Positions 1 to 64,000 are shown, counted from the stretch's first letter. The stretch is 64,000 bases of DNA from Candidatus Lindowbacteria bacterium RIFCSPLOWO2_12_FULL_62_27 (GCA_001784175.1 MFPR01000033.1:62001-126000); one strand, 5' to 3'. Translations and numbers: made by a program. The notes: generated from the sequence alone by a model not told the origin.

Positions 1-2
1 TC

Positions 3-1139
3 CTCAAACCGGACCGGGCCTACATTCTGCTCGTGGATCCGAAATCGGGAGACATCCGGCCGGCGGGCGTCAAGACCAAAGACGGCGCGGCGCCGGCGCT
101 GGACCAGATTCCCATCAGCCACACGATCTGCAAGCGCGTGATCCGTAGCCACGAGGCGCTCATCACGATGGACGCCGCAACCGATCAGCGGCTCAAGGCC
201 GGCGTGAGCATCCACGATTTCTCCATCCGGTCCGCCATGTGCGCGCCGATGATCCACAATGAAAAGGTGGTCGGGCTCATCCATGTGGACACCAAGGGGC
301 TGGTGAAAAGCTTCACGAACGACGACCTGGAGCTTCTCGTGGCCGCCGCGTCCACGGCCGCGACCGCGGTCGCCAACACGATGCTCAGCGTGGAGATTCA
401 GAGGCATGAGGAGGTTCGCCACAACATGTCCCGGTTCTTCTCCCCGGCGATCGTCGAGCAGGTGACGAAGGCGGAGGGAAAAATGAAGCTGGACGGGGAG
501 CGGATCCGGGTCTCGATCCTGTTCACCGATCTACGGGGCTTCACGGCCCTGTCGCAGGATTTGCAGGTCGAGGACGTGGTGTCGCTCCTGAACCGCCATT
601 TTTCGATGGCGGTCACGAACCTCTTCAAGGAGGGCGGGACGCTGGACAAATTTCTGGGGGACGGCCTCATGGCGATTTTCGGCGCGCCGGTCCCTCTCAA
701 AAATCCGGCGGAGGGCGCGGTCAAGGCGGCGACGAACATCATCACGGCGACGGAGATTCTGAACGGCCTGATCGCGGCGGACGGGTTGCCGCCGCTCAAA
801 GTGGGAATCGGGATCGCCACGGGATTCGCCATCGTCGGCACCATCGGATCGCCCGAGCGGCTCGAATACACGGCCATCGGCTCGCCCGTCAATCTCGCGG
901 CACGCCTCACGGCGGTCGCCGAGGCCGGACAGATCCTCATCGACGAGGCTACGGCCGAGGCGCTGTCGCGCAAGGCCCCGCTCAAGGATCTGGGACAAAT
1001 CGCCGTCAAGGGCTTCAGCGGCCCCATCCGGCATTATCAGGTCACGGTGACGCCGGCCGGGTCAGCCGCTCCGCGGCCCCAAGTGCCGGCGTCTCCGACG
1101 CCGGCCGGGTCAGCGCCTCCGGCGCCGGCCGGTCAATAA
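3..1139 (+). CDS. GAF-domain class III adenylate/guanylate cyclase (5'-truncated by the window edge)
   Basis: GAF-like segment (SAMCAPM..VVGLIHVD..FTNDDLELL), then cyclase motifs ILFTDLRGFT, DKFLGDGLMAIFG, EYTAIGSPVNLAARL; frame is open from the window start. Confidence 0.9.
   Translation, partial: LKPDRAYILLVDPKSGDIRPAGVKTKDGAAPALDQIPISHTICKRVIRSHEALITMDAATDQRLKAGVSIHDFSIRSAMCAPMIHNEKVVGLIHVDTKGLVKSFTNDDLELLVAAASTAATAVANTMLSVEIQRHEEVRHNMSRFFSPAIVEQVTKAEGKMKLDGERIRVSILFTDLRGFTALSQDLQVEDVVSLLNRHFSMAVTNLFKEGGTLDKFLGDGLMAIFGAPVPLKNPAEGAVKAATNIITATEILNGLIAADGLPPLKVGIGIATGFAIVGTIGSPERLEYTAIGSPVNLAARLTAVAEAGQILIDEATAEALSRKAPLKDLGQIAVKGFSGPIRHYQVTVTPAGSAAPRPQVPASPTPAGSAPPAPAGQ
1049..1126 (+). repeat. 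Intragenic palindromic repeat family A, ~1.6 tandem units
   Basis: Core CCCCAAGTGCCGGCGTC-TCC-GACGCCGGCC; related copies at 8017-8070, 9423-9519 (minus) and 27953-28010. Confidence 0.85.
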
Positions 1140-1528
1140 AGAGGGGAGTGGACGTCCGTTTTCAGCACGTAGGTAGGCTGGCCGCCCACCGTGTCAGTTT
1201 GCTGGATGACGTAAAGCTGCTTGTTGTGGCAGACGAGGTCGAATTGGGCGAAGCCGAGATTCTTGTACGCATGGATCCGGAATTCGTTGTCTTTGGCTTT
1301 CAAAATATCCTTGACCTCGTCGGGCGGGAAATCTTCATTCAGTTCCTCGCCTTTCATGAGACGCATGATTTTGAGAACATTGTTCGGTGACAGTCCCTCC
1401 TGCTGAAGCTCCTTTCGAATCGCATCCGGCGGCGCGCCCCCCGCGAGCTTCTGCTTCATTCGGTCGACGGTCTTCAAGAGGTGCTTTTTCATCATGACGA
1501 AGATGGTCGTGCGGTCGCCCGGGCTCAA
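1133..1528 (-). CDS. Hypothetical ~131-aa protein, divergent member of a three-gene family (with 4765-5157 and 14435-14821)
   Basis: Aligns by eye with the paralogs: GDxT start, GLSPNNVLKI vs GFSPHNARRI, GEELNEDF vs GEPLEDEI, DLV vs DIV, YVLK vs YTLK. Confidence 0.75.
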   Translation of the reverse strand: MSPGDRTTIFVMMKKHLLKTVDRMKQKLAGGAPPDAIRKELQQEGLSPNNVLKIMRLMKGEELNEDFPPDEVKDILKAKDNEFRIHAYKNLGFAQFDLVCHNKQLYVIQQTDTVGGQPTYVLKTDVHSPLY

Positions 1529-1532
1529 GGCG

Positions 1533-2798
1533 CTATTTCACCGTGATGTGGGGTTTGAGTTTTTCGAATTTCTTTTCTCCGATGCCCGGGATGGTCCTCA
1601 GATCCTCGACGCTCGCGAATTTCCCGCCGCGCGCCTCCCGCGCCTTCAGAATTTTCTCGGCCATGGACGCGCCCACACCCGGCAGGCGGTCCAAGTCGGC
1701 GGCGGTCGCCGTGTTAAGGTTGATCAGCTCGCCCTCGGCCATGGGTGGCGTGGGCGAGGTCGAGTGGCTGCTCGATTTCGGGCGGGGAGCCGAAGCCCTC
1801 GAAGCGCCGGCGGGCGCGTCATCCGCAGTGCGTGACCCGCCCGGTCTCAGGACCAGAACAAGCCCCACCGTCAGGACCAGCGCCGCGGCCGCGCCACCCC
1901 ATATGATCGAGGGTTTGTGGTACCACGGCCGAAGTTCCAGATTCGCGCGGCTGTAAACGCCGGACATCGTGCCTTCCATCAGCTTCAGCGCGTTTTCCAG
2001 CTCGACGTACAGCTCACCGATCGACGCCCGGCGCTCGTTTTTGTCCTTCGCGAGGCACCGCATGATGACCTCGTCCAGGTACGGCGGTATTTTGGGATTG
2101 ATTTCGATCACGCGTTTGGGCATCTCGTTGTTGATGCGTTCGACGACCTGCCAGAGCGTCGCGTCCGGGGACTGCGGCGGGAACGGCACCTGGCCGGTCA
2201 GGGATTCGTAGAGGACGACGCCGAAGGAATAGATGTCGGTGCGCTGGTCCAGATTGGCCTCGCCGGCGAGCTGTTCGGGCGACATGTATTCGACCGTGCC
2301 GAGGACGGAGCCGGTGGTGGTCATTTCGGATTTTTTCTCCCGCGCGATCCCGAAGTCGAGGAGCTTGGCGGTGTCGCCGTCGCCCACGATGATGTTGTGG
2401 GGCTTGATGTCGCGGTGAATGAGGTTCATGTCATGGATGTACCGCAGGGCGCCGGCAATCTGAAGGCCGATCACGAGCCCCCGCCGGGCTTTGAGGGGCC
2501 CGCCATCGGTGATGATTTTTTTGAGAGACTGGCCTTTGAGAAGTTCCATCACGAAATAGTGCTGCTCGATTTCCGTCGCGTAAATCTGAACGATGTTGGG
2601 ATGCTTGAGCTTGCCGAGGGCCTTGGCGTCGTTGAAAAACCGGCTCACCGATTTTTCGTCGGTCCAGAGGTGCTCGTGCAGGATCTTGATGGCCACCTCC
2701 ATGTCGATGGTTGTATCGATGGCGCGGTAGACGGTCCCCATGCCGCCGATGCCGATTTCCTCGTGAACCTTGTATTTTCCCAGTTTCTCGGGGGGCAC
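1533..2798 (-). CDS. Kinase K1: Ser/Thr kinase + TM + ComEA-type HhH domain
   Basis: GIGGMGTVY, VAIK, HRDIKPHN, DFG, GTVEYMSPE; hydrophobic IIWGGAAAALVLTVGLVLVL; INLNTATAADLDRLPGVGASMAEKI..LRTIPGIGEKKFEKL. Confidence 0.93.
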   Translation of the reverse strand: MPPEKLGKYKVHEEIGIGGMGTVYRAIDTTIDMEVAIKILHEHLWTDEKSVSRFFNDAKALGKLKHPNIVQIYATEIEQHYFVMELLKGQSLKKIITDGGPLKARRGLVIGLQIAGALRYIHDMNLIHRDIKPHNIIVGDGDTAKLLDFGIAREKKSEMTTTGSVLGTVEYMSPEQLAGEANLDQRTDIYSFGVVLYESLTGQVPFPPQSPDATLWQVVERINNEMPKRVIEINPKIPPYLDEVIMRCLAKDKNERRASIGELYVELENALKLMEGTMSGVYSRANLELRPWYHKPSIIWGGAAAALVLTVGLVLVLRPGGSRTADDAPAGASRASAPRPKSSSHSTSPTPPMAEGELINLNTATAADLDRLPGVGASMAEKILKAREARGGKFASVEDLRTIPGIGEKKFEKLKPHITVK

Positions 2799-3745
2799 TA
2801 GAGTACTCCTTTTTTGAGGTACGTGCAGGTTCGGCCCGAATGACAGGTCGTAAACGCCGCCACTGGAGCGGCTGACGGCTCGGCGGAAACGCGCGCCAGC
2901 ACGACGGTCACGTTGTCCCGCCCGCCGGCTTGCAGGGCGGCTTTGATCAGCGCGGCGGCCTGGTCGGTCGCCGTTCCACGCTCCAGAAGGATTTTTTCAA
3001 TCGCAGTGTCGTCGATCATATCTGTGAGACCATCTGTGCAAAGCAGTATAAGATCATCCGGCGACAAACTCAAGGTCGAATATTCGGGATCGAGGACGGG
3101 TTCCTTGCCGATCACCTTCGTCACCATGTGCCGCATGGGATGCACCCTCGCGTCTTCGCGCGTGATCCGGTTCAGACGGATCAGTTCCGACATCAGCGAA
3201 TGATCGCGCGTGACCTGCTTGAGCCGACCCCCGCCGAGTACATAGGCACGGCTGTCGCCGGCGTGCGCGAGGTGGAGCGTCGTGCCCTGGAGGACGGCGG
3301 CCACGGCCGTGGTCGCCATGCGGTCAAAAATTCCGCGCCGGCCGCCCTCGCTGCGAACGAGATCGTGCGAGACGGAGAGGCTGTTCGCAACATGCTCGGC
3401 AGCCGGCGCCGATCCCAGAGCGAGGACCGTGCGGATCATGTCGGCCGCGACGGTTTTGACGGTGAGATTGGAAGCGACCTCGCCCAGCTCCTCGCCGCCC
3501 ACACCATCCGCGATCAACAGCACCGTCACCGGCTGCGATGCGGGGCCCCGCGAGAACCGCAGGGCCGCGTGCGCATCCTCGTTGTTCGTCCGCACGTTTC
3601 CCATGTCCGTCTGGGCGGTGAGGTCCGGCAGCGGGTCCGTGGAGATGGTCCACTCCTTCCAGCCGTGCTGGACAAGGATGGGGTTCAAGAGCCCCCACAG
3701 TTTGACGATATCGAGAAGATCTTCGTCTTTTTTCACGGCGTCCAT
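2798..3745 (-). CDS. PP2C/PPM-family Ser/Thr phosphatase
   Basis: TDMGNVRTNNED, IADGVGG, AHAGDSRAY, TRDHS, LCTDGLTD, GGRDNVTV. Confidence 0.93.
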   Translation of the reverse strand: MDAVKKDEDLLDIVKLWGLLNPILVQHGWKEWTISTDPLPDLTAQTDMGNVRTNNEDAHAALRFSRGPASQPVTVLLIADGVGGEELGEVASNLTVKTVAADMIRTVLALGSAPAAEHVANSLSVSHDLVRSEGGRRGIFDRMATTAVAAVLQGTTLHLAHAGDSRAYVLGGGRLKQVTRDHSLMSELIRLNRITREDARVHPMRHMVTKVIGKEPVLDPEYSTLSLSPDDLILLCTDGLTDMIDDTAIEKILLERGTATDQAAALIKAALQAGGRDNVTVVLARVSAEPSAAPVAAFTTCHSGRTCTYLKKGVL

Positions 3746-3754
3746 TCCGCCCGC

Positions 3755-4768
3755 CTACGCCTGCGCCACAGTCTGCCGCGCGACCAGCCGAAGCCGGCCC
3801 TTGGAGGGAAATTCGGCGACGATGTAATCCAACCCTTCCGGCGTCTGTCCCAGGTCAACGATGAGACCGCGCTCGCCGAAAACGGCATGGTCCACGAATG
3901 TGGAGAGCGGAAACCGGCCGTCAAACGCGTACGGCGCCGTCCGCGGCTCGTGCGGCGCGCCGGCCAGCGCGTCCAAAAATTCCCGGGCGGTCTGGAACCG
4001 CTTCGCCGGATCTTTCTGCATCGCCACTTGAACGATGTTCGCCGTCGTCTCGGAGACGTCCGGCCGCAGGGACCGGATCGGGGCGAATGTGAATTTCGGA
4101 TCGTTCCATTTCCGGAGAATCGACAGGGACGTGTCGTCTTTGAAGGGCGCGGACCCCGACAGCGCGCTGTAGAGCGTGAGCCCGACGGCCCACAGGTCCG
4201 CGCGATGATCGACGGTTTTGGCGTCGACAAACTGTTCCGGCGCCATGTAGGCGGGCGAACCGAAATGGGAGCCGGTCACGGTGAGCGTCGCGTCCACGAC
4301 CATCTTCGACAGACCGTAGTCGATCAGTTTGGCCGCCCCAGAAGCCAGATAAATGTTTTCCGGTTTGATGTCCCGGTGGATCGCGCCGCCGTCGGGCAGC
4401 GTGTGGGCGTAATCGAGGGCGGACAGGACCTGCCGCGCGATGTCGACCGCCTCGGTTTCCGGAACGGCCGACCGGTACATCCGCTCAAGGAGCGTCTCGC
4501 CCTCCAGAAGCTCCATCGCATAGTAGTGGACGTCCTTTTCGACGCCGGCGCCGAGCAGGCGGATGATGTTGGGATGATCGAGCCGCCGGAGGATGGAGGC
4601 CTCGCGATCGAACCGCGCGCGGAAATGCTCGTCCCGCGACAGAAACGCCGGCAGAACCTTGAGCGCCGCCCACTGGCCGGTTTCGACATGCCGGGCCTTG
4701 TAGACCACGCCCATGCCGCCGTGCCCGAGGCTCGTAACCGCCTCGAACGGTCCGAAACGCTCGTTCAC
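3755..4768 (-). CDS. Kinase K2: soluble Ser/Thr kinase with a short C-terminal beta domain
   Basis: GHGGMGVVY, AALK, HRDIKPEN, DYG, GSPAYMAPE; no TM segment. Confidence 0.92.
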   Translation of the reverse strand: MNERFGPFEAVTSLGHGGMGVVYKARHVETGQWAALKVLPAFLSRDEHFRARFDREASILRRLDHPNIIRLLGAGVEKDVHYYAMELLEGETLLERMYRSAVPETEAVDIARQVLSALDYAHTLPDGGAIHRDIKPENIYLASGAAKLIDYGLSKMVVDATLTVTGSHFGSPAYMAPEQFVDAKTVDHRADLWAVGLTLYSALSGSAPFKDDTSLSILRKWNDPKFTFAPIRSLRPDVSETTANIVQVAMQKDPAKRFQTAREFLDALAGAPHEPRTAPYAFDGRFPLSTFVDHAVFGERGLIVDLGQTPEGLDYIVAEFPSKGRLRLVARQTVAQA

Positions 4769-5157
4769 GGTTTGGACACCGAAAATTCCTTCAAGGTATA
4801 GACAAACCCATCGCCGGCCGGTTTGACCATCTGCGCCTGAAAGTCCCTGGCCCTGAACCGGACAATGTCGTGGATGTCGACGCCAAGGTCGCGCCGGACC
4901 GTCACGCGCACGGTGTTGCTTTTGATTTCCTGAGTGTCCACGATGTCGGCGGGAGCAATTTCATCTTCGAGCGGCTCGCCCATCGTATCCTTCACGATGC
5001 GCCGCGCGTTGTGGGGCGAGAATCCCTTGGCGCGCATGATCTTTTCAATTTCCGCGCGCGCCGTGTTTTTTTCTCTGAGTTTTTTTCCGTCCTGAACCGC
5101 CTGCTGAACAAGCTTCAGAACGGTGCCGGCCAACAGCGTCTGATCGCCGTACGCCAT
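4765..5157 (-). CDS. Hypothetical 130-aa protein, first gene of the K2-PP2C-K1 operon
   Basis: AAGGAGG SD upstream; stop overlaps the K2 start; strongly similar to 14435-14821. Confidence 0.82.
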   Translation of the reverse strand: MAYGDQTLLAGTVLKLVQQAVQDGKKLREKNTARAEIEKIMRAKGFSPHNARRIVKDTMGEPLEDEIAPADIVDTQEIKSNTVRVTVRRDLGVDIHDIVRFRARDFQAQMVKPAGDGFVYTLKEFSVSKP

Positions 5158-5195
5158 CGAGAATGCCTCCTTTGGTCCGTCAAAGCCCGGCGCAC

Positions 5196-5223
5196 ACTAT
5201 AAATGACGCCGGGACGTTGTCAA
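5196..5223 (-). promoter_or_regulatory. sigma70-type promoter of the 5157-1133 operon
   Basis: Minus strand TTGACA-16 nt-TATAGT. Confidence 0.6.
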
Positions 5224-5238
5224 CCTCGGAATTTAAAC

Positions 5239-5267
5239 TTGCGCAACCCTCCGGCCTATGTTCCAAT
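5239..5267 (+). promoter_or_regulatory. Putative leaderless promoter for K3
   Basis: TTGCGC-17 nt-TCCAAT (TG extension), 7 nt before GTG at 5275. Confidence 0.4.
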
Positions 5268-5274
5268 TTTATCT

Positions 5275-7035
5275 GTGATACCCGCGTACGTCGGCAAATA
5301 CAGGATCCTTGAAGAAATCGGCCGGGGTGGAATGGGCGAGGTCTATCTTGCCGAGGACGCCATCCACAAGAACCGGGTCGCGCTGAAACTCCTGCCGGAA
5401 TTTCTGTCCAAAAACGAATCCTTTCAGGAACGGTTCGCGCGCGAGTGCAGGGCGCTTCGAGGCCTCGATCATCCCGGAATCCCGAAGCACTTGGAGGATG
5501 GCGAGGTCGACGGCCGCCGCTATTTCACGATGGAATACGTGGAAGGCCGCATGCTGTCGACCCTCCTGGAATCTCATCCGGACAGGGTGAATGAAAAGTT
5601 GATTCAGGACGTGCTGTACACGGTGGCGAAGGCGCTGGCCTACGCGCACGGCCGCGGCATTCTCCACCGGGACGTGTCTCCGAGAAACATCCTCGTCGCC
5701 AAGTCAGGCGAGGTCAAATTGATTGATTTCGGCATCTCGAAACTGGCGGACGAGATAACGTTGACCGCGACCGGCCAGCATCTCGGCACACCGGCCTTCA
5801 TGGCGCCAGAACAATTCTCGGCCCCCGGCGCGGGGGATGTGGACGGGAGAGCCGACGTCTGGTCGCTGGGGGTCGTGGGATTTCAGATGCTGACCGGCCG
5901 GTTGCCGTTTCCCGGCGAAACCCAGATTACCTTGATGCGGAAGATTCTGGACCCGGCGGTGCCGGTGCCCGCCGTTCTGGAGGTCCATCCCTCCGCGCCG
6001 GCTTCTCCTGCGCGAATCGTGGACCGCGCCCTTCAAAAAAACCGCGCCCATCGGTACGAATCGGCCGAAGCGATGGCCCGCGCCCTCGAACAGCCGAACG
6101 AGCTTCCGGACGAAACATTCAGCCCGTCCCAGCGATATTGGCCGAATCAAATCGTCTACCTGCTTCACGCGAAGCGCTGGGCGCTGGTCGAGGAGGAAGG
6201 CGCCTTCGGCGAGTGGACCTATTTTGGGTTCGCCCGTCAGGGAGGGGATGTGAGCCGCAGGGTTTGTGGGTCCGGGTCCGCCGTTCAGTTGGCGCCCGAA
6301 GCGAAGTGCACCGAATGCAGGGGCCGAATGACGACCGCCCGGTTTTGTTCGGCCTGCGGGCTGATTGCGAAAGATGCCGTCTCGCTGTGCTTGCCTGTGA
6401 TCGCGCGGGGCCGGGCAGCGCAAACTTCCGGACCCGGCCGGTCGAACAAGAAGAGGATACTGGCCGCGGCGGGCGCCATTGCCGCAGTGGGGGTGGGCCT
6501 GTTCTTTTGGCTGAGGCAGCGTCCGACCGCCAAAGATCCGACGGTGTATGCCGGCACGACGGGCCGAACGCCGGTCCAGTCAAGCATCATAGTTCCGGTC
6601 GACCCTTCCAAAATCAACATCAACGCCGCGCCGCTGAAGGAGCTGGGGCGCATCCCCGGACTTGGGAAGAAGGACGCCCAGCAGATCATCCTCCTGCGGG
6701 AGATCGCCGGGCCCTTTCAATCCCTCGATGATCTCTTCATGATGCCGGGAATCTCAGGAAAAGATATGCAGGCACTCAAGCCGCTCGCCTACGCAGGCGC
6801 GGCGGCCGAAAAACTGCCGATGCGACCCAAAGTGAATTTGAATACCGCAACGCTCGACGAATTGAAGAAAATTTTCCCCAAACTGGACGTGCATGATTCG
6901 CTGGAACCTCTTCTTGAATACCGTAATACACGCAAACATTTCCGCGCGCTGGAGGAGATCGCCAACGTGCCCGGATTCGAGACGTTCGAGAAGCGCTACT
7001 GGCTGGTCAGCCGGCTGGCCACCGTGACCCCATGA
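5275..7035 (+). CDS. Kinase K3: kinase + beta domain + Zn ribbon + TM + two ComEA-like HhH units
   Basis: GRGGMGEVY, HRDVSPRN, DFG, GTPAFMAPE; CTEC..CSAC; TM ILAAAGAIAAVGVGLFFWL; ININAA..RIPGLG and VNLNTA. GTG 5275 preferred over the ORF start at 5203. Confidence 0.9.
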   Translation: MIPAYVGKYRILEEIGRGGMGEVYLAEDAIHKNRVALKLLPEFLSKNESFQERFARECRALRGLDHPGIPKHLEDGEVDGRRYFTMEYVEGRMLSTLLESHPDRVNEKLIQDVLYTVAKALAYAHGRGILHRDVSPRNILVAKSGEVKLIDFGISKLADEITLTATGQHLGTPAFMAPEQFSAPGAGDVDGRADVWSLGVVGFQMLTGRLPFPGETQITLMRKILDPAVPVPAVLEVHPSAPASPARIVDRALQKNRAHRYESAEAMARALEQPNELPDETFSPSQRYWPNQIVYLLHAKRWALVEEEGAFGEWTYFGFARQGGDVSRRVCGSGSAVQLAPEAKCTECRGRMTTARFCSACGLIAKDAVSLCLPVIARGRAAQTSGPGRSNKKRILAAAGAIAAVGVGLFFWLRQRPTAKDPTVYAGTTGRTPVQSSIIVPVDPSKININAAPLKELGRIPGLGKKDAQQIILLREIAGPFQSLDDLFMMPGISGKDMQALKPLAYAGAAAEKLPMRPKVNLNTATLDELKKIFPKLDVHDSLEPLLEYRNTRKHFRALEEIANVPGFETFEKRYWLVSRLATVTP

Positions 7036-8891
7036 CGCAAGCGGAACGGTATTTCGGGAAATACAAGCTCATCGAGCCGCTCGAACTTGGAGGCATGGGG
7101 GAGACGTATCTGGCCGAAGACGTCGTCCAGGGAGCGCGACTGGTCGTGAAAATCATGCCGGCGCCATTGTCAAAAAATGCGGCCTTTCGGGACCGGTTCA
7201 TGCGCGAGTGCAAGGTGCTGCGAAAAATGGATCATCCCGGGATTCCCCGGCACCTTGAGGAAGGAGAAATCGACGGTCGACGCTATCTCGCGATGGAATT
7301 CATCCGGGGCCAGTCCCTGGCAAGAATCATGGGGCAAGCGCCGGCCCGGATCAACGAGAAACTGACCGAGACCGTTTTGCGTGGGGTGGCGCGGATTTTG
7401 GCGTATGCGCACAGCCTGGGCATCCTTCACAGGGATGTCTCTCCCCAGAACATCCTGATCACCGAAGGCGGGGAGGTCAAGCTGATCGATTTCGGCATCT
7501 CGAAACTGGCGGACGAGATCACGCTCAGCATGACCGGCGAGTACCTCGGAACGCCGGCGTACATGGCGCCGGAGCAAATCATGGCGTTTGGGACGAAGGC
7601 GCCGGACGCGAGGTCCGATGTCTGGTCCCTGGGCGCGGTCGGGTTCCGGCTGTTGACCGGCCGGCGCCTCTATGATGAAGATTCGCCCGTCGAAGTGGTG
7701 CGGCGCATCACCGATCTCGTGGTCCCGGCGCCGTCTGTTCTGGATGTCAAGCCCGATGCGTCACCGCGTCTGGCTCGGATCGTCGATCGGGCGCTGCAAA
7801 AAATTCCGAAATACCGTTATGAATCGGCCGAGGCCATCGCACGCGAGCTGGAACGATCTGACCGGGCCACGCCGGATTTCTTCAGTCCGGCGCGAAGATA
7901 TTGGCTGGATCAAATGGTCTATCTTCCTTTTGCGAAACGCTGGGCGGTGGTGGACGAAGAAGGCCGTTTCGGAAACCGGTTCTACTTCGGACTCGTGCGC
8001 CAGGATGGTTCCCGGAGCCGGCGGGTCAGCGGCTCCGCCGCCCCAAGTGCCGGCGTCTCCGACGCCGGCCGCAGCAGCGGCTGTTTCGCCGATGACGTAC
8101 GGTCCCGTGCGGATTCCGAGGGAGGCCATGGGTCAAAGGCCTGCACCGAATGCGGCGGTGGCCTGCATCCCGATGAGTTCTGCCCGGCCTGCGGGCTGAT
8201 CGCCGCAGGCGCGGCCTCGTCCTGTACCGTCGTTGCCCGCCACGCCGATATCACGCCGCCCGGGCCGTCCCGACCCGGCCGGATCAAAAAATGGGCGTTC
8301 GGAGCCGCGGGCGTCGTTGCGGCGGCCTTGGGCGTGTTTCTCTGGATGAAACTCACCCCGGACCGGCCCGCGGCCGTCGGTCAACCGAAGGCGGTTCAGC
8401 CGGCGGAGGCGCCGGGTGGAGAAGTTCCGGTCGACCCTTCCAAAATCAATATCAACGCGGCGTCCCTTGCCGAGCTCGCGCAAATCAAGGGAATCGGTCT
8501 CCAGACCGCTTCGCAGATTGTCATCCTTCGCGAAATCGCCGGACCCTTCAAGCACATCAACGAGGTCGGCATGATCCCCGGCGTCACGGAGGAGACGATG
8601 GAGGAACTGAAACCCCTGGCCTACGCCGGTCCCGCCGCTGAAAAATTGCCGAGCCGGCCCAAAGTCAATATCAATACCGCGTCACCGGAGGAACTGAAAA
8701 AAACATTACCCCGCATGAAGAATAAAATCGTCCGGCAGGAACCATGGGCCGCGCTCAATCATCTCATCGAATACCGGCAAGAAAACGGCCCCTTCAAAAA
8801 TATGGAGGAGATTCGCGAAGTCCCCGGATACGGCCGCAGCGGGGTCGGCAAGAATTACTGGCTGGTGTCCAAATTGTGCACGGTGCAATGA
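7032..8891 (+). CDS. Kinase K4: kinase + beta domain + Zn ribbon + TM + two ComEA-like HhH units
   Basis: HRDVSPQN, DFG, GTPAYMAPE; CTEC..CPAC; TM; ININAASLAELAQIKGIG; paralog of K3 with ATGA overlap. Confidence 0.9.
   Translation: MTQAERYFGKYKLIEPLELGGMGETYLAEDVVQGARLVVKIMPAPLSKNAAFRDRFMRECKVLRKMDHPGIPRHLEEGEIDGRRYLAMEFIRGQSLARIMGQAPARINEKLTETVLRGVARILAYAHSLGILHRDVSPQNILITEGGEVKLIDFGISKLADEITLSMTGEYLGTPAYMAPEQIMAFGTKAPDARSDVWSLGAVGFRLLTGRRLYDEDSPVEVVRRITDLVVPAPSVLDVKPDASPRLARIVDRALQKIPKYRYESAEAIARELERSDRATPDFFSPARRYWLDQMVYLPFAKRWAVVDEEGRFGNRFYFGLVRQDGSRSRRVSGSAAPSAGVSDAGRSSGCFADDVRSRADSEGGHGSKACTECGGGLHPDEFCPACGLIAAGAASSCTVVARHADITPPGPSRPGRIKKWAFGAAGVVAAALGVFLWMKLTPDRPAAVGQPKAVQPAEAPGGEVPVDPSKININAASLAELAQIKGIGLQTASQIVILREIAGPFKHINEVGMIPGVTEETMEELKPLAYAGPAAEKLPSRPKVNINTASPEELKKTLPRMKNKIVRQEPWAALNHLIEYRQENGPFKNMEEIREVPGYGRSGVGKNYWLVSKLCTVQ
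8017..8070 (+). repeat. Palindromic repeat family A inside K4
   Basis: GGGTCAGCGGCTCCGCCGCCCCAAGTGCCGGCGTCTCCGACGCCGGCC; read as [14 protein letters not shown]. Confidence 0.85.
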
Positions 8892-8924
8892 CGCGGGCGA
8901 CGGGGCCCTTCCGGGCGCGCGCGA

Positions 8925-10493
8925 TCATTCCACCGTCGCCAGTTTGGAGACCAGCCAGTACCGCTTTCCGGTTGTTGGAAATCCCCGGACGTTGGCGACG
9001 TCTTCGATGGTCTTGAAGGGACCGTTCTTCTGCCGGTGGTCGAGCAGCTCGGCCAGTTCCTTCCACGGATTGTTCGTAGCGTGAACATTGTATAGTTGAA
9101 CAAAGACGGCCTTGAGTTCCGCTTCCGTGGCCGTGTTGATGTTGATCTTCTTTCTCTTCGGCAGCGCCTCCTTGGGCGGCCCGGCGCGGGCGATGGATCT
9201 TAGGGCCTCCAGATTCTCGGGTCTCATGCCCGGCATCATGAAGAGTTCGTCGACGCGGGCGAAGGGGCCGGCCATTTCACGGAGGATGACGATCTGCCGG
9301 GCAGTATAGGGATTGAGAGGCTCAAGGTCCGCCAGGGCTTTTTCGGAGGCCTCGTTGATGTTCACAAGCGAGGTGTCGCCTGACTCGATCCATCGGGGCT
9401 CAACGGGGCCGGCCGGCGTTGGGTCGGCGTCGGAGACGCCGACACTTGGGGCGCCGGAGGCGCTGATCCGTGACGCCGGCACTTGGGGCCTCGGAGAGGC
9501 TGATCCAGAGACGCCGGCATCACGCGCCGATACGAGCCGCCATCCACCCCACACCAGGGCCGCAAGGACGACGACGACGGCCAATCCGGCCGCCATGACA
9601 GGGATGCCGCGCGGGGTGAGCGCGCGCGCGGGCGACGGCGTCTGCGAGACGGCCACGGGTTGGCCCGGTGGTCCCGCACTATCCTCCAGGATTTCCGCGA
9701 CCTGCCGGTACCTGGCGCCGATCCGCCGCTGGAGACATTTGCGGATGATGCTCACCGACCGCGGGGACAGGCTGGGATTCAGGGCGCCGACATCGGGCGG
9801 ATCGAACCGCGGGTCCAGGATTTTCCGGATGACGGCGGGATTCGTTTCTCCCTCAAACGGAAGTTGTCCTGACGCCAGTTGATACCCGAGAACGCCGAGC
9901 GACCAGATGTCGGCGGATTCGGTCACGTTCTTGGACGAGTCGATCTGTTCCGGCGCCGAATAATGGGGCGTGCCGAGAATCTGGCCGGTCAGGGTAAAGT
10001 GCGCCTCCTGAACCATTTTCGAAAGGCCGAAATCCGTGATGCGGATTTGACCGTCGGCCAGCACGATGATGTTTCCCGCCGTCAGGTCCCGGTGCAGGAC
10101 ACCCTGTCGATGCGCGGCGGCGACGCCCTCGCATATCTTCGCGAACAGGCCCCGCCACTCGTCGTCGCCGGGCAGGCCGGCCCGACGGGCCAGCCAAGTC
10201 CGCATATCCGCGCCTTCGATCCATTCCATCGCGAGAAAATACCGGCCGGCGTCCATGCCGAAATGGTAGGCGCGCGGGATCATCTCATGCGAAAGGGTCA
10301 GATAGACGCGCGCCTCGCGCCGGAATCGCTCGACAAATTCCTGCCGGTCGCTGAACGACTCCGGAAGAACCTTCACAGCCACCACCTTGCCGTCCTCCGG
10401 GTCCTCCGCGCGGTAGACCGTGCCCATGCCGCCGCTGGCGACGACCGACTGAATCTTGAACCGGCCGATCCATTTGGGGGTGCCGGCGGTCAT
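8925..10493 (-). CDS. Kinase K5: kinase + TM + two ComEA-like HhH units
   Basis: SGGMGTVY, VAVK, HRDLTAGN, DFG, GTPHYSAPE; TM VMAAGLAVVVVLAALVWGGW; C-terminus closely resembles K3/K4 (QIVILREMAGPF, RYWLVSKLATV). Confidence 0.9.
   Translation of the reverse strand: MTAGTPKWIGRFKIQSVVASGGMGTVYRAEDPEDGKVVAVKVLPESFSDRQEFVERFRREARVYLTLSHEMIPRAYHFGMDAGRYFLAMEWIEGADMRTWLARRAGLPGDDEWRGLFAKICEGVAAAHRQGVLHRDLTAGNIIVLADGQIRITDFGLSKMVQEAHFTLTGQILGTPHYSAPEQIDSSKNVTESADIWSLGVLGYQLASGQLPFEGETNPAVIRKILDPRFDPPDVGALNPSLSPRSVSIIRKCLQRRIGARYRQVAEILEDSAGPPGQPVAVSQTPSPARALTPRGIPVMAAGLAVVVVLAALVWGGWRLVSARDAGVSGSASPRPQVPASRISASGAPSVGVSDADPTPAGPVEPRWIESGDTSLVNINEASEKALADLEPLNPYTARQIVILREMAGPFARVDELFMMPGMRPENLEALRSIARAGPPKEALPKRKKININTATEAELKAVFVQLYNVHATNNPWKELAELLDHRQKNGPFKTIEDVANVRGFPTTGKRYWLVSKLATVE
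9423..9519 (-). repeat. Palindromic repeat family A, degenerate tandem copies in the K5 linker
   Basis: Two CCCCAAGTG(C/T)CGGCGTC units; the last stem is GTCGGCGTC-tcc-GACGCCGAC, a compensatory change relative to other copies. Confidence 0.85.
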
Positions 10494-12331
10494 TTCGAGA
10501 ACACCTGGATCTGCCGCTCGAATTCCTCGCCGGACATGCGGGGGATGCCCATCTCCATGGCTTTTTGCAATCGCGGAGATCCATCGTCCACGCCGGCGCC
10601 GACAACAACCAATTTCACATTTTTTGAAATAGCCCCGCCGCCGCCCTTTGAGTATAAAGCGCCGAGGGCCTTCAATCGCTCGCCGGCCTGCTCCTGAGTC
10701 AGCCTTGGGAGCTGTCCCACAATCACGACGCGCTTCTCCTTGAACGGATTCTCGCCCTTGAGCGCCTGAACGATGAATTTCGCAGTCGCCTCGAATTCGT
10801 CGTCCGAAAGGACCGGCGCGGCGCCCATCAGCGGGATCTCCTCGTCCAGGCGGATCCAGTTCGGACGATGGCGCTTCTTTGCGGGAATTTCCACCACTTT
10901 GGGCAACCGAAAGACGCGGAGAACGATCGCGTGGAGAGGATTACTCACTTCTTTGGCGTGCTTCAACGCGTAATCGAGATCGTGCGCCATCCAAGGATCC
11001 ATCCGCCGGATTTCGGCCTCGCCGATCTTGACGTTGAGGACGGAAAGCGCAACGTATTGGATGGGTACGATGTCTTTGCCGTAGGCCGCCACCGGCGGGA
11101 CTTTTCCGGGTTTGAGTTCGAATCCCTCAATCGGCGACACTGCCGGATACAGGAACAAAACTTTCCCGGGCTTCACGCCTCCCGTCATGCCGCGGAGCGC
11201 GAGGACCGTTCGGCCGGCCCCCAGCGCCGCGGCATGGCGCGGGTCGAAGAGAAGGGCGCTCGATGAGGAGGCGGGGAGTTTGTAGGATCGGAAATCTGAC
11301 GGGGGAGCCCATACCGGATTGTCCGTGGCCGAAGTGACTCCGTCCTCGGCGGCAGGCGCGTCTTCAAGGTCGACGGCGGGGCCTCGGCCCTGCCACCACC
11401 AGCCGAGACCGGCAAGGATCACCAAGCCGGTGGCCGCCGCAATGATCCGCGAAACCAGCCGGCGCCGCCCGGCCGCGGAGGCGCGCCGGGCCACCGGCTC
11501 GGAGGGGTCGCCCTTCAAATCCTCCGCGATCTCCCAAGCCTGCGCGTATCGCCGGTCCGGATCGCGTTCGAGACATTTTCGAATGACGCTTTCCGCCAGG
11601 ACCGACAGTTTCGGATTCAGGCTCCGGGGCGGCGGCGCCTGACAGGCCGGATCCAGAATTTTCTTGATCACCTCGGCGCTCGTGGCGCCGTCGAAGGGCC
11701 GGCGGAGCGTCGCCATCTGGTATCCGAGCACGCCGAGAGACCAGAGGTCCGCCTGCGCGGTCACGTCTTTCGTCGATTCGATCTGTTCCGGCGCCATATA
11801 GTGCGGCGTGCCGAGAATCTCGCCGGTCACCGTGAAATGCTCCTCACGGACCATGGTCGAGAGACCAAAATCGGTGATCCGGACGTTGCCGTCCGGCATC
11901 AGGATCACGTTGCCGTCCGTCAGGTCGCGGTGCAAAATCCCCTGGGCGTGCGCCGCCGCCAGGCCGTGGGCGATCTTTGCGAAAATCGAAAGCCACGGCC
12001 CGTTGTCCGGAAGGTCGGTCTGCTGGGGCAGCCAGGCGCGCAGACTCTTGCCGTCGATCCATTCCATCGCCATGTAATACCGGCTGCCTTCCATCCCAAA
12101 GTCATATATTTTCGGGATCGCCTCGTGCGACAGGCTCATCCCGATCCGCGCCTCACGCTTGAACCGCTCCACAAACGACTCCTGCCGCCCGAAGGCCTCC
12201 GGTAAAACCTTGATCGCCACCACTGTCCCGTCCTCCGGATCCTCCCCGCGGTAGACCGTCGCCATCCCACCGGTCGCGGCGACGGACAGCACGCGGAACT
12301 TGCCGATCTTTTCAGGCGATGGCGCGGTCAT
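10490..12331 (-). CDS. Kinase K6: kinase + TM + DUF1802-like domain + BRCT domain
   Basis: HRDLTDGN, DFG, GTPHYMAPE; TM; LFLYP..IVLRVFRLP..WIRL..PVLSDDEF (DUF1802 pattern); RVVIVGQL..LGA..ISKNVKLVVVG..KAMEMGIP (LigA/RFC-type BRCT). Confidence 0.85.
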   Translation of the reverse strand: MTAPSPEKIGKFRVLSVAATGGMATVYRGEDPEDGTVVAIKVLPEAFGRQESFVERFKREARIGMSLSHEAIPKIYDFGMEGSRYYMAMEWIDGKSLRAWLPQQTDLPDNGPWLSIFAKIAHGLAAAHAQGILHRDLTDGNVILMPDGNVRITDFGLSTMVREEHFTVTGEILGTPHYMAPEQIESTKDVTAQADLWSLGVLGYQMATLRRPFDGATSAEVIKKILDPACQAPPPRSLNPKLSVLAESVIRKCLERDPDRRYAQAWEIAEDLKGDPSEPVARRASAAGRRRLVSRIIAAATGLVILAGLGWWWQGRGPAVDLEDAPAAEDGVTSATDNPVWAPPSDFRSYKLPASSSSALLFDPRHAAALGAGRTVLALRGMTGGVKPGKVLFLYPAVSPIEGFELKPGKVPPVAAYGKDIVPIQYVALSVLNVKIGEAEIRRMDPWMAHDLDYALKHAKEVSNPLHAIVLRVFRLPKVVEIPAKKRHRPNWIRLDEEIPLMGAAPVLSDDEFEATAKFIVQALKGENPFKEKRVVIVGQLPRLTQEQAGERLKALGALYSKGGGGAISKNVKLVVVGAGVDDGSPRLQKAMEMGIPRMSGEEFERQIQVFSK

Positions 12332-13125
12332 TGGAGGAGGTGAAAGGCGTTTTTATAGGGCGTGATGTCCAACGACCAGTCGCTGGTGCGCAGGAACACG
12401 CGGGTTCCATCCGGTCTGAAGGCTGCAGCCCGTGTGGAACCTGTGCCGGATCCCTTTGGCAAGCCTTCGATGACCTCCGGCGACAAGATTTTTCCTGGAA
12501 CCACGAACAGGTCGCCGGACTCTTCATGGTCGATGACTACAAAGTAGGGTCCGAAGGCCGCGAGCGCATGAGAGATGCCCGTACTTAAACTGACAAAGTT
12601 TCGATTCTTCGCCCGGACCGTCGTACGATAGACATAACATTTACCATCCCCGACCTCATACGTTCTTGCATTTCCGCCGATTCGCCCTTCCACAAGAATC
12701 CGGTCAATCCTGACATCGAATTTTGCCGCGAAACGCAGATCGTCGTCGGACATCTCTTTCCTGCGGTACGTCGGCTTCTCCGACGGATGCGCGACCGGCG
12801 CGTCATCGCCGGACCCCCCTTCATCCCCCCTTGTAAAGGGGGGAACGAGGGGGGTTGACCCATTTTCCTGCACCGGGTTTCCGCCTCCTCCGGCGTCAGG
12901 ACGCGCGGCCCAGCCGATGACGGCGCCGGCCGCGAAAAAGCCAGCGAGGAGCGCCGCCGCCGTAGATGCCCGGATTTTTCGCCGCCGAACTCCAATCTGG
13001 ACGCTGCTGCTGATTCCCTCCCACACGGCGCCCGCCAGTTCCGCCGCGCTCCACGCGCCGCAGGCGGGACACGCGTGGCCGGGTTGGACATCGCCGTGAC
13101 CGCAGGTGTTGCAGGATGAACTCAT
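12328..13125 (-). CDS. Kinase-less Zn ribbon + TM + unknown extracytoplasmic domain protein
   Basis: MSSSCNTCGH..ACPACG, basic patch RRRKIR, TM AAALLAGFFAAGAVIGW; start at 13125 chosen by analogy with 24179/26213/26972 (ORF track starts at 13227). Confidence 0.7.
   Translation of the reverse strand: MSSSCNTCGHGDVQPGHACPACGAWSAAELAGAVWEGISSSVQIGVRRRKIRASTAAALLAGFFAAGAVIGWAARPDAGGGGNPVQENGSTPLVPPFTRGDEGGSGDDAPVAHPSEKPTYRRKEMSDDDLRFAAKFDVRIDRILVEGRIGGNARTYEVGDGKCYVYRTTVRAKNRNFVSLSTGISHALAAFGPYFVVIDHEESGDLFVVPGKILSPEVIEGLPKGSGTGSTRAAAFRPDGTRVFLRTSDWSLDITPYKNAFHLLQ
12814..12856. repeat. C/G-run hairpin element inserted in frame
   Basis: CCCCCCTT-GTA-AAGGGGGG stem flanked by further C and G runs; encodes PLVPPFTRGDEGG. 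Confidence 0.6.
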
Positions 13126-13144
13126 GGGATTAAACCAACGGCAT

Positions 13145-13171
13145 CTGGACCCCCGCTTTCGCGGGGGTGAC
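13145..13171 (-). repeat. REP-like palindrome family B
   Basis: GTCA-CCCCCGC-GAAA-GCGGGGG-TCCA on the minus strand; sister copy at 44599-44624. Confidence 0.75.
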
Positions 13172-13213
13172 GGGCTTTGCATATGTAAAGAAGCGTTGGA
13201 TACACTGGACACC

Positions 13214-14425
13214 TCATTCCCCTTCACCGCCCGGTTCCTCTCTCACCTCAGGCGGCAGCCGGCTTTCATCCGTCGTCTGCACAGGCCCAACCGCCTGGAG
13301 ATTTGAAACGGGGTGCGCAATCCAACCACTGCCAACTCCTGCGGCGAGGGCGGCCGCCCACGCCATCATCCATTTCGCCGGGACCCGCCGCCGCCCGGCC
13401 GCCGGATACGGCGATTTCTCATCCGCCGAGCAGGAAAGGCTGAGATTTCGCCCGTCGATCTCGGCCTCCATCACGCCGGATCGGCCCAGCCGGCCGCGCC
13501 GTACGACCCGGCCCATCTTGCCTCCGAGATGTTCGTGCACAAAGACTTCGCCCCGAACATACTCTCGATTCGGATCGTAGACGAACGAGCGGGGGATTGG
13601 ATCGGGCGAATCGAAATCGGCCACGAGTTCATCGCACGACGAATACCGGCCCGCCGGATCTCTGCAGAGACACCGGAGGACCAGCAGATTCCATTTCAGA
13701 TGCGGGCCGGCACCGCCCTCCAGCGGGGCTTTGAGGGCGTGCCGGGGATTGAGGATCGACGAAACGATCGTGGCGATGTTTTTGGAGGGAAACGGCAATG
13801 TTCCCGTCAGCGTTTCGTACAGGACGGCGCCCAAAGACCAGATGTCCGTCCGCGCGTCGATCGGGCTGCCCGTTTCGAACTGCTCGGGCGCCATGTAGGC
13901 CGGCGTGCCGAAATGCTGGCCGGTCATGGCGAGGGTCATTTCGTCGACCAGCCGGGATATCCCGAAGTCGATGACTTTCACGTGGCCCGCGTCTGTCACG
14001 ATGATGTTTTTCGACGAGATGTCCCTGTGAATGATCCCGAGGCCGTGCGCATGTCCGAGCACCCCCGCGACGCCCCGCAGAACCTTTTCCGCAAGTTCCA
14101 CGCCAAGGCTCGATGTGCCGTTGGCCAGGACCCATTCGAGCGGGCGGCCTTCAAAATACTCCATCGTCACGTATCGCTTGCCGTCGATCTCGCCGTCTCC
14201 GTAAATCGTCGGCACGCCCTCGTGCGACAGCCGGCCAAGCGACGCGCATTCGCGCTTGAACCGCTCCCGCCACTGCTTGTTCCTGGAGATGTGCTCCGGC
14301 AGGATTTTCAGCGCGACTTGCCGGCCGCCGCGCGACGGGTCCTCCGCCAGATAGACCTTGCCCGTCCCCCCGTGCCCGATCTCGCGAATGAGCTTGAACG
14401 TGCCGAAGAATTCGGTGCTCAACAT
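13214..14425 (-). CDS. Kinase K7: kinase + beta domain + TM, with almost no extracytoplasmic domain
   Basis: GHGGTGKVY, VALK, HRDISSKN, DFG, GTPAYMAPE; TM WMMAWAAALAAGVGSGWIA followed by only ~30 aa. Confidence 0.9.
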   Translation of the reverse strand: MLSTEFFGTFKLIREIGHGGTGKVYLAEDPSRGGRQVALKILPEHISRNKQWRERFKRECASLGRLSHEGVPTIYGDGEIDGKRYVTMEYFEGRPLEWVLANGTSSLGVELAEKVLRGVAGVLGHAHGLGIIHRDISSKNIIVTDAGHVKVIDFGISRLVDEMTLAMTGQHFGTPAYMAPEQFETGSPIDARTDIWSLGAVLYETLTGTLPFPSKNIATIVSSILNPRHALKAPLEGGAGPHLKWNLLVLRCLCRDPAGRYSSCDELVADFDSPDPIPRSFVYDPNREYVRGEVFVHEHLGGKMGRVVRRGRLGRSGVMEAEIDGRNLSLSCSADEKSPYPAAGRRRVPAKWMMAWAAALAAGVGSGWIAHPVSNLQAVGPVQTTDESRLPPEVREEPGGEGE

Positions 14426-14434
14426 GGATGGGTC

Positions 14435-14821
14435 CTACACCCGCGCGAATTCCTTGAGGAGGACGACGAAATTTTCGCCGACCTTGGACATTTTCTGCAC
14501 CTGGTAGTCTTTCGCCCGGTACCGCACGATGTCGTAGAGATCGACGCCGGCGTCCTTGCGGAGGGTGAGTCGGACGGTGTTGGTTTTGAGGTCCTCGATT
14601 TTGACGGTGTCGGCCGTGGAAATCTCATCTGTGAGCGGCTGGCCCATGATTTCCCTCCGGATGCGCTTGGCAACGTGCGCGCTGAATCCGCGGTCCCTCA
14701 TTATTTTTTCAATGTCTTCGGGAGGCGTCTGTTTCTCGCGCAGCGCCTTGCCGTCCGCCACGGCCTTCTGCATCAACTTCAGAATGGCACCCGCCATCAT
14801 CGTTTCGTCACCGTACGGCAT
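14435..14821 (-). CDS. Hypothetical 128-aa protein, paralog of 4765-5157
   Basis: MPYGDETMMAGAILKL..RGFSAH..GQPLTDEI..NTVRLT..DIVRYR..LKEF matches MAYGDQTLLAGTVLKL..KGFSPH..GEPLEDEI..NTVRVT..DIVRFR..LKEF. Confidence 0.82.
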   Translation of the reverse strand: MPYGDETMMAGAILKLMQKAVADGKALREKQTPPEDIEKIMRDRGFSAHVAKRIRREIMGQPLTDEISTADTVKIEDLKTNTVRLTLRKDAGVDLYDIVRYRAKDYQVQKMSKVGENFVVLLKEFARV

Positions 14822-14828
14822 GCATCCG

Positions 14829-14857
14829 ACAATAGATGTGCGGCGCCGGTTTTGCAA
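14829..14857 (-). promoter_or_regulatory. Leaderless sigma70-type promoter of the 14821-8925 operon
   Basis: Minus strand TTGCAA-17 nt-TATTGT-7 nt-ATG. Confidence 0.6.
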
Positions 14858-17800
14858 TGGATTTTTTCGTGGCGCAAAGATATATAGGAGCGGTGGCCAC
14901 AGGACAGGTGAAGCAAGAGACGTCGAGTTCGGCCGGACCGGTCGTGATGTTCGACGCCGAGTTCCGGCTCGGTCTTCAGCGCCTCCTGGCTCTGCTTGGC
15001 GACCGGGAGTCTTTTTCCATCGTCCAGGCGGATCTGGGGGACGAGGACCCTCAGATCCGGGCCGGCGCGATCCGGCTGATCGGCGAGCTGGGGCTGTCGG
15101 AGTACCTGCCCAACATCCTCGACCGGCTTCAGAAAATCTACGGAAAACAGCAAAGCCAGAAAGAGCTGCCGTTCACCGTCGCGGTCTTCAGCGCCCTTAA
15201 AAAGATCGGCACCACGGAAATCGCGGAGGAGTTGTCACGCCGGTTCGAGCAGTTGCCGGAGTATTTGAGATTGCCGGCGCTCTACGTGATCGCCGCGCAC
15301 GGCGCCGGCAGCGAGCCGATCGACCGATTTTTTCAGGGACTCCTTCGGCCGGACACGCCGCATCCCGATCTTCGACCCGACGCCATCGAGCTGTACGGCG
15401 CGCTGGTCGCCAGAGAGCCTGGCCCGGCCCTCGCGATGTTCCGTTCGGCGCTGACGGAAGGGAATCCCGATGTGTCGCGCGCGGCCGCAGCCGCCCTCGC
15501 CGGCCTCTTGGCCGAACGCGTTTTCGAAATTTCCGACTGGCCGCGACTTCCGTCCGGCCTCCAGGCGCAGATCCTTCGGATCGCGCCCTCCGTGCCGGCG
15601 GCGGCGCTGGGGGAGGCGATGAAGTCCGAACACATAGAGGTGAAGCAGGAGGCGGTGACCCGGATCCTGAGCGCGGCGGAACCGCCCCACGCCATCCTCG
15701 ACGTCATCCGCATCTTCAGCGCCGAATCCGAGTGGGACACGGTCGGCGCGGACGCCCTGGCCTCGACGCTCGCGCGATGGTACTCGACGGGCCAGGGACG
15801 GCTGGCGCTGGTTCAGATGTTTTCCTACATCCTGCGGCGCCAGACGGGCGTATTGGAGAAATTCCTGCCGACCCCCGGCGCCATCCTGGCCGACATCGAC
15901 CGCCTCATCGCACGCCTGCGGCGCGCCCTTTTGCGCACCGGATCGCCCCGGATGGCGAACGCCCTCGCGGATGCGCTGATCGGGAAAGCGGCGCCGGCCG
16001 GCGTCATCGACCTCGTGGACGGCTTGCTGTCGCTGTATCCCAGGGAAAAAGAGCTTCGCGCGACGGTCGAAGAGCTTCTCGGCATCCCGGACGAGCGGAC
16101 ACGAAAACGAATTGCGTCGGAAGTGAGGCAGATTCCGGCCGGGGCGTTCATCCCGCTCAAGAAGATTTTGAAAATCCTCCCGCCCCTCAAGGAACCGTCG
16201 CTGAATCCCACGCTGAAAATCATCCGCGACCTGTCCCGCGCCCACTCCGACGCCGAACTCGAATGGCTGGCCGTCACGCACCTCGCGGGCTGTGGCGATC
16301 CGTCCGCGGCCGGCGCCGTCTGCGACGCGGCGCTCAGGGGCGTCGCCGAATCCGGCGACGGCGAGTCGCACCGCGGCCTTGACGTTTCGGTGTGGCTCCG
16401 GACCCTGTCGATGGATACGGCGCCCGCACGGATTCGAGAGACGTTGCTGGCCATCATCCGCCGGACATCCCAGCCGGATACGTTTCGGGCCGCGGTGGAA
16501 CTCTTGAGCGTCAAAAACGATCCGCAGGTGTCCAGCGCCCTCATGGAACGTCTGCCGGACTTGGTGGGCACGCTGCGATTCACGGCCATCCAAGCCATCG
16601 GCCGCATGGGCGACCGGGTCCATCTGCCTGTCTTTTTGGCGGAACTTTCGGCGGACCGGCAGGAGCGGCAACTGGCAGGCCTGTTGGGGCTGGAGAAACT
16701 TCTTGACGCCAATCCCGATCTTCCGCCGAACACCGTGAGCACGCCGCTCTATGAGTTGAATCGTTGCCCCGATCTGACCATCCGGACAGCGGCGGTGGGA
16801 CTCCTGGTCCGCCTGAACGATCCCAATCGCATGGACCTCGTGGCCGACATCGTGGCGGCGCCTCAGCCCGTCCCTGCGAGCGCCTACCGGCTCGTCTCCG
16901 CGCTCGCGCAAGAGAATATTTCGGAGGAGGACCGCACAAAATTATTCCGCGCCCTCCTCAGCCGGATCGGAAGAATGTCGGACGAGGATTCGGAGCCGAT
17001 CGCCGACGCCTTCCGGGCCGTTCTGGCCGGCCGGCCCTTCGCGTCCCTCCTGCAGACGGAGCGGCAACGCGCGGACGAGGTGCAGGATTTGAGCGACCTG
17101 CTCCGGCGCCGGTCGGGCGCCCAAGCGGCGACCGATTTCAAAATATCCAAGTCCATCCAGCGCCGGTCAATCGCCTTCATCGACATCACCGGGTTTACGC
17201 CGCGCGCGTCCCGGCTCACGGCGATCGAGCTCGGCGTGTTCCTCGTTCAGGTCGAAGACGAGATTCTCCCCTACATCAAGAAACACGAAGGCGCGCTGAT
17301 CAAACGCCTGGGCGACGGATTCCTCGTTTCCTACCCGGGTTCGGTCCGGGCCCTGACCTCCGGCCTCGAGATGCTGCAGTTTCTTGCCAGGAAAAATCAG
17401 CTCCTTCAGGAGGAGGACCGCGTCCGGCTGCGGATCGGCATCCACACCGGGGACGTGCTGGTCGCGCGGGACGACGTTTTCGGCGACACCGTCAACGTGG
17501 CCGCGCGGGTGGAGGCGCTGGGCAAGCCCATGTGCGTCACGTTTACGGAGGACGTGTTCAGGGATCTGCCCGGCCGCAACCGTGTGATCGAGCCGCTGGG
17601 ACCGACGAAGCTGAAAGGGAGGGACGAGCCGATCGAGATTTACCGGATCCGGCTCGACGTCATCTACGAGGCCCAGACCGACGCGATCCGCAAGGTCATG
17701 GCCATGCCGGACTGGATGCCGAAAATCAAAAAATTCAAGACCGACCTGGAGGAACGGTACCGGCGGCTGTCCGAAAAAATCGAGGAGGCCGAGCACATGG

Positions 17801-17865
17801 CCGAGCGCGGCGACTTCGCCCACGCCGAATCCCTCGTCATCGAGATCGAAAAGCAGATGCTGTAG
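14836..17865 (+). CDS. HEAT/ARM-repeat class III adenylate cyclase (start uncertain, 14836-14947)
   Basis: HEAT-like repeats (DEDPQIRAGAIRLIGEL etc.); AFIDITGFT, IKRLGDGFL, RIGIHTGDV, DVFGDTVNVAARVE, with the Lys/Asp pair typical of ATP specificity. Confidence 0.88.
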   Translation: MCGAGFAMDFFVAQRYIGAVATGQVKQETSSSAGPVVMFDAEFRLGLQRLLALLGDRESFSIVQADLGDEDPQIRAGAIRLIGELGLSEYLPNILDRLQKIYGKQQSQKELPFTVAVFSALKKIGTTEIAEELSRRFEQLPEYLRLPALYVIAAHGAGSEPIDRFFQGLLRPDTPHPDLRPDAIELYGALVAREPGPALAMFRSALTEGNPDVSRAAAAALAGLLAERVFEISDWPRLPSGLQAQILRIAPSVPAAALGEAMKSEHIEVKQEAVTRILSAAEPPHAILDVIRIFSAESEWDTVGADALASTLARWYSTGQGRLALVQMFSYILRRQTGVLEKFLPTPGAILADIDRLIARLRRALLRTGSPRMANALADALIGKAAPAGVIDLVDGLLSLYPREKELRATVEELLGIPDERTRKRIASEVRQIPAGAFIPLKKILKILPPLKEPSLNPTLKIIRDLSRAHSDAELEWLAVTHLAGCGDPSAAGAVCDAALRGVAESGDGESHRGLDVSVWLRTLSMDTAPARIRETLLAIIRRTSQPDTFRAAVELLSVKNDPQVSSALMERLPDLVGTLRFTAIQAIGRMGDRVHLPVFLAELSADRQERQLAGLLGLEKLLDANPDLPPNTVSTPLYELNRCPDLTIRTAAVGLLVRLNDPNRMDLVADIVAAPQPVPASAYRLVSALAQENISEEDRTKLFRALLSRIGRMSDEDSEPIADAFRAVLAGRPFASLLQTERQRADEVQDLSDLLRRRSGAQAATDFKISKSIQRRSIAFIDITGFTPRASRLTAIELGVFLVQVEDEILPYIKKHEGALIKRLGDGFLVSYPGSVRALTSGLEMLQFLARKNQLLQEEDRVRLRIGIHTGDVLVARDDVFGDTVNVAARVEALGKPMCVTFTEDVFRDLPGRNRVIEPLGPTKLKGRDEPIEIYRIRLDVIYEAQTDAIRKVMAMPDWMPKIKKFKTDLEERYRRLSEKIEEAEHMAERGDFAHAESLVIEIEKQML

Positions 17866-17873
17866 AGCGTTCC

Positions 17874-19412
17874 ATGCAGGACATCGGCCGGTATCACATT
17901 CTTTCCCTGATCGGCGCCGGCGGGATGGGGACCATCTACAAGGCGCAGGACACCCGGGACGGGCGGATCGTGGCGTTGAAGACCCTGCACAAGATGTTTC
18001 TCGAGAAGGAGGACATCGTGCGGCGGTTTCAGACCGAGGCCCGGGCCTGCCTGAAACTCGTTCATCCGAACATCCTCCGGGTCCTCGATTGCGACCGCAC
18101 GCCCGATACGTTCTATCTGGCCATGGAGTACGTCGAGGGGAAAAGCCTGAAGGAGTATATCAAGGCTCTCGACGCGGATTTACCGGAGCAGGTCCTGCTC
18201 AGGATTTTTTCGCAGATCTGCGACGCCATGGGCTTCGCGCATCAGCAGGGCGTGCTTCACCGCGACCTGTCCGCGTCCAACGTCGTCGTGCGGGACACGC
18301 TCGACGTGACCATCATCGATTTCGGCCTGTCGAAACTCGCCACCGAGATGACGATGACCCTCACCGGCACCATCGTCGGCACGCCCGAATACATGGCGCC
18401 GGAACAGTTCACGTCCCTGAAGGAGGTGGACGAACGCGCCGACATCTGGTCCATGGGGATCCTCCTGTACGAACTGATCGCGCGGCGGTCGCCGTATGGG
18501 GAGACGATCCAGCCCGTGCATCTGACCCGCAAGATCGTCGACGCGCAGTTCGTTCCGCCGCCGCCGGTCCAATTCAACAGAAACCTCCCGGCCAAATACG
18601 ACTGGATCGTCCAGAGGGCCCTTGAGCGGGACCTCGACGGCCGGTATCGGCGCGTGGAAGACATGCTCCGGGATATGAAAGCCCATCCCGATGATGTGAA
18701 ACCGCCCGGAAAAATCGCGCCCGAGCGGCGCGTTGTCTCCCGACTGCGGTATGCGGCAGCGATCGCGATTGGGGTCTGTGCGATCGTCCTTTTGACATTC
18801 TTTATCCTTCATCGGCGTAAGGCGGAACCGCCGCTGGATCGTGCGACATCAACAGCAGCGACGGCCGCGGAGACCGCAGTGTCCGTCGCTCTCAAGGAAA
18901 TGGCGCCGAACGCGGAGGCCCTGGCCCGGGGGATGACCATCTTCGGATATCGGAAGCAGGTGTTCAAACCCGGAAAACGGTTTGTTCTTTATCCGACGTA
19001 CAGAAATGTCCGGCCGGAAAAATTCAAGGAAAAGTATCGGCCGCTGGTCGAAGAATCACTGGCCGCCAAAAAATCCGGCGTATCCATCAAAGCCTATGCG
19101 ATCCTTGAAGACTCCGTCAAAGTCACCGGCGCGGACATGGAGCGGCTGGATCCCTATTATGTCTGGACCCAAGCCGACATGCTGGACTATTGTGGAAACG
19201 CGCAAAACGTTTATGTGGTGTTCATGCGGGTCTATCGGCTTCCGCAGGAAATCGAGATCCCTTCGCTTCCAAGCGGCGCCGTCATCTTCGCCAATCTGGA
19301 CACGCCGGTGTCCGTGTCCGGCAGCACGCCCGTTCTGGACGACGACGCCTATGGGTCGAGAAAGAGGGAGATTCTGACGGCGCTGGGCCGCGGCCTCCCG
19401 GAAGGACCGTAG
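17874..19412 (+). CDS. Kinase K8: kinase + TM + DUF1802-like domain
   Basis: GAGGMGTIY, HRDLSASN, DFG, GTPEYMAPE; TM YAAAIAIGVCAIVLLTFFIL; ALKE..EAL..RK..FVLYPTY..PYYVWT..RVYRLP..PVLDDDAY. Confidence 0.88.
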   Translation: MQDIGRYHILSLIGAGGMGTIYKAQDTRDGRIVALKTLHKMFLEKEDIVRRFQTEARACLKLVHPNILRVLDCDRTPDTFYLAMEYVEGKSLKEYIKALDADLPEQVLLRIFSQICDAMGFAHQQGVLHRDLSASNVVVRDTLDVTIIDFGLSKLATEMTMTLTGTIVGTPEYMAPEQFTSLKEVDERADIWSMGILLYELIARRSPYGETIQPVHLTRKIVDAQFVPPPPVQFNRNLPAKYDWIVQRALERDLDGRYRRVEDMLRDMKAHPDDVKPPGKIAPERRVVSRLRYAAAIAIGVCAIVLLTFFILHRRKAEPPLDRATSTAATAAETAVSVALKEMAPNAEALARGMTIFGYRKQVFKPGKRFVLYPTYRNVRPEKFKEKYRPLVEESLAAKKSGVSIKAYAILEDSVKVTGADMERLDPYYVWTQADMLDYCGNAQNVYVVFMRVYRLPQEIEIPSLPSGAVIFANLDTPVSVSGSTPVLDDDAYGSRKREILTALGRGLPEGP

Positions 19413-19463
19413 TATCTTATCAGAAACCAATAAGACCCGACCGCCCCTCAGAACGTGTGAATG

Positions 19464-19492
19464 TTGTCCGGGGGCCGCCCTCCAGTTATGAT
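19464..19492 (+). promoter_or_regulatory. Leaderless sigma70-type promoter for the K9 operon
   Basis: TTGTCC-17 nt-TATGAT-7 nt-ATG(19500). Confidence 0.6.
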
Positions 19493-19499
19493 CGCGTGG

Positions 19500-21857
19500 A
19501 TGCCTGCAGACGCGCGATTCGGCGACTACCAATTGATCCGGGAAATCGGACATGGCGGGATGGGGGCGGTCCATCTGGCCGCGCGGCCGGGCGATCCACG
19601 GCCCGTGGCGTTGAAAATCGTGCCGGACTATCTCTCCAGAAATCAGACGTTCCGCGACCGGTTCGCCCGCGAGTGCCAGTCGCTCCGGCGGCTCGAGCAT
19701 CCCGGGATCCCGCGCATTTATGAGGACGGCGAAATCGACGGCCGCCGGTACCTGGCCATGGAATACGCGGAGGGCCAAACGATCGAGTCGCTCCTCGAAT
19801 CGCCGGACAGTCGGGTTTCGGGGGAATTTGTCCGAACCCTCCTGACTGGCGCGGCCCGCATTCTCGACTACGCCCACGGACGCGGCGTGATCCATCGCGA
19901 CATCTCCGCGCGCAATATCATCGTCACGCCGTCGGCCGGCATCAAGCTGATCGATTTCGGCATCTCCAAACTGGCGGACGAAGTCACGCTGACGATGACC
20001 GGCCAGCACCTCGGCACGCCCCTCTACATGGCGCCGGAGCAATTTGCCTCGGGCGGCGCCAAATCCATCGACGCGAGGGCCGATTTGTGGTCCCTCGGGA
20101 TTGTGGGATTCTGCCTGCTCACCGGGAAAGCGCCTTATGTGTACGACAATCATCTTACGCTGATGCGGCAGATCATCGACCCCGAGATGGTCCTTCCGCC
20201 GGCGCTCGATGCGAAGCCGGACGCCGACACCGGCGTCGCCGCCGTGGTGGATCGCCTCCTGCAGCGGAACCCCGAGCACCGGTTTCAGACGGCGGCGGCG
20301 CTTCTCGAGGCGCTCCTGCATCCCGATCAGCCGCTGCAGGAAACCTTCACGTCCGGCCGCAAGTACGCCCTCAACGAGATCGTGTATCTTCCGCACGTCA
20401 AGCGATGGGCGGTGGTGAACGAGCGGGGACGGCTGGGGCGCGCTCCTTACGTGGGGCTGATCCATCACGGCGGGACCGCGAGCGGCCGGGTATGCGGGAT
20501 CAAAAAGTCCGTCGCGGAAACAGCCGCGGAACCCTGTCCGGAATGCGGCGGAAAAACAGCAAAGGCGGCCCCTCAACAGACGGATGTCGGTGGGTTCTGC
20601 CTGTCGTGCGGGTTGATTTCCGATTCGTTGATGCCGCTGGGCCGGAAAACCGAAACGAGGGCGTCGGCCGCGCGCCGGCGGATACTCAAACGCCGTCTGT
20701 CCCGCGCCGGGATATGGACAGCCGGTCTCGTATCCGCGGCCGTTCTGATCCATGCAGGGTGGGACCGGTTCCGCCCGGCGCCTCCGGAGGATAGGGCGGC
20801 GGTCGGTTTGATCGAAAGGGAATTTTCCGAAGTCTCCACCAAGTACAACAAGGATGAAGGACTGGTCATGGACGTCAATACCGCAGGATTCGAGGATCTG
20901 GTGAAGATCAAATTCATGAGCGACAACCGCGCGCTGTTTCTCATCGCCTACCGCCACAATCACGGCGCGTTCAAAAATATGGCAGACGTCCAAAGCGCCT
21001 TGAGCCTGACGGGGCAATACCAGACGGTCCTGGCCCAGTTGAAGGTTGCCTCGCAGTCAGCCGCGCCGCCCGACCCCGAATTTCTTCGGAGGTACAGACG
21101 CGTCAATATCAACAGCGCCGCTCATGACGAGCTGGTGACGATACCGTTCGTTTCCGAGAAAACGGCCGAGGGAATCCACGCGTACCGCAAATCCCATGGC
21201 AACATGCGGACCATCGACGACGTGCTCAATTCCGGCAAGAGCGAATACGCCTCGCAAATCAAACGCCACCGCATGGCATGGTTTGATTTTGTGTCGCTGG
21301 GCGACGCCTCTCTCGATCGGACATTTCAGCAGGCCGTGGACGTCTATTATGCCGGCCTTCGGGCGGCGTCCCAAAAAATTCCGGAATTCACGCGGATTGA
21401 TCTGAACCACGCGACCGTTCTGGAAATGTCCAAGACCCTGAGAAGCAGTTGGGACGCGCTGGCCATCATGATGCACCGACACAAGTACGGCGCCTACCGG
21501 AGCGTGGAGGAGTATGTGAAGACCACGAGAATGGAGCGGGCGTTCACCAAGAACGAACGGATGCGCGACATGAGCCGTCTGACCCTGGAAGCCGCATACG
21601 TCACCCCCGGCGACCGGACGGTCACCCTCGACCCGGAGTTCTTGCGCGACTGGGGCGCGCCGTTGAATCTGAACACGGCGCCGGACGAGCGAATCGTCCG
21701 GATGCCGTTGTTGCTGAAGAAAGAGAAAGAGACGCTTTTGGCGGCCCGGCACGCGCGGAGGCTCCGGTCGGTGGACGAGCTCTGGCCATTGATGGAGCAA
21801 GACGGCCGCGCCCAAAAACGGTTCGATCTCTTGAGGGACTTCGTGACGGTGAAATAA
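19500..21857 (+). CDS. Kinase K9: kinase + beta domain + Zn ribbon + TM + four degenerate ComEA-like units
   Basis: GHGGMGAVH, HRDISARN, DFG, GTPLYMAPE; CPEC..CLSC; TM; units start DVNTA, NINSA, DLNHA, NLNTA. Confidence 0.88.
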   Translation: MPADARFGDYQLIREIGHGGMGAVHLAARPGDPRPVALKIVPDYLSRNQTFRDRFARECQSLRRLEHPGIPRIYEDGEIDGRRYLAMEYAEGQTIESLLESPDSRVSGEFVRTLLTGAARILDYAHGRGVIHRDISARNIIVTPSAGIKLIDFGISKLADEVTLTMTGQHLGTPLYMAPEQFASGGAKSIDARADLWSLGIVGFCLLTGKAPYVYDNHLTLMRQIIDPEMVLPPALDAKPDADTGVAAVVDRLLQRNPEHRFQTAAALLEALLHPDQPLQETFTSGRKYALNEIVYLPHVKRWAVVNERGRLGRAPYVGLIHHGGTASGRVCGIKKSVAETAAEPCPECGGKTAKAAPQQTDVGGFCLSCGLISDSLMPLGRKTETRASAARRRILKRRLSRAGIWTAGLVSAAVLIHAGWDRFRPAPPEDRAAVGLIEREFSEVSTKYNKDEGLVMDVNTAGFEDLVKIKFMSDNRALFLIAYRHNHGAFKNMADVQSALSLTGQYQTVLAQLKVASQSAAPPDPEFLRRYRRVNINSAAHDELVTIPFVSEKTAEGIHAYRKSHGNMRTIDDVLNSGKSEYASQIKRHRMAWFDFVSLGDASLDRTFQQAVDVYYAGLRAASQKIPEFTRIDLNHATVLEMSKTLRSSWDALAIMMHRHKYGAYRSVEEYVKTTRMERAFTKNERMRDMSRLTLEAAYVTPGDRTVTLDPEFLRDWGAPLNLNTAPDERIVRMPLLLKKEKETLLAARHARRLRSVDELWPLMEQDGRAQKRFDLLRDFVTVK

Positions 21858-21858
21858 G

Positions 21859-24177
21859 ATGGAGTTCGGTAATTTCAAGCTGATCCGTGAGCTGGGGCAT
21901 GGCGGGATGGGCGCGGTATACCTGGCGGAACGGCCGGGCGGCGGAAACGCGGTTGCTTTGAAAATCCTGCCGGAACACTTCACCAAAAACGAAACTTTTA
22001 TCATGCGGTTCCGGCGCGAGTGCGACCTCATGCGCCGGCTGGACCACCCGGGAATCCCCCGCCTGTGTGACGAAGGCGAAGCCGGCGGCCGGCGATATCT
22101 GGCGATGGAATATGTGCCCGGCCTTTCACTCGAACAGTATCTGGCGGACGCGCAAGGCCGCGTCAGCCCTGAAAAGGCGCTGGAGGTGCTTGGCGGCGTC
22201 GCGCGAATTCTGTCTTACGCCCACCGGCAGGGCGTGATCCACCGCGACGTTTCGGCCAAAAATATTCTGCTCGGAGACGGCGGCGAGATGAAACTGATCG
22301 ATTTCGGGATCGCCAAACTTGCCGATGACATCACCCTCACGGTGACGGGACAGCATCTGGGCACGCCGTCGTATATGGCGCCGGAACAATTCTCAGGCGC
22401 CGGAACAAAAGCGGTCGGGGCGCAGGCGGACCTCTGGTCGCTCGGCGTGATAGGGTTTCAACTGCTCACCGGCAGGCTCCCGTTTGAAGGCGAGACGCCC
22501 ATGACCGTCATCCGCCACATCATCGATCCGGCCGTATGGACGCCACCCGTGCTGGACGTCAATCCTTCGGCCCCGCCGGCGCTGGCGGCGGTGGTCGACC
22601 GGCTGCTGCAAAAAGATCCGTTGCACCGGTATCCGACCGCGGACGACCTCGTGCAGGCGCTCGCGCTGAGCGCGTCGGAACAGCAGCCTCGCGAGACTTA
22701 CGATCCCAAGCGGCGTTATGGGCTGGACGATATCGTGTATCTGCCGCGCCTCCAGCGATGGGCTGTCGTGGACGAGGAGGGCACGTTGAAGAAATCGACC
22801 TATGTGGGTCTGATACACCACGGGGGCCAAAGGAGCCGCCGGGCGTGCAGAATTAAAAAATATGAAAAAAGCGATTCGCCATGCGCGGAATGCGGCGGCA
22901 GCGCTGCGACGGAGGGGTTCTGCCCGGCCTGCGGTCTGATTGCGCCTCAAAACGAGTCCCTCTGCCGGCCGGGAATGACCCGTCATCTGCGCGGCCGCCG
23001 CCGAACCCGGATTCGAACGCTCTCCATGGCTGTCGCTTCGGCAAGCGTTCTTCTGCTGGCCGGATGGTCCGTCTTGTCGTGGAGCCGGCGCCAGACTTCG
23101 ACGGAGGACCCAGCGACTGGGTTATTTAAAAAAGCGGATTCAGGCCGATTCGGGAAAGTGGACGGGCTCGTGCTGGACGTGAACGCGGCGACGTTCGAAG
23201 ATCTCGTCAAAATAAAAAATATGGGAGCAGACCGGGCGCTCTTCCTTCTGGCGTATCGGCATCGGCACGGCGCTTACAAAGACCTCACGGACGTCGAATG
23301 GGCCCTCAAGCTTTCGAGGGATTATGGCAGAGAGGAAACAATTTCTCATCTCACCGTCCAGTCTCCAACCAGCGCCCCACCCGACTCGGAATTTCTCAAA
23401 CGATACAAGCGGGTGAACATCAACCAGGCGGGCATGGACGAACTTATGTCCATTCCGTTTGTCGGGGATAAACTGGCGCAAAAGTTCCTGGAAAGACGCG
23501 GCACATCCGGCCCGTTTCGAAGCCTCGAAGATGTTCTCGGATCGAGAACGGCCCTCGTCCGGAATGCCAAGCTCACCGCGTGGCTGGATTTCATCTCGCT
23601 CGGAGACCCTGCGCTGGACCGCGCATTAGAGCAGGAGGTCGACGAATATTACGCGGGTACGTGGCAGACCGGCCGGCAGACCTCCAATCGGGACATAAGG
23701 GACGTTCGGGGTCAACTGGATCTGAACCACGCCCCGCTGCAGGACCTGAAGAGACAGATCGACAGCTCCTGGTGGGCGATGTATGTCCTGATGAGCCGTC
23801 ACAAGCGCGGTTCGTTCCAATCGGTCGATTCGCTCATGGACCGGATGAACAAGTATTATGTTTCATCGGGGAGTAAAACCTGGGAAAAAATGGCCGTCAA
23901 ATACCGCCGTGTCCTGTATGTCACTCCGGGTGATCGGACGGTAACCGTCGACTCCGGATTCTTGAAGGATTGGGGGCAGCCGCTGAACCTCAAATCGGCC
24001 GCAGAGGAACGAATTCAGGCCATCCCGTTTTTGAAGAAGCCGGAAAAGGAGGCCGTTCTCGCAGCGCGAAAAATTGGCTCTTTGCGATCGCCTGACGACC
24101 TTCGAAAGTTGATGACGCAGGAGAACAGCGCCGAAATGCGATTTCAAATATTGAGAGACTTCGTGACGGTGAAATAG
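21859..24177 (+). CDS. Kinase K10: tandem paralog of K9 with four ComEA-like units
   Basis: HRDVSAKN, DFG, GTPSYMAPE; CAEC..CPAC; TM; DVNAA, NINQA..IPFVG, DLNHA, NLKSA; same LRDFVTVK end as K9. Confidence 0.88.
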   Translation: MEFGNFKLIRELGHGGMGAVYLAERPGGGNAVALKILPEHFTKNETFIMRFRRECDLMRRLDHPGIPRLCDEGEAGGRRYLAMEYVPGLSLEQYLADAQGRVSPEKALEVLGGVARILSYAHRQGVIHRDVSAKNILLGDGGEMKLIDFGIAKLADDITLTVTGQHLGTPSYMAPEQFSGAGTKAVGAQADLWSLGVIGFQLLTGRLPFEGETPMTVIRHIIDPAVWTPPVLDVNPSAPPALAAVVDRLLQKDPLHRYPTADDLVQALALSASEQQPRETYDPKRRYGLDDIVYLPRLQRWAVVDEEGTLKKSTYVGLIHHGGQRSRRACRIKKYEKSDSPCAECGGSAATEGFCPACGLIAPQNESLCRPGMTRHLRGRRRTRIRTLSMAVASASVLLLAGWSVLSWSRRQTSTEDPATGLFKKADSGRFGKVDGLVLDVNAATFEDLVKIKNMGADRALFLLAYRHRHGAYKDLTDVEWALKLSRDYGREETISHLTVQSPTSAPPDSEFLKRYKRVNINQAGMDELMSIPFVGDKLAQKFLERRGTSGPFRSLEDVLGSRTALVRNAKLTAWLDFISLGDPALDRALEQEVDEYYAGTWQTGRQTSNRDIRDVRGQLDLNHAPLQDLKRQIDSSWWAMYVLMSRHKRGSFQSVDSLMDRMNKYYVSSGSKTWEKMAVKYRRVLYVTPGDRTVTVDSGFLKDWGQPLNLKSAAEERIQAIPFLKKPEKEAVLAARKIGSLRSPDDLRKLMTQENSAEMRFQILRDFVTVK

Positions 24178-24178
24178 G

Positions 24179-25060
24179 ATGTCGTTCTGGAGCCGATCCG
24201 CCTGCCCCGCCTGCGGCGCCCGGCGCGGTCCGGCGGCGTTCTGCCGGACCTGTGGCGTTCTCGCCGACGCGCCGGCGCCTCGAACAGCCCCGGCACGACG
24301 GAGAATCGCAGCGGCCGTCGGCGGAGCGCTCCTGGTTCTCGCATCGTCGGTGGGATTGGGTCTTTGGCTTCGGAAGCCCGATCAGGCGCCGGTCGAGGTC
24401 ATCAAGCGCGCGAGATCAGCCCCGAAAAAATCCGCCGGCCGGCTGGCGACCGGAGAAAAAGTCAATATCAATCTGGCAGGTCTGGCGGAGCTTCAGCGCC
24501 TGCATGGCGTTGGCCCGATGCTGGCGGACTGCATGATGGCGTTCCGCCTGACGTATGGCGCCTTCCAGTCCGAATCCGACTTCCGGTTTCTGCTCGGATC
24601 CACGCGGTCGACGATGGACGAGCGCCGCGAGCAGATTGAATATGGAGACGGCCGCACAGGCCCGATCGATCCGGAATTCTTGAGTAAATACCCGACCCGG
24701 TACGACATGAACGCGATGTCGGAATCGGACATGATCCGGATTCCCTATTTGAAGGAAGCCATCGCGCATTACATCGTGGACTATCGCGGCGCCCATGGCG
24801 GATACCGGTCGATGACGGAACTCATGGACGCCTTCAAAGACCTGAACATTCGCGGCGGATTTGAGGGGGAAGTGCGCAAGCGGTACACGCTGACATTCGC
24901 GATGTTTTTTTACGTCGACGATAAGGAAATGAACTGGACGCGCCGGAACCGCGACGAGTGGATGCGGCTGGTGTCCGGGCCGAAGGCGCCGCCGGCGCCG
25001 GCCGGGTCCGCGCCGCAGGCGCCGGCCGAGCCCGCGCGCGATCCGGCCGAGGGATATTAG
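24179..25060 (+). CDS. Kinase-less Zn ribbon + TM + two ComEA-like HhH units
   Basis: CPACG..CRTCG; TM; VNINLAGLAELQRLHGVGPMLA; second unit YDMNAMSESDMIRIPYL. Confidence 0.82.
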   Translation: MSFWSRSACPACGARRGPAAFCRTCGVLADAPAPRTAPARRRIAAAVGGALLVLASSVGLGLWLRKPDQAPVEVIKRARSAPKKSAGRLATGEKVNINLAGLAELQRLHGVGPMLADCMMAFRLTYGAFQSESDFRFLLGSTRSTMDERREQIEYGDGRTGPIDPEFLSKYPTRYDMNAMSESDMIRIPYLKEAIAHYIVDYRGAHGGYRSMTELMDAFKDLNIRGGFEGEVRKRYTLTFAMFFYVDDKEMNWTRRNRDEWMRLVSGPKAPPAPAGSAPQAPAEPARDPAEGY

Positions 25061-25061
25061 G

Positions 25062-26108
25062 CTAGACTTTGATCCGGTACGTGATCGCGCGGCCGAACTG
25101 GCAGATCGTGAAAGCCGCCTCATCGGAAGGCGGGGGTGGAACGGACGGGCGGCAGACCGCTCTGGCCAGCGCGATGGTGGTGTTGTCCCGGCCGCCGGCC
25201 TGAAGCGTTTCTTGGATCAGTTCGCGGACCTGGTCGGACACGAGCGGCGTTTTTCGCAGCACTTGCTCGATGGCCCGGTCGTCGAGCATGTCGGTCAGGC
25301 CGTCCGTGCACAGCATGACGACATCGCTCGGCGAGACCTTCGCCGTTGATGACTCTGGCTCGACGCCGTCCGATTTGCCCACCGTTCGCGTGATGACATG
25401 GCGCAGGCGGTGACGGCGCGCCTCCTCCGGCGTGATCTTCTTCTGCCGCATCAGGTCCATGACGACCGAGTGGTCCAGCGTCACCGGCCGCAGGCCCTCC
25501 TTTCCGAAAACATACCCACGGCTGTCACCGGCGTGCGCAACGTGCAGGGTCTGGCCCGACAGGACGGCCACCACCACCGTGGTGGCGATGCCGTCCGGCA
25601 TGCCGCGCCGCCCGGCCTCCCGCAGGATGCGATCATGGCCGGTCAGGATGCTCTCCGTGAGATCGCGAGCCGAAATCGCCGGGGCGTAGTCGACCACGAG
25701 GTCGTCGGTGTTCATCGTGGCCGCGCGAAATCCTATATCGTCCGAAGCCGTCGCGACGGCGACGCGCCGAAAGGCCCGGCAGAACAGGTCGACCGCGATA
25801 GATTTCACCAGCATGTTCGACGCGACTTCTCCCGACTCCTCGCCGCCGACGCCATCCGCGACGATCAGGACGGTCACGGGCTGCGCCCCGCGGGGCGGTC
25901 GGAAACGCCACGCGACATGGGCATCCTCGTTGTTGGACCGGGAATTGCCGACGTCGCTCCCGCCGGCCATATCGTCCGTCCGGGATTCCATGCCGGACCA
26001 TTCCCGGAACGACCGGGCTGCCTCCTGGTCACAGATGGTGTTCCACAGTTCGCTGATGTCGATAGGACCGGTGTAGGAGTCCAAGTCTCTCTTCCGTTCG
26101 GTTGTCAT
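25062..26108 (-). CDS. PP2C/PPM-family phosphatase, paralog of 2798-3745
   Basis: SDVGNSRSNNED, VADGVGG, AHAGDSRGY, DHS, LCTDGLTD, GGRDNTT. Confidence 0.92.
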   Translation of the reverse strand: MTTERKRDLDSYTGPIDISELWNTICDQEAARSFREWSGMESRTDDMAGGSDVGNSRSNNEDAHVAWRFRPPRGAQPVTVLIVADGVGGEESGEVASNMLVKSIAVDLFCRAFRRVAVATASDDIGFRAATMNTDDLVVDYAPAISARDLTESILTGHDRILREAGRRGMPDGIATTVVVAVLSGQTLHVAHAGDSRGYVFGKEGLRPVTLDHSVVMDLMRQKKITPEEARRHRLRHVITRTVGKSDGVEPESSTAKVSPSDVVMLCTDGLTDMLDDRAIEQVLRKTPLVSDQVRELIQETLQAGGRDNTTIALARAVCRPSVPPPPSDEAAFTICQFGRAITYRIKV

Positions 26109-26170
26109 CGCTCGTCCCAACGTAGCAAAGCCGTCTGCATTCGGAAAGCCTTATTGTGTTTTTGTCCATA

Positions 26171-26199
26171 TTGCCCGGCCCGGCGGACAGAGGTAGACT
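26171..26199 (+). promoter_or_regulatory. sigma70-type promoter for the 26213 operon
   Basis: TTGCCC-17 nt-TAGACT, 13 nt before ATG 26213. Confidence 0.55.
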
Positions 26200-26212
26200 G
26201 CGAGGCGCGCGA

Positions 26213-26971
26213 ATGAAAAAGGTCATCTGTGTCTGCGGGCAACGGATTTCTCCGAGAATCGCATACTGTCCGTCGTGCGGCGTCCTGACACAGGACCTCG
26301 CCCGACAAAGCGTCGCACGGACGCGATGGTGGATGTGGCTTTCGCTGGCATTCATCGGCGCTGCCGTCCCCGCCGCGATCTTCATCCGGACCGGCAGGTC
26401 CAACACGAACGCGGTACCCGCCGGGCCGTCGGGGGAATTGTTGTTCAAGAAAAACATTCGACTGCAGCCGGGCGAAATGCTCAATATCAATACGGCCACC
26501 CTGGATGAACTGAAGCGGGTGCCGCATGTCAACCGGCAGATGGCCGTCATCATCATGGCCCACCGGGCCGGGCGGGGAGCGTTTGTGGAAAAGGAAGACC
26601 TGAAAAAACTCAGCGGGATCACCAACACCGCCTACGACGCGATGGAACCCTTCATCGAAGCCGGCAACGGACGGTCCGTCACGGTGGACGGTGAATTTTT
26701 CCGGATGTTCCCCCGCAGGATCAACCTGAACACCGCAGTGGAGTCGGACTTGACCCGCGTTCCCTATGTCCAGAAATATTTCGCCGGTCTTATTCTGGAG
26801 TATCGCCAGTCCCACGAATCATTCCGCTCGACCGGCGAACTCGTCGAGGCCTTCAAGAAAATGAGGGAACTCGGCAACTATAATCAAATGCAGTATTCAT
26901 CGCCGAAAGAACGTGCCTTCACCATCGAACCTTTCTTCTGCGTGCAGGTCGACGACTGCGGGTGGAAATAG
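26213..26971 (+). CDS. Kinase-less Zn ribbon + TM + two ComEA-like HhH units
   Basis: MKKVICVCG..YCPSCG; TM WWMWLSLAFIGAAVPAAIFI; LNINTATLDELKRVPHV..KKLSGI; INLNTA. Confidence 0.82.
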   Translation: MKKVICVCGQRISPRIAYCPSCGVLTQDLARQSVARTRWWMWLSLAFIGAAVPAAIFIRTGRSNTNAVPAGPSGELLFKKNIRLQPGEMLNINTATLDELKRVPHVNRQMAVIIMAHRAGRGAFVEKEDLKKLSGITNTAYDAMEPFIEAGNGRSVTVDGEFFRMFPRRINLNTAVESDLTRVPYVQKYFAGLILEYRQSHESFRSTGELVEAFKKMRELGNYNQMQYSSPKERAFTIEPFFCVQVDDCGWK

Positions 26972-28081
26972 ATGATCAAGGCCTACTCGTGCCGCGTCTG
27001 CGAATCGGCCTGGCCCTACGGCGGCGCCTATTGCCGGCGCTGCGGCGTCCTCGGGCCGCCGCTCGGCCGCACGCAACCCTGGCGCGTCGCGCTCCTCTCG
27101 GTTTTGGCACTCGGGTTGATCGTGGCGGCCGCGATCGGAGTTTGGCGATGGTGGCCGAAATCCGCGCCGGGCGGCGTTGCGCTGGAAACGATGAGTTTCG
27201 TCGTGACGCCCCAGGGCAAAGTCCACCGGTTCAATTGCTGGCTGGTCCGGAGAACCGCGGCCGAAAAGCTGTCGAACTTTCCGACGATCCATTCGGTGCG
27301 AGCCGCCGGGCATCAAAATGACTGCGGGTTCTGCCGCCCCGGCACGCCGCTCCCAACGGCGCTCGAAGGCTTCACGTTCGGCGCCGTCCCCTCGACCGGG
27401 AACGTCCATACCGTCCTGTGCTACTGGATCTATCGGTCGAGCGAAGCGCCGAAAGGCTATACCTCGCTGGACGCCGCCGTCCGGGACGGATTCCGGCCCT
27501 GCACGCTCTGCATGCCGGGCGGGGTAGCGCCTACGGCGCCCGGCGACGGCGCAGACGATTCTCAGAAATGGGCCGAGATCATCGGCCCCACGTGGGACTC
27601 CGAACTCTGGTACGCCTACGTCTTGAAGGAGGTCGAATTCCCAAACACGCCCGTGGACGAATTTTTCAAATCGCTCGGCGTTGAAGGATGGAATCCCCGC
27701 TGGACGCCGATCCTCCGCGACAAGGACGGCCGGCCCCGGGCGCTCATCCTCTCGCTGCCGCGCACGAAAATCGACCGGGCGATCCAGAGCAGGTTTTATG
27801 CCGGCGTCATCAAGAAGAAATATACAGACGAAAATTTGCGGCCCGGCATGTGGGTCTACCTCATCGAGATCAAACGCGACGTGCCCGGCAAGCCCGACGT
27901 GACAGACCCGCGGGTCCGCGTCAAAGGGAAACTGCTCCGCGTGGCCGAATTCGACGCCGGCCGGATCAGCGCCTCCGGCGCCCCAAGTGCCGGCGTCTCC
28001 GACGCCGGCCAATTCCGGACCCGGTGGCCCGAATCGGAAGCAGGGCGGACGTTGAGCTTGGAACAACTTTATAATGAGTGA
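26972..28081 (+). CDS. Kinase-less Zn ribbon + TM + two Ada-like metal-binding modules + unknown domain
   Basis: [32 protein letters not shown] and [24 protein letters not shown]. Confidence 0.72.
27953..28010 (+). repeat. Palindromic repeat family A near the 3' end of 26972-28081
   Basis: GACGCCGGCCGGATCAGCGCCTCCGGCGCCCCAAGTGCCGGCGTCTCCGACGCCGGCC. Confidence 0.85.
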
Positions 28082-28104
28082 AAGGACTGATAAACTTGCG
28101 GTCT

Positions 28105-28707
28105 ATGCCGAATAAGAGAACCAAGAAACATCGGGATCATTCTGAAAAACACAATCACCCGCACGCGCACGGCGCAACGCACGACGAGTTCGTGCCGGTG
28201 CGCGTCGCGGTCCTCGCGGTGAGCGACACGCGCGATTTCGATTCGGACAAGTCCGGCGCGCTGATTTGCGAGCGACTGACGGCGGCAGGACACACGGTGG
28301 CGGACCGCAAGATATGCAAGGACGAGCAGGCGGCCATCCGGCGGATCGTCCGAGGATGGGCGAGTGACCCGCGCGTGGATTTTGCGATCGTGACCGGCGG
28401 CACCGGCGTGACCGGCCGGGACGTGACGCCGGACGCCGTCCGGCCGCTCTTCACGAAGCACATCCCGGGATTCGGCGAATTGTTCCGCTTCCTCTCCTAC
28501 AGCGAAATCGGCTCGTCCACGATCCAGTCCCGGGCGGACGCCGGGCTTGTGCGCGACACGCTCGTCTTCATCCTCCCCGGCTCCACCGGCGCCTGCCGGC
28601 TCGCGATGGACAAAATCATCCTCGACCAACTTGACATCCGCCACCGGCCCTGCAACTTCGCGGAACTCTTGCCCCGCATCAAACACGATCCGGCGCCCGG
28701 TTCCTGA
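28105..28707 (+). CDS. moaB: Molybdenum cofactor biosynthesis protein B (MoaB/MogA family)
   Basis: [54 protein letters not shown]; His-rich N-terminus; start 28078 or 28105. Confidence 0.92.
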
Positions 28708-28730
28708 AATTTCACGCACTTCTCAGGTAT

Positions 28731-28776
28731 CCCCTTCTCCCGCCTATGGCGGGAAAGGGTCAGGGTGAGGGTGGCC
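28731..28776. repeat. Palindromic repeat family C
   Basis: CCCCTTCTCCCGCC-TAT-GGCGGGAAAGGG-TCAGGGTGAGGGTGGCC; sister at 46217-46264; supplies the nagZ stop. Confidence 0.75.
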
Positions 28777-29655
28777 CCTCCCGGCCAGCGCCCGCCACGC
28801 ACGGTCCTGAAGGTCCGGCTCTTTGCAGACGAGCAGGATCGAGCACCCGGCGTCGCGGGCGCGCGTCACCGCCTCCTCGATTCCGTACGCTTCCTGAATC
28901 GCGCCCATTTCGAGATCGTCGGAGAGAATTTCACGGTCAAATCCCATCTCGGCCTTCAACAAATCCGTGATGATTTTTTTTGACAGCGTCGCCGGCCCCG
29001 ACGGGTCCAGGTTCGTGTACACGATGTGCGAGATCATCACCGTGTCGACGCCGGCCGAAATCGCGCGGCGAAACGGCAGCAGGAATTTCTCCTGCTCCTG
29101 ACGCGTCACTGTGACTTTCGGTCCGGTTTCGTGCGGATCAAGCTCCGCCGGGCCGACGCCCGGAAAATGTTTGGCGCACGTCTGGATGCCGCCTTCGCGC
29201 ATTCCCCGAATGAACGCCTCGGCCATCTCGGATACCAGGTCCGGGTCCGGGCCGAAACAGCGGTCCACCATGCGCGGGTGGCTCGTCGGCGTCAGCACGT
29301 CCACCACGGGCGCGAGATTCAGATCAAAGCCCCAGTCTTTCAGAGCGCACGCCGCCGTCTTCGCAGCCTGCCGCATTTTCTCCGGGTCGCGCGCTTCGCC
29401 GAAAAGGCGCGGCGCCGGAAACGGCGGTAGCGCGTCCGGAAACCGCACGACCCGGCCACCCTCATGGTCGATCGCCAGCCGGCACTGCGGCCCGGCGATT
29501 TCCTTCGTGCGGCGGATGAGCGATTTGATCTGCGCGACCGATCTGAAATTTCTTGTAAAGAGAATGACCGACGCCGGACGGATCCGGTCCAGTCGCGCCT
29601 CATCGTCACGAGTAAGCTCCGGCCCCGGCAGCCCGATCATGAGAGGAGTCGTCAC
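28744..29655 (-). CDS. nagZ: beta-N-acetylhexosaminidase (GH3)
   Basis: VILFTRN, AIDHEGGRVVR, NLAPVVD, KHFPGVG..DPH, SDDLEMGA; GTG start overlaps the upstream stop. Confidence 0.88.
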   Translation of the reverse strand: MTTPLMIGLPGPELTRDDEARLDRIRPASVILFTRNFRSVAQIKSLIRRTKEIAGPQCRLAIDHEGGRVVRFPDALPPFPAPRLFGEARDPEKMRQAAKTAACALKDWGFDLNLAPVVDVLTPTSHPRMVDRCFGPDPDLVSEMAEAFIRGMREGGIQTCAKHFPGVGPAELDPHETGPKVTVTRQEQEKFLLPFRRAISAGVDTVMISHIVYTNLDPSGPATLSKKIITDLLKAEMGFDREILSDDLEMGAIQEAYGIEEAVTRARDAGCSILLVCKEPDLQDRAWRALAGRGHPHPDPFPP

Positions 29656-30533
29656 GGGTTGGAAATCCTTTCCGATATTTTGAGCACCGTGTCCACATAC
29701 AGCGGGCTGTGATTGTACCGCCAGATCACACGGCGCTGGGCGCGCGCCGCACGCCCCGGCCTCCAGCCGTTCTCCCGCAGATATCGGCAGACGCTTGCGA
29801 CCGAGTCCGTGTCGCTCGACAGATCCACCCGGCCGTCCCCGTCGCCGTCCGCGCCATAGGCGGCCAGCGCGGTCGGCATGAATTGCGGCAGGCCCAGCGC
29901 GCCCGCCCAGGATCCGCGGATCGCGAAGGCATCCTGCGCGGGCTGTCGAAGAATCCATTCGAGAAACGCCTTGAGTTCCTTGTAGGCCCACCGCCCGCGC
30001 GACTGCGCCCGGCGCCGGACCTCCGACGGCGTCAAATCCGGATACTGAGGTCGCAACGCCTCATAGCTTTTTTCAACCGCCGCATCATCCGCGCAGCTCG
30101 CGATCGTCGACAGCACATTCAGCACCGGCGCCTTGTCGCGCTCGCGGCCGCACTTGGTTTCCACGAGAAGAATCGCCACTACGATCTCCGCCGGAACCCC
30201 TGTGCGCGCCTCAAACCGCCGGAGCATCCCCCGGTGGAGTGCGAAATACGCTTGCGCGATCGCTAGGTTCTTCTCTGCGAGAAACGACCGGTACGCCGCC
30301 GTGTCCTCCACGTGCTTCAGATTGATCTGCGCGATCGCCGGCAGAAACTCACAGCGGGGATCGGAATACAGCGCGCCGACTTTTGCGCCGTCCAATCCGT
30401 CCGCCACCAGCCGCGCCGCGAGATCCCCAAACGGCGACTCGGCAGCGGTCGGGCTTCCGCACAAGAGACATACGACAGACGCCATCACCGCCGTCCGGCA
30501 ACCGATCACAATCATGGGCGTGGAATGTAGCAT
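29652..30533 (-). CDS. Lytic murein transglycosylase (MltB/SLT_2-like)
   Basis: GVPAEIVVAILLVET, GSWAGALGLPQFMP, DGDGDGRVDL, YNHS..YV; signal peptide. Confidence 0.88.
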   Translation of the reverse strand: MLHSTPMIVIGCRTAVMASVVCLLCGSPTAAESPFGDLAARLVADGLDGAKVGALYSDPRCEFLPAIAQINLKHVEDTAAYRSFLAEKNLAIAQAYFALHRGMLRRFEARTGVPAEIVVAILLVETKCGRERDKAPVLNVLSTIASCADDAAVEKSYEALRPQYPDLTPSEVRRRAQSRGRWAYKELKAFLEWILRQPAQDAFAIRGSWAGALGLPQFMPTALAAYGADGDGDGRVDLSSDTDSVASVCRYLRENGWRPGRAARAQRRVIWRYNHSPLYVDTVLKISERISNP

Positions 30534-30540
30534 AATTTTC

Positions 30541-30569
30541 TTGACCGCGCGCGGCGGCCAACGTACAAG
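30541..30569 (+). promoter_or_regulatory. Putative leaderless promoter for the ampG-like gene
   Basis: TTGACC-17 nt-TACAAG-6 nt-ATG. Confidence 0.45.
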
Positions 30570-30575
30570 CCCTTC

Positions 30576-31847
30576 ATGAAACGGGTGGCTTGGATTTACA
30601 TTCCGACGCTCTATTTCGCCGAGAGCCTCCCATACCAGATGGTCAACTTCGTCTCGACCGTCGTGTACAAGAGCATGGGCGTGGACAACGTCACGATCGG
30701 ATACACGTCCTACCTCTACCTGCCATGGGTCATCAAAATGTTCTGGGGGCCGGCGGTCGACCTCTATGCGACCAAACGCAACTGGATCCTCTCGATGCAG
30801 GGCCTCATGGCGGCGGCCTTCGCGGTCGCGGCGGTCGGAATTTTCTCGCCCGAGTATCTGACGATTACCCTGGTCGTCTTCACGATCGCGGCCTTCCTCT
30901 CGGCCACCAACGACATTGCGACCGACGGGTTTTACATGCTCGCGCTGTCGGCGGCGGACCAGGCGTTCTACGTCGGGATCCGGTCGCTCTTCTACCGCAT
31001 CGGTGCGATCTTCGCGACCGGGGCGCTCGTGGTCTGGGGCGGGAACCTGGAAAAATCAGCCGGAAACGTCCCGCAGGCCTGGTCGGTCATTTTCTGGACG
31101 GTCGCCGGAATCTTCCTCCTCCTGGCGATCGTTCATTTCCTGTATCTGCCCCGGCCCGTCACCGATGTGCGCGGCCGGCGAGAGGAAAGCCGCACGCCGC
31201 CGTTTCTCGACGTGTTCAAAAGTTACTTCCAGCGGCCGAGGATCGTCGCGATCGTGATGTTTATCCTCCTCTACCGCCTCGCCGAGGCCATGGTGGTGAA
31301 AATGCTCGTGCCGTTCATGAAGGACCCTCGGACCGCCGGCGGGCTCGGCCTCGAAACCGCAACCGTCGGGTACGCCTATGGGACCGTCGGCATCCTGAGC
31401 CTGGTCCTCGGCGGGCTGCTCGGCGGCTGGCTGATTTCCAGGTTCGGGCTTCGACGCTGCATCTGGCCCATGGCACTCGCACTCAACGCGCCGGACGTTG
31501 GATACATCTATCTGGCCAAAGCCGCCGAGCCGACGCTCACGGCGGTCTATTCGGTCGTCGCGATCGAACAATTCGGATATGGGCTTGGATTCACGGCATT
31601 CATGGTCTTTCTCATGTACACGAGCCGCGGCGCATACCAGACGGCGCACTACGCGATTTCAACGGGTCTCATGGCCCTCGGCATGATGGGGCCGGGCATC
31701 ATCAGCGGCAAGCTTCAGCAGGCGCTGGGCTATGAACAGTTCTTCGTGATGATCCTGATCGTATCCATCCCCGGAATGCTCGTCATTCCCTTTCTGCCGC
31801 TGGAGGACCGTCCGCAGGAGGTTCCAAAGGACATCGATCTGAATTAG
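30576..31847 (+). CDS. AmpG-like MFS permease (muropeptide transporter family)
   Basis: About 12 TM segments; LYFAESLP, LPWVIKMFWGPAVD, SATNDIATDG; divergent from nagZ and the transglycosylase. Confidence 0.82.
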   Translation: MKRVAWIYIPTLYFAESLPYQMVNFVSTVVYKSMGVDNVTIGYTSYLYLPWVIKMFWGPAVDLYATKRNWILSMQGLMAAAFAVAAVGIFSPEYLTITLVVFTIAAFLSATNDIATDGFYMLALSAADQAFYVGIRSLFYRIGAIFATGALVVWGGNLEKSAGNVPQAWSVIFWTVAGIFLLLAIVHFLYLPRPVTDVRGRREESRTPPFLDVFKSYFQRPRIVAIVMFILLYRLAEAMVVKMLVPFMKDPRTAGGLGLETATVGYAYGTVGILSLVLGGLLGGWLISRFGLRRCIWPMALALNAPDVGYIYLAKAAEPTLTAVYSVVAIEQFGYGLGFTAFMVFLMYTSRGAYQTAHYAISTGLMALGMMGPGIISGKLQQALGYEQFFVMILIVSIPGMLVIPFLPLEDRPQEVPKDIDLN

Positions 31848-32317
31848 AGGCTTGGTTTGTTCCGGCTCACCGGACCGCACGTCATGCACACGCCTTCGAA
31901 TTCCAGCTTGTGGTCCGCCACGACGAATTTGTACTTTCGCCGAAAGAGCTTCTCGAGCTTCGACAGCTCCGATTCGAGAAGATCGAATTCGTCGAAGTTG
32001 ATCACCTTCCCGCAATGCTTGCAGATCAGGTGGTGGTGGTGCACCATGAATCGCTCGGACAGTTCATACTGCGCGGGACCGTTGTCCACCACAATTTTTC
32101 GGCAGATCCGCAGCTTGCAAAAAAGGTTCAGGACACGGTACACCGTCGACGCGTCGATTCGCACCTTGCCCAAGAGCTGATGGATCTCATCGGCGTCAAG
32201 ATGTGTGGGCGTCTCCGCCAGCGCCTTCGCGACATCGTAGCGGGGACCGGTCAGAAAATAGCCTTTCGCCTTGATGAAGCCCCGGATGTTTTTCAGCATT
32301 TCCTCGACGGGTTGCAT
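31844..32317 (-). CDS. Fur-family transcriptional regulator
   Basis: HLDADEI, STVYRVL, HHHHLICKHCGKV, GVCMTC; start MQPVEE. Confidence 0.9.
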   Translation of the reverse strand: MQPVEEMLKNIRGFIKAKGYFLTGPRYDVAKALAETPTHLDADEIHQLLGKVRIDASTVYRVLNLFCKLRICRKIVVDNGPAQYELSERFMVHHHHLICKHCGKVINFDEFDLLESELSKLEKLFRRKYKFVVADHKLEFEGVCMTCGPVSRNKPSL

Positions 32318-32324
32318 GCGGTAT

Positions 32325-32353
32325 AATGTAAATAAGGGCGTAATCCATGTAAA
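32325..32353 (-). promoter_or_regulatory. Leaderless promoter for the fur-like gene; overlaps a plus-strand TATAAT (32322-32327)
   Basis: Minus strand TTTACA-17 nt-TACATT-7 nt-ATG. Confidence 0.55.
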
Positions 32354-32359
32354 GAGAGG

Positions 32360-34003
32360 ATGGGAATGAAAAAAAGGATATCGATCGGACAATATCTCAT
32401 CCACCGGCTGGTCCAGCATGACGTCGGGCACATGTTCGGCATTCCGGGCGACTACATTCTCAAGTTCTATGACCTGCTCGAACACAGCCCGATCCGGACG
32501 GTCGTCACGACCCGCGAGGATTCCGCCGGCTTCGCCGCCGATGCCTACGCGCGCGTCCGCGGCATCGGCGCGGTCTGCGTCACCTACTGCGTCGGCGGAT
32601 TCAACGTGTCCAACCCCGTGGCCGGCGCATTTGCGGAAAAATCGCCGGTCATTGTGGTCTCGGGGTCGCCCGGCATGAAAGAGCGCGTCCACAATCCCCT
32701 CCTCCATCACAAGGTCCGCGATTTCAACACCCAGAAGGAGGTTTTTGACAAACTCACGATCGACTCGGCCGTGCTCGACGATCCCCGCACGGCCGGCGCT
32801 GAGATCGACCGCGTTCTGGACTCGGCCACACGGCATAAACGCCCGGTCTACATCGAAATTCCTCGGGACATGATCGATGTGCCCATCCCGGCGCCCGGCC
32901 GGCTCGAGATCCGGCGGGAACGGAGCGATCCCGATTCATTGAAAGAGGCGGTCTCGGAGGCGGTCCGCATGATCAACGGCGCCAAACGGCCCGTAATCCT
33001 CGCCGATGTCGAGCTCCACCGGTTCGGCCTCCAGCCCCTCCTCGTCCGGCTGGCCGACAAGACCCGCATCCCCGTCGCGGCCACGCTGCTCGGGAAATCG
33101 GTCATCAGCGAAAAAAATCCCAACTACATCGGCATCTACGAAGGCGCCATGGGCCGCGAGGAGGTCCGGCTCTTCGTCGAATCCTCCGACTGCGTCATCA
33201 TGCTCGGGACGGTCCTCACCGACATCAACCTCGGGATCTTCACCGCCAAACTCGACCGCGGCGTCTGCATCGAGGCGACATCGGAGAAAATCGCGATCCG
33301 CCACCACGCATTCGAGAATGTGCAGTTCCGCGAATTCCTCCTCGCGCTCCTCCGCGCGCCGCTCCACCGCCGCCCGCAGCACGGCCACCCGAATCCTACC
33401 GAAGGCATGAACGAGTATCGAATCCGGCCCGAGGCGCCCATCACGGTCAACCGCTGTTTTCAGCGGCTGAACGCCTTCCTGAAGGACGACATGGTCGTGA
33501 TCGCCGACATCGGAGACGCGCTCTTCGGCGCGTCGGACCTCGTGATCCACCGCCGCACCGAGTTTTTGTCGCCGGCCTATTACACGTCCATGGGATTCGC
33601 CGTGCCGGCCGCGCTCGGCGCGCAGCTTGCCAATCCGCATCTTCGGCCGCTCGTCCTCGTCGGAGACGGCGCGTTTCAGATGACCGGCATGGAACTCTCC
33701 ACCATCCAGCGGCTCGGCCTTTCGCCGATCGTCATCGTCCTGAACAACCACGGATACGCGACCGAACGCCAGATTCACGACGGACCGTACAACGACATCA
33801 CCGAATGGGCCTACCACCGCCTGCCGGAGATCATTCCGGGAGGGAGAGGCTTCAAAGTCAAAACGGAGGGCGCGTTCGATCACGCCCTCAAAGCGGCGCT
33901 GGCCAACCGCCGGTCCTTCACGCTCATCAACGTCATCCTCGATAAATTCGACCGCTCCATCGCGATGGAACGTATCGCCAAACGGCTCGCAAAAAAAGTG
34001 TGA
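32360..34003 (+). CDS. TPP-dependent alpha-keto acid decarboxylase (PDC/IpdC family)
   Basis: FGIPGDY, AADAYAR, LLHH, TPP motif GDGAFQMT..LNNHGY. Confidence 0.92.
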   Translation: MGMKKRISIGQYLIHRLVQHDVGHMFGIPGDYILKFYDLLEHSPIRTVVTTREDSAGFAADAYARVRGIGAVCVTYCVGGFNVSNPVAGAFAEKSPVIVVSGSPGMKERVHNPLLHHKVRDFNTQKEVFDKLTIDSAVLDDPRTAGAEIDRVLDSATRHKRPVYIEIPRDMIDVPIPAPGRLEIRRERSDPDSLKEAVSEAVRMINGAKRPVILADVELHRFGLQPLLVRLADKTRIPVAATLLGKSVISEKNPNYIGIYEGAMGREEVRLFVESSDCVIMLGTVLTDINLGIFTAKLDRGVCIEATSEKIAIRHHAFENVQFREFLLALLRAPLHRRPQHGHPNPTEGMNEYRIRPEAPITVNRCFQRLNAFLKDDMVVIADIGDALFGASDLVIHRRTEFLSPAYYTSMGFAVPAALGAQLANPHLRPLVLVGDGAFQMTGMELSTIQRLGLSPIVIVLNNHGYATERQIHDGPYNDITEWAYHRLPEIIPGGRGFKVKTEGAFDHALKAALANRRSFTLINVILDKFDRSIAMERIAKRLAKKV

Positions 34004-34094
34004 CACGGGCGGCCTACGAAAATGCGCTCGATGATTTACAGGAGTCGCCCGGCCTTCGTTGACAACACGATTTCGTTCAGGATAAAACGCTCTC

Positions 34095-34748
34095 ATGGCC
34101 AAGGAAACCACCGGGGAACTGCCGGCAGTTCTCCTTTCTCCGAAAAACCTCTCCATCACCATCGTCCGCCTGTCCGCCGAGGACCTGACCTTCGAGTCGC
34201 CGGAACCGTTCGCGCCTCGTAGCCGCGTCCGCGTGCAGGTCCGGCTGGGCGAGGACCGCACGCTGATGGAATTTGACGCGGAAATTGTATCGAGCGAGGA
34301 CACGGAAGGCGCGGTCTTTTGCGATGCGCGCCTCTCCGACCCGCCGCCCGCAGTCCGGCGCAGGCTCGTCACGTTTATCGACGACATCGTCCGCGAGGAA
34401 TACTTGAAGGAAGTCCAGGCCGGCGACGAGATTTTTAAGGAGGGCGAAACGTCCACTCACATTTATTATATCGCCCTCGGACGGTTTGTCGTGGACAAGG
34501 GCGGCGAAAAAATCGCGGAGATTTCCGAGGAAGACCAGTTCGTCGGCGAAATGTCGTTCCTCCTCGGCTTGCCGCGCACCGCCACCGTGACGGCGCTCAC
34601 CGATTCGCTCATCATGGCGGTCCCGGCGGACGTCTTTCAGAAAAGCCTCTCCGAAAATCCAAGGATGGGAATCGAACTTGCCAAACTCCTCGCCAAACGG
34701 CTCGCCAGCACCAGCCAGCACCTCGCCCAGTCGTTGCACCACACTTAA
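34095..34748 (+). CDS. PilZ-like + cyclic-nucleotide-binding domain protein
   Basis: C-terminal [30 protein letters not shown]-terminal beta-barrel pattern resembling PilZ. Confidence 0.75.
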
Positions 34749-34769
34749 AAGCGTCGCGCATCCTTCCGA

Positions 34770-35513
34770 ATGACGCCCGCCGACCATCTCATCCTGTTTG
34801 TGACGGGCCTCACCGCCGCATCTTTCAGCACGCTGATCGGCGGCGGAACACTGCTCACGGTCCCGGTCCTGATCCTCCTCCAGGTCCCGGCCCACACGGC
34901 CGTGGCGACGAACCGGATCGGCGTGTTCGGGCTCGCCATTACCGGCTGGGTCGCCTTCCAGCAACAGGGCCTCATCCGCCATTCCCTCTCGTGGGCCCTC
35001 GGTCTGGCCTGCGGAGTCGGCGCGATCTTCGGCACGATGATCCTCCTGTCGATCTCCGAGGCGGCGCTGAAAGGCTTCATCGCGGCGGTCAGCGTGCTTC
35101 TTCTGATCTTTACGGCCTTGCAAAAAGAAATCGGCGTCGCGGCCCCGCCGAAGCGCGGGGCGGTCCGCTGGGCCGTGGGCCTGCCGCTCGCCGTCGTGCT
35201 GGGCGCGTACGGCAGCGTGTACGGCGCGGGGCTTGGGACGTTTCTCACGTATCTGCTCGTCATTCTGTTCGGCCAGACGTTTCTGCAAAGCGCCGGCACC
35301 CGCAAAGTCGCCATCGGTATGCAGGCCATCGTCTCCTCCATATTATATTATCGCGCCAACCTCATTCACTGGCCGTCCGCAGCCAACCTCTTTGTCAGCA
35401 TGGGGATCGGCTCCTATCTGGGCGCTCGCTACGGCACGAGACTCGGCAACGTCTGGATTCGGCGCGCCTTCATGACGCTCGCCGCCGTCCTCAGTCTGAA
35501 AATCCTGCTGTGA
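34770..35513 (+). CDS. TauE/SafE-family membrane transporter
   Basis: [30 protein letters not shown]; about 8 TM segments. Confidence 0.85.
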
Positions 35514-36532
35514 GCGCCGCCCGCATCCGCCTCAACGGAAAGGACCATACGGTCGCAGACGGCGCCACCATCGCCGAGTTGCTCGATGAATTGAAATTGC
35601 CGCCGGAAGGTGTCGCGGTCGCGGTCAACGAAACAGTCGTCGCCCGCGCCGATCATGCGCGCGCCCGGATCAGGGAGGGCGACACCGTCGAAATCATACA
35701 CGCCGTCGGCGGTGGCGCCCCAGCGCCCGAAATGGTATTGTCCCGCATCATGGAAGAGGAACCGTTGAAAATCGGGGAGAGGACCTTCAAGTCACGGCTG
35801 ATCCTCGGAACAGGCAAGTATCCCTCCAATGAGGTCATGGTTCAGGCGCTCGAGGCCGCAGGGACCGAGATCGTCACGGTCGCCATACGGCGCGTCGACC
35901 TCAAGGACACGTCCGGCAAATCTTTTCTGAACCACATCGACCGCCGCCGATACGCGATCCTTCCGAACACCGCCGGTTGTTTCACCGCCAAGGACGCGAT
36001 CCTCACCTGCCAGTTGGCGCGCGAGGCCCTCAATACTTCGATGGTCAAACTCGAAGTCATCGGGGACGAGAAAACGCTGTTCCCGAATAATGAGGCCACG
36101 CTCGAAGCGGCCCGGGTCTTGGTCAAGGAAGGATTCACCGTCCTCCCCTACTCCATCGACGACCCGGTCGTGTGCCGGAAACTCCAGGACATCGGGTGCG
36201 CCGCCGTGATGCCGCTCGCCGCGCCCATCGGATCAGGGCTCGGGATCAGAAATCCTTTTAACCTGCAGATTATCCTCGAACAGGCCGCCGTCCCGGTCAT
36301 CGTCGACGCCGGCGTCGGCACCGCATCCGACGCCGCCGTCGCCATGGAACTCGGGTGCGACGGCGTCCTCATGAACACCGCCATCGCCGGCGCCAAAGAT
36401 CCGGTCGCCATGGCCGCCGCCATGCGAATGGCAATCGAAGCCGGCCGACTCGCCCACCGGGCCGGCCGCATCCCGCGAAAATTGTATGCGTCCGCGTCCA
36501 GCCCCATCGAGGGCGTCGTCCACGCGAATTAA
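35510..36532 (+). CDS. thiG: ThiS-ThiG fusion (sulfur carrier + thiazole synthase)
   Basis: [24 protein letters not shown] runs with no stop into [36 protein letters not shown]. Confidence 0.92.
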
Positions 36533-36539
36533 TTCAACC

Positions 36540-36573
36540 CCTCCCCCCTTGTGGGGGAGGCTGGGTGGGGGGT
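36540..36573. repeat. Palindromic repeat family D (identical 34-mer)
   Basis: CCTCCCCCCTTGTGGGGGAGGCTGGGTGGGGGGT; identical at 44042-44075 and 59003-59036. Confidence 0.9.
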
Positions 36574-36599
36574 CATTTTTTCCAGCAGTTCGCCTGGCA

Positions 36600-37058
36600 T
36601 TGCTCACCGTCTTGTCCTTCGTCTTTCTGGCGCCTTCGGCCTTCGCCGGCCATCCCTTCGACGCGCGCCGGTACGCGCACGAGATTTTCGCCGAAGACGA
36701 AATCGCGCTCTCTAAATATGCGGCGGACATCGATGAGGAAACGGTTCTCCGCCTCCTCGAAAAATCATGGGCCGATCTCGACCGCGCCGCGGACCGCGCC
36801 GCCGGCCTGCCGCCCGATCAGGCGCGCGCGGCCCTTCAAGCGGCGGTCCGGGGCGAGGGCGGCATCTCCGAGTCCTTCGACCGGCGACTCCGCGATGAGG
36901 CGAAAACAGCGGCGCAGCCCGTCACGGCCGCCGCGCGGATCGCGCGGGCCGCGCGCCATCCGATGATCTGGGCCCTCGCAGGTGGTTTTCTGATTCTGAT
37001 GGTTTGGGTGAATTTCAGAGAAAGGCAGAAGCCATCTCAAAAATCCCCTCCCGCCTGA
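36600..37058 (+). CDS. Hypothetical membrane protein (signal peptide + C-terminal TM); start uncertain
   Basis: Hydrophobic N-terminus ending in AFA; C-terminal MIWALAGGFLILMVWV. Confidence 0.55.
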   Translation: MLTVLSFVFLAPSAFAGHPFDARRYAHEIFAEDEIALSKYAADIDEETVLRLLEKSWADLDRAADRAAGLPPDQARAALQAAVRGEGGISESFDRRLRDEAKTAAQPVTAAARIARAARHPMIWALAGGFLILMVWVNFRERQKPSQKSPPA

Positions 37059-37179
37059 AGGACGGGCGGGTGGCGACGTGTCGACGCCCGAACCGCCCCG
37101 CAGCCCGAAGGGCGAGGAGCGGAAGCGGACGGCGACACGTCGACAGGACCCGCGTGTCAGGGATTATTGAGATGGCTTC
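37028..37179. mobile_element. MITE-like element, 152 bp
   Basis: Terminal inverted repeats GAAGCCATCTCAAAAATCCC / GGGATTATTGAGATGGCTTC (19 of 20 match), internal IR CGACGTGTCG/CGACACGTCG, no transposase. Confidence 0.72.
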
Positions 37180-37200
37180 GATGCAGTTGAGGAGGCCGGT

Positions 37201-40200
37201 CTACCCGTCCTTCATCCCCTTGAGCGCGCAGTACAGGAGAATCTCGCGTTTCGCGAACTGGATGTCAATGTTGATCTTCACCTCGTTCGACCAGTAGGAC
37301 CTCGGAATCGACAAGACCACGGGTCGGGTCTGGTTGTGCCGCAGCAGGAATTCCTCCCCGAGCTGCGCGCCCGTGATGAACGCGCCGGGCATCTCCCTCA
37401 GATTTTCGCCCGAACACGAAACGTGTTTGATCCGGACCTTGGACGCGTCCGTGAGAAACCCCACCGCGCGGGCCTCGATGAACAGTATCACGCGGGTCGG
37501 CGTGAAGAGGATGCGCTTTAAACTGCAATTCAGCGTGTGCTCTTCGTCGACTCCCTTGCTCCCTCGATCATAAAAACGCTCGTCCAGCGAAAAACTCTTC
37601 GGACGGTCCCCCCCGCCCGCCGCGCCGACGTATGCATCTTCGAAAATCTTGTGAACGGCCGCAATCTCCGTCCGCGCGCCGATCCCGAACGCGTCATACG
37701 GGATTTCCGCCAGCGTCGCCGACACCGCCGCATCCTGCGCAACCTCCAGATTGAATCCGTACGCCTCTCGGTGCGACCGGGATAGGCTCACGATCCGGTC
37801 ATGCTGGCCGCGGCGCTTCGCCATCGCGATCCGCATCCGGACCGCCTCCTCCATCAGGTTCGCGGGCCCTTTCTTCTCAAAATAATTCAGCATCCGCTCA
37901 GCCGCATCCAGGTCCTCCGCCTGAACGTACAGCTTCGCGGCTTCGAACGCCACGGTCGGCGCCTGCGGCGCATCCGGATGCTGCTCCAGGAACCGCTCGT
38001 ACCCGCCCAGCGCGTCCGCAGTCTGGCCCAGCTTGATCTTGCAAAGCTGCGCCGCATAGTAGCTCTCCTGCGCCCACCGGGACTGCGGATACTGCCTGAC
38101 GACGCGTGTGTAGCCCGACAGCGCCTCTTCGTATCGTTGCCCAAGGTAGTCGCAGTCCGCGGTGCGCGTCGCCGCTTCGACGACGGCGTCCGATCCCGGC
38201 GGATCCTGCACGCCCGCAAGATACGCGTGCGCCTCCGGAAACCGGCCGGACCGAAAATGCCACAGGCCCAGCGCATGCTTCGCGCGCGAATGGATCGCAC
38301 GGCCCCGGATGCGGCCCGACAGCCGGCGATAGTCCGACTCCAGCGTCGAATACTGCTGCAGCCGGTTCAGCGTCGAAATCAGCGCATCGGCGGCGCTGTC
38401 CCGCAGATCCGCCGGCGACTCGGGATGCTCGATCACGCTGCGCAAGTGCGGCAATCCCTCCTGCGTCTTTCCGGCCGCCACGTTCGCCCGGCCCAGATCA
38501 TACAGGCGCGCAGGTTCGGTTTTCGGGCCTCTGGCATCGCTCAAGGTTCCCATAAGATCCGCTTCCTTCGGCCGGCGCGCCTCCGTGTGAAGCAAGCCGA
38601 GCTGATGCAAAGCGCGATTCGAGTAAGCCCCGGATGGATGACGACTCAGATAGGTTTCGTAAGCTGACCGGGCGGTTGCGGTATCTCCCGAGGCCGCTGC
38701 CACCACAGCCCACAGATACTCGAGTTCTTCGTCCATGTTCGCAGGCAGTCGGCCCCCCGAAGCCGTCCACTCATCCAGTCGCTTCAGCGCGCGGGCGCTG
38801 CCCGCATGGTTCCCCGTCTGCTCGTGCGATTTCAATTCATAAAAAACTGCGCGGCCGTAAATCTCGTCATCCTTCGAAACTCGACGCACAACGTCCTTCG
38901 CGTACCGCGGCAGAACGCCATACTGACCCTTCGCATACAGGCGATCCATCGTGAACAGGTACAGCCGCGGGTGGGGATACTGCGACAGGCGCTCGTCAAG
39001 CTGCCGGCCCAGCGCTTCCTCTTCGCCCGGCGCCGCAAAATCGATCGCCCGATCCAGTTGCATCGCCGCCTCGAGAAATGCGGCCGGGTCAGCGTCATCC
39101 GCCCCTGGTACGCCGCCCACCGACTCCAGTTGCGTCATCAGTTTCTCCGCCCACGAAAAGTTCCGCTCTTTGAAGTCCGATAAAACGCTCCAGTATCTGT
39201 ACTCTTTCGCCTGCTGCGCGTCGGACGACGCCTTCGACATGTCCGAAAAGGACCGCGCCGCGTCGCCAAAACGGCCCAGCTCATACTGGCACCGCGCGCG
39301 CATCGGCAGAATCCGCGACACCATCGCATCCGACGGGCGCTGGATACGATCTAGATGCGTCAGCGTTTCGGAATATCGCTTCGCTTCAAAATAATGCCGG
39401 GCGAGTTCATAAAAACTTTCGTTTCGCGCCTCTTCGGTCGGCGCCTGGTTCGCGGCCTGCTCGAGCAGCCGCGTGCCCTCCTCCGTCTGGCCCGATCCCA
39501 GCAGGCTGCGGCCTTGAAGCAGGTTCACGCGATAACTCGATTCATCCATCTTCGCCAGTCGCCTCGCCGCCTCTTCGTACCGGTTGCCTTGGTACGCCGA
39601 TTCCGCTCGGAAAAACTGGAGATCCTCCTTGAGGCGCGGAAGACTCGCGCCCTCGGCAAGTCGCTCACCGGCCGACGCAAGCGCCTCCGCGTCGCCGGTA
39701 CGGCCCTGAACACGGTACAGATACGCGAGCTGCAGCGCCGCGCCGCCCCGAGCGTCCGGCAGTGCGTCCCGCTCGTCGTAAACCTGCCGGAGAAGCGGCA
39801 ACGCCCGGTCCGCGTCGCCCAGCGCCATGGAGGACCGCGCGCTGTTGTACATCGCCTGCGCGCGAAATTCCGGCGGGACGCTGCTTCGGCGGCGATGGAC
39901 CTGATCATACGACGCGCGGCTCTCCCCGTATCGGCCCTCCGCAAACGCCGCATCTCCTCGACGCATCGATTCCTCCGCCTGCACAAGGTCCGGATTCTTG
40001 GACATGCGCGCCAGCATCGTCTGCGCCTCGGACGGACGGCCGGCGCGGATCAGCAGTTGCCGAAGACGGAACTCCGCAACCTGCCGACGCTCCCCGCCAA
40101 GGCCCGGCTGTGCGAGTAGCGCCCGCAACAACGTTTCCGCCCGCCGGTCGTCTCCGCTCTTCAGAAATGTCTCGCACAGGCGCACTCGGCTGTTCAGCAC

Positions 40201-40614
40201 GGTCTTGGGTTCCGCGGACGGATCGTCGATGACTTTGGAAAAATATCCGGCTGCGTCGTCGTACGCAAACAGATGCGATGACGTGACGCCGGCCGCGTAC
40301 AACGCATCGTGTCGGTAGGTCGATGCCGGAAATTCGGCCGGCACCCGCTTGTAAAAATCGAGGGCTTTCGAAAACTCACCCGTCTGATCGTGCGACTGCC
40401 CGGCCCAGTACAGGGCGGCGTCGAGTTGCGGGTCTCGCGGGTAGAGCGCCACGATCTTTGCAAACGTCTGCGCCGCCAGCTCATATTCGGCGCGCTTGTA
40501 AAAAAAAACGCCGTTGTTGTACTCGTGCGCGAAATCGGCGCGGGCCGCGGCAAGAGGCCAGACGGCGGTCATGAGAACGGCCAGAACATAAATTCCAGAC
40601 AGCTTCGATGCCAT
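37201..40614 (-). CDS. Large exported TPR-repeat protein
   Basis: Signal peptide (..AAARA), many TPR/BamD-YbgF-like repeats (ALYWAG, YPQSRWA), non-TPR C-terminal ~160 aa; start overlaps the upstream stop. Confidence 0.85.
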   Translation of the reverse strand: MASKLSGIYVLAVLMTAVWPLAAARADFAHEYNNGVFFYKRAEYELAAQTFAKIVALYPRDPQLDAALYWAGQSHDQTGEFSKALDFYKRVPAEFPASTYRHDALYAAGVTSSHLFAYDDAAGYFSKVIDDPSAEPKTVLNSRVRLCETFLKSGDDRRAETLLRALLAQPGLGGERRQVAEFRLRQLLIRAGRPSEAQTMLARMSKNPDLVQAEESMRRGDAAFAEGRYGESRASYDQVHRRRSSVPPEFRAQAMYNSARSSMALGDADRALPLLRQVYDERDALPDARGGAALQLAYLYRVQGRTGDAEALASAGERLAEGASLPRLKEDLQFFRAESAYQGNRYEEAARRLAKMDESSYRVNLLQGRSLLGSGQTEEGTRLLEQAANQAPTEEARNESFYELARHYFEAKRYSETLTHLDRIQRPSDAMVSRILPMRARCQYELGRFGDAARSFSDMSKASSDAQQAKEYRYWSVLSDFKERNFSWAEKLMTQLESVGGVPGADDADPAAFLEAAMQLDRAIDFAAPGEEEALGRQLDERLSQYPHPRLYLFTMDRLYAKGQYGVLPRYAKDVVRRVSKDDEIYGRAVFYELKSHEQTGNHAGSARALKRLDEWTASGGRLPANMDEELEYLWAVVAAASGDTATARSAYETYLSRHPSGAYSNRALHQLGLLHTEARRPKEADLMGTLSDARGPKTEPARLYDLGRANVAAGKTQEGLPHLRSVIEHPESPADLRDSAADALISTLNRLQQYSTLESDYRRLSGRIRGRAIHSRAKHALGLWHFRSGRFPEAHAYLAGVQDPPGSDAVVEAATRTADCDYLGQRYEEALSGYTRVVRQYPQSRWAQESYYAAQLCKIKLGQTADALGGYERFLEQHPDAPQAPTVAFEAAKLYVQAEDLDAAERMLNYFEKKGPANLMEEAVRMRIAMAKRRGQHDRIVSLSRSHREAYGFNLEVAQDAAVSATLAEIPYDAFGIGARTEIAAVHKIFEDAYVGAAGGGDRPKSFSLDERFYDRGSKGVDEEHTLNCSLKRILFTPTRVILFIEARAVGFLTDASKVRIKHVSCSGENLREMPGAFITGAQLGEEFLLRHNQTRPVVLSIPRSYWSNEVKINIDIQFAKREILLYCALKGMKDG

Positions 40615-41153
40615 TATCTCGCTCCCTCCGATGCGACACCTCGGCGTTCTTTCTCTCTCTGCCTCAATTCCTCCACCACCGCGCGGCTCCGGACCACGAC
40701 GGCCGATTCGGTCGACGCGGCCAGCGCGGCCAGCGTCCAGTTCTGGCTGCCAACGATCAGCGTCTCCTCGTCTATGACCACCGCCTTTGTGTGGTTGGTC
40801 ACTTCCTCGGACTCCCAACGCACATCCTCAATCCCGCTCGACCGCAGCCGCTCCGCCGCCTTCTCGTTGTCTGACGCGAAATGCCGGTCCAACAGTACCT
40901 CGACCCGCACTCCGCGCTTCCGGGCGGCGGTCAGCGCCGCCAAAATCTTGGTCACCGGATGGCCTTCAGACGGGCCGGGCCGGATCAAATACATCTCGAC
41001 CCGGATGCTCGACCGCGCGTCCCCGATCGACTCCAACAGCACCGGCAGATACTCTTCGTTCGAAAGAAACACAACGTCCGTCACATCCTGCGCACACAGT
41101 CCGCTGGACGCGATCGCCAAACCGCAAACTAGGAGCGCCACATGTCTTCTCAC
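40614..41153 (-). CDS. Single-HKD PLD/Nuc-like protein, exported
   Basis: HTKAVVIDEETLIVGSQNW; signal peptide. Confidence 0.85.
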   Translation of the reverse strand: MRRHVALLVCGLAIASSGLCAQDVTDVVFLSNEEYLPVLLESIGDARSSIRVEMYLIRPGPSEGHPVTKILAALTAARKRGVRVEVLLDRHFASDNEKAAERLRSSGIEDVRWESEEVTNHTKAVVIDEETLIVGSQNWTLAALAASTESAVVVRSRAVVEELRQREKERRGVASEGAR

Positions 41154-41851
41154 CCGCTCACCGATCCCATCCGCGCTTTCTGCAGGCTCCGGTCAAACCG
41201 CTCGAAGTATCTCCGCATCGTGCTCACCGGAATGGGCGCCGAGATCCGAAGACTGATCTCCTTGTTCGTCTCGAGCGCCGACTCCGACCAGTTGTGATTG
41301 CCGACGTAGAGGATCCGGTCATCGATCAGGACGACCTTCGCGTGCGTCTCAACGTCCGGAAGGTCGAACTCCGCGAAAATGTCGTTGGCCTTCAGCGCGT
41401 CCGCGGTCTTCCGGTTCGACCGCGTCAGGGCCTTGTCCAGATTCGATTGCTCCATCCTCACCCGCACCGACACGCCCCGGCGCCGCGCGTCGATCAGGCC
41501 CGCCACCAGCCGGTTCGCGGGATTGTCCGCCAGTTTCCCCATCTTGATCTCGAACATCAGTACCTCGATGCTCCGACGGGCTTGCGCCAGATCCTCCTGC
41601 AATCGGACGGCATACTCGCCGTCGACCAGCGGCGTCACTTCAAACCCGGCCGCCGGTCCCGCTTGGCCGGACTGCTGCTCCTCCTTCAATTCCTTCAGAA
41701 GGCGCGTCCGCCCCATCTCCTTCTCCGGCTCGCCCGACGTCAGCCAGTAGATCGCACCGGTCAGCGCAAAAAGAAAAACGGCAACCAGGAAAAGGTTCAC
41801 AAGAACCCTCCGCAAAATCAGCGGCCTTCCCGCAGTTCTTTTACTTGACAT
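41150..41851 (-). CDS. Single-HKD PLD/Nuc-like protein, membrane anchored
   Basis: HAKVVLIDDRILYVGNHNW; N-terminal TM. Confidence 0.85.
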   Translation of the reverse strand: MSSKRTAGRPLILRRVLVNLFLVAVFLFALTGAIYWLTSGEPEKEMGRTRLLKELKEEQQSGQAGPAAGFEVTPLVDGEYAVRLQEDLAQARRSIEVLMFEIKMGKLADNPANRLVAGLIDARRRGVSVRVRMEQSNLDKALTRSNRKTADALKANDIFAEFDLPDVETHAKVVLIDDRILYVGNHNWSESALETNKEISLRISAPIPVSTMRRYFERFDRSLQKARMGSVSG

Positions 41852-41883
41852 TATCAAGTACAAATATATATTAATTGCTTGAT
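41842..41883. promoter_or_regulatory. AT-rich divergent promoter region with an inverted-repeat operator candidate
   Basis: TACTTGA-N5-TCAAGTA overlapping TTGACA (41845-41850), followed by TATATT. Confidence 0.55.
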
Positions 41884-43389
41884 ATGAACAAACGTTTCTT
41901 CTTCCTCACCGCTTGGCTCTTCCTCTTGGCCTCTCCCGCAATCTGCCCCGCGGTCTACCAGGGAGGCTACGCGGTGGTCATCGAAGGACCCACCACGGTC
42001 GACCTCAACTCGACGGAACAGTTTGTCGCGCGCGCCTATGACCCGCAGGGCAACCCCGTCAGCGAAGTGACGTTTACACGCACATTCTCCTCGCTGGGAC
42101 TGACAACGGTCAACCGGCAGATGACCGTTTATGCGCCCGATGGCACGAAACACGTCCTCAACGGGTCGCTCGACGTCGCCGTGCAGAATCCCGAGGCCGC
42201 AGGCGGTGACACGGAGGCCGCGCCGCCGCCCGAAGGCGTGTTTTTCACCGACCCGGCCAAATCCTCTTCCGGCGTCACCAACGCCACGGTCGACGTGATC
42301 CGATCGGCCAAGTCCGAAATCCTGATCGCGGCTTACACGATCGAATCGCAGGACGTCGTCGATGCGCTGGTCGAGGCCGCCAATCGGCTCGGCGCCGGAA
42401 ATGTCAAGGTCGTCATCGAGGAAAAGTATTTTTCGGACCCCGACAACCAGGCGGTCCTCGATGCGCTGACAGCCGCCGGCGTGCAGATCGTCTCCGATGG
42501 GACACGCAGCGGGTCGCTCATGCACAACAAATTCGTCGTCGTTGACGATAAAACGGTTCTCACGGGGTCCACCAATTTTACGACGACTCAGCTCACGAGC
42601 GACGCCAACAACACGGTCATCTTTCGTGACCCCGATATGGCGGCGGCTTACGCCACCGAATTCAACGAAATGTTCTCCGGTAACTTCGATGGAGGCAAAC
42701 AGGACAACACGCAACACGAGTTTACGGTCGAGATGGGCGGCGGTGGGGGCCTGAACATCAATACGGCGTCGGCGCAGGAACTCGCCGGACTCCCCGGCAT
42801 CGGGTCATCCATGGCGCAGAAAATCGTCTCGTTTCGTGAAACCAACGGGCCCTTTCAGTCCGTCCAGGACTTGGACCGCGTCCCGGGCATCGGGTCGTCG
42901 ACCGTCGCCAAAGTTTCGCCCTACGTGACCACCGAGGGCGGCGAGGCGAGGCAGGTGCAGGTCGAAGTCTATTTCACGCCAAGCGACCAGACGAAGGACC
43001 AGCTCATCAAGGCCATCGACGGCGCGCGGCAATCGATCGATTTCTCGATCTTTACCTTCACCGACCCCGACGTCGCCGATGCGCTCCAGGCGGCAAAAGA
43101 GCGCGGCGTCCAGGTCCGCGGTGTCTTTGACGCGTGGCAGGCCAACGGCGCCGCCAGCCAGTTCGATGACCTGCAGTCCGCCGGACTCGAGGTCAAAAAA
43201 GACGGATTCTCCGCGCTCAATCACTCCAAATACCTCGTCGCCGACGGATCGGTCGTCGTCACCGGGTCTTACAACTGGACGGGTGCGGCCAACGGCGAAA
43301 ACGACGAAAACCTCCTCATCATCCGCGACGCGCAAATCGCTTCTCAATACCTCGCCAATTTCAGTTCCGCTTTCGCCGCCGGCAAGTAA
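41884..43389 (+). CDS. Exported PLD-HhH-PLD protein, putative nuclease
   Basis: Signal peptide; HNKFVVVDDKTVLTGSTN; LNINTASAQELAGLPGIG..DRVPGIG; HSKYLVADGSVVVTGSYN. Confidence 0.88.
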   Translation: MNKRFFFLTAWLFLLASPAICPAVYQGGYAVVIEGPTTVDLNSTEQFVARAYDPQGNPVSEVTFTRTFSSLGLTTVNRQMTVYAPDGTKHVLNGSLDVAVQNPEAAGGDTEAAPPPEGVFFTDPAKSSSGVTNATVDVIRSAKSEILIAAYTIESQDVVDALVEAANRLGAGNVKVVIEEKYFSDPDNQAVLDALTAAGVQIVSDGTRSGSLMHNKFVVVDDKTVLTGSTNFTTTQLTSDANNTVIFRDPDMAAAYATEFNEMFSGNFDGGKQDNTQHEFTVEMGGGGGLNINTASAQELAGLPGIGSSMAQKIVSFRETNGPFQSVQDLDRVPGIGSSTVAKVSPYVTTEGGEARQVQVEVYFTPSDQTKDQLIKAIDGARQSIDFSIFTFTDPDVADALQAAKERGVQVRGVFDAWQANGAASQFDDLQSAGLEVKKDGFSALNHSKYLVADGSVVVTGSYNWTGAANGENDENLLIIRDAQIASQYLANFSSAFAAGK

Positions 43390-43396
43390 CCCGCGC

Positions 43397-44017
43397 TTGA
43401 AACTGGGGTTTCGCCTCCTCTGCGTCACCGATCGGCGCGCCACGAAGGGCCGCGAACTTGTTGAAGTGATGTCCGAACTGATCACCGCCGGACTGCGCGC
43501 GGTCCAGATACGCGATAAGGGCCTCGCCGCTCCTCACTTCCAAAAACTTGCGGCGGATTTCCGACAACTCTCCCAACAGATGCCCGTGCGCATATTCGTC
43601 AATTCCCGTATCGACGCCGCCAAAGAATTCGGCTGGAACCTCCATCTGCCCGAAGGCTCCGACATCGCGGCGGCGCGGCGCGAGCTGGGCGACGCGGCCG
43701 TCATCAGCGCATCCTGCCATTCGCTCGACAGCGCGCTCGCCGCGCACGACGCGGGAGCCAATTGCATCGTGTTCGGCCCGATTTTCTCCACGCTCTCCAA
43801 GACGTTGGAACGCCCGCCGCTCGGTCTCAAGGCCCTCACCGAAGTTTGCGCCGCCTGCGCCACGCCCGTCGTCGCAATCGGCGGCATCACCCCACAGAAC
43901 GCCCGCTCCTGCCTCGACGCCGGCGCCCAGGCGGTCGCCTCCATCGGCGCGCTCTTGGGCGCCGACGCCCCAGACCGCGCCCTCCTCGACTTCATGCGCT
44001 CCCTCGGACGCCTGTAG
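43397..44017 (+). CDS. thiE: Thiamine-phosphate synthase / TenI family
   Basis: VTDR, VQIRDK, SASCHS, FGPIFSTLSK, VVAIGGITP. Confidence 0.82.
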   Translation: MKLGFRLLCVTDRRATKGRELVEVMSELITAGLRAVQIRDKGLAAPHFQKLAADFRQLSQQMPVRIFVNSRIDAAKEFGWNLHLPEGSDIAAARRELGDAAVISASCHSLDSALAAHDAGANCIVFGPIFSTLSKTLERPPLGLKALTEVCAACATPVVAIGGITPQNARSCLDAGAQAVASIGALLGADAPDRALLDFMRSLGRL

Positions 44018-44041
44018 ACGACTCTTCCTTTCTGAGTTCCT

Positions 44042-44075
44042 CCTCCCCCCTTGTGGGGGAGGCTGGGTGGGGGGT
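44042..44075. repeat. Palindromic repeat family D
   Basis: Identical to 36540-36573. Confidence 0.9.
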
Positions 44076-44143
44076 CCATTCTCGACCGGCCTTCACGGGT
44101 TGACCTTGTTTTCACCGTTCGAATTTGTCACTCTATTACCGCC

Positions 44144-44569
44144 ATGCCATGCCCCGATCAGACGGCGTTACTGAAAATCAAAATCTCCGACGACGACCGC
44201 ATCCTCGACTGCACCTTCGCCAAATATTCCTGCGGTAAACCGGTCGGCATCGGATCGGAACTGAAACGCCTCATCGTCGGTATGCCCGCCCGGCAGGTCC
44301 TCGATCTCTCTCTGCCCGATGCCGCCGGAAGGCTCGGACTCCATTCCGAGGACGACCGATTCCTGCTCCTGGTTGAACTCGAAGCGCTGACGGCCGGCAT
44401 CGCGCTTTTCTTGGGCGTCGAATCCGGCGCAACGCCAAGATACTCCCTCAACGGCCTTCGCCGGGAAGACGGCTATTTCGAGATACTCCTCGACGCCGCC
44501 CCCGTCCCCACCGCGCCTGCCGTCCCTCTGCCCTGTTCGTCCTATGTCGAGGACCGGCCAACTTCCTAG
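44144..44569 (+). CDS. Hypothetical protein
   Basis: Coding-like ORF MPCPDQ..KYSCGK..LPCSS; stop overlaps the next ORF. Confidence 0.55.
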   Translation: MPCPDQTALLKIKISDDDRILDCTFAKYSCGKPVGIGSELKRLIVGMPARQVLDLSLPDAAGRLGLHSEDDRFLLLVELEALTAGIALFLGVESGATPRYSLNGLRREDGYFEILLDAAPVPTAPAVPLPCSSYVEDRPTS

Positions 44570-45356
44570 TGTAGTGTTTCAGAAGTCTCTTTACATTCGT
44601 CATTCCCGCGAAAGCGGGAATCCATGCAGTAGCCGAGTCGGATACTATCTCTTGCTGCTCATCCTCCTCGCCCTCCCCGCTTGCGCCTCCGACGACCTCA
44701 CCGACACCGAACGCTTCGCACGGCAACGCCGCTCGCTGGTCGCGGAACTCCGCGCCGAGGGAATCCGCAACGAGGCGGTCCTCCGGGTCGTCGCCGAAAC
44801 GCCGCGCCATCTGTTTGTCCCCGAAGGCCTCTCGTCCGTGGCTTACGGCAACCACCCCCTGCCGATCGGTCAGGGGCAGACCATCAGCCAGCCCTATATC
44901 GTCGCCATCATGACCGAACTGGCCATCGGCCCGCGGAAAGCAGCCAGACTCCGGACCCTCGAGATCGGCACCGGGTCCGGCTATCAGGCTGCGGTTCTCG
45001 CGAAACTTGTGAAGGAGGTCTATACGATTGAAATTATTCCGGAACTCGCAGACTCCGCGCGGCAACGGCTGAAAAAAATGGGTTGCCGAAATGTCTTTGT
45101 CCGCACCGGCGACGGATACAAGGGATGGCCCGACAAGGCGCCCTTCGACGCCATCGTCGTCACTGCGGCGCCGCCTTACATCCCTCAGGATCTTGTCCGT
45201 CAGCTCGCACGCGGCGGGCGCATGATCGTCCCGCTGGGCGAATCGCCTGACGATCAGAACCTGACGCTCGTCGCAAAATCCGATACGGGCGCGGTCTCAG
45301 TCCTCCCGCTTCTCCCCGTTCGATTCGTCCCCATGGTCCACGGCGATACTGAGTAG
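44544..45356 (+). CDS. pcm: Protein-L-isoaspartate O-methyltransferase (start uncertain)
   Basis: PRHLFVP, PLPIGQGQTISQPY, LEIGTGSGYQAA, APFDAIVVTAA, VRFVP. Confidence 0.93.
   Translation: MSRTGQLPSVVFQKSLYIRHSRESGNPCSSRVGYYLLLLILLALPACASDDLTDTERFARQRRSLVAELRAEGIRNEAVLRVVAETPRHLFVPEGLSSVAYGNHPLPIGQGQTISQPYIVAIMTELAIGPRKAARLRTLEIGTGSGYQAAVLAKLVKEVYTIEIIPELADSARQRLKKMGCRNVFVRTGDGYKGWPDKAPFDAIVVTAAPPYIPQDLVRQLARGGRMIVPLGESPDDQNLTLVAKSDTGAVSVLPLLPVRFVPMVHGDTE
44599..44624 (+). repeat. REP-like palindrome family B
   Basis: GTCA-TTCCCGC-GAAA-GCGGGAA-TCCA. Confidence 0.75.
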
Positions 45357-46466
45357 ATCGTTCGCTTCCTTGTAATCCGACACGTGCACCCGCACGTCGA
45401 TCTGCCCGAGATGGCCGACGGTCAGAGGAATCGCGCGGCCCTTCTCGCCCGTCAGCACGCACGGAATGTCGGCGGCAACCAGACGGCTTTGGATCATCTC
45501 GGCCTCCCAGTCCAAATGCGTGCTCTTCACGATCGGCCAGTCCGTGCCGCTTGCCACGGACACCTTGATGTCGTCTGGCAGGCAATGAATGCACAGTTGC
45601 GCCTCTTTGATCATCGTCTTCCCGCACACCCCGCACGCGGCCTGCGTCCGCCGCAGATCCGCGTGACACCGCGGGCACGCAAGATCAATGAGAAAACACG
45701 AACCGCCGCACCGCGGGCACGTATCCGTGTCCTTCACGATCTGATGCGCCCGCCACCGCTGCGCCTCGCGCAACGCCTCCGCCGCCAGCGGTCCCGATGG
45801 GTCGTCCATGTAACACGCCATCCACTCGTCTATGGCGTCGCACAGATACCCGAGCCGCTGCAGACTGTGCGCAAGAAAATAATGACATTCGGGATTCTTC
45901 GCCCCATGATCCATTTGTAAAACTTGCTCAAAACACTTGGCGGCCCGCCCATACTCCAGCCGGTCATAATACCGCCGCCCCAACTCCAGCGCCACGCGGC
46001 GCGCCATCGGATGTTCGGTATGACGCTTGAGAAAACTCGAAAGCGCAAACGTCGACTGCGACAGCAGCTCCTCATCAGGAAGGCCCGGCAGCTTCTCCGC
46101 CCACTGCGCTCCCATACGGCGCCGATACAAGACCCAGAACAGCAATATCGCGACGATCGACAAAACCAGCCAAGTAGCCACAGTCGTATTCACCTCCGCA
46201 ACCCGCGCCTCATATACCCCCCCTCTCCCGCCATAGGCGGGAGAGGGTCGGGGTGAGGGTGGCCACGACGCCGTTGTCCCCCTAACCTCAATCCACACGC
46301 CCCTCGCCGCGGCGCTCGTTGTCACCCGCACATATACCGTGTCGGTCATGCGCATCTGGTCGCTCAGAACTACGCCGCTCGTCTCGCTGCTCTCCGTCAA
46401 CACCAGCGTCTCCGTGTCCAGCCAGAACGTGTCGCCCTTCGCCGTATCGGCCGCCAACGCTCTCAC
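45297..46466 (-). CDS. Membrane protein with TPR, double Zn ribbon and DUF2007-like domain
   Basis: TM WLVLSIVAILLFWVLY; TPR helices; CPRC/CPRC/CGVC/CIHC; EAEMIQSRLVAADIPC..VRVHVSD. Confidence 0.7.
   Translation of the reverse strand: MRALAADTAKGDTFWLDTETLVLTESSETSGVVLSDQMRMTDTVYVRVTTSAAARGVWIEVRGTTASWPPSPRPSPAYGGRGGVYEARVAEVNTTVATWLVLSIVAILLFWVLYRRRMGAQWAEKLPGLPDEELLSQSTFALSSFLKRHTEHPMARRVALELGRRYYDRLEYGRAAKCFEQVLQMDHGAKNPECHYFLAHSLQRLGYLCDAIDEWMACYMDDPSGPLAAEALREAQRWRAHQIVKDTDTCPRCGGSCFLIDLACPRCHADLRRTQAACGVCGKTMIKEAQLCIHCLPDDIKVSVASGTDWPIVKSTHLDWEAEMIQSRLVAADIPCVLTGEKGRAIPLTVGHLGQIDVRVHVSDYKEANDLLSIAVDHGDESNGEKRED
46217..46264. repeat. Palindromic repeat family C, in frame within a CDS
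   Basis: CCCTCTCCCGCC-ATA-GGCGGGAGAGGG-TCGGGGTGAGGGTGGCC; encodes WPPSPRPSPAYGGRGG. Confidence 0.78.
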
Positions 46467-46999
46467 CCCCGCCTCCGATAATCCCCCAACACCCGCCGGT
46501 GCGTCGCCAGCCCCAGCCGCGGCATCCTATCGAGCGGAAAATACGCGACGTCCTCTGCGTCATCCCCGGCCTTGACCCCCTGCGTCATCGGCGTGATTCG
46601 AAACGCGGCCACCACCAGCGTGTCGTACCGGTGACTCGCCTCATAATAAACGCCGTGCACGCCCACCACGCGCCCTCGTACGCCCGTCTCCTCGTACAAC
46701 TCTCTCAGCGCTGCCGCGCTCGGCGTCTCCCCAAGCTCCATGAATCCGCATGGCAGACTCCACGCGCCTTTCGCCGGCTCCACGCCGCGCTTTACCAAAA
46801 GGATCCGGTCACGCCGGTCAATCACCAGACACGCAGCCACCGGAACGGGATTCCGATAATAAACATACTCGCACCCCCCGCATACTTTCCGCCGCCGCCC
46901 ATCCACCGCCGCCATGCTCAGCTTCCCGCGGCACAACGTGCAATATCGCAACGGATCGCTCGGATACCGATACGGATCGTAACTGTATCTTCCCTTCAC
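46463..46999 (-). CDS. NUDIX hydrolase with N-terminal Zn ribbon
   Basis: YCTLC..CGGC..YRNP; GFMELGETPSAAALRELYEETGV. Confidence 0.9.
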   Translation of the reverse strand: MKGRYSYDPYRYPSDPLRYCTLCRGKLSMAAVDGRRRKVCGGCEYVYYRNPVPVAACLVIDRRDRILLVKRGVEPAKGAWSLPCGFMELGETPSAAALRELYEETGVRGRVVGVHGVYYEASHRYDTLVVAAFRITPMTQGVKAGDDAEDVAYFPLDRMPRLGLATHRRVLGDYRRRG

Positions 47000-49900
47000 T
47001 CCTCCTCTGCCTCCTCAATGCTCTTCACCAAACTCGCGATCTCCGGTTGCTCCGGCCGCAGCCTCAGACTCTCCCGAAATGCCGTCAACGATTCCTTCGC
47101 CCAGCCGGCCTCATAATAAATCAGCCCGAGCAGCTTGTATCCCTCCGGACTGTTCGGCTGCACTCCGATGGCCTTCCGCGCATGGTCGACCGCTGAAAGA
47201 AAATCTTTTTGCGCGCGGTACAGGAGTGCCAAATTCAAAAACGCGGCCGGCCGCCCCGGATCCAGCCGCGACGCCTCCTTGAACAGCCGCTCGGCCGAAC
47301 TGCGGTCGCCCTGATCCGAAAACGCCAGGCCCATCGCGTTCATCACCTCATACCGCAGATCCGCATCGTCCGTACCCGCAAGCGCGTCTTTGAACATCTG
47401 CACGCTCTTCGGGTATTCCCCATTCCGCCGCGCCATCTCCCCCAGCCGGAACAATACGTTCGGCGGCGACCCCGACCGGGCGGCCGCCAATTCCAGCACC
47501 GCTCGCGCCCTCGCCACGTCGCCGTGCGACGCCAGGATCTCCGACAAGAGCACCGACGCCTCCGCGCCGGCCTCCGCCGGGTCCAGCTCCTGCGTCGTCA
47601 ACAGCTCCTTCAGCGCCGCTTCGCCGAATCCCAGCTTGTGAAGCGCGATCGCGTTCCGAAGATGCGCCTGCGCGTTCTTCGGATCCACCGACAGCGCCTG
47701 CCGGTACTGCTCCAGCGCCACGTTGTATTTGCCGTGCTGCAAAAACAAATCGCCCATCCGAACATGCGCCATCGACCGGTTCTTCGAGTGCAACAGCACC
47801 TGCTTGAAGGACTCGTACGCGTTCGTCACGTCGCCCTGCCGCTGATACGCCAGACCCATCAGCGTGTGCGCCTCCGGAAGCGTCGGATCCAGCGCCAGCG
47901 CCTTTCGCGCGTAATCGATCGCCGCCACCGGACGCATCGCCCGAAGCTCCACCTCGGCCAGGCCCAGAATCGGGCGCGCATCCGACGGAGACAACGCGGC
48001 AGCCCGCGAAAAACTTTCTACCGCCGCGCCCGCGCGACCCTCCAGCAGTTTCGCTCGGCCCATCAGTAAAAATGCCGCCGGGTCCCGGTCGTTCAGCGCC
48101 AGCAGTCGCTCCGCCGTACGCGTTGCCTCAACCACGTTCCCTCGCTGCGCCGCCTGCGCGCCCAGCCTGCGCAGGAGCGCCGAAAGATCCGCGCGGTCTT
48201 TCTCTGTCCCGCCCGCGCGCAGAAGACCAAGGATGATCTCCTCCGCATCCACCACGTTGCCCTGGCCCTGCTCGAGTTCCGCCTGTCGCCGGAGATGTCC
48301 TGCTTGCGCCGCGCCCATGCGGCGCAGCAGCCGGTATTGGTCCAGCGCGCTCCGGTAGTTGCCCGATTCGTACAGCGCGTCCGCATGCCGCCCGATGTAT
48401 TTGGGATGGCCCGTCCGGGTCGCCAGCGACTCCCACAGCGGCGCAGCCTCCGCCGGACGGCCGCTCGCGGCGTACGCCGTCCCCAGCGCGTCCATCACGC
48501 CCGTGTCCGGCGGCGACGCACGGCGCAGCGCCTCCAGCGCGCGGATCGCCTCCGCTCGGTCACCCTGCTCCGCCGCGCGCCGCGCAAGTTGCAAATTCGC
48601 GTCCCGGTCATACGGCGAGTCCTTCAGGATCACTCGATACAGCCCCGCCGCCTTGTCCGCATCGCCCATCTTCGACAGAAGCCGGGCGTACGAACGCAGA
48701 AAACTCGCGCCGCTGTTGCCAAGCGCGTGCGACTGGTCGTACATCTCCCGCGCCAGACTGAGCTGGCCGTCTTCCAGATACCACTGGCCCAGCGTCTCCG
48801 TCAGTTGCTGGCGTTTCCGGCCTTCCTTCGTCAGCCGAAGCTCCCGCTGAAACGCATCGTACGATTGGCTCCTCGTCCGCGCGTCGCGAATCAGGAGCTT
48901 GCCGAAAACTTCATACAGATCTTTGTGCTTCTCCTCTGATCCAAGAAGCTCCGTCACCTCGCCGTAGAGCGTGCCCGCGTTCGGCAGCGCCCCGCCGCTC
49001 GCAACGGCGGATAGCGCCTGGTCGTAGATATGCTGCACCAGCCACTTCCTCGACGACTCGTCTCGCCGGAGCTTCAACAGCGCACGCGTCGTCGCCGCCG
49101 CCTGCTCGGCCTGGCCCTGACGAAGATAAATCTCCGCCTGCAGCGCCAGCCCGTCCGGATCGTCACGGCGGCCCGCCAGATAATCCCGAACGATCACTTG
49201 GGCGCCTCCGAAGTTCCGGTCTTCCAAAAACTGCCGCGCGCGGATCAGTTGGATCGGGTCCGTCGGCGACCGGATGCCGGACAGACGCGCCAATATCGTT
49301 TGCGCTGACGGCGTCCCCTTCCGCAGGTTCCATGCGATCGTCAGAAGCTGCGGATCGTTTGGATATCGCTCGAACAGCACCGTCAAAAGCTCGTTCGCCT
49401 CCGTCTTCCGGCCCATCTGAAGTTTCACGTCCAGCAGTCGCCGCTGAAACTTCGCTCGTTGGTCCGCGTCCTGTTCTTGTGCGGTCAGAAGTTCCAGACT
49501 CCGCACGAGCAAACCGGAATCCGTCGCGAAATCGAAAACGTCGCTCGCCACCTCCAGGATCCGTTTCGACGTCGGATACGTCGCCACCAGCGTCCTCGCC
49601 TGGCCCAGCGCCTTCGCGCGCTGGCCGGACTTGAGATACGCCTCCAGAAGCTCCGCCGACAGGCGCTCCTCCGGGCCGCCGGACAGACGGCGCTCGTACC
49701 ACCGCACGGCGTCCGCTAGTTGGCCCGACACCATCGCCGACCGCGCCAGAAGTTCCTGCACGTCGGGCGAAATGTCGTTCGAGCGCGCCTCCGCGTACTC
49801 CTTCAGAAGCGGATACGCCATCGCCGGGTTCTGTTCTTGGATGTGAATTCGCGCCAAGAAAAGTGGAAGGTCCCCCTCCGCATGCCGGCCCGCATAGGCC

Positions 49901-51405
49901 GCTTGAAGATGGCTCTTCGACTCCGGCCAGCGCGCATGATGATACAAAATCTTTCCCATGAGAAAATGCCCCTCGGCGTCGGACGGCGCCAGCTTCAACG
50001 CGGTCGACAGAGATGCCAGCGCGCTCGACGTGTCCCCTTCCTGCAGGCTGATGCGCGCCAGAAGTTTCTGGCCCTTCGCATCCGGCCACAAGCGGTCCGC
50101 GCGCTGCGCCGACGACTTGGCTTGGACCGCCTCCCCGCTCGACAAATGCCGCGTCGCCTCCACCCACAAAATCTCGGCCAAACGCCGGCGGGTCACCGCG
50201 CTTAGCGCGCCGGACGGCGCCGGCTCGCCCACGCGCAGCGCTTCCGACGGCTCGCCCGCCGACAACGCCAGCGTCACGTAGGTCTCGATCTGCCGCTCCG
50301 GTATCTCTCGCGGGTGACGCGACCGCAGCGCACTCAGCGCGGCGCGGGCGTTGCCCAGCGCGCTCTGCAAATCCGCCAGACGATCCAAAAACGCCGGGTC
50401 GCCCAGCGTCTTCGCCTCCTCCAGAAATTTTAGCTCCGCGGGGGTGTCCGGCGCGTCGCGGAAAAATTGCGACATCGCGCGCGCGACCGTCAGTCGACCG
50501 CGCAAATCCGGCACGCCCCCGCGCCATAACTTCTCCGCAACCTGTCGCGCGGGCGGCGACCGGCCCAGGGCCGCTAGAAGCGTCAGGAGTTCCTGCGGAT
50601 CCGCGCCGCCCGTATAGTAGTACTTCATCCGCTGCGCCAGTGCTTCCGGAGCGTCCTCTAGTCGGTCCGCAATCTTGGCGCGCACCAGATGGGCCGCGCC
50701 CGGATAGTTCTTCAGAACCTCCTTCGCGCCCGCGGCGTCCCCCGCCGCCAGAAACGTCAGCGCCACTGTCTCCGCCAAGTGCGTCGGCAGCGGCGCAAAG
50801 GACGCCGCCCGCCGCAGCGCGGTCATCGCCTCCACCGATTTCGTCGGCTCGCGCTGCGCCTCCCTTAGACACAAATCTCGCAAATATTCCTGATCCGGTC
50901 GATCCGCCGGCGCGGCCAACTGCGCCGTCAGACGGTACGCCTTCTCGGACTCGTTGCGCTGCGCATGATATTTCACCAGCCACAGCCGCAACCGGTCGTC
51001 GACGCCACCCTGCTCGAAAAATTTTGACGCATGTCCCGACGCCGTCGCGGGATTCGTCGCCTGTTGAAGTTCCGCCAGCTTCCGAAGATACTCCGTCTCC
51101 TGCGTCACTTTCTGCAGCCGCTCGTAATACTGGATCGCCTTCGGGATCTGCCCCAGATGTTCCGCGGCCAGCGCGGCGGCCAGAAGCGCGTCGCGATCCC
51201 CCGGAGAAATTTTTAATATCATCTCCGCCCCTTCGATCGCCTGCACGAGCGACTCCTGCAATCGCCCCCGCGTCTCCGCCGGCCCTCCGCCCCCGGCCTC
51301 CCTCGCCTTCTCCGGCGCCGCCTTCCCGCATCCGGCCACGGCGGTCATGACCAGAATTATTCGTCCTATGAGTCCTATCCGTCCTATCTGCCCCGGTCTA
51401 CTCAC
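46996..51405 (-). CDS. Very large TPR-repeat (lipo)protein
   Basis: Lipobox-like VAGC; continuous TPR repeats; GTG start at 51405 overlaps the upstream gene end. Confidence 0.85.
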   Translation of the reverse strand: MSRPGQIGRIGLIGRIILVMTAVAGCGKAAPEKAREAGGGGPAETRGRLQESLVQAIEGAEMILKISPGDRDALLAAALAAEHLGQIPKAIQYYERLQKVTQETEYLRKLAELQQATNPATASGHASKFFEQGGVDDRLRLWLVKYHAQRNESEKAYRLTAQLAAPADRPDQEYLRDLCLREAQREPTKSVEAMTALRRAASFAPLPTHLAETVALTFLAAGDAAGAKEVLKNYPGAAHLVRAKIADRLEDAPEALAQRMKYYYTGGADPQELLTLLAALGRSPPARQVAEKLWRGGVPDLRGRLTVARAMSQFFRDAPDTPAELKFLEEAKTLGDPAFLDRLADLQSALGNARAALSALRSRHPREIPERQIETYVTLALSAGEPSEALRVGEPAPSGALSAVTRRRLAEILWVEATRHLSSGEAVQAKSSAQRADRLWPDAKGQKLLARISLQEGDTSSALASLSTALKLAPSDAEGHFLMGKILYHHARWPESKSHLQAAYAGRHAEGDLPLFLARIHIQEQNPAMAYPLLKEYAEARSNDISPDVQELLARSAMVSGQLADAVRWYERRLSGGPEERLSAELLEAYLKSGQRAKALGQARTLVATYPTSKRILEVASDVFDFATDSGLLVRSLELLTAQEQDADQRAKFQRRLLDVKLQMGRKTEANELLTVLFERYPNDPQLLTIAWNLRKGTPSAQTILARLSGIRSPTDPIQLIRARQFLEDRNFGGAQVIVRDYLAGRRDDPDGLALQAEIYLRQGQAEQAAATTRALLKLRRDESSRKWLVQHIYDQALSAVASGGALPNAGTLYGEVTELLGSEEKHKDLYEVFGKLLIRDARTRSQSYDAFQRELRLTKEGRKRQQLTETLGQWYLEDGQLSLAREMYDQSHALGNSGASFLRSYARLLSKMGDADKAAGLYRVILKDSPYDRDANLQLARRAAEQGDRAEAIRALEALRRASPPDTGVMDALGTAYAASGRPAEAAPLWESLATRTGHPKYIGRHADALYESGNYRSALDQYRLLRRMGAAQAGHLRRQAELEQGQGNVVDAEEIILGLLRAGGTEKDRADLSALLRRLGAQAAQRGNVVEATRTAERLLALNDRDPAAFLLMGRAKLLEGRAGAAVESFSRAAALSPSDARPILGLAEVELRAMRPVAAIDYARKALALDPTLPEAHTLMGLAYQRQGDVTNAYESFKQVLLHSKNRSMAHVRMGDLFLQHGKYNVALEQYRQALSVDPKNAQAHLRNAIALHKLGFGEAALKELLTTQELDPAEAGAEASVLLSEILASHGDVARARAVLELAAARSGSPPNVLFRLGEMARRNGEYPKSVQMFKDALAGTDDADLRYEVMNAMGLAFSDQGDRSSAERLFKEASRLDPGRPAAFLNLALLYRAQKDFLSAVDHARKAIGVQPNSPEGYKLLGLIYYEAGWAKESLTAFRESLRLRPEQPEIASLVKSIEEAEEE
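51363..51390. repeat. 9-bp tandem repeat (GTCCTATNN)x3
   Basis: Same 28 nt as at 55765-55792. Confidence 0.8.
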
Positions 51406-52966
51406 GCCGCCCTCCCGCCGGCGCGCCCAGCGCCGATTCGATCTCGCGCGCCAGCCGCAAAAATTGCCGCTCCCACCCATGCGCCTGCGTTCTCAAAAAG
51501 CGGCCCATGAGCGCCTCTCCCGCAGGCGACGCAAAACGCTCGGAACGGATACGCTCCGCCTCCACGCGCGTCGCGGCCGCAAGTCGCCGCAGGTCGGCCA
51601 GAAGTTGCGTCTCGTTCTCGGCCAGCACATGCTGCCGCTCCTCGATCTGCGCCCGCATCGTTTCGTCCGCCATATGCGCCGCATCCGGCGCCGGCTTCAT
51701 TCGCCCAAGTTCCTGCTCCGTCCGGCGGAACGAATGCAGCAGCATCGCCTGGTCTCGCTGAAATTTCGTCAGCCGCTCATGATACGCCTCGGACTGCGGG
51801 TGCATCCGGTACAATCCCGGGAAACCGAACATCAACGCCCACACACACGCCGCCACTACCCCCGCAACCAATCCCCCCCACGTCGCCGCCGATTGAAATA
51901 AAACCCATACGCCTCGATCCGAAATCAGTGGCGCCGCCAGTCCCGCGCGCACCAGGAGCTCACCCGTTCGCGTCCGCACAAAATTCAGCTTCGTCGGCGC
52001 GCTCGCCTGCGACGGATCGGCCAACAACACGTGGTTCCCGCGGGTTGGATACAGCACGGCACGGCCCCCCGGCAAAAGACAAAATCGGTACGGCTCCGCA
52101 AGGTCCGGCCAGCGCGAGATCCGGCGTAGCGGCTGGCCCACGCTCAATTGATATAATTGCGCGCTCGAATTCATCACGTGAATCCCGCCGCCCTCCGACG
52201 AATAATCCGTCCACCCCTCTGGAAATCCTCGCTCCGAATGCGCCGCATCCGGATCGGGCGCCGCCAAAGCAGGCGGAAAACGACGGTCGAGCGGGGACAA
52301 TATGTACACGCCCGTCCGGCGGAACACCGCGACCAGCGAGCGGCCCACGTACGCCGCCCCGAGCGCAACGTCCGCGCGCGCTTCGGCCGGAAGCGGAATA
52401 TCGGCAAGGCGGGTCGCGTACGGACTCGAAAGCGAAACTCGATGAAGCGACCAGAATCCGATCACCGCCGCTTCTCCGCCTTCAACACCGGGACGCCCGA
52501 ATAGGCCGGTCGTGTCGCTCAACAGATTCGTCACCTGGTCCGATTTCAATAACCATAAATCGTTCCCCGTCGTCGCCAGAACGCCGCCCTCGTACGGTTC
52601 GCACTGCATCCCCGATTCGTCGGCGCTGCCCGCGGCCGGGCGATCATATCCGGCGGGATAAAACCACCCTAGATCTTCACGCCAGATACCTCGCGGGCCC
52701 ACCGCCACTCGCCGGCCGCTGGACGCGTCCCACGCCGCCGACATCACGGGCTCCCGCGCCAATACCGTGGCCGCCTTTGAGACGATGTCCAGTTGAATCA
52801 GGCCCTCGCTGGTCGACAATAGAACCTCGCCGCCACCGGTCGTCCCGGTGGCCGAATAGATCCTCATCTCCAGCGCACGCCGGTCCAGCGTCTTCAGAAT
52901 GTCCGTCTCGCTCAGCGACCACGGCTCCGCCGAGGCGGTCGCGAGTGAAAAAAAATAAATTAACAC
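51398..52966 (-). CDS. Hypothetical membrane protein (beta-rich exterior, TM, coiled-coil tail)
   Basis: Long ORF in operon; TM WGGLVAGVVAACVWALMFGF. Confidence 0.65.
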   Translation of the reverse strand: MLIYFFSLATASAEPWSLSETDILKTLDRRALEMRIYSATGTTGGGEVLLSTSEGLIQLDIVSKAATVLAREPVMSAAWDASSGRRVAVGPRGIWREDLGWFYPAGYDRPAAGSADESGMQCEPYEGGVLATTGNDLWLLKSDQVTNLLSDTTGLFGRPGVEGGEAAVIGFWSLHRVSLSSPYATRLADIPLPAEARADVALGAAYVGRSLVAVFRRTGVYILSPLDRRFPPALAAPDPDAAHSERGFPEGWTDYSSEGGGIHVMNSSAQLYQLSVGQPLRRISRWPDLAEPYRFCLLPGGRAVLYPTRGNHVLLADPSQASAPTKLNFVRTRTGELLVRAGLAAPLISDRGVWVLFQSAATWGGLVAGVVAACVWALMFGFPGLYRMHPQSEAYHERLTKFQRDQAMLLHSFRRTEQELGRMKPAPDAAHMADETMRAQIEERQHVLAENETQLLADLRRLAAATRVEAERIRSERFASPAGEALMGRFLRTQAHGWERQFLRLAREIESALGAPAGGRRE

Positions 52967-52977
52967 CAGTTGGCTGC

Positions 52978-53628
52978 TCAGAACGGACTGCTCTCTACTC
53001 GGATTTTGTATTTCGTCACGCCCTGCGGCGGATGAAGAAAACTTACTTTGAAGGCTTTTCGTTGCCCCACTTCAAGATGCGGCGGGTCAGGATGAACGTA
53101 GGAAAAATTCTGGTCGACGACGGACCCGCTCCGGTCCATCAGAACGACCGTGATCTTTACGTACCGCGCCGGCGTCCTCAACCGGTTCTCCACTTCGCCC
53201 ACGATCTGGAAGATGCCGCTGTTCAGAAGCGCCTCATAACTCACGATCGCCAGCGCTTCGCGCGCGGTCGTGTCGGCGCTGTCGATCGCGCCGCTCTCGG
53301 ACGCGATCGCCCGGAGAGCGGCGGTCGCGGTCTGCACCATCCCCGTTACACCGCCGCCCCCGGACGCGCCCTTCCCCGGTCGCGCCCCCCTGGAACGCGG
53401 CGCCACCACGGTCGTTTCGTGCGGCCCCGCAAACGGTTGAAATACGATCTTCAGGATTTCTTCCGGCTTCAGGATGTACGTCCGGCGGCCGTCCTTCACC
53501 CAGAACGCGCCGTCGCTGTACCGCTCCACTTCTGTGCGTAGCACCTCGCCGGTCTTTAAATAGATCGTGTCGCCAAACGCGGGGGGAAGAATCGTCAGGC
53601 AAAATAACAGAACGGCAGGAAACCTCAT
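52978..53628 (-). CDS. Exported FxLYD-like domain protein
   Basis: Signal peptide, DTIYLKTGE, IVGEVEN..VKITVVLMDRSGSVV..F.VSF. Confidence 0.65.
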   Translation of the reverse strand: MRFPAVLLFCLTILPPAFGDTIYLKTGEVLRTEVERYSDGAFWVKDGRRTYILKPEEILKIVFQPFAGPHETTVVAPRSRGARPGKGASGGGGVTGMVQTATAALRAIASESGAIDSADTTAREALAIVSYEALLNSGIFQIVGEVENRLRTPARYVKITVVLMDRSGSVVDQNFSYVHPDPPHLEVGQRKAFKVSFLHPPQGVTKYKIRVESSPF

Positions 53629-53632
53629 CCGC

Positions 53633-55813
53633 CTACTTCAGAATCAGCGACTGGATTCGCACGTTCTCTCGTTCGTCATAACATCGCACGTCAACGACGG
53701 TCACGGCGCGGCCCTTGAGGTCGATCCGGCCGGTCTCCTCCATCGAGTCGAACAATCGGTCGTCCGGATCCGCCGTCTCCCACGCGCCGCCGTCGACTCG
53801 ATACTCCGCGCGCGACACGCGCGAGTGCGCGTCCGTCGCGCGCCACTGCACACGGTCGCCCTCCGGTTTTACGTCCACCGACGGCGGCGTCCGGTCCAGC
53901 AGAATCAGCGGAAACTCCTGCTCGTGCGCCAACGCGTCGCCGGCGCCGTTCGAGGGCTTGTCGCTCACTTCCAGCTTGAACCGGTACGTGCCGTCCGGAT
54001 AGGGTTCCGACGGAACATTCACGCTCTTGACGTTTTTCGGTTGCGTCGAGGGATCGTAGATCGGAATGAACTTCTTCGAGCCGGGGGGCTGGTAGGAGAG
54101 CTGGTATTGGAGCTGATCGTTGTCAAGGTTCGTCACGTCCCATTGAAAACGGATGTCTCGGCCGTCCGGCGCGCCGTCCTGTGAACGCACAACCTCCGCG
54201 CTCAGATTGATCAGCTTCGGATACAAATTCTGTACCCGGTACGGCAGCCGCAGCCGCCGGATCGCGCCGTCCGGCGATTTCAGCCGGAGTTTCGCTTGGA
54301 AAAATCGGCCCGTCGTCGTTGGCGCGCCGCTCAGCAACTCAAAGTCTGTCCAGCCCGAGTCGATCTCCGACGTCGCGCCCGACCGGATCCACACCTCTGT
54401 CTGATCCCGGCCCGCGCCATACGCCTCCGGCTGGCCGAGGCGCGCGGGAAATCCGGCGTCGAACGCCTTCGTCGTGTATTCTCCGCGGCGCGATGGCTCC
54501 AGCTCCAGCACCGCGGCTGGGTTCGAGGCGGCGGCAATCAGCTTCTTGCCCGATGGGCAGATGACCGAAAGATCCTTCGACGCGCTCTCATAATAAAGTC
54601 GCTCCGATCCTTGCGCCGTGATCCGGTATAAACGACCCGGGTTCGACGTCGCTACCCACACGCCGCTCCCTTCCGGCCACAGCGACAGCGCAATCGACGA
54701 CTGCGAATACCACAGCTTGTGAACCCGCGATCCGTCCAGGGACATCCAGAACAGATTCCCCTCGCCCTTCCCGAACGGGTCCTGGTACGGGGGCAACGTG
54801 CTCGGCGGCTGCGCGGCCGGAGATTCCGGTTTCGCCGGCGCAGGAGGCGGCGGCGCAGGGGACTTCAGCTTCTCGCCCACAGTCTCCGCCATCGCCTCGA
54901 TCGCTTTCTTTAAATCGGCGCCCAGGCCCATCTCGCCCTCTTCGCCGCCGCCTTCGCCCGGCGGGCGCGGCTCCTCCTTCGGGCCGCCCGGCGCCATCGG
55001 CGGGGGAGGAACAAAACGCCGGTTGTTCACCGCTACGGCCAGTCCCCCGTTGAACATCGCCAGCGCCTTGATCTCCGCGTCCGAAAACGAATACAACACC
55101 GTCGCGCGCGCGCCCGCGCCGCCCGCGGTCGCCTGACGGTACACCCGGCCGAGGTCGTCGCCAAAGTAGATCGCGTCGTCGCCTACCAGGAGCGCCGTTA
55201 TGTTTTTCGCCTTGCCGTCCGCCTTGTGCAGCAGCTCCTTCTTCGCGGTCTTTAGATCAATCTTATAGACGGATGGAAAATGGCCGCCCAGCGCGGCATA
55301 CAGTTGATTCTTGTGCGCTGCCAGGGACCATACGTAGTTCGGCGTCACGGCGCCGGTCGAAAAATCAATGAATACCGACGTCTCTCCGCGCTCTGTCACC
55401 TTGTAGATCGTCGCGGACGGCAGCGTCGCCGCATACAGGGACCGGCCGTCCGACGCCAGCGCGCTCACCGCAAAATCGCTCCCAAACCGGCTCGACATCC
55501 GCTTCGCCGCCTGCCCGTCATACACGATCAGCGCCGCCGGATACCCGGCGCCAAAATATAGTTGCTCCCGATGCGTCGCGTAGCACATCATGTACGCGGC
55601 GTCCTCCACAGCGCTTGTCCGCGTCGCTTCGTGCCCGGTCACCAGCTCCCCCAGATCGTTCAGGCCGGACCCGGAAAATTTTCCCTCCAAAAACGACGCG
55701 CTCCCCTCTACGCGCATGTCCTGCGTCGACGACCCCCACGCCACACCCGCACACAACACTATTTGTCCTATGAGTCCTATCCGTCCTATCTGTCCTGTCC
55801 TCGCCTCACTCAT
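53633..55813 (-). CDS. Exported beta-propeller + Ig/Fn3-like protein
   Basis: Propeller-like repeats (YVWSLA, LYAAT, GRVYR, GRLYR); PDGTYRFKLEVSD; DRTPP. Confidence 0.7.
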   Translation of the reverse strand: MSEARTGQIGRIGLIGQIVLCAGVAWGSSTQDMRVEGSASFLEGKFSGSGLNDLGELVTGHEATRTSAVEDAAYMMCYATHREQLYFGAGYPAALIVYDGQAAKRMSSRFGSDFAVSALASDGRSLYAATLPSATIYKVTERGETSVFIDFSTGAVTPNYVWSLAAHKNQLYAALGGHFPSVYKIDLKTAKKELLHKADGKAKNITALLVGDDAIYFGDDLGRVYRQATAGGAGARATVLYSFSDAEIKALAMFNGGLAVAVNNRRFVPPPPMAPGGPKEEPRPPGEGGGEEGEMGLGADLKKAIEAMAETVGEKLKSPAPPPPAPAKPESPAAQPPSTLPPYQDPFGKGEGNLFWMSLDGSRVHKLWYSQSSIALSLWPEGSGVWVATSNPGRLYRITAQGSERLYYESASKDLSVICPSGKKLIAAASNPAAVLELEPSRRGEYTTKAFDAGFPARLGQPEAYGAGRDQTEVWIRSGATSEIDSGWTDFELLSGAPTTTGRFFQAKLRLKSPDGAIRRLRLPYRVQNLYPKLINLSAEVVRSQDGAPDGRDIRFQWDVTNLDNDQLQYQLSYQPPGSKKFIPIYDPSTQPKNVKSVNVPSEPYPDGTYRFKLEVSDKPSNGAGDALAHEQEFPLILLDRTPPSVDVKPEGDRVQWRATDAHSRVSRAEYRVDGGAWETADPDDRLFDSMEETGRIDLKGRAVTVVDVRCYDERENVRIQSLILK
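55765..55800. repeat. 9-bp tandem repeat (GTCCTRTNN)x4
   Basis: GTCCTATGA GTCCTATCC GTCCTATCT GTCCTGTCC. Confidence 0.8.
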
Positions 55814-57633
55814 CGCGCCTTCCCCTCCGATTCGATCTCCACTTGCAGCCGCTGCGCGCCGTAGACGATCCACTCCGTCCCGAACGTCTCATACGCGGGC
55901 TGCATCACCATCGGCGACATGCCCTGCACGCCGCCCTGCGTCAGCCGCTGGAAAAAATTCGGCAGGTTCGGCAGCGCCTCGCCATCCTGCGTCTGGGACG
56001 GCGGCGTCTGCAGAAGCCGGATCACCAGATCGTTCCCCTTCGGACGCCGCTCCAGAATTCGCACCACTTGGTCCAGCGTCCGCGGCGGCGCCTCCGGCTG
56101 CTGAAATCCGAATCCGCCACGGATCTCAAAGTCCGCCACGCGGCCCTGAAGGCTCGGTGGAAGCGTAAACCCCGCCGTCAGGCGGCGCTCTTCTCCCTGC
56201 TGCGTCCGCAGCCGCACCGTCACCGGCACGCGCGCGCCGGGTTGAAATTTCTTCGATGTCGTCCGCACCGATGTGATCCACGCGATTCGCGATGCGTTCG
56301 CCACCTTCACGCTGAAATCAAAACTCCGAGGCACCGCTTCCTCGATCCGGTTGTCCAGCAGCATCAGGATCTCAAATAACGTCTTGTACGGGCTCGGCGT
56401 CAGATCCTCCAGCGTCACCGCCTTCTCTCGGCCCGCCACACGCATCTCGCTCCGCACCGTAAACGCCCGGTCCCCCGGCGGGCCCGCCTCCGCCGCATCC
56501 AGCGCCTCCATGAGGCCTATGAACGCAAGTAGTGGCGTCAACCGCTGCTCGCGGATCACTTCATACCGGTACGTCTCCTCGCGGCCCGTCACTTCGTTCG
56601 ATACCTCCACCCTCACCGGAACCATCTGCGCGGTGCGGTTCGAATCGATCAGAATCGCTGGCTGGCGGTCCTGCACCATGCTCCCCAGCGTGCGGATCGG
56701 CGACGCCAGCTTGTACGAGATGTACGTGCTCGGCACAAACATGTGTACGTGCGCGGTCGTCGCCGGCATCGCTGTCTGCCCGATATTAAAAAATGGATGC
56801 CCGAACGCCAGCACCCGGCCGCCCGGCGATACATGCGTGACCGTCCCGATCGCCGTCATCGACAGATCCCCGCTCATGAGCTGAACCCCGATCGCACCGC
56901 CCGGAACGTACGCGCTCGGGCCGGCGCCCCGGCTTGGATCGGCGCCGCCCGAGGCCACCGGAATCAGACCGTACGGCGAAAACCACTCCTCCAGCAGATT
57001 CAATCGCCCCGGCGAAAACCCCGACACCGAAAGAATCGACGACACCGGCTTCACACCGCTCGCACCCGGACCTGCGCGACTCGGAACGCCCGACGACTCG
57101 TCCATGCCGCGCCCCGCCGCGTCCCTGCCCATGAAATCCCTCAGTGCGGAAACTCGCTGCCACGTCCGCTCCGGCTCCGCCGGCCGGTCGAGTTCCTTCA
57201 GCATGTTCTCGATCGGCGTCACGTACGCGATCGGCTTCTTGGAAAAAACCGGCCCGTACGCCAGCGCGCCCAGGAGCCGCCCGCCGAAATAAATCGGACT
57301 CCCGCTCATCCCCGCCACGATGTTCGACTCCAGCAGCTTCGGGTCCTCCATCAGGATGACCACCAGATCCTGCTTCGGAAGCCGGTTCTTCAATACCCCG
57401 ACCGCCTCCACCACAAACGTCTCCGGCTCCGTCCCGCGAAACACCGTCAACCCATACCCCTGCATCCCCGCCTCGATCTCGCCCGGCGATATAAATTCGC
57501 CGGCGTGCGAGACGATCAGAAACGCCGTCAGCACCAGACAGACAGCCAGACCCATTTTTTCCACAACCCTTGAAAATTGAGAATTGAACATTGAATATTG
57601 TATATTGAATGTCCTGTTATCCACGCAACGCAC
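55810..57633 (-). CDS. SpoIVB/peptidase S55 domain protein (start possibly 57555)
   Basis: GYGLTVFRG, IVAGMSGSPIY, TPIENM, GTVT, LAFGHPF. Confidence 0.88.
   Translation of the reverse strand: MRCVDNRTFNIQYSMFNSQFSRVVEKMGLAVCLVLTAFLIVSHAGEFISPGEIEAGMQGYGLTVFRGTEPETFVVEAVGVLKNRLPKQDLVVILMEDPKLLESNIVAGMSGSPIYFGGRLLGALAYGPVFSKKPIAYVTPIENMLKELDRPAEPERTWQRVSALRDFMGRDAAGRGMDESSGVPSRAGPGASGVKPVSSILSVSGFSPGRLNLLEEWFSPYGLIPVASGGADPSRGAGPSAYVPGGAIGVQLMSGDLSMTAIGTVTHVSPGGRVLAFGHPFFNIGQTAMPATTAHVHMFVPSTYISYKLASPIRTLGSMVQDRQPAILIDSNRTAQMVPVRVEVSNEVTGREETYRYEVIREQRLTPLLAFIGLMEALDAAEAGPPGDRAFTVRSEMRVAGREKAVTLEDLTPSPYKTLFEILMLLDNRIEEAVPRSFDFSVKVANASRIAWITSVRTTSKKFQPGARVPVTVRLRTQQGEERRLTAGFTLPPSLQGRVADFEIRGGFGFQQPEAPPRTLDQVVRILERRPKGNDLVIRLLQTPPSQTQDGEALPNLPNFFQRLTQGGVQGMSPMVMQPAYETFGTEWIVYGAQRLQVEIESEGKAR
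57570..57611. repeat. AT-rich heptamer tandem repeat (consensus TTGAAnA)x6
   Basis: TTGAAAA TTGAGAA TTGAACA TTGAATA TTGTATA TTGAATG. Confidence 0.8.
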
Positions 57634-58960
57634 CTTCCAGCTTCCCGAGCTTCTCCTGCAACTGGTCCGCTGTCTTCGCCTCCACGTTCAACCGCAACAC
57701 GGGCTCGGTGTTCGAGGGGCGCGCGTTGAACCACCAGTCGTCAAATTCGATCGACAGCCCGTCCAGCTTCTCCACCTTCTTCGCGCCCGTCGAAAACTCC
57801 GTCTCCAGTCGCGTCAGCGATGCATTCGAATTCGCTACTCGGAAGTTCCGCTCGCCCGACCTCGAATATTTCAGGTACGGGCTTGCCAGCTTCGATAACG
57901 GATTCCCGGTCCGCTCCATGATGTTCATCACCAGTATCGTCGTGATGATGGCGCTGTCGGTGTAAAAATTGTCTCGGTAGTAATAATGGCCCGATAGTTC
58001 CCCCGCAAAAATCGCGCTCAGCTCGCGCATCCGCGCCTTGATGTAGGAATGGCCCACCCGGTGGATCACCGGCACGCCGCCCGCCGTTTGCACCGCCTCT
58101 CGCACCGCCCACGACGACCGCAGGTCAATCACGACCTTCCCGCCCTTCTCCTTGCGCAAAAATTCCGTCGCCAGGAGCGCCGTCACGGCGTCCGCCGCAA
58201 CGGGCCGGCACTCCTCGTCCACAAACGCCACGCGGTCCGCGTCTCCGTCAAACGCCACCCCTAGGTCCGCCTTCTGCTCCTTCATCTTCCCGATCAGCGC
58301 CTGCAGGTTCTCCGCTTTCATCGGGTCCGCCGTATGGTTCGGAAACTTCGCGTCGGGCTCAAAATATAGTTTCGTCACCTCATGCCGCATCCGGTCCCAC
58401 ACGGGGCCGCTGTCCACGCCGCCCATCCCGTTGCCGGCGTCCACCACGATCTTCAGCTTCCGGCCCGGGGCCTTCGGCTCCTCTTTCCACGAATAGACGT
58501 AGTCGTGGTACTCCTTCGTGATGTTCCGCCGGTGCCGCTCCCCGGTCTCGTCCGACGTCGGTAGCTCCCCGCGCGCGATCATCGCCTCGATCTGCCCGAG
58601 CCCGGTGTCGTAACTGATGGGCTTGGCGTCCTCCTGCGATATCTTCAATCCATTATACTCCGATGTATTGTGAGACGCGGTCACCTGCACGCCGGCGTCG
58701 TAACCGTAATTCGCAATCCCAAAATAATTCATGGGCGTCGAACATAACCCGATCTCGATCGTGTCGCACCCGCCCTTCCGCAATCCCTCCCCGACGGCCG
58801 CCGCCAGCGCCACGCTCCCCTCGCGCATGTCTCGGCCCACCACGCACGTCGTCGGTGACAGAAAATTCGCCAGCGCCAGCCCGACCCGCTCCGCAATCTC
58901 CGGCGTGATCTCCTTCGGATAGATCCCTCGTATGTCATAAGCATGAAATATCCCAGCCAC
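57617..58960 (-). CDS. Phosphomannomutase/phosphoglucomutase
   Basis: FHAYDIRG, VTASHN, FDGDADR, GELSGHYY, RPSNTEP. Confidence 0.93.
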   Translation of the reverse strand: MAGIFHAYDIRGIYPKEITPEIAERVGLALANFLSPTTCVVGRDMREGSVALAAAVGEGLRKGGCDTIEIGLCSTPMNYFGIANYGYDAGVQVTASHNTSEYNGLKISQEDAKPISYDTGLGQIEAMIARGELPTSDETGERHRRNITKEYHDYVYSWKEEPKAPGRKLKIVVDAGNGMGGVDSGPVWDRMRHEVTKLYFEPDAKFPNHTADPMKAENLQALIGKMKEQKADLGVAFDGDADRVAFVDEECRPVAADAVTALLATEFLRKEKGGKVVIDLRSSWAVREAVQTAGGVPVIHRVGHSYIKARMRELSAIFAGELSGHYYYRDNFYTDSAIITTILVMNIMERTGNPLSKLASPYLKYSRSGERNFRVANSNASLTRLETEFSTGAKKVEKLDGLSIEFDDWWFNARPSNTEPVLRLNVEAKTADQLQEKLGKLEGALRG

Positions 58961-59002
58961 GCTCTATTACCTCCTCTTATTTCTCCCTTGCCCTCCCTCA
59001 CC

Positions 59003-59036
59003 CCTCCCCCCTTGTGGGGGAGGCTGGGTGGGGGGT
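59003..59036. repeat. Palindromic repeat family D
   Basis: Identical to 36540-36573. Confidence 0.9.
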
Positions 59037-59060
59037 TTCTCTTTTCTCTACTTCCTTTCT

Positions 59061-60122
59061 CTATCTCCCCTCCGTCGTCCCGAACAGTTCCGGCGCCTTC
59101 TCAGGCGTCTCTCGACCCAGATACCGGTACGCCGTCGCGGTCGCCACGCGCCCTCGTTGCGTGCGCTCCAGTAGTCCGCTCTGGATCAAAAACGGCTCGT
59201 ACACGTCGCTCAACGTGTCCGATTCCTCTCCCACCGCCACGGACAACGTATCCAATCCCACCGGACCGCCGTGAAATTTGTCCACCAGGGCTTGCAGAAT
59301 GTTCCGGTCCATCGGATCAAGTCCCAGCCCGTCCACCTCAAGCGCCGTCAGCGCCAGCTCCGACATCGCCTTCGTGATCCGGCCGTCGCCCTTCACTTGC
59401 GCAAAATCACGCACCCGCCGAAGCAGCCGGTTCGCCACGCGCGGCGTGCCGCGCGCTCGACGCCCGATCTCGTCCGCTCCAGCGTCGTCGATCACTACGC
59501 CCAACAGCTTCGCCGATCGCTTCACGATCTGCACCATTTCAGATACTTGATAATAATTTAAGTGCGCGTCCACGCCAAACCGCGACCGCAGCGGCGCCGT
59601 GATCAGGCCGGTCCGCGTCGTTGCGCCGATCAGGGTGAATCGAGGCAGCGTCAGCTTCAGCGTCTGCGCCCCGGCCCCCTGGCCGATCACAATGTCCAGC
59701 TTGTAATCCTCCATCGCCGGATACAGGATCTCTTCCACCACCGGCGGCATCCGGTGAATTTCGTCGATGAACAACACGTCACGGTCCGCAAGCTGCGTCA
59801 GAATCGCAGCCAGATCCCCGGGGCGCTCCATCACCGGGCCCGACGTCGTTCGAATCGTCACCCCTAGCTCCCCGGCTAGAATGTACGCCAGCGTCGTCTT
59901 GCCCAGACCGGGCGGCCCGTACAACAACACGTGATCCAGCGCATCGCCGCGACGCCGCGACGCCTCCACAAAAATCTTCAGGTTCGACTTCAACTTCTCC
60001 TGCCCCACAAACTCCTCAAACCGCACCGGACGCAGCGCACGGTCCTCCGTCACATCCTCCTCACGCCCGGGCGACAACACGCTCGACGCACGCACATCCC
60101 TCTTCGACGTGTTCATCTTCAA
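59061..60122 (-). CDS. ruvB: Holliday junction branch migration helicase RuvB
   Basis: [49 protein letters not shown]. Confidence 0.97.
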
Positions 60123-60592
60123 AAATAGTACAACCGCTTCGTCAACTGCGTGATCTCGTCGTCCGCCGACCGAAGACGCCTTGCGAGAGATTGCGAGATG
60201 CCCAGAAATATCTTCGCGGCGATCTTCGGATGCGTCGCCACCAGCGCGTCCACCTGCTGGCGGCCCATCACCGCCAGCTCCGTGTCCACATACGCCGTCG
60301 CCGTCGCCGTGCGCGGGCTTTTGTCCAGGACAGAGATCTCCCCCATCAGCTCCCCACGGCCCAGGCGCGCCAGTCGGGTGGCGTTCGCTTCGTCCACGCC
60401 CTTCTCGATCTGCACCACGCCCCTTAATACAAAATAGACTTTGTTCCCGGGATCTCCCTCTCTGAAGATGACCTTACCCGCTGGATAGCTCTCCACCTTG
60501 AATTGCGGCGCCAACGCCCCGCGCTCCTCGGGCGTCAACCCACGCAATACCTCAAATAATTCTAGCTGCTCTGCGGTGATCTGCGCCGCCAC
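60119..60592 (-). CDS. Stand-alone cyclic-nucleotide-binding domain protein
   Basis: [29 protein letters not shown]; no HTH. Confidence 0.88.
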
Positions 60593-60655
60593 GTCTCACC
60601 TCCCGACCCCTTCTACCAATTCCCTCACCGGCGTGCAAGCTCTCCAACCTGCCGC

Positions 60656-62602
60656 TCATCCCTTCCGTTCCGCCGCCACCACTCGCACGACACCCCCGCC
60701 AATCTCCAACGCCTCGATTCGGCCCCCACGCCGGCTCATCGATTCCAGAAGCTCCTTGATCTTCACCGCCGCGGTACGCTCCGGCCACTTGATCCGGCGA
60801 CGCTGATAGGTCGGCGCCATGAATCGCCGATGTTCCTTGTGACCGCGCGCGAATATTCTTCGCAACCTCTCTATCTCACCTCGACGCAAATAATCTAGGG
60901 CCTTCGTCAGATCCCCCACGTACGCCTCCAGCGCCGTCGCCACGCACGCGGCGTTCATCTCGCATATCCGCGCCCACGAATCCGGCGACGCCCCCGAAAC
61001 TCGCACCAGGTCCCGGAACGATCCCGCCGCCAGATCCTCCAATACCGCACGGCCCGCGCGCGCCGACGTCCCGGCCGTCAGCGTGTAGGACAATACATGC
61101 GGAAGATGGCTGATCATCGATACCGCCGCGTCATGCGATTCCGCGCTCAGCGGGGCCACGCGCATCTCCAGGCGCGACAGGAGCTCCATCAAACGTAAAT
61201 ACGCCTCCCCGGGCATGTCCTCCGTCACCGTCATCACCCACGGCGTGCCTCGAAAGAGGTCCGCCCGCGACGACGCAAATCCCGATCGCTCCGACCCCGC
61301 CATCGGATGGCCACCGATGAAATGCGCTCGGCTCCCGAGATGCCGTCGCGCCGATTCCAGAATCGGCCCCTTCACCGAACTCACATCCGTCACGATCGGC
61401 CGCCGCTCGAGGTGCGCCGACAGATCTCGAAACACACCTTCGCATCTCTCAATCGGAACCGCCACCACTACCAGTTCGCACGCGCCCATCCCCGAAATCG
61501 GAACGCATCGGATACCCGCCGCACTCGCCATCCTCTCGGCACGCGCATCTCTATCGTACCCCACCACCTCTATCCCATCCAGCCCCTTCAACGCCCGCGC
61601 CATCGACCCCCCAATCAATCCCAGCCCGATGACCCCCACGCTTCGGATCGCCCGGATCCGCCGGCGCCCAACTCCGCCCTTCCCACGCACGACCGCCCCC
61701 GCGCTCACATCCGCATACGACCCCAAAAACTTCACCTCAACCTCTTTCCTCGACAGCGCGCGCACCGCCTCCCCCAGCGTCGCGTCCTTGATGTGCCCGC
61801 TCGCGTCGATGAAAAAACAGTACCGCCCCAGCCGCGTCTTCAACGGCCGGCTCTCGATTCGGCTCAGATTGATCCCTCGCGACGAAAACTCCTGCAATAA
61901 CTCCACCAAACTCCCGGGTAGGTCACGCTTCGGCGTCAATACCAGGCTCGTCTTGTCCGCGCCCGTCGGCGCTCCCTCCAATGCCTGTCTCGGCGCGCGC
62001 GCCAAATAAACAAACCGCGTCACCGCGTCCTTCACGTCTTCTATCCCGCGCGCCACCGCAACGAGACCGTACAGATCGCCCGCCTTCCTCGACGCGATCG
62101 CGCCCACGCCGGCCTGCGGACTCGACCGCAACCGCTCGCACGCCTCGGCCGTCGACAACGTCACCCGCGTCCCCAATCGGCGCCGCCCAATGAATCGCCG
62201 GCACTGCGCCAGCGCGTGCGGATGGCTCATCACCTCCTTCAACCGCGATCCGCTCAAACTCGCGGGCATGAAAACGTCAAAATGGATCGGCAACAAAACT
62301 TCCGCCGCAATCCGGATCCCTCGCCGCCCGAACGCCAGCCCGTCCAGTGTCGCGGTCACCGCACCCTCAATGGAATTCTCGATGGGAACTACCCCGGCCT
62401 CCACTTCCCCCGTCTCCAGCCCATGAAACACGTCCGCCACAGACGAATAGGCCTTCGCCTCCATCCCCCGGACCGCCGCCAGCCGGTCCACCGCCTCATG
62501 CGTAAACGTCCCCGCAGGCCCCAGATACCCGACGCGCCCCCTCACGACTGCCTCCCGACTGCCCATGCCCCCGACCTTACTTTGAACTTTATCTCCTTTC
62601 AA
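60656..62602 (-). CDS. pheA: Prephenate dehydratase-ACT / prephenate dehydrogenase fusion
   Basis: YLGPAGTFT, VPIENSIEG, SHPHALAQC, TRF, INLSRIESRP; then IGLGLIGGS, TDVSSVK, GGHPMAGSE, SHLPH. Confidence 0.9.
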   Translation of the reverse strand: MKGDKVQSKVGGMGSREAVVRGRVGYLGPAGTFTHEAVDRLAAVRGMEAKAYSSVADVFHGLETGEVEAGVVPIENSIEGAVTATLDGLAFGRRGIRIAAEVLLPIHFDVFMPASLSGSRLKEVMSHPHALAQCRRFIGRRRLGTRVTLSTAEACERLRSSPQAGVGAIASRKAGDLYGLVAVARGIEDVKDAVTRFVYLARAPRQALEGAPTGADKTSLVLTPKRDLPGSLVELLQEFSSRGINLSRIESRPLKTRLGRYCFFIDASGHIKDATLGEAVRALSRKEVEVKFLGSYADVSAGAVVRGKGGVGRRRIRAIRSVGVIGLGLIGGSMARALKGLDGIEVVGYDRDARAERMASAAGIRCVPISGMGACELVVVAVPIERCEGVFRDLSAHLERRPIVTDVSSVKGPILESARRHLGSRAHFIGGHPMAGSERSGFASSRADLFRGTPWVMTVTEDMPGEAYLRLMELLSRLEMRVAPLSAESHDAAVSMISHLPHVLSYTLTAGTSARAGRAVLEDLAAGSFRDLVRVSGASPDSWARICEMNAACVATALEAYVGDLTKALDYLRRGEIERLRRIFARGHKEHRRFMAPTYQRRRIKWPERTAAVKIKELLESMSRRGGRIEALEIGGGVVRVVAAERKG

Positions 62603-62645
62603 TTTTCATGCTGTAAATCTTTCCTCTGTCTTTTTTCCATACTCA

Positions 62646-62654
62646 TGGTATACT
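62646..62654 (+). promoter_or_regulatory. Extended -10 leaderless promoter for the recombinase
   Basis: TG-G-TATACT, 6 nt before ATG 62661. Confidence 0.6.
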
Positions 62655-62660
62655 CCCCCC

Positions 62661-63824
62661 ATGGCTGTCTTCGTACTCACAGACAACGGTACCGACACCA
62701 TTAAAGTCTCCTTCCCGTTCGACAAGGCGCTTCTGCCTCTCATCAAAAGTATCCCCGGCAGAATGTGGGACTCCGATGACAAATTCTGGTCCATCCCTAA
62801 AACTTCTGACGTCCTCCGGCAGTTCCTCCAAACCTTCTCCGGACATCAAATCCGTATCTCTCCTGCGCTCGATCACCTCCTTCAGCCCGAACGGCCTCCT
62901 GCGCTCGCCGTCGCCACGGCCGTCGCAGAACCGACCGACCGGCGCCAGGGCCTCAAGGACCGCCGCATGTCTTCTGTGCGCTCTCCTTCAACCGACAGAC
63001 GCCTCGCCGACCTCGCTGAACACGTCTCTCGTCAGCTCCGCATCCGTAAGTACAGCCCTCACACGGTCAAACTCTACAAAAACATCATCGCTGACTTCTC
63101 TCGCGCCTTCTCTCGCCCCATCCGGGAATTGTCCAACGACGACCTGACTCAATATATCCTCCATCTCATCGAACAAAGACACGTCTCCACTTCCAGAGTC
63201 TCCCAGGTCGTCAGCGCACTCAAATTCCTCTACGATAAAATATTCGACCGCAAAGATCTCGTGTTCAAACTCGACCATCCTCGCAAAGATAAAAAACTTC
63301 CCTCGGTCCTCGATCGCGACGACGTCATCGCCATCCTCGCCGCTACTCGCTCACCCAAACACCGCCTCCTCCTCGAAATCATGTACTCTTCGGGCCTCCG
63401 CGTCTCCGAAGTCGCACGCATCAAAATCATGGACATTAACCTCTCCGACCTCTCCCTCACGGTCAGAGCCGGCAAAGGCCGAAAAGACCGCCAGACGATG
63501 TTGTCTGATAAATCATTGAACCTCTTAAATGTCTTCATGGAGGGCAAAAACGCAGATGACTTCCTGTTCGATGGCCTCCACCCGCACCACCCCATCTCCC
63601 CTAGAACCATCCAACACATCTTTAACCAGGCTCTCATCCGTTCTGGTATCAAAAAGAAAGCTTCTTGCCACACCTTCCGCCACAGCTTCGCCTCACACCT
63701 GAACATGGGCGGCACCGCCATCAACTACCTAAAAGACCTCTTGGGTCACAAAGACATCAAAACCACCGAAATCTACACCCATCTCAACATCTCCACAAAA
63801 AAACAAATCAAAAGCCCCTTCTAA
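62661..63824 (+). CDS. Tyrosine recombinase (XerD/integron-integrase-like) with N-terminal extension
   Basis: YSPHTVKLY SAM-like domain; KKLPSVL; YSSGLRVSE, GKGRKDR, HTFRHSFA, LLGH, TTEIYTH: catalytic R-K-H-R-H-Y all present. Confidence 0.92.
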   Translation: MAVFVLTDNGTDTIKVSFPFDKALLPLIKSIPGRMWDSDDKFWSIPKTSDVLRQFLQTFSGHQIRISPALDHLLQPERPPALAVATAVAEPTDRRQGLKDRRMSSVRSPSTDRRLADLAEHVSRQLRIRKYSPHTVKLYKNIIADFSRAFSRPIRELSNDDLTQYILHLIEQRHVSTSRVSQVVSALKFLYDKIFDRKDLVFKLDHPRKDKKLPSVLDRDDVIAILAATRSPKHRLLLEIMYSSGLRVSEVARIKIMDINLSDLSLTVRAGKGRKDRQTMLSDKSLNLLNVFMEGKNADDFLFDGLHPHHPISPRTIQHIFNQALIRSGIKKKASCHTFRHSFASHLNMGGTAINYLKDLLGHKDIKTTEIYTHLNISTKKQIKSPF

Positions 63825-64000
63825 TGCCCCACCCCCTTGCGGGAAAACCGCCCCAACCCAGACCCCTCCCGCAACCAAGCCCAAATCCCCACCCTTTCCC
63901 CAAACATATATGCCCTCCCTCCCCATCAACCCCCGGCCATAACCAACAGACTTTCCCGCCACCTCTTGCTGGAGTGAAGAAGTTATCCGCCATGTGCCGC

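Follow-up and report, generated by a model that had tools for sequence, protein, structure and literature searches.

The window, the 64-kb stretch of DNA analyzed here, harbors ten Hanks-type Ser/Thr kinases (profile search with PF00069). These genes probably represent a signalling island in which single-pass receptor Ser/Thr kinases multiplied by tandem and segmental duplication, with at least one old sensor swap, that in kinase K5. By this explanation, K5 would be a tandem copy of a K6-like gene of kinase clade B in which everything beyond the membrane helix was swapped for a two-unit HHH_3 ectodomain that is also present on K3 and K4. A first-pass annotation had suggested that exchange of kinase and sensor modules generates a repertoire of receptors. 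Exchange was real for K5, whose kinase and sensor trees are incongruent, but the idea of an active, repertoire-generating process was not supported.

Organization of the probable signalling island

The genome (4.4 Mb, a draft in 44 contigs) contained 20 kinase matches above the Pfam cut-off, half of which (10 of 20) were located on the window's contig. The island further encodes two phosphatases of the PP2C type, two nucleotide cyclases and three zinc-ribbon receptors that lack a kinase domain; its genes are tightly packed, with overlapping starts and stops. The following features were mapped:

K1, 1533..2798, minus strand: kinase, one transmembrane (TM) helix and a single canonical ComEA-type HHH_3 ectodomain (Pkinase 183.7, HHH_3 73.5 bits)
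K1 TM helix, frame residues 364-382: predicted from hydropathy
PP2C phosphatase, 2798..3745, minus strand: PP2C 55.6 bits
K2, 3755..4768, minus strand: soluble kinase, no TM helix found (Pkinase 167.1 bits)
K3, 5203..7035, plus strand: clade-A kinase, juxtamembrane beta segment, CxxC...CxxC zinc ribbon, TM helix, two-unit HHH_3 (HHH2 type)
K4, 7032..8891, plus strand: architecture of K3, of which it is a tandem duplicate; mini-palindrome copy in frame at 8022-8070
K5, 8925..10493, minus strand: chimera of clade-B kinase, TM helix and HHH2 ectodomain, without the juxtamembrane/zinc-ribbon module
K5 junction zone, 9399..9596, minus strand: about residues 300-365, from sliding identity; mini-palindrome copy at 9422-9470
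K6, 10490..12331, minus strand: clade-B kinase, TM helix, DUF1802 (predicted ASCH-like fold), BRCT
X, 12328..13125, minus strand: kinase-less; zinc ribbon, TM helix and an ectodomain termed Xdom, no Pfam family
K7, 13214..14425, minus strand: clade-A kinase, juxtamembrane segment, TM helix, tail of only 33 residues
HEAT-repeat protein with class III nucleotide cyclase domain, 14836..17865, plus strand: Guanylate_cyc 64.7, HEAT_2 50.6 bits
K8, 17874..19412, plus strand: kinase loosely of clade B, TM helix, DUF1802 (88.2 bits)
K9, 19461..21857, plus strand: clade-A kinase, juxtamembrane segment, zinc ribbon, TM helix, four HHH-type units (HHH4)
K10, 21859..24177, plus strand: architecture of K9
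KL1, 24179..25060, plus strand: kinase-less; zinc ribbon, TM helix, two HHH units (HHH_3 61.7 bits)
Second PP2C phosphatase, 25062..26120, minus strand: PP2C 43.7 bits
KL2, 26213..26971, plus strand: kinase-less; zinc ribbon, TM helix, two HHH units (HHH_3 90.6 bits)

The start of K8 was placed at 17874, which is probably correct, because the long open reading frame from 16764 runs into the cyclase gene. For X, 13125 is the probable start. Post-kinase regions of K9 and K10 were 45% identical over 533 aa. By eye, the short C-terminal segment of K2 aligned weakly with the juxtamembrane segment.

Kinase clades and membrane topology

Hanks kinases are characterized by a glycine loop, the VAxK lysine and HRD...N, DFG and APE motifs. 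All ten window kinases matched PF00069 with 139.9-183.7 bits (cut-off 31.7), and these motifs were found in the translations of K3 (GRGGMGEVY, VALKLL, HRDVSPRN, DFGIS, APEQ), K5 (GGMGTVY, VAVKVL, HRDLTAGN, DFGLS, APEQ) and, likewise, the other eight. When the genome contigs were searched with K5, 9 loci were returned, all of them generic kinases of other phyla with 28-33% identity.

Two groups had been proposed from activation segments, K3/K4/K7/K9/K10 and K5/K6 (more loosely K8), and both motifs and trees agreed with this division. Clade-A segments are LADEITLTATGQHLGTP in K3, LADEITLSMTGEYLGTP in K4, LVDEMTLAMTGQHFGTP in K7, LADEVTLTMTGQHLGTP in K9 and LADDITLTVTGQHLGTP in K10 (the last with DD in place of DE), and those of clade B are EAHFTLTGQILGTPHY in K5, EEHFTVTGEILGTPHY in K6 and TEMTMTLTGTIVGTPEY in K8. 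An IQ-TREE tree of 20 kinases supported clade A (10 rows) at 98/97 and grouped K5, K6 and their paralogue C20a at 100/100, with K8 joining at 89/94. A 45-kinase tree gave 100/100 for clade A and for a five-member clade B, 93/79 for the placement of K8 and 100/98 for the pair K3+K4. Clades A and B are two old kinase lineages.

A single helix with hydropathy of at least 1.6 (Kyte-Doolittle scan) followed the kinase domain in K1, K3, K4, K5, K6, K8 and K10; weaker hydrophobic segments, below the 1.6 threshold, were present in K7 and K9. Hydropathy and the arginine-rich stretches ahead of the helix predict a receptor-type single-pass topology. In clade A, a cytoplasmic juxtamembrane segment is mostly followed by a zinc ribbon, and the outside part consists of HHH_3 arrays, TPR or Xdom. 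Clade B has DUF1802 with or without BRCT, the exception being K5.

K5 is a chimeric receptor

The first-pass annotation had described K5 as a K3/K4-type ectodomain on a K6-like kinase, a reading confirmed by motifs, trees and an AU test. In the 45-kinase tree, kinases of K5 and its orthologue in genome G002 (support 99/97) fell inside clade B, as did both halves of the K5 kinase when treed separately (N-terminal part 97, C-terminal part 99). Forcing the kinases of K3, K4, K5 and the G002 orthologue (G2_K5) together was rejected by the AU test (dlnL 179.8, p-AU 2.3e-5). The K5 ectodomain, in contrast, shares the motifs QIVILREMAGPF...YWLVSKLATV with K3 and K4, and was 47% identical to K4 over 152 aa (E 2.8e-43), 46% identical to K3 over 166 aa (E 8.7e-41) and just 26% identical to K9 (E 4.9e-5). 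In a tree of HHH units, built from 74 columns only, K5 units were placed within the K3/K4 unit clades (u2 99/99; u1 86/96, this clade being unstarred). The ectodomain quartet ((K3,K4),(K5,G2_K5)) was supported at 88/90. HHH2 ectodomains are 38-56% identical at the protein level, with 55.8% between K3 and K4.

All other members of clade B (K6, C20a, the K6-like gene of G002 and K8) have DUF1802. The juxtamembrane/zinc-ribbon module occurs in K3, K4, K9, K10, C6 and C20c and is missing from K5, and its absence is an independent character that agrees with the clade-B kinase.

Breakpoint analysis had been proposed as a check, and sliding identity located the K5 junction directly behind the membrane helix: identity of K5 to K6 and C20a ranged from 50 to 80% until about residue 255 and reached background by 316, and identity to K3 and K4 climbed from about residue 330. 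A comparison with related genomes, also proposed, placed the event in time. Contig C61 of G002, which belongs to a sister genus (g3; assembly 91% complete, about 300 contigs), encodes a K7-like protein, a zinc-ribbon-TM protein, a K6-like protein (DUF1802 and BRCT) and a K5-like protein (HHH2), in the order and on the strand seen in the window. Because another genus has the identical chimera in the same gene order, we judge the swap to be old; it predates the split of the window's genus from g3. No K3/K4-like gene was found among the assembled contigs of G002. HHH2 could have been transferred from clade A to B, from B to A, or into both clades from a third gene.

Sensor domains

What the first-pass annotation called the ectodomain of K3, K4, K5, K9 and K10 corresponds to Pfam HHH_3 (PF12836), which scored 65.7, 87.7, 74.0, 80.3 and 64.6 bits, respectively (cut-off 27). 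The K1 ectodomain matched ComEA (8dfk) with E 9.2e-15 over residues 83-149, which is the whole ComEA HhH domain, and was 45-63% identical to proteins named ComEA or ComEA-family by their sources; in a word search with it, 47 of 48 matches were non-kinase HHH_3 proteins, mostly of the ComEA-type SLBB+HHH_3 architecture. A word-index search with the K5 ectodomain gave only 3 matches: K5 itself, K4 and an unrelated HHH protein. The different four-unit ectodomain reported for K9 and K10, with a linker recurring in kinase-less proteins, was recovered: the linker motif reads DPEFLRRYRRVNIN and DPEFLRDWGAPLNLN in K9, DSEFLKRYKRVNIN in K10, DPEFLSKYPTRYDMN in KL1 and DGEFFRMFPRRINLN in KL2. HHH2 units formed their own branch apart from HHH4 and KL units (86/76, unit tree), so K3 and K4 are not simple heirs of a trimmed HHH4 array.

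Two intact G-h-G hairpins per HhH unit contact DNA phosphates. Compared by eye with the HhH consensus, both hairpins were intact in K1 and K3 u1; K4 u1 had one weakened hairpin beside an intact one, and hairpins were degenerate in K5 u1, all u2 units and most HHH4 units. DNA binding may thus have been lost in HHH4 units.

DUF1802 (PF08819, cut-off 25 bits) was detected in K6 (43.7 bits), K8 (88.2) and C20a (42.2) and, in G002, in the K6-like protein (41.7) and in C73 (38.5). In the last gene (C73 6188-7903), DUF1802 is attached to a kinase with a long branch, placed outside clade B in the careful tree, and because of this gene DUF1802 may have moved too, or this placement may be an artefact. 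A structure model of K6 (m29c7f7f94a7d, pLDDT 81.8) superposed its DUF1802 on mouse CXorf40A (6kir; Z 10.3, rmsd 3.4, 135/157 aligned) and Zymomonas ASCH (5guq; Z 10.1, rmsd 3.2, 126/143 aligned), although Z near 8-10 is just moderately over the tool's stated background and the Foldseek E for ASCH was only about 1e-3. The model points to an ASCH/PUA-like fold for this domain, an assignment of fold and not of function.

The DUF1802+BRCT composition reported for K6 was also correct. BRCT (PF00533, cut-off 21.3) was invisible in a whole-protein scan and reached 25.6 bits when the tail was scanned alone, and the G002 orthologue scored 33.5 bits. The tail matched E. coli LigA (2owo, residues 585-663, E 8.9e-5), and its model matched BRCT folds with Z about 9, among them the BRCT of RFC1 (2k7f; Z 9.4, rmsd 3.0, 81 aligned). 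The K6 tail is a LigA-type BRCT.

Kinase-less receptors and K7

Three kinase-less genes encoding a zinc ribbon, a membrane helix and a sensor (X, KL1 and KL2) lie alongside the kinases. X shares 41% identity with X2 (contig C20) and 38-41% with the ectodomain of C20b and that of the C20b orthologue in G002; the zinc ribbon of X is 51% identical to that of its positional counterpart in G002. Xdom matched no Pfam family and no PDB sequence. A model of X (zinc ribbon, TM helix, Xdom), made from a 4-row alignment, had a mean pLDDT of 47.3 and was therefore unfit for fold search. We considered X a chimera, with its zinc ribbon close to the G002 neighbor and its ectodomain close to C20b, and dropped this idea after X2 was found. 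Since identities among the four Xdoms are all similar (38-44%), a kinase with Xdom followed by a zinc-ribbon-TM-Xdom gene is the old arrangement; the G002 counterpart of X has simply diverged. Relatives of K7 (C20b and G002 C61 10349-12061) carry Xdom, and K7 has lost its ectodomain. A predicted complex of the K7 juxtamembrane segment with the X zinc ribbon scored 0.28, against a mark of 0.32.

Recombination and alternative explanations

Separate kinase and ectodomain phylogenies, proposed in the first-pass annotation, failed to be congruent in one lineage (K5, HHH2 type). Mapping of sensor type on the kinase tree (24 labelled kinases) required 7 changes, the minimum being 6, and therefore the two halves are otherwise mostly congruent; shuffled labels required a mean of 15.9 changes, and 0 of 200 shuffles were as low as 7. 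In blastn comparisons among the window cluster and paralogues at four loci, no window pair exceeded 73% nucleotide identity (best 73.5% over 283 bp). Near-identical donor/acceptor tracts, a hallmark of programmed diversity systems such as cassette recombination and diversity-generating retroelements, were absent from the window, whose repeats are diverged coding repeats and a 52-nt mini-palindrome that occurs genome-wide (83 loci) with copies in K4 and K5. A 49-nt K4/K5 tract (90% identity), examined as a recombination joint, is this mini-palindrome, is missing from the G002 K5 linker, and was rejected. The sole recent recombination was on another contig, where C20b and C20c are 83% identical over 620 bp, with third-position identity of 66-78% before codon ~190 and 28-41% after it; the N-part tree joined C20b and C20c at 98, and the C-part tree joined C20c and its G002 orthologue at 99. 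The N-terminal ~190 codons are a recent gene-conversion tract that homogenizes two kinase domains and moved no sensor. C6, C20c and the C20c-like gene of G002 have internally duplicated pairs of HHH units, and TPR repeats were added behind the HHH units of the G002 gene. A comparison of dN/dS by domain had also been proposed: Nei-Gojobori ratios were about 0.09-0.36, never above 1 in any domain tested, with dS saturated (0.84-2.7).

Against this background, it is very improbable that ongoing recombination, by cassette exchange or frequent gene conversion, reshuffles kinase and sensor halves into a repertoire. The conversion tract, tight gene packing with start/stop overlaps and repeat elements in linkers would suit such a process. 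However, the tract evens out kinases and leaves sensors in place, the linker repeat is the genome-wide element, window paralogues are all at or below about 73% nucleotide identity, the chimera and the K7-K6-K5 order are common to another genus, sensor labels change hardly more often than the minimum, and pN/pS was below 1 in each domain tested, though dS was saturated. We give still less credence to the view that no exchange occurred and that tree error, convergence of activation segments or chimeric metagenome assembly produced the incongruence. The genome is indeed a draft and trees from short domain alignments are weak, but the AU test rejected the congruent topology, both halves of the K5 kinase fell in clade B, presence of the juxtamembrane/zinc-ribbon module matches the kinase tree, and an independent assembly from another genus has the same chimera.

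Separate acquisition of HHH2 by both lineages from a third gene, such as a kinase-less zinc-ribbon-TM-HHH gene like KL1 or KL2, seems unlikely. No kinase-less HHH2-type protein was found in the word-index search with the K5 ectodomain, and the ends of K4 and K5 that encode HHH2 face each other across 33 nt, which suits a local event, even though kinase-less receptors with paired HHH units occur in the cluster, HHH2 units branch apart from those of HHH4 and KL, and G002 has the K5 type but not the K3/K4 type. Duplication with an old swap in K5 is the explanation we favor.

Relation to known systems and significance

In Planctomycetota and Myxobacteria, membrane-bound Hanks-type Ser/Thr kinases that carry accessory domains in the periplasm form expanded families (PMC11032199). 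As portrayed there, these kinases resemble those of the window in having a cytoplasmic kinase, one membrane pass and a variable C-terminal outer domain, and in their lineage-specific expansion, partly by tandem duplication, with kinase/sensor incongruence of the same kind. Their outer domains are, in that account, mostly WD40 and TPR arrays, whereas ComEA-type HhH arrays, DUF1802 and BRCT occur here, accompanied by a juxtamembrane/zinc-ribbon module and by partner proteins devoid of a kinase; with 20 kinases in 4.4 Mb, half of them at one locus, the family is also small. The main text of PMC11032199 does not contain the term 'helix-hairpin' (0 occurrences), and a rare HHH_3 architecture could be present in its supplementary tables.

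Like K1, the competence DNA receptor ComEA (8dfk, 8dss, 2duy) has an HhH domain outside the cytoplasmic membrane behind one helix, but it has an SLBB domain and no kinase. In contrast to ComEA, the units are diverged and number 2 to 4 in K3-K5, K9 and K10, and by eye most of them have lost the glycine hairpins. PASTA kinases (PknB/StkP/PrkC) combine a Hanks kinase, one TM helix and a repeated small extracellular domain of varying copy number. The window kinases share this overall plan with HHH_3 as the repeat unit, and no PASTA match was found in the ten by profile search. The ASCH/PUA-like group includes TRIP4 ASCH (9kyk) and E. coli YqfB (9kyf) besides the two structures on which the K6 model superposes, and the K6 tail resembles BRCT of LigA in sequence and of RFC1 in fold. 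Known ASCH and BRCT examples are intracellular and bind nucleic acids or modify nucleosides, whereas those of K6 are predicted to lie beyond the membrane helix of the kinase.

In each receptor, the C-terminal module would bind an outside ligand and trigger kinase autophosphorylation, and PP2Cs would reset the signal. Judging by the folds of these modules (ComEA-type HhH, ASCH-like, BRCT), the receptors may recognize nucleic acids or related polymers. Tentatively, and with considerable doubt, the island could be viewed as a battery of putative sensors of extracellular DNA or related polymers that feed Ser/Thr phosphorylation and cyclic-nucleotide signalling, with X, KL1 and KL2 as co-receptors docking on the juxtamembrane segment of the zinc-ribbon-less K7 and K2. 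The extracellular parts in this doubtful reading would be the near-canonical ComEA domain (K1), diverged HhH arrays, ASCH-like DUF1802 and LigA/RFC1-type BRCT, all from nucleic-acid-binding folds.

Duplication with sensor swapping is an accepted route by which bacterial signalling families grow, and the mosaic pattern itself is therefore expected. The island reflects ordinary duplication and domain shuffling, but its receptor set is unusual. As a case of swapping, the locus is unusually clean and datable, with one mapped junction, two genera and an unswapped sister gene adjoining. The sensor set carries more weight than the mosaic pattern. In the sequence searches made, this kinase family alone combined a kinase with ComEA-type HhH, DUF1802 or BRCT; our literature search found no paper on such fusions, and that for DUF1802 returned only a soil network study. 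Should one of these proteins prove to bind extracellular DNA, it would be, to our knowledge, the first DNA receptor among bacterial Ser/Thr kinases, and DUF1802 would gain its first functional context.

Kinase Island and Module Layout

A signalling island of densely packed genes extends from 1,500 to 27,000 in the window. It contains ten Hanks-type Ser/Thr kinases, K1-K10, which scored 139.9-183.7 bits in a Pkinase profile search (cut-off 31.7), together with two PP2C phosphatases, two cyclase genes (a HEAT-cyclase, and a GAF-cyclase at the window start) and three kinase-less membrane proteins, X, KL1 and KL2. Across all 44 contigs of the genome (4.39 Mb), 20 kinase matches exceeded the Pfam cut-off, half of them on this contig. 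Downstream of the island are genes for two very large TPR-repeat proteins of 1205 and 1494 aa (37201-40818 and 46996-51480, both on the reverse strand).

A hydropathy scan detected a hydrophobic helix C-terminal to the kinase domain, with arginine-rich stretches ahead of it, in nine of the ten kinases; this helix reached the threshold in seven and was weaker in K7 and K9, and none followed the kinase domain of K2. Given the helix and the preceding arginine-rich stretches, the C-terminal modules of the nine kinases are predicted from hydropathy to lie outside the cytoplasmic membrane. K2 (3755-4768, reverse strand) is a soluble kinase with a short C-terminal tail, which showed weak alignment to the juxtamembrane segment found in the membrane kinases; the kinase-less receptors are possible partners for K2.

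The ectodomains comprise two ComEA-like HHH_3 units in K3, K4 and K5 (HHH2), four HHH-type units in K9 and K10 (HHH4), a single unit in K1, and DUF1802 in K6 and K8, with an added BRCT in K6 (25.6 bits with the tail scanned alone; E 8.9e-5 to LigA 2owo). Clade-A kinases (K3, K4, K7, K9 and K10 in the window) possess a cytoplasmic juxtamembrane segment, and in K3, K4, K9 and K10 a CxxC...CxxC zinc ribbon is located between this segment and the helix. A similar zinc ribbon is found at the N-terminus of X, KL1 and KL2, followed by a helix and a sensor.

Kinase Clades and the K5 Chimera

The first-pass annotation had sorted the kinases into two groups by activation segment. All activation-segment and ectodomain motifs that it quoted were present in the translations, the sole deviation being DD instead of DE in K10. 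In a maximum-likelihood tree of the 20 kinases, clade A included five kinases from other contigs (support 98/97), and K5, K6 and C20a (a kinase on contig C20) grouped at 100/100, with K8 joining this trio at 89/94. A 45-row tree, which added 25 kinases from the family's three other genomes (28 kinase-bearing frames less three fragments with fewer than 200 aligned residues), recovered both groups as clades A and B at 100/100 each.

The kinase domain of K5 belonged to clade B, beside its orthologue from G002, a genome of a different genus in the same family (99/97 in the 45-row tree). This placement was the same from either half of the kinase domain, and forcing K3, K4, K5 and the G002 K5 orthologue together was rejected, at a cost of 179.8 log-likelihood units (p-AU 2.3e-5). 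All other clade-B members (K6, C20a and the G002 K6-like gene), as well as K8, carry DUF1802. The K5 ectodomain shared 46-47% identity with its K3 and K4 counterparts (E 1e-41 to 1e-43) and only 26% with that of K9. When 42 HHH units were placed individually in a tree, those in second position in K3, K4, K5 and the G002 K5 orthologue formed a clade at 99/99, and those in first position one at 86/96. Thus, trees of the two halves disagree, and the congruence that would speak against the previously proposed module exchange was absent in the K5 lineage.

Identity of K5 to K6 and C20a was 50-80% across the kinase domain, decreased across the membrane helix to 40-23% by residues 256-300 and was at background by about residue 316, and likeness to K3 and K4 began at about residues 330-365. 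K5 is also without the juxtamembrane/zinc-ribbon module found in K3 and K4. The exchange is limited to the part beyond the membrane helix.

A long-branch kinase with a DUF1802 ectodomain was observed outside clade B in the 45-row tree (G002 contig C73, locus L016, 6188-7903, reverse strand); it may represent a second sensor transfer or a placement artefact.

Age and Tempo of Exchange

A G002 contig, C61, carries a K7/C20b-like kinase (C20b being another kinase on contig C20), a Zn-TM gene, a K6-like gene (DUF1802+BRCT) and a K5-like gene (HHH2), in the same order and strand as in the window. Because the same chimera and arrangement occur there, the K5 sensor swap must have occurred before the two genera diverged. 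The HHH2 ectodomain tree was ((K3,K4),(K5,G002 K5 orthologue)) at 88/90, with the four ectodomains 38-56% identical. The highest nucleotide identity of any paralogous gene pair involving the window was 73.5%, and synonymous divergence was saturated (dS 0.84-2.7).

Mapping of sensor labels on the kinase tree (24 labelled kinases) required 7 changes versus a minimum of 6; shuffled labels required 15.9 on average, and none of 200 shuffles was as low as observed. In every one of 200 bootstrap trees, HHH2 was the type that had to occupy two separate positions. Sensor type, then, mostly tracks kinase descent. It had been suggested that module exchange generates a repertoire in this island. Modules were indeed exchanged, as K5 illustrates; however, the near-minimal number of changes, the identity of at most 73.5% and the age of the swap leave the second part of this idea wrong or at best unsupported, and the island does not resemble an active generator of a receptor repertoire.

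Other forms of remodelling were detected in the family. K7 lost Xdom (the ectodomain of X type), which the related kinase C20b and the G002 orthologue carry. Extra pairs of HHH units arose by internal duplication in C6 and C20c, kinases on other contigs, and in a G002 C20c-like gene, in which TPR repeats were added after these units. A second, smaller paralogous cluster occurs on contig C20 (25001-34000), with C20c (HHH array), C20b (Xdom), the kinase-less gene X2 (Zn-TM-Xdom) and C20a (DUF1802), and is adjoined by a FIST-domain gene. The adjacent C20b and C20c were 83% identical over 620 bp; their third-position identity was 66-78% to about codon 190 and 28-41% beyond. In a tree of the N-terminal part the two grouped together at 98, and in that of the C-terminal part each grouped with its own orthologue at 98-99. 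This is a recent gene-conversion tract spanning kinase codons 1 to about 190, and the only recent recombination found, outside the window; it homogenises two kinase domains and moved no sensor.

In addition, a 52-nt GC-rich mini-palindrome occurs genome-wide, including window positions 8022-8070 (K4), 9422-9470 (K5), about 1085 and about 27989. Its 21-nt core was found at 83 loci (at most 3 mismatches). Copies lie in frame in linkers, on the cytoplasmic side in K4 and on the outer side in K5, with the translation S-A-P-S-x-G-V-S-D-A; further copies are present in C6 and X2, and none is present in the G002 K5 orthologue.

Sensor Folds

The K1 ectodomain aligned over the entire ComEA DNA-binding domain (8dfk, E 9.2e-15), and 47 of its 48 matches in a word-index search were kinase-less ComEA-type proteins, the lone kinase being the G002 orthologue. 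The K9 ectodomain matched ComEA and the EEPD1 HhH region (9yi2, E 1.5e-8). Among 1.84 billion cluster representatives, only four proteins matched it at E 1e-30, all from this genome or G002; the 10 long non-family matches scanned, of 150 listed, had no kinase and combined HHH_3 arrays with a metallo-beta-lactamase, secretin, GmrSD or SLBB domain. Judged by eye, most HHH4 units were without glycine hairpins.

A structure model of the K6 ectodomain (pLDDT 81.8, from a 6-row alignment) shows a predicted ASCH/PUA-like fold for DUF1802 (6kir, Z 10.3, rmsd 3.4, 135 aligned; 5guq, Z 10.1, rmsd 3.2, 126 aligned) and a predicted BRCT for the tail (2k7f, Z 9.4, rmsd 3.0, 81 aligned); Foldseek backing for ASCH was weak (about 1e-3). 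DUF1802 was detected in 23 of 401 sampled genomes, with kinase fusions confined to this family. In the other genomes it was stand-alone or N-terminal to a C-terminus that appeared nuclease-like by eye, with an adjoining ATPase gene. In three distant genomes (G054, G221 and G368; loci L039, L040 and L041) it was N-terminal in an open frame of about 490-500 residues, about 350 of which lay within the stretches examined. The C-terminus of these frames had a GG..D...ECK motif resembling PD-(D/E)xK nucleases, and the adjoining gene was large and ATPase-like, an arrangement that recalls defence or restriction modules.

Every identifiable sensor fold has nucleic-acid-binding relatives, and by analogy these sensors may bind nucleic acids. 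A gene at 41875-43389 (forward strand) encodes a signal-peptide-like N-terminus and two PLDc_2 (PLD-type) halves with a ComEA-like HHH_3 inserted between them, and its product is probably a secreted DNA-binding nuclease. A secreted PLD-like gene was also observed in the G002 kinase-cluster locus L013 (12468-13535).

Kinase-Less Partners and Comparison with Other Phyla

K7/C20b-type kinases have the juxtamembrane segment and lack a zinc ribbon of their own. The gene after such a kinase, in each of the three loci seen, encodes a protein with a zinc ribbon, TM helix and Xdom; it is X in the window, X2 on contig C20 and, in the G002 locus L013, the gene at 9600-10352. Because a Zn-ribbon gene is next in line to kinases without this module, we hypothesize that the kinase-less proteins could be co-receptors, which would supply in trans the zinc ribbon that K3, K4, K9 and K10 have in cis. 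KL1 is located directly after K10.

For Planctomycetota, PMC11032199 describes membrane-bound Hanks kinases whose periplasmic domains vary, with tandem expansion specific to individual lineages and with the same architecture arising independently more than once; it also cites Myxobacteria for kinase expansion by duplication, partly tandem. The evolutionary process of the window kinases is of this known kind. Our literature search found no publication on kinases with ComEA-type, DUF1802 or BRCT ectodomains, and supplementary tables of PMC11032199 might list rare HHH_3 architectures. The unusual part of the locus is its set of sensor folds together with the kinase-less partners.
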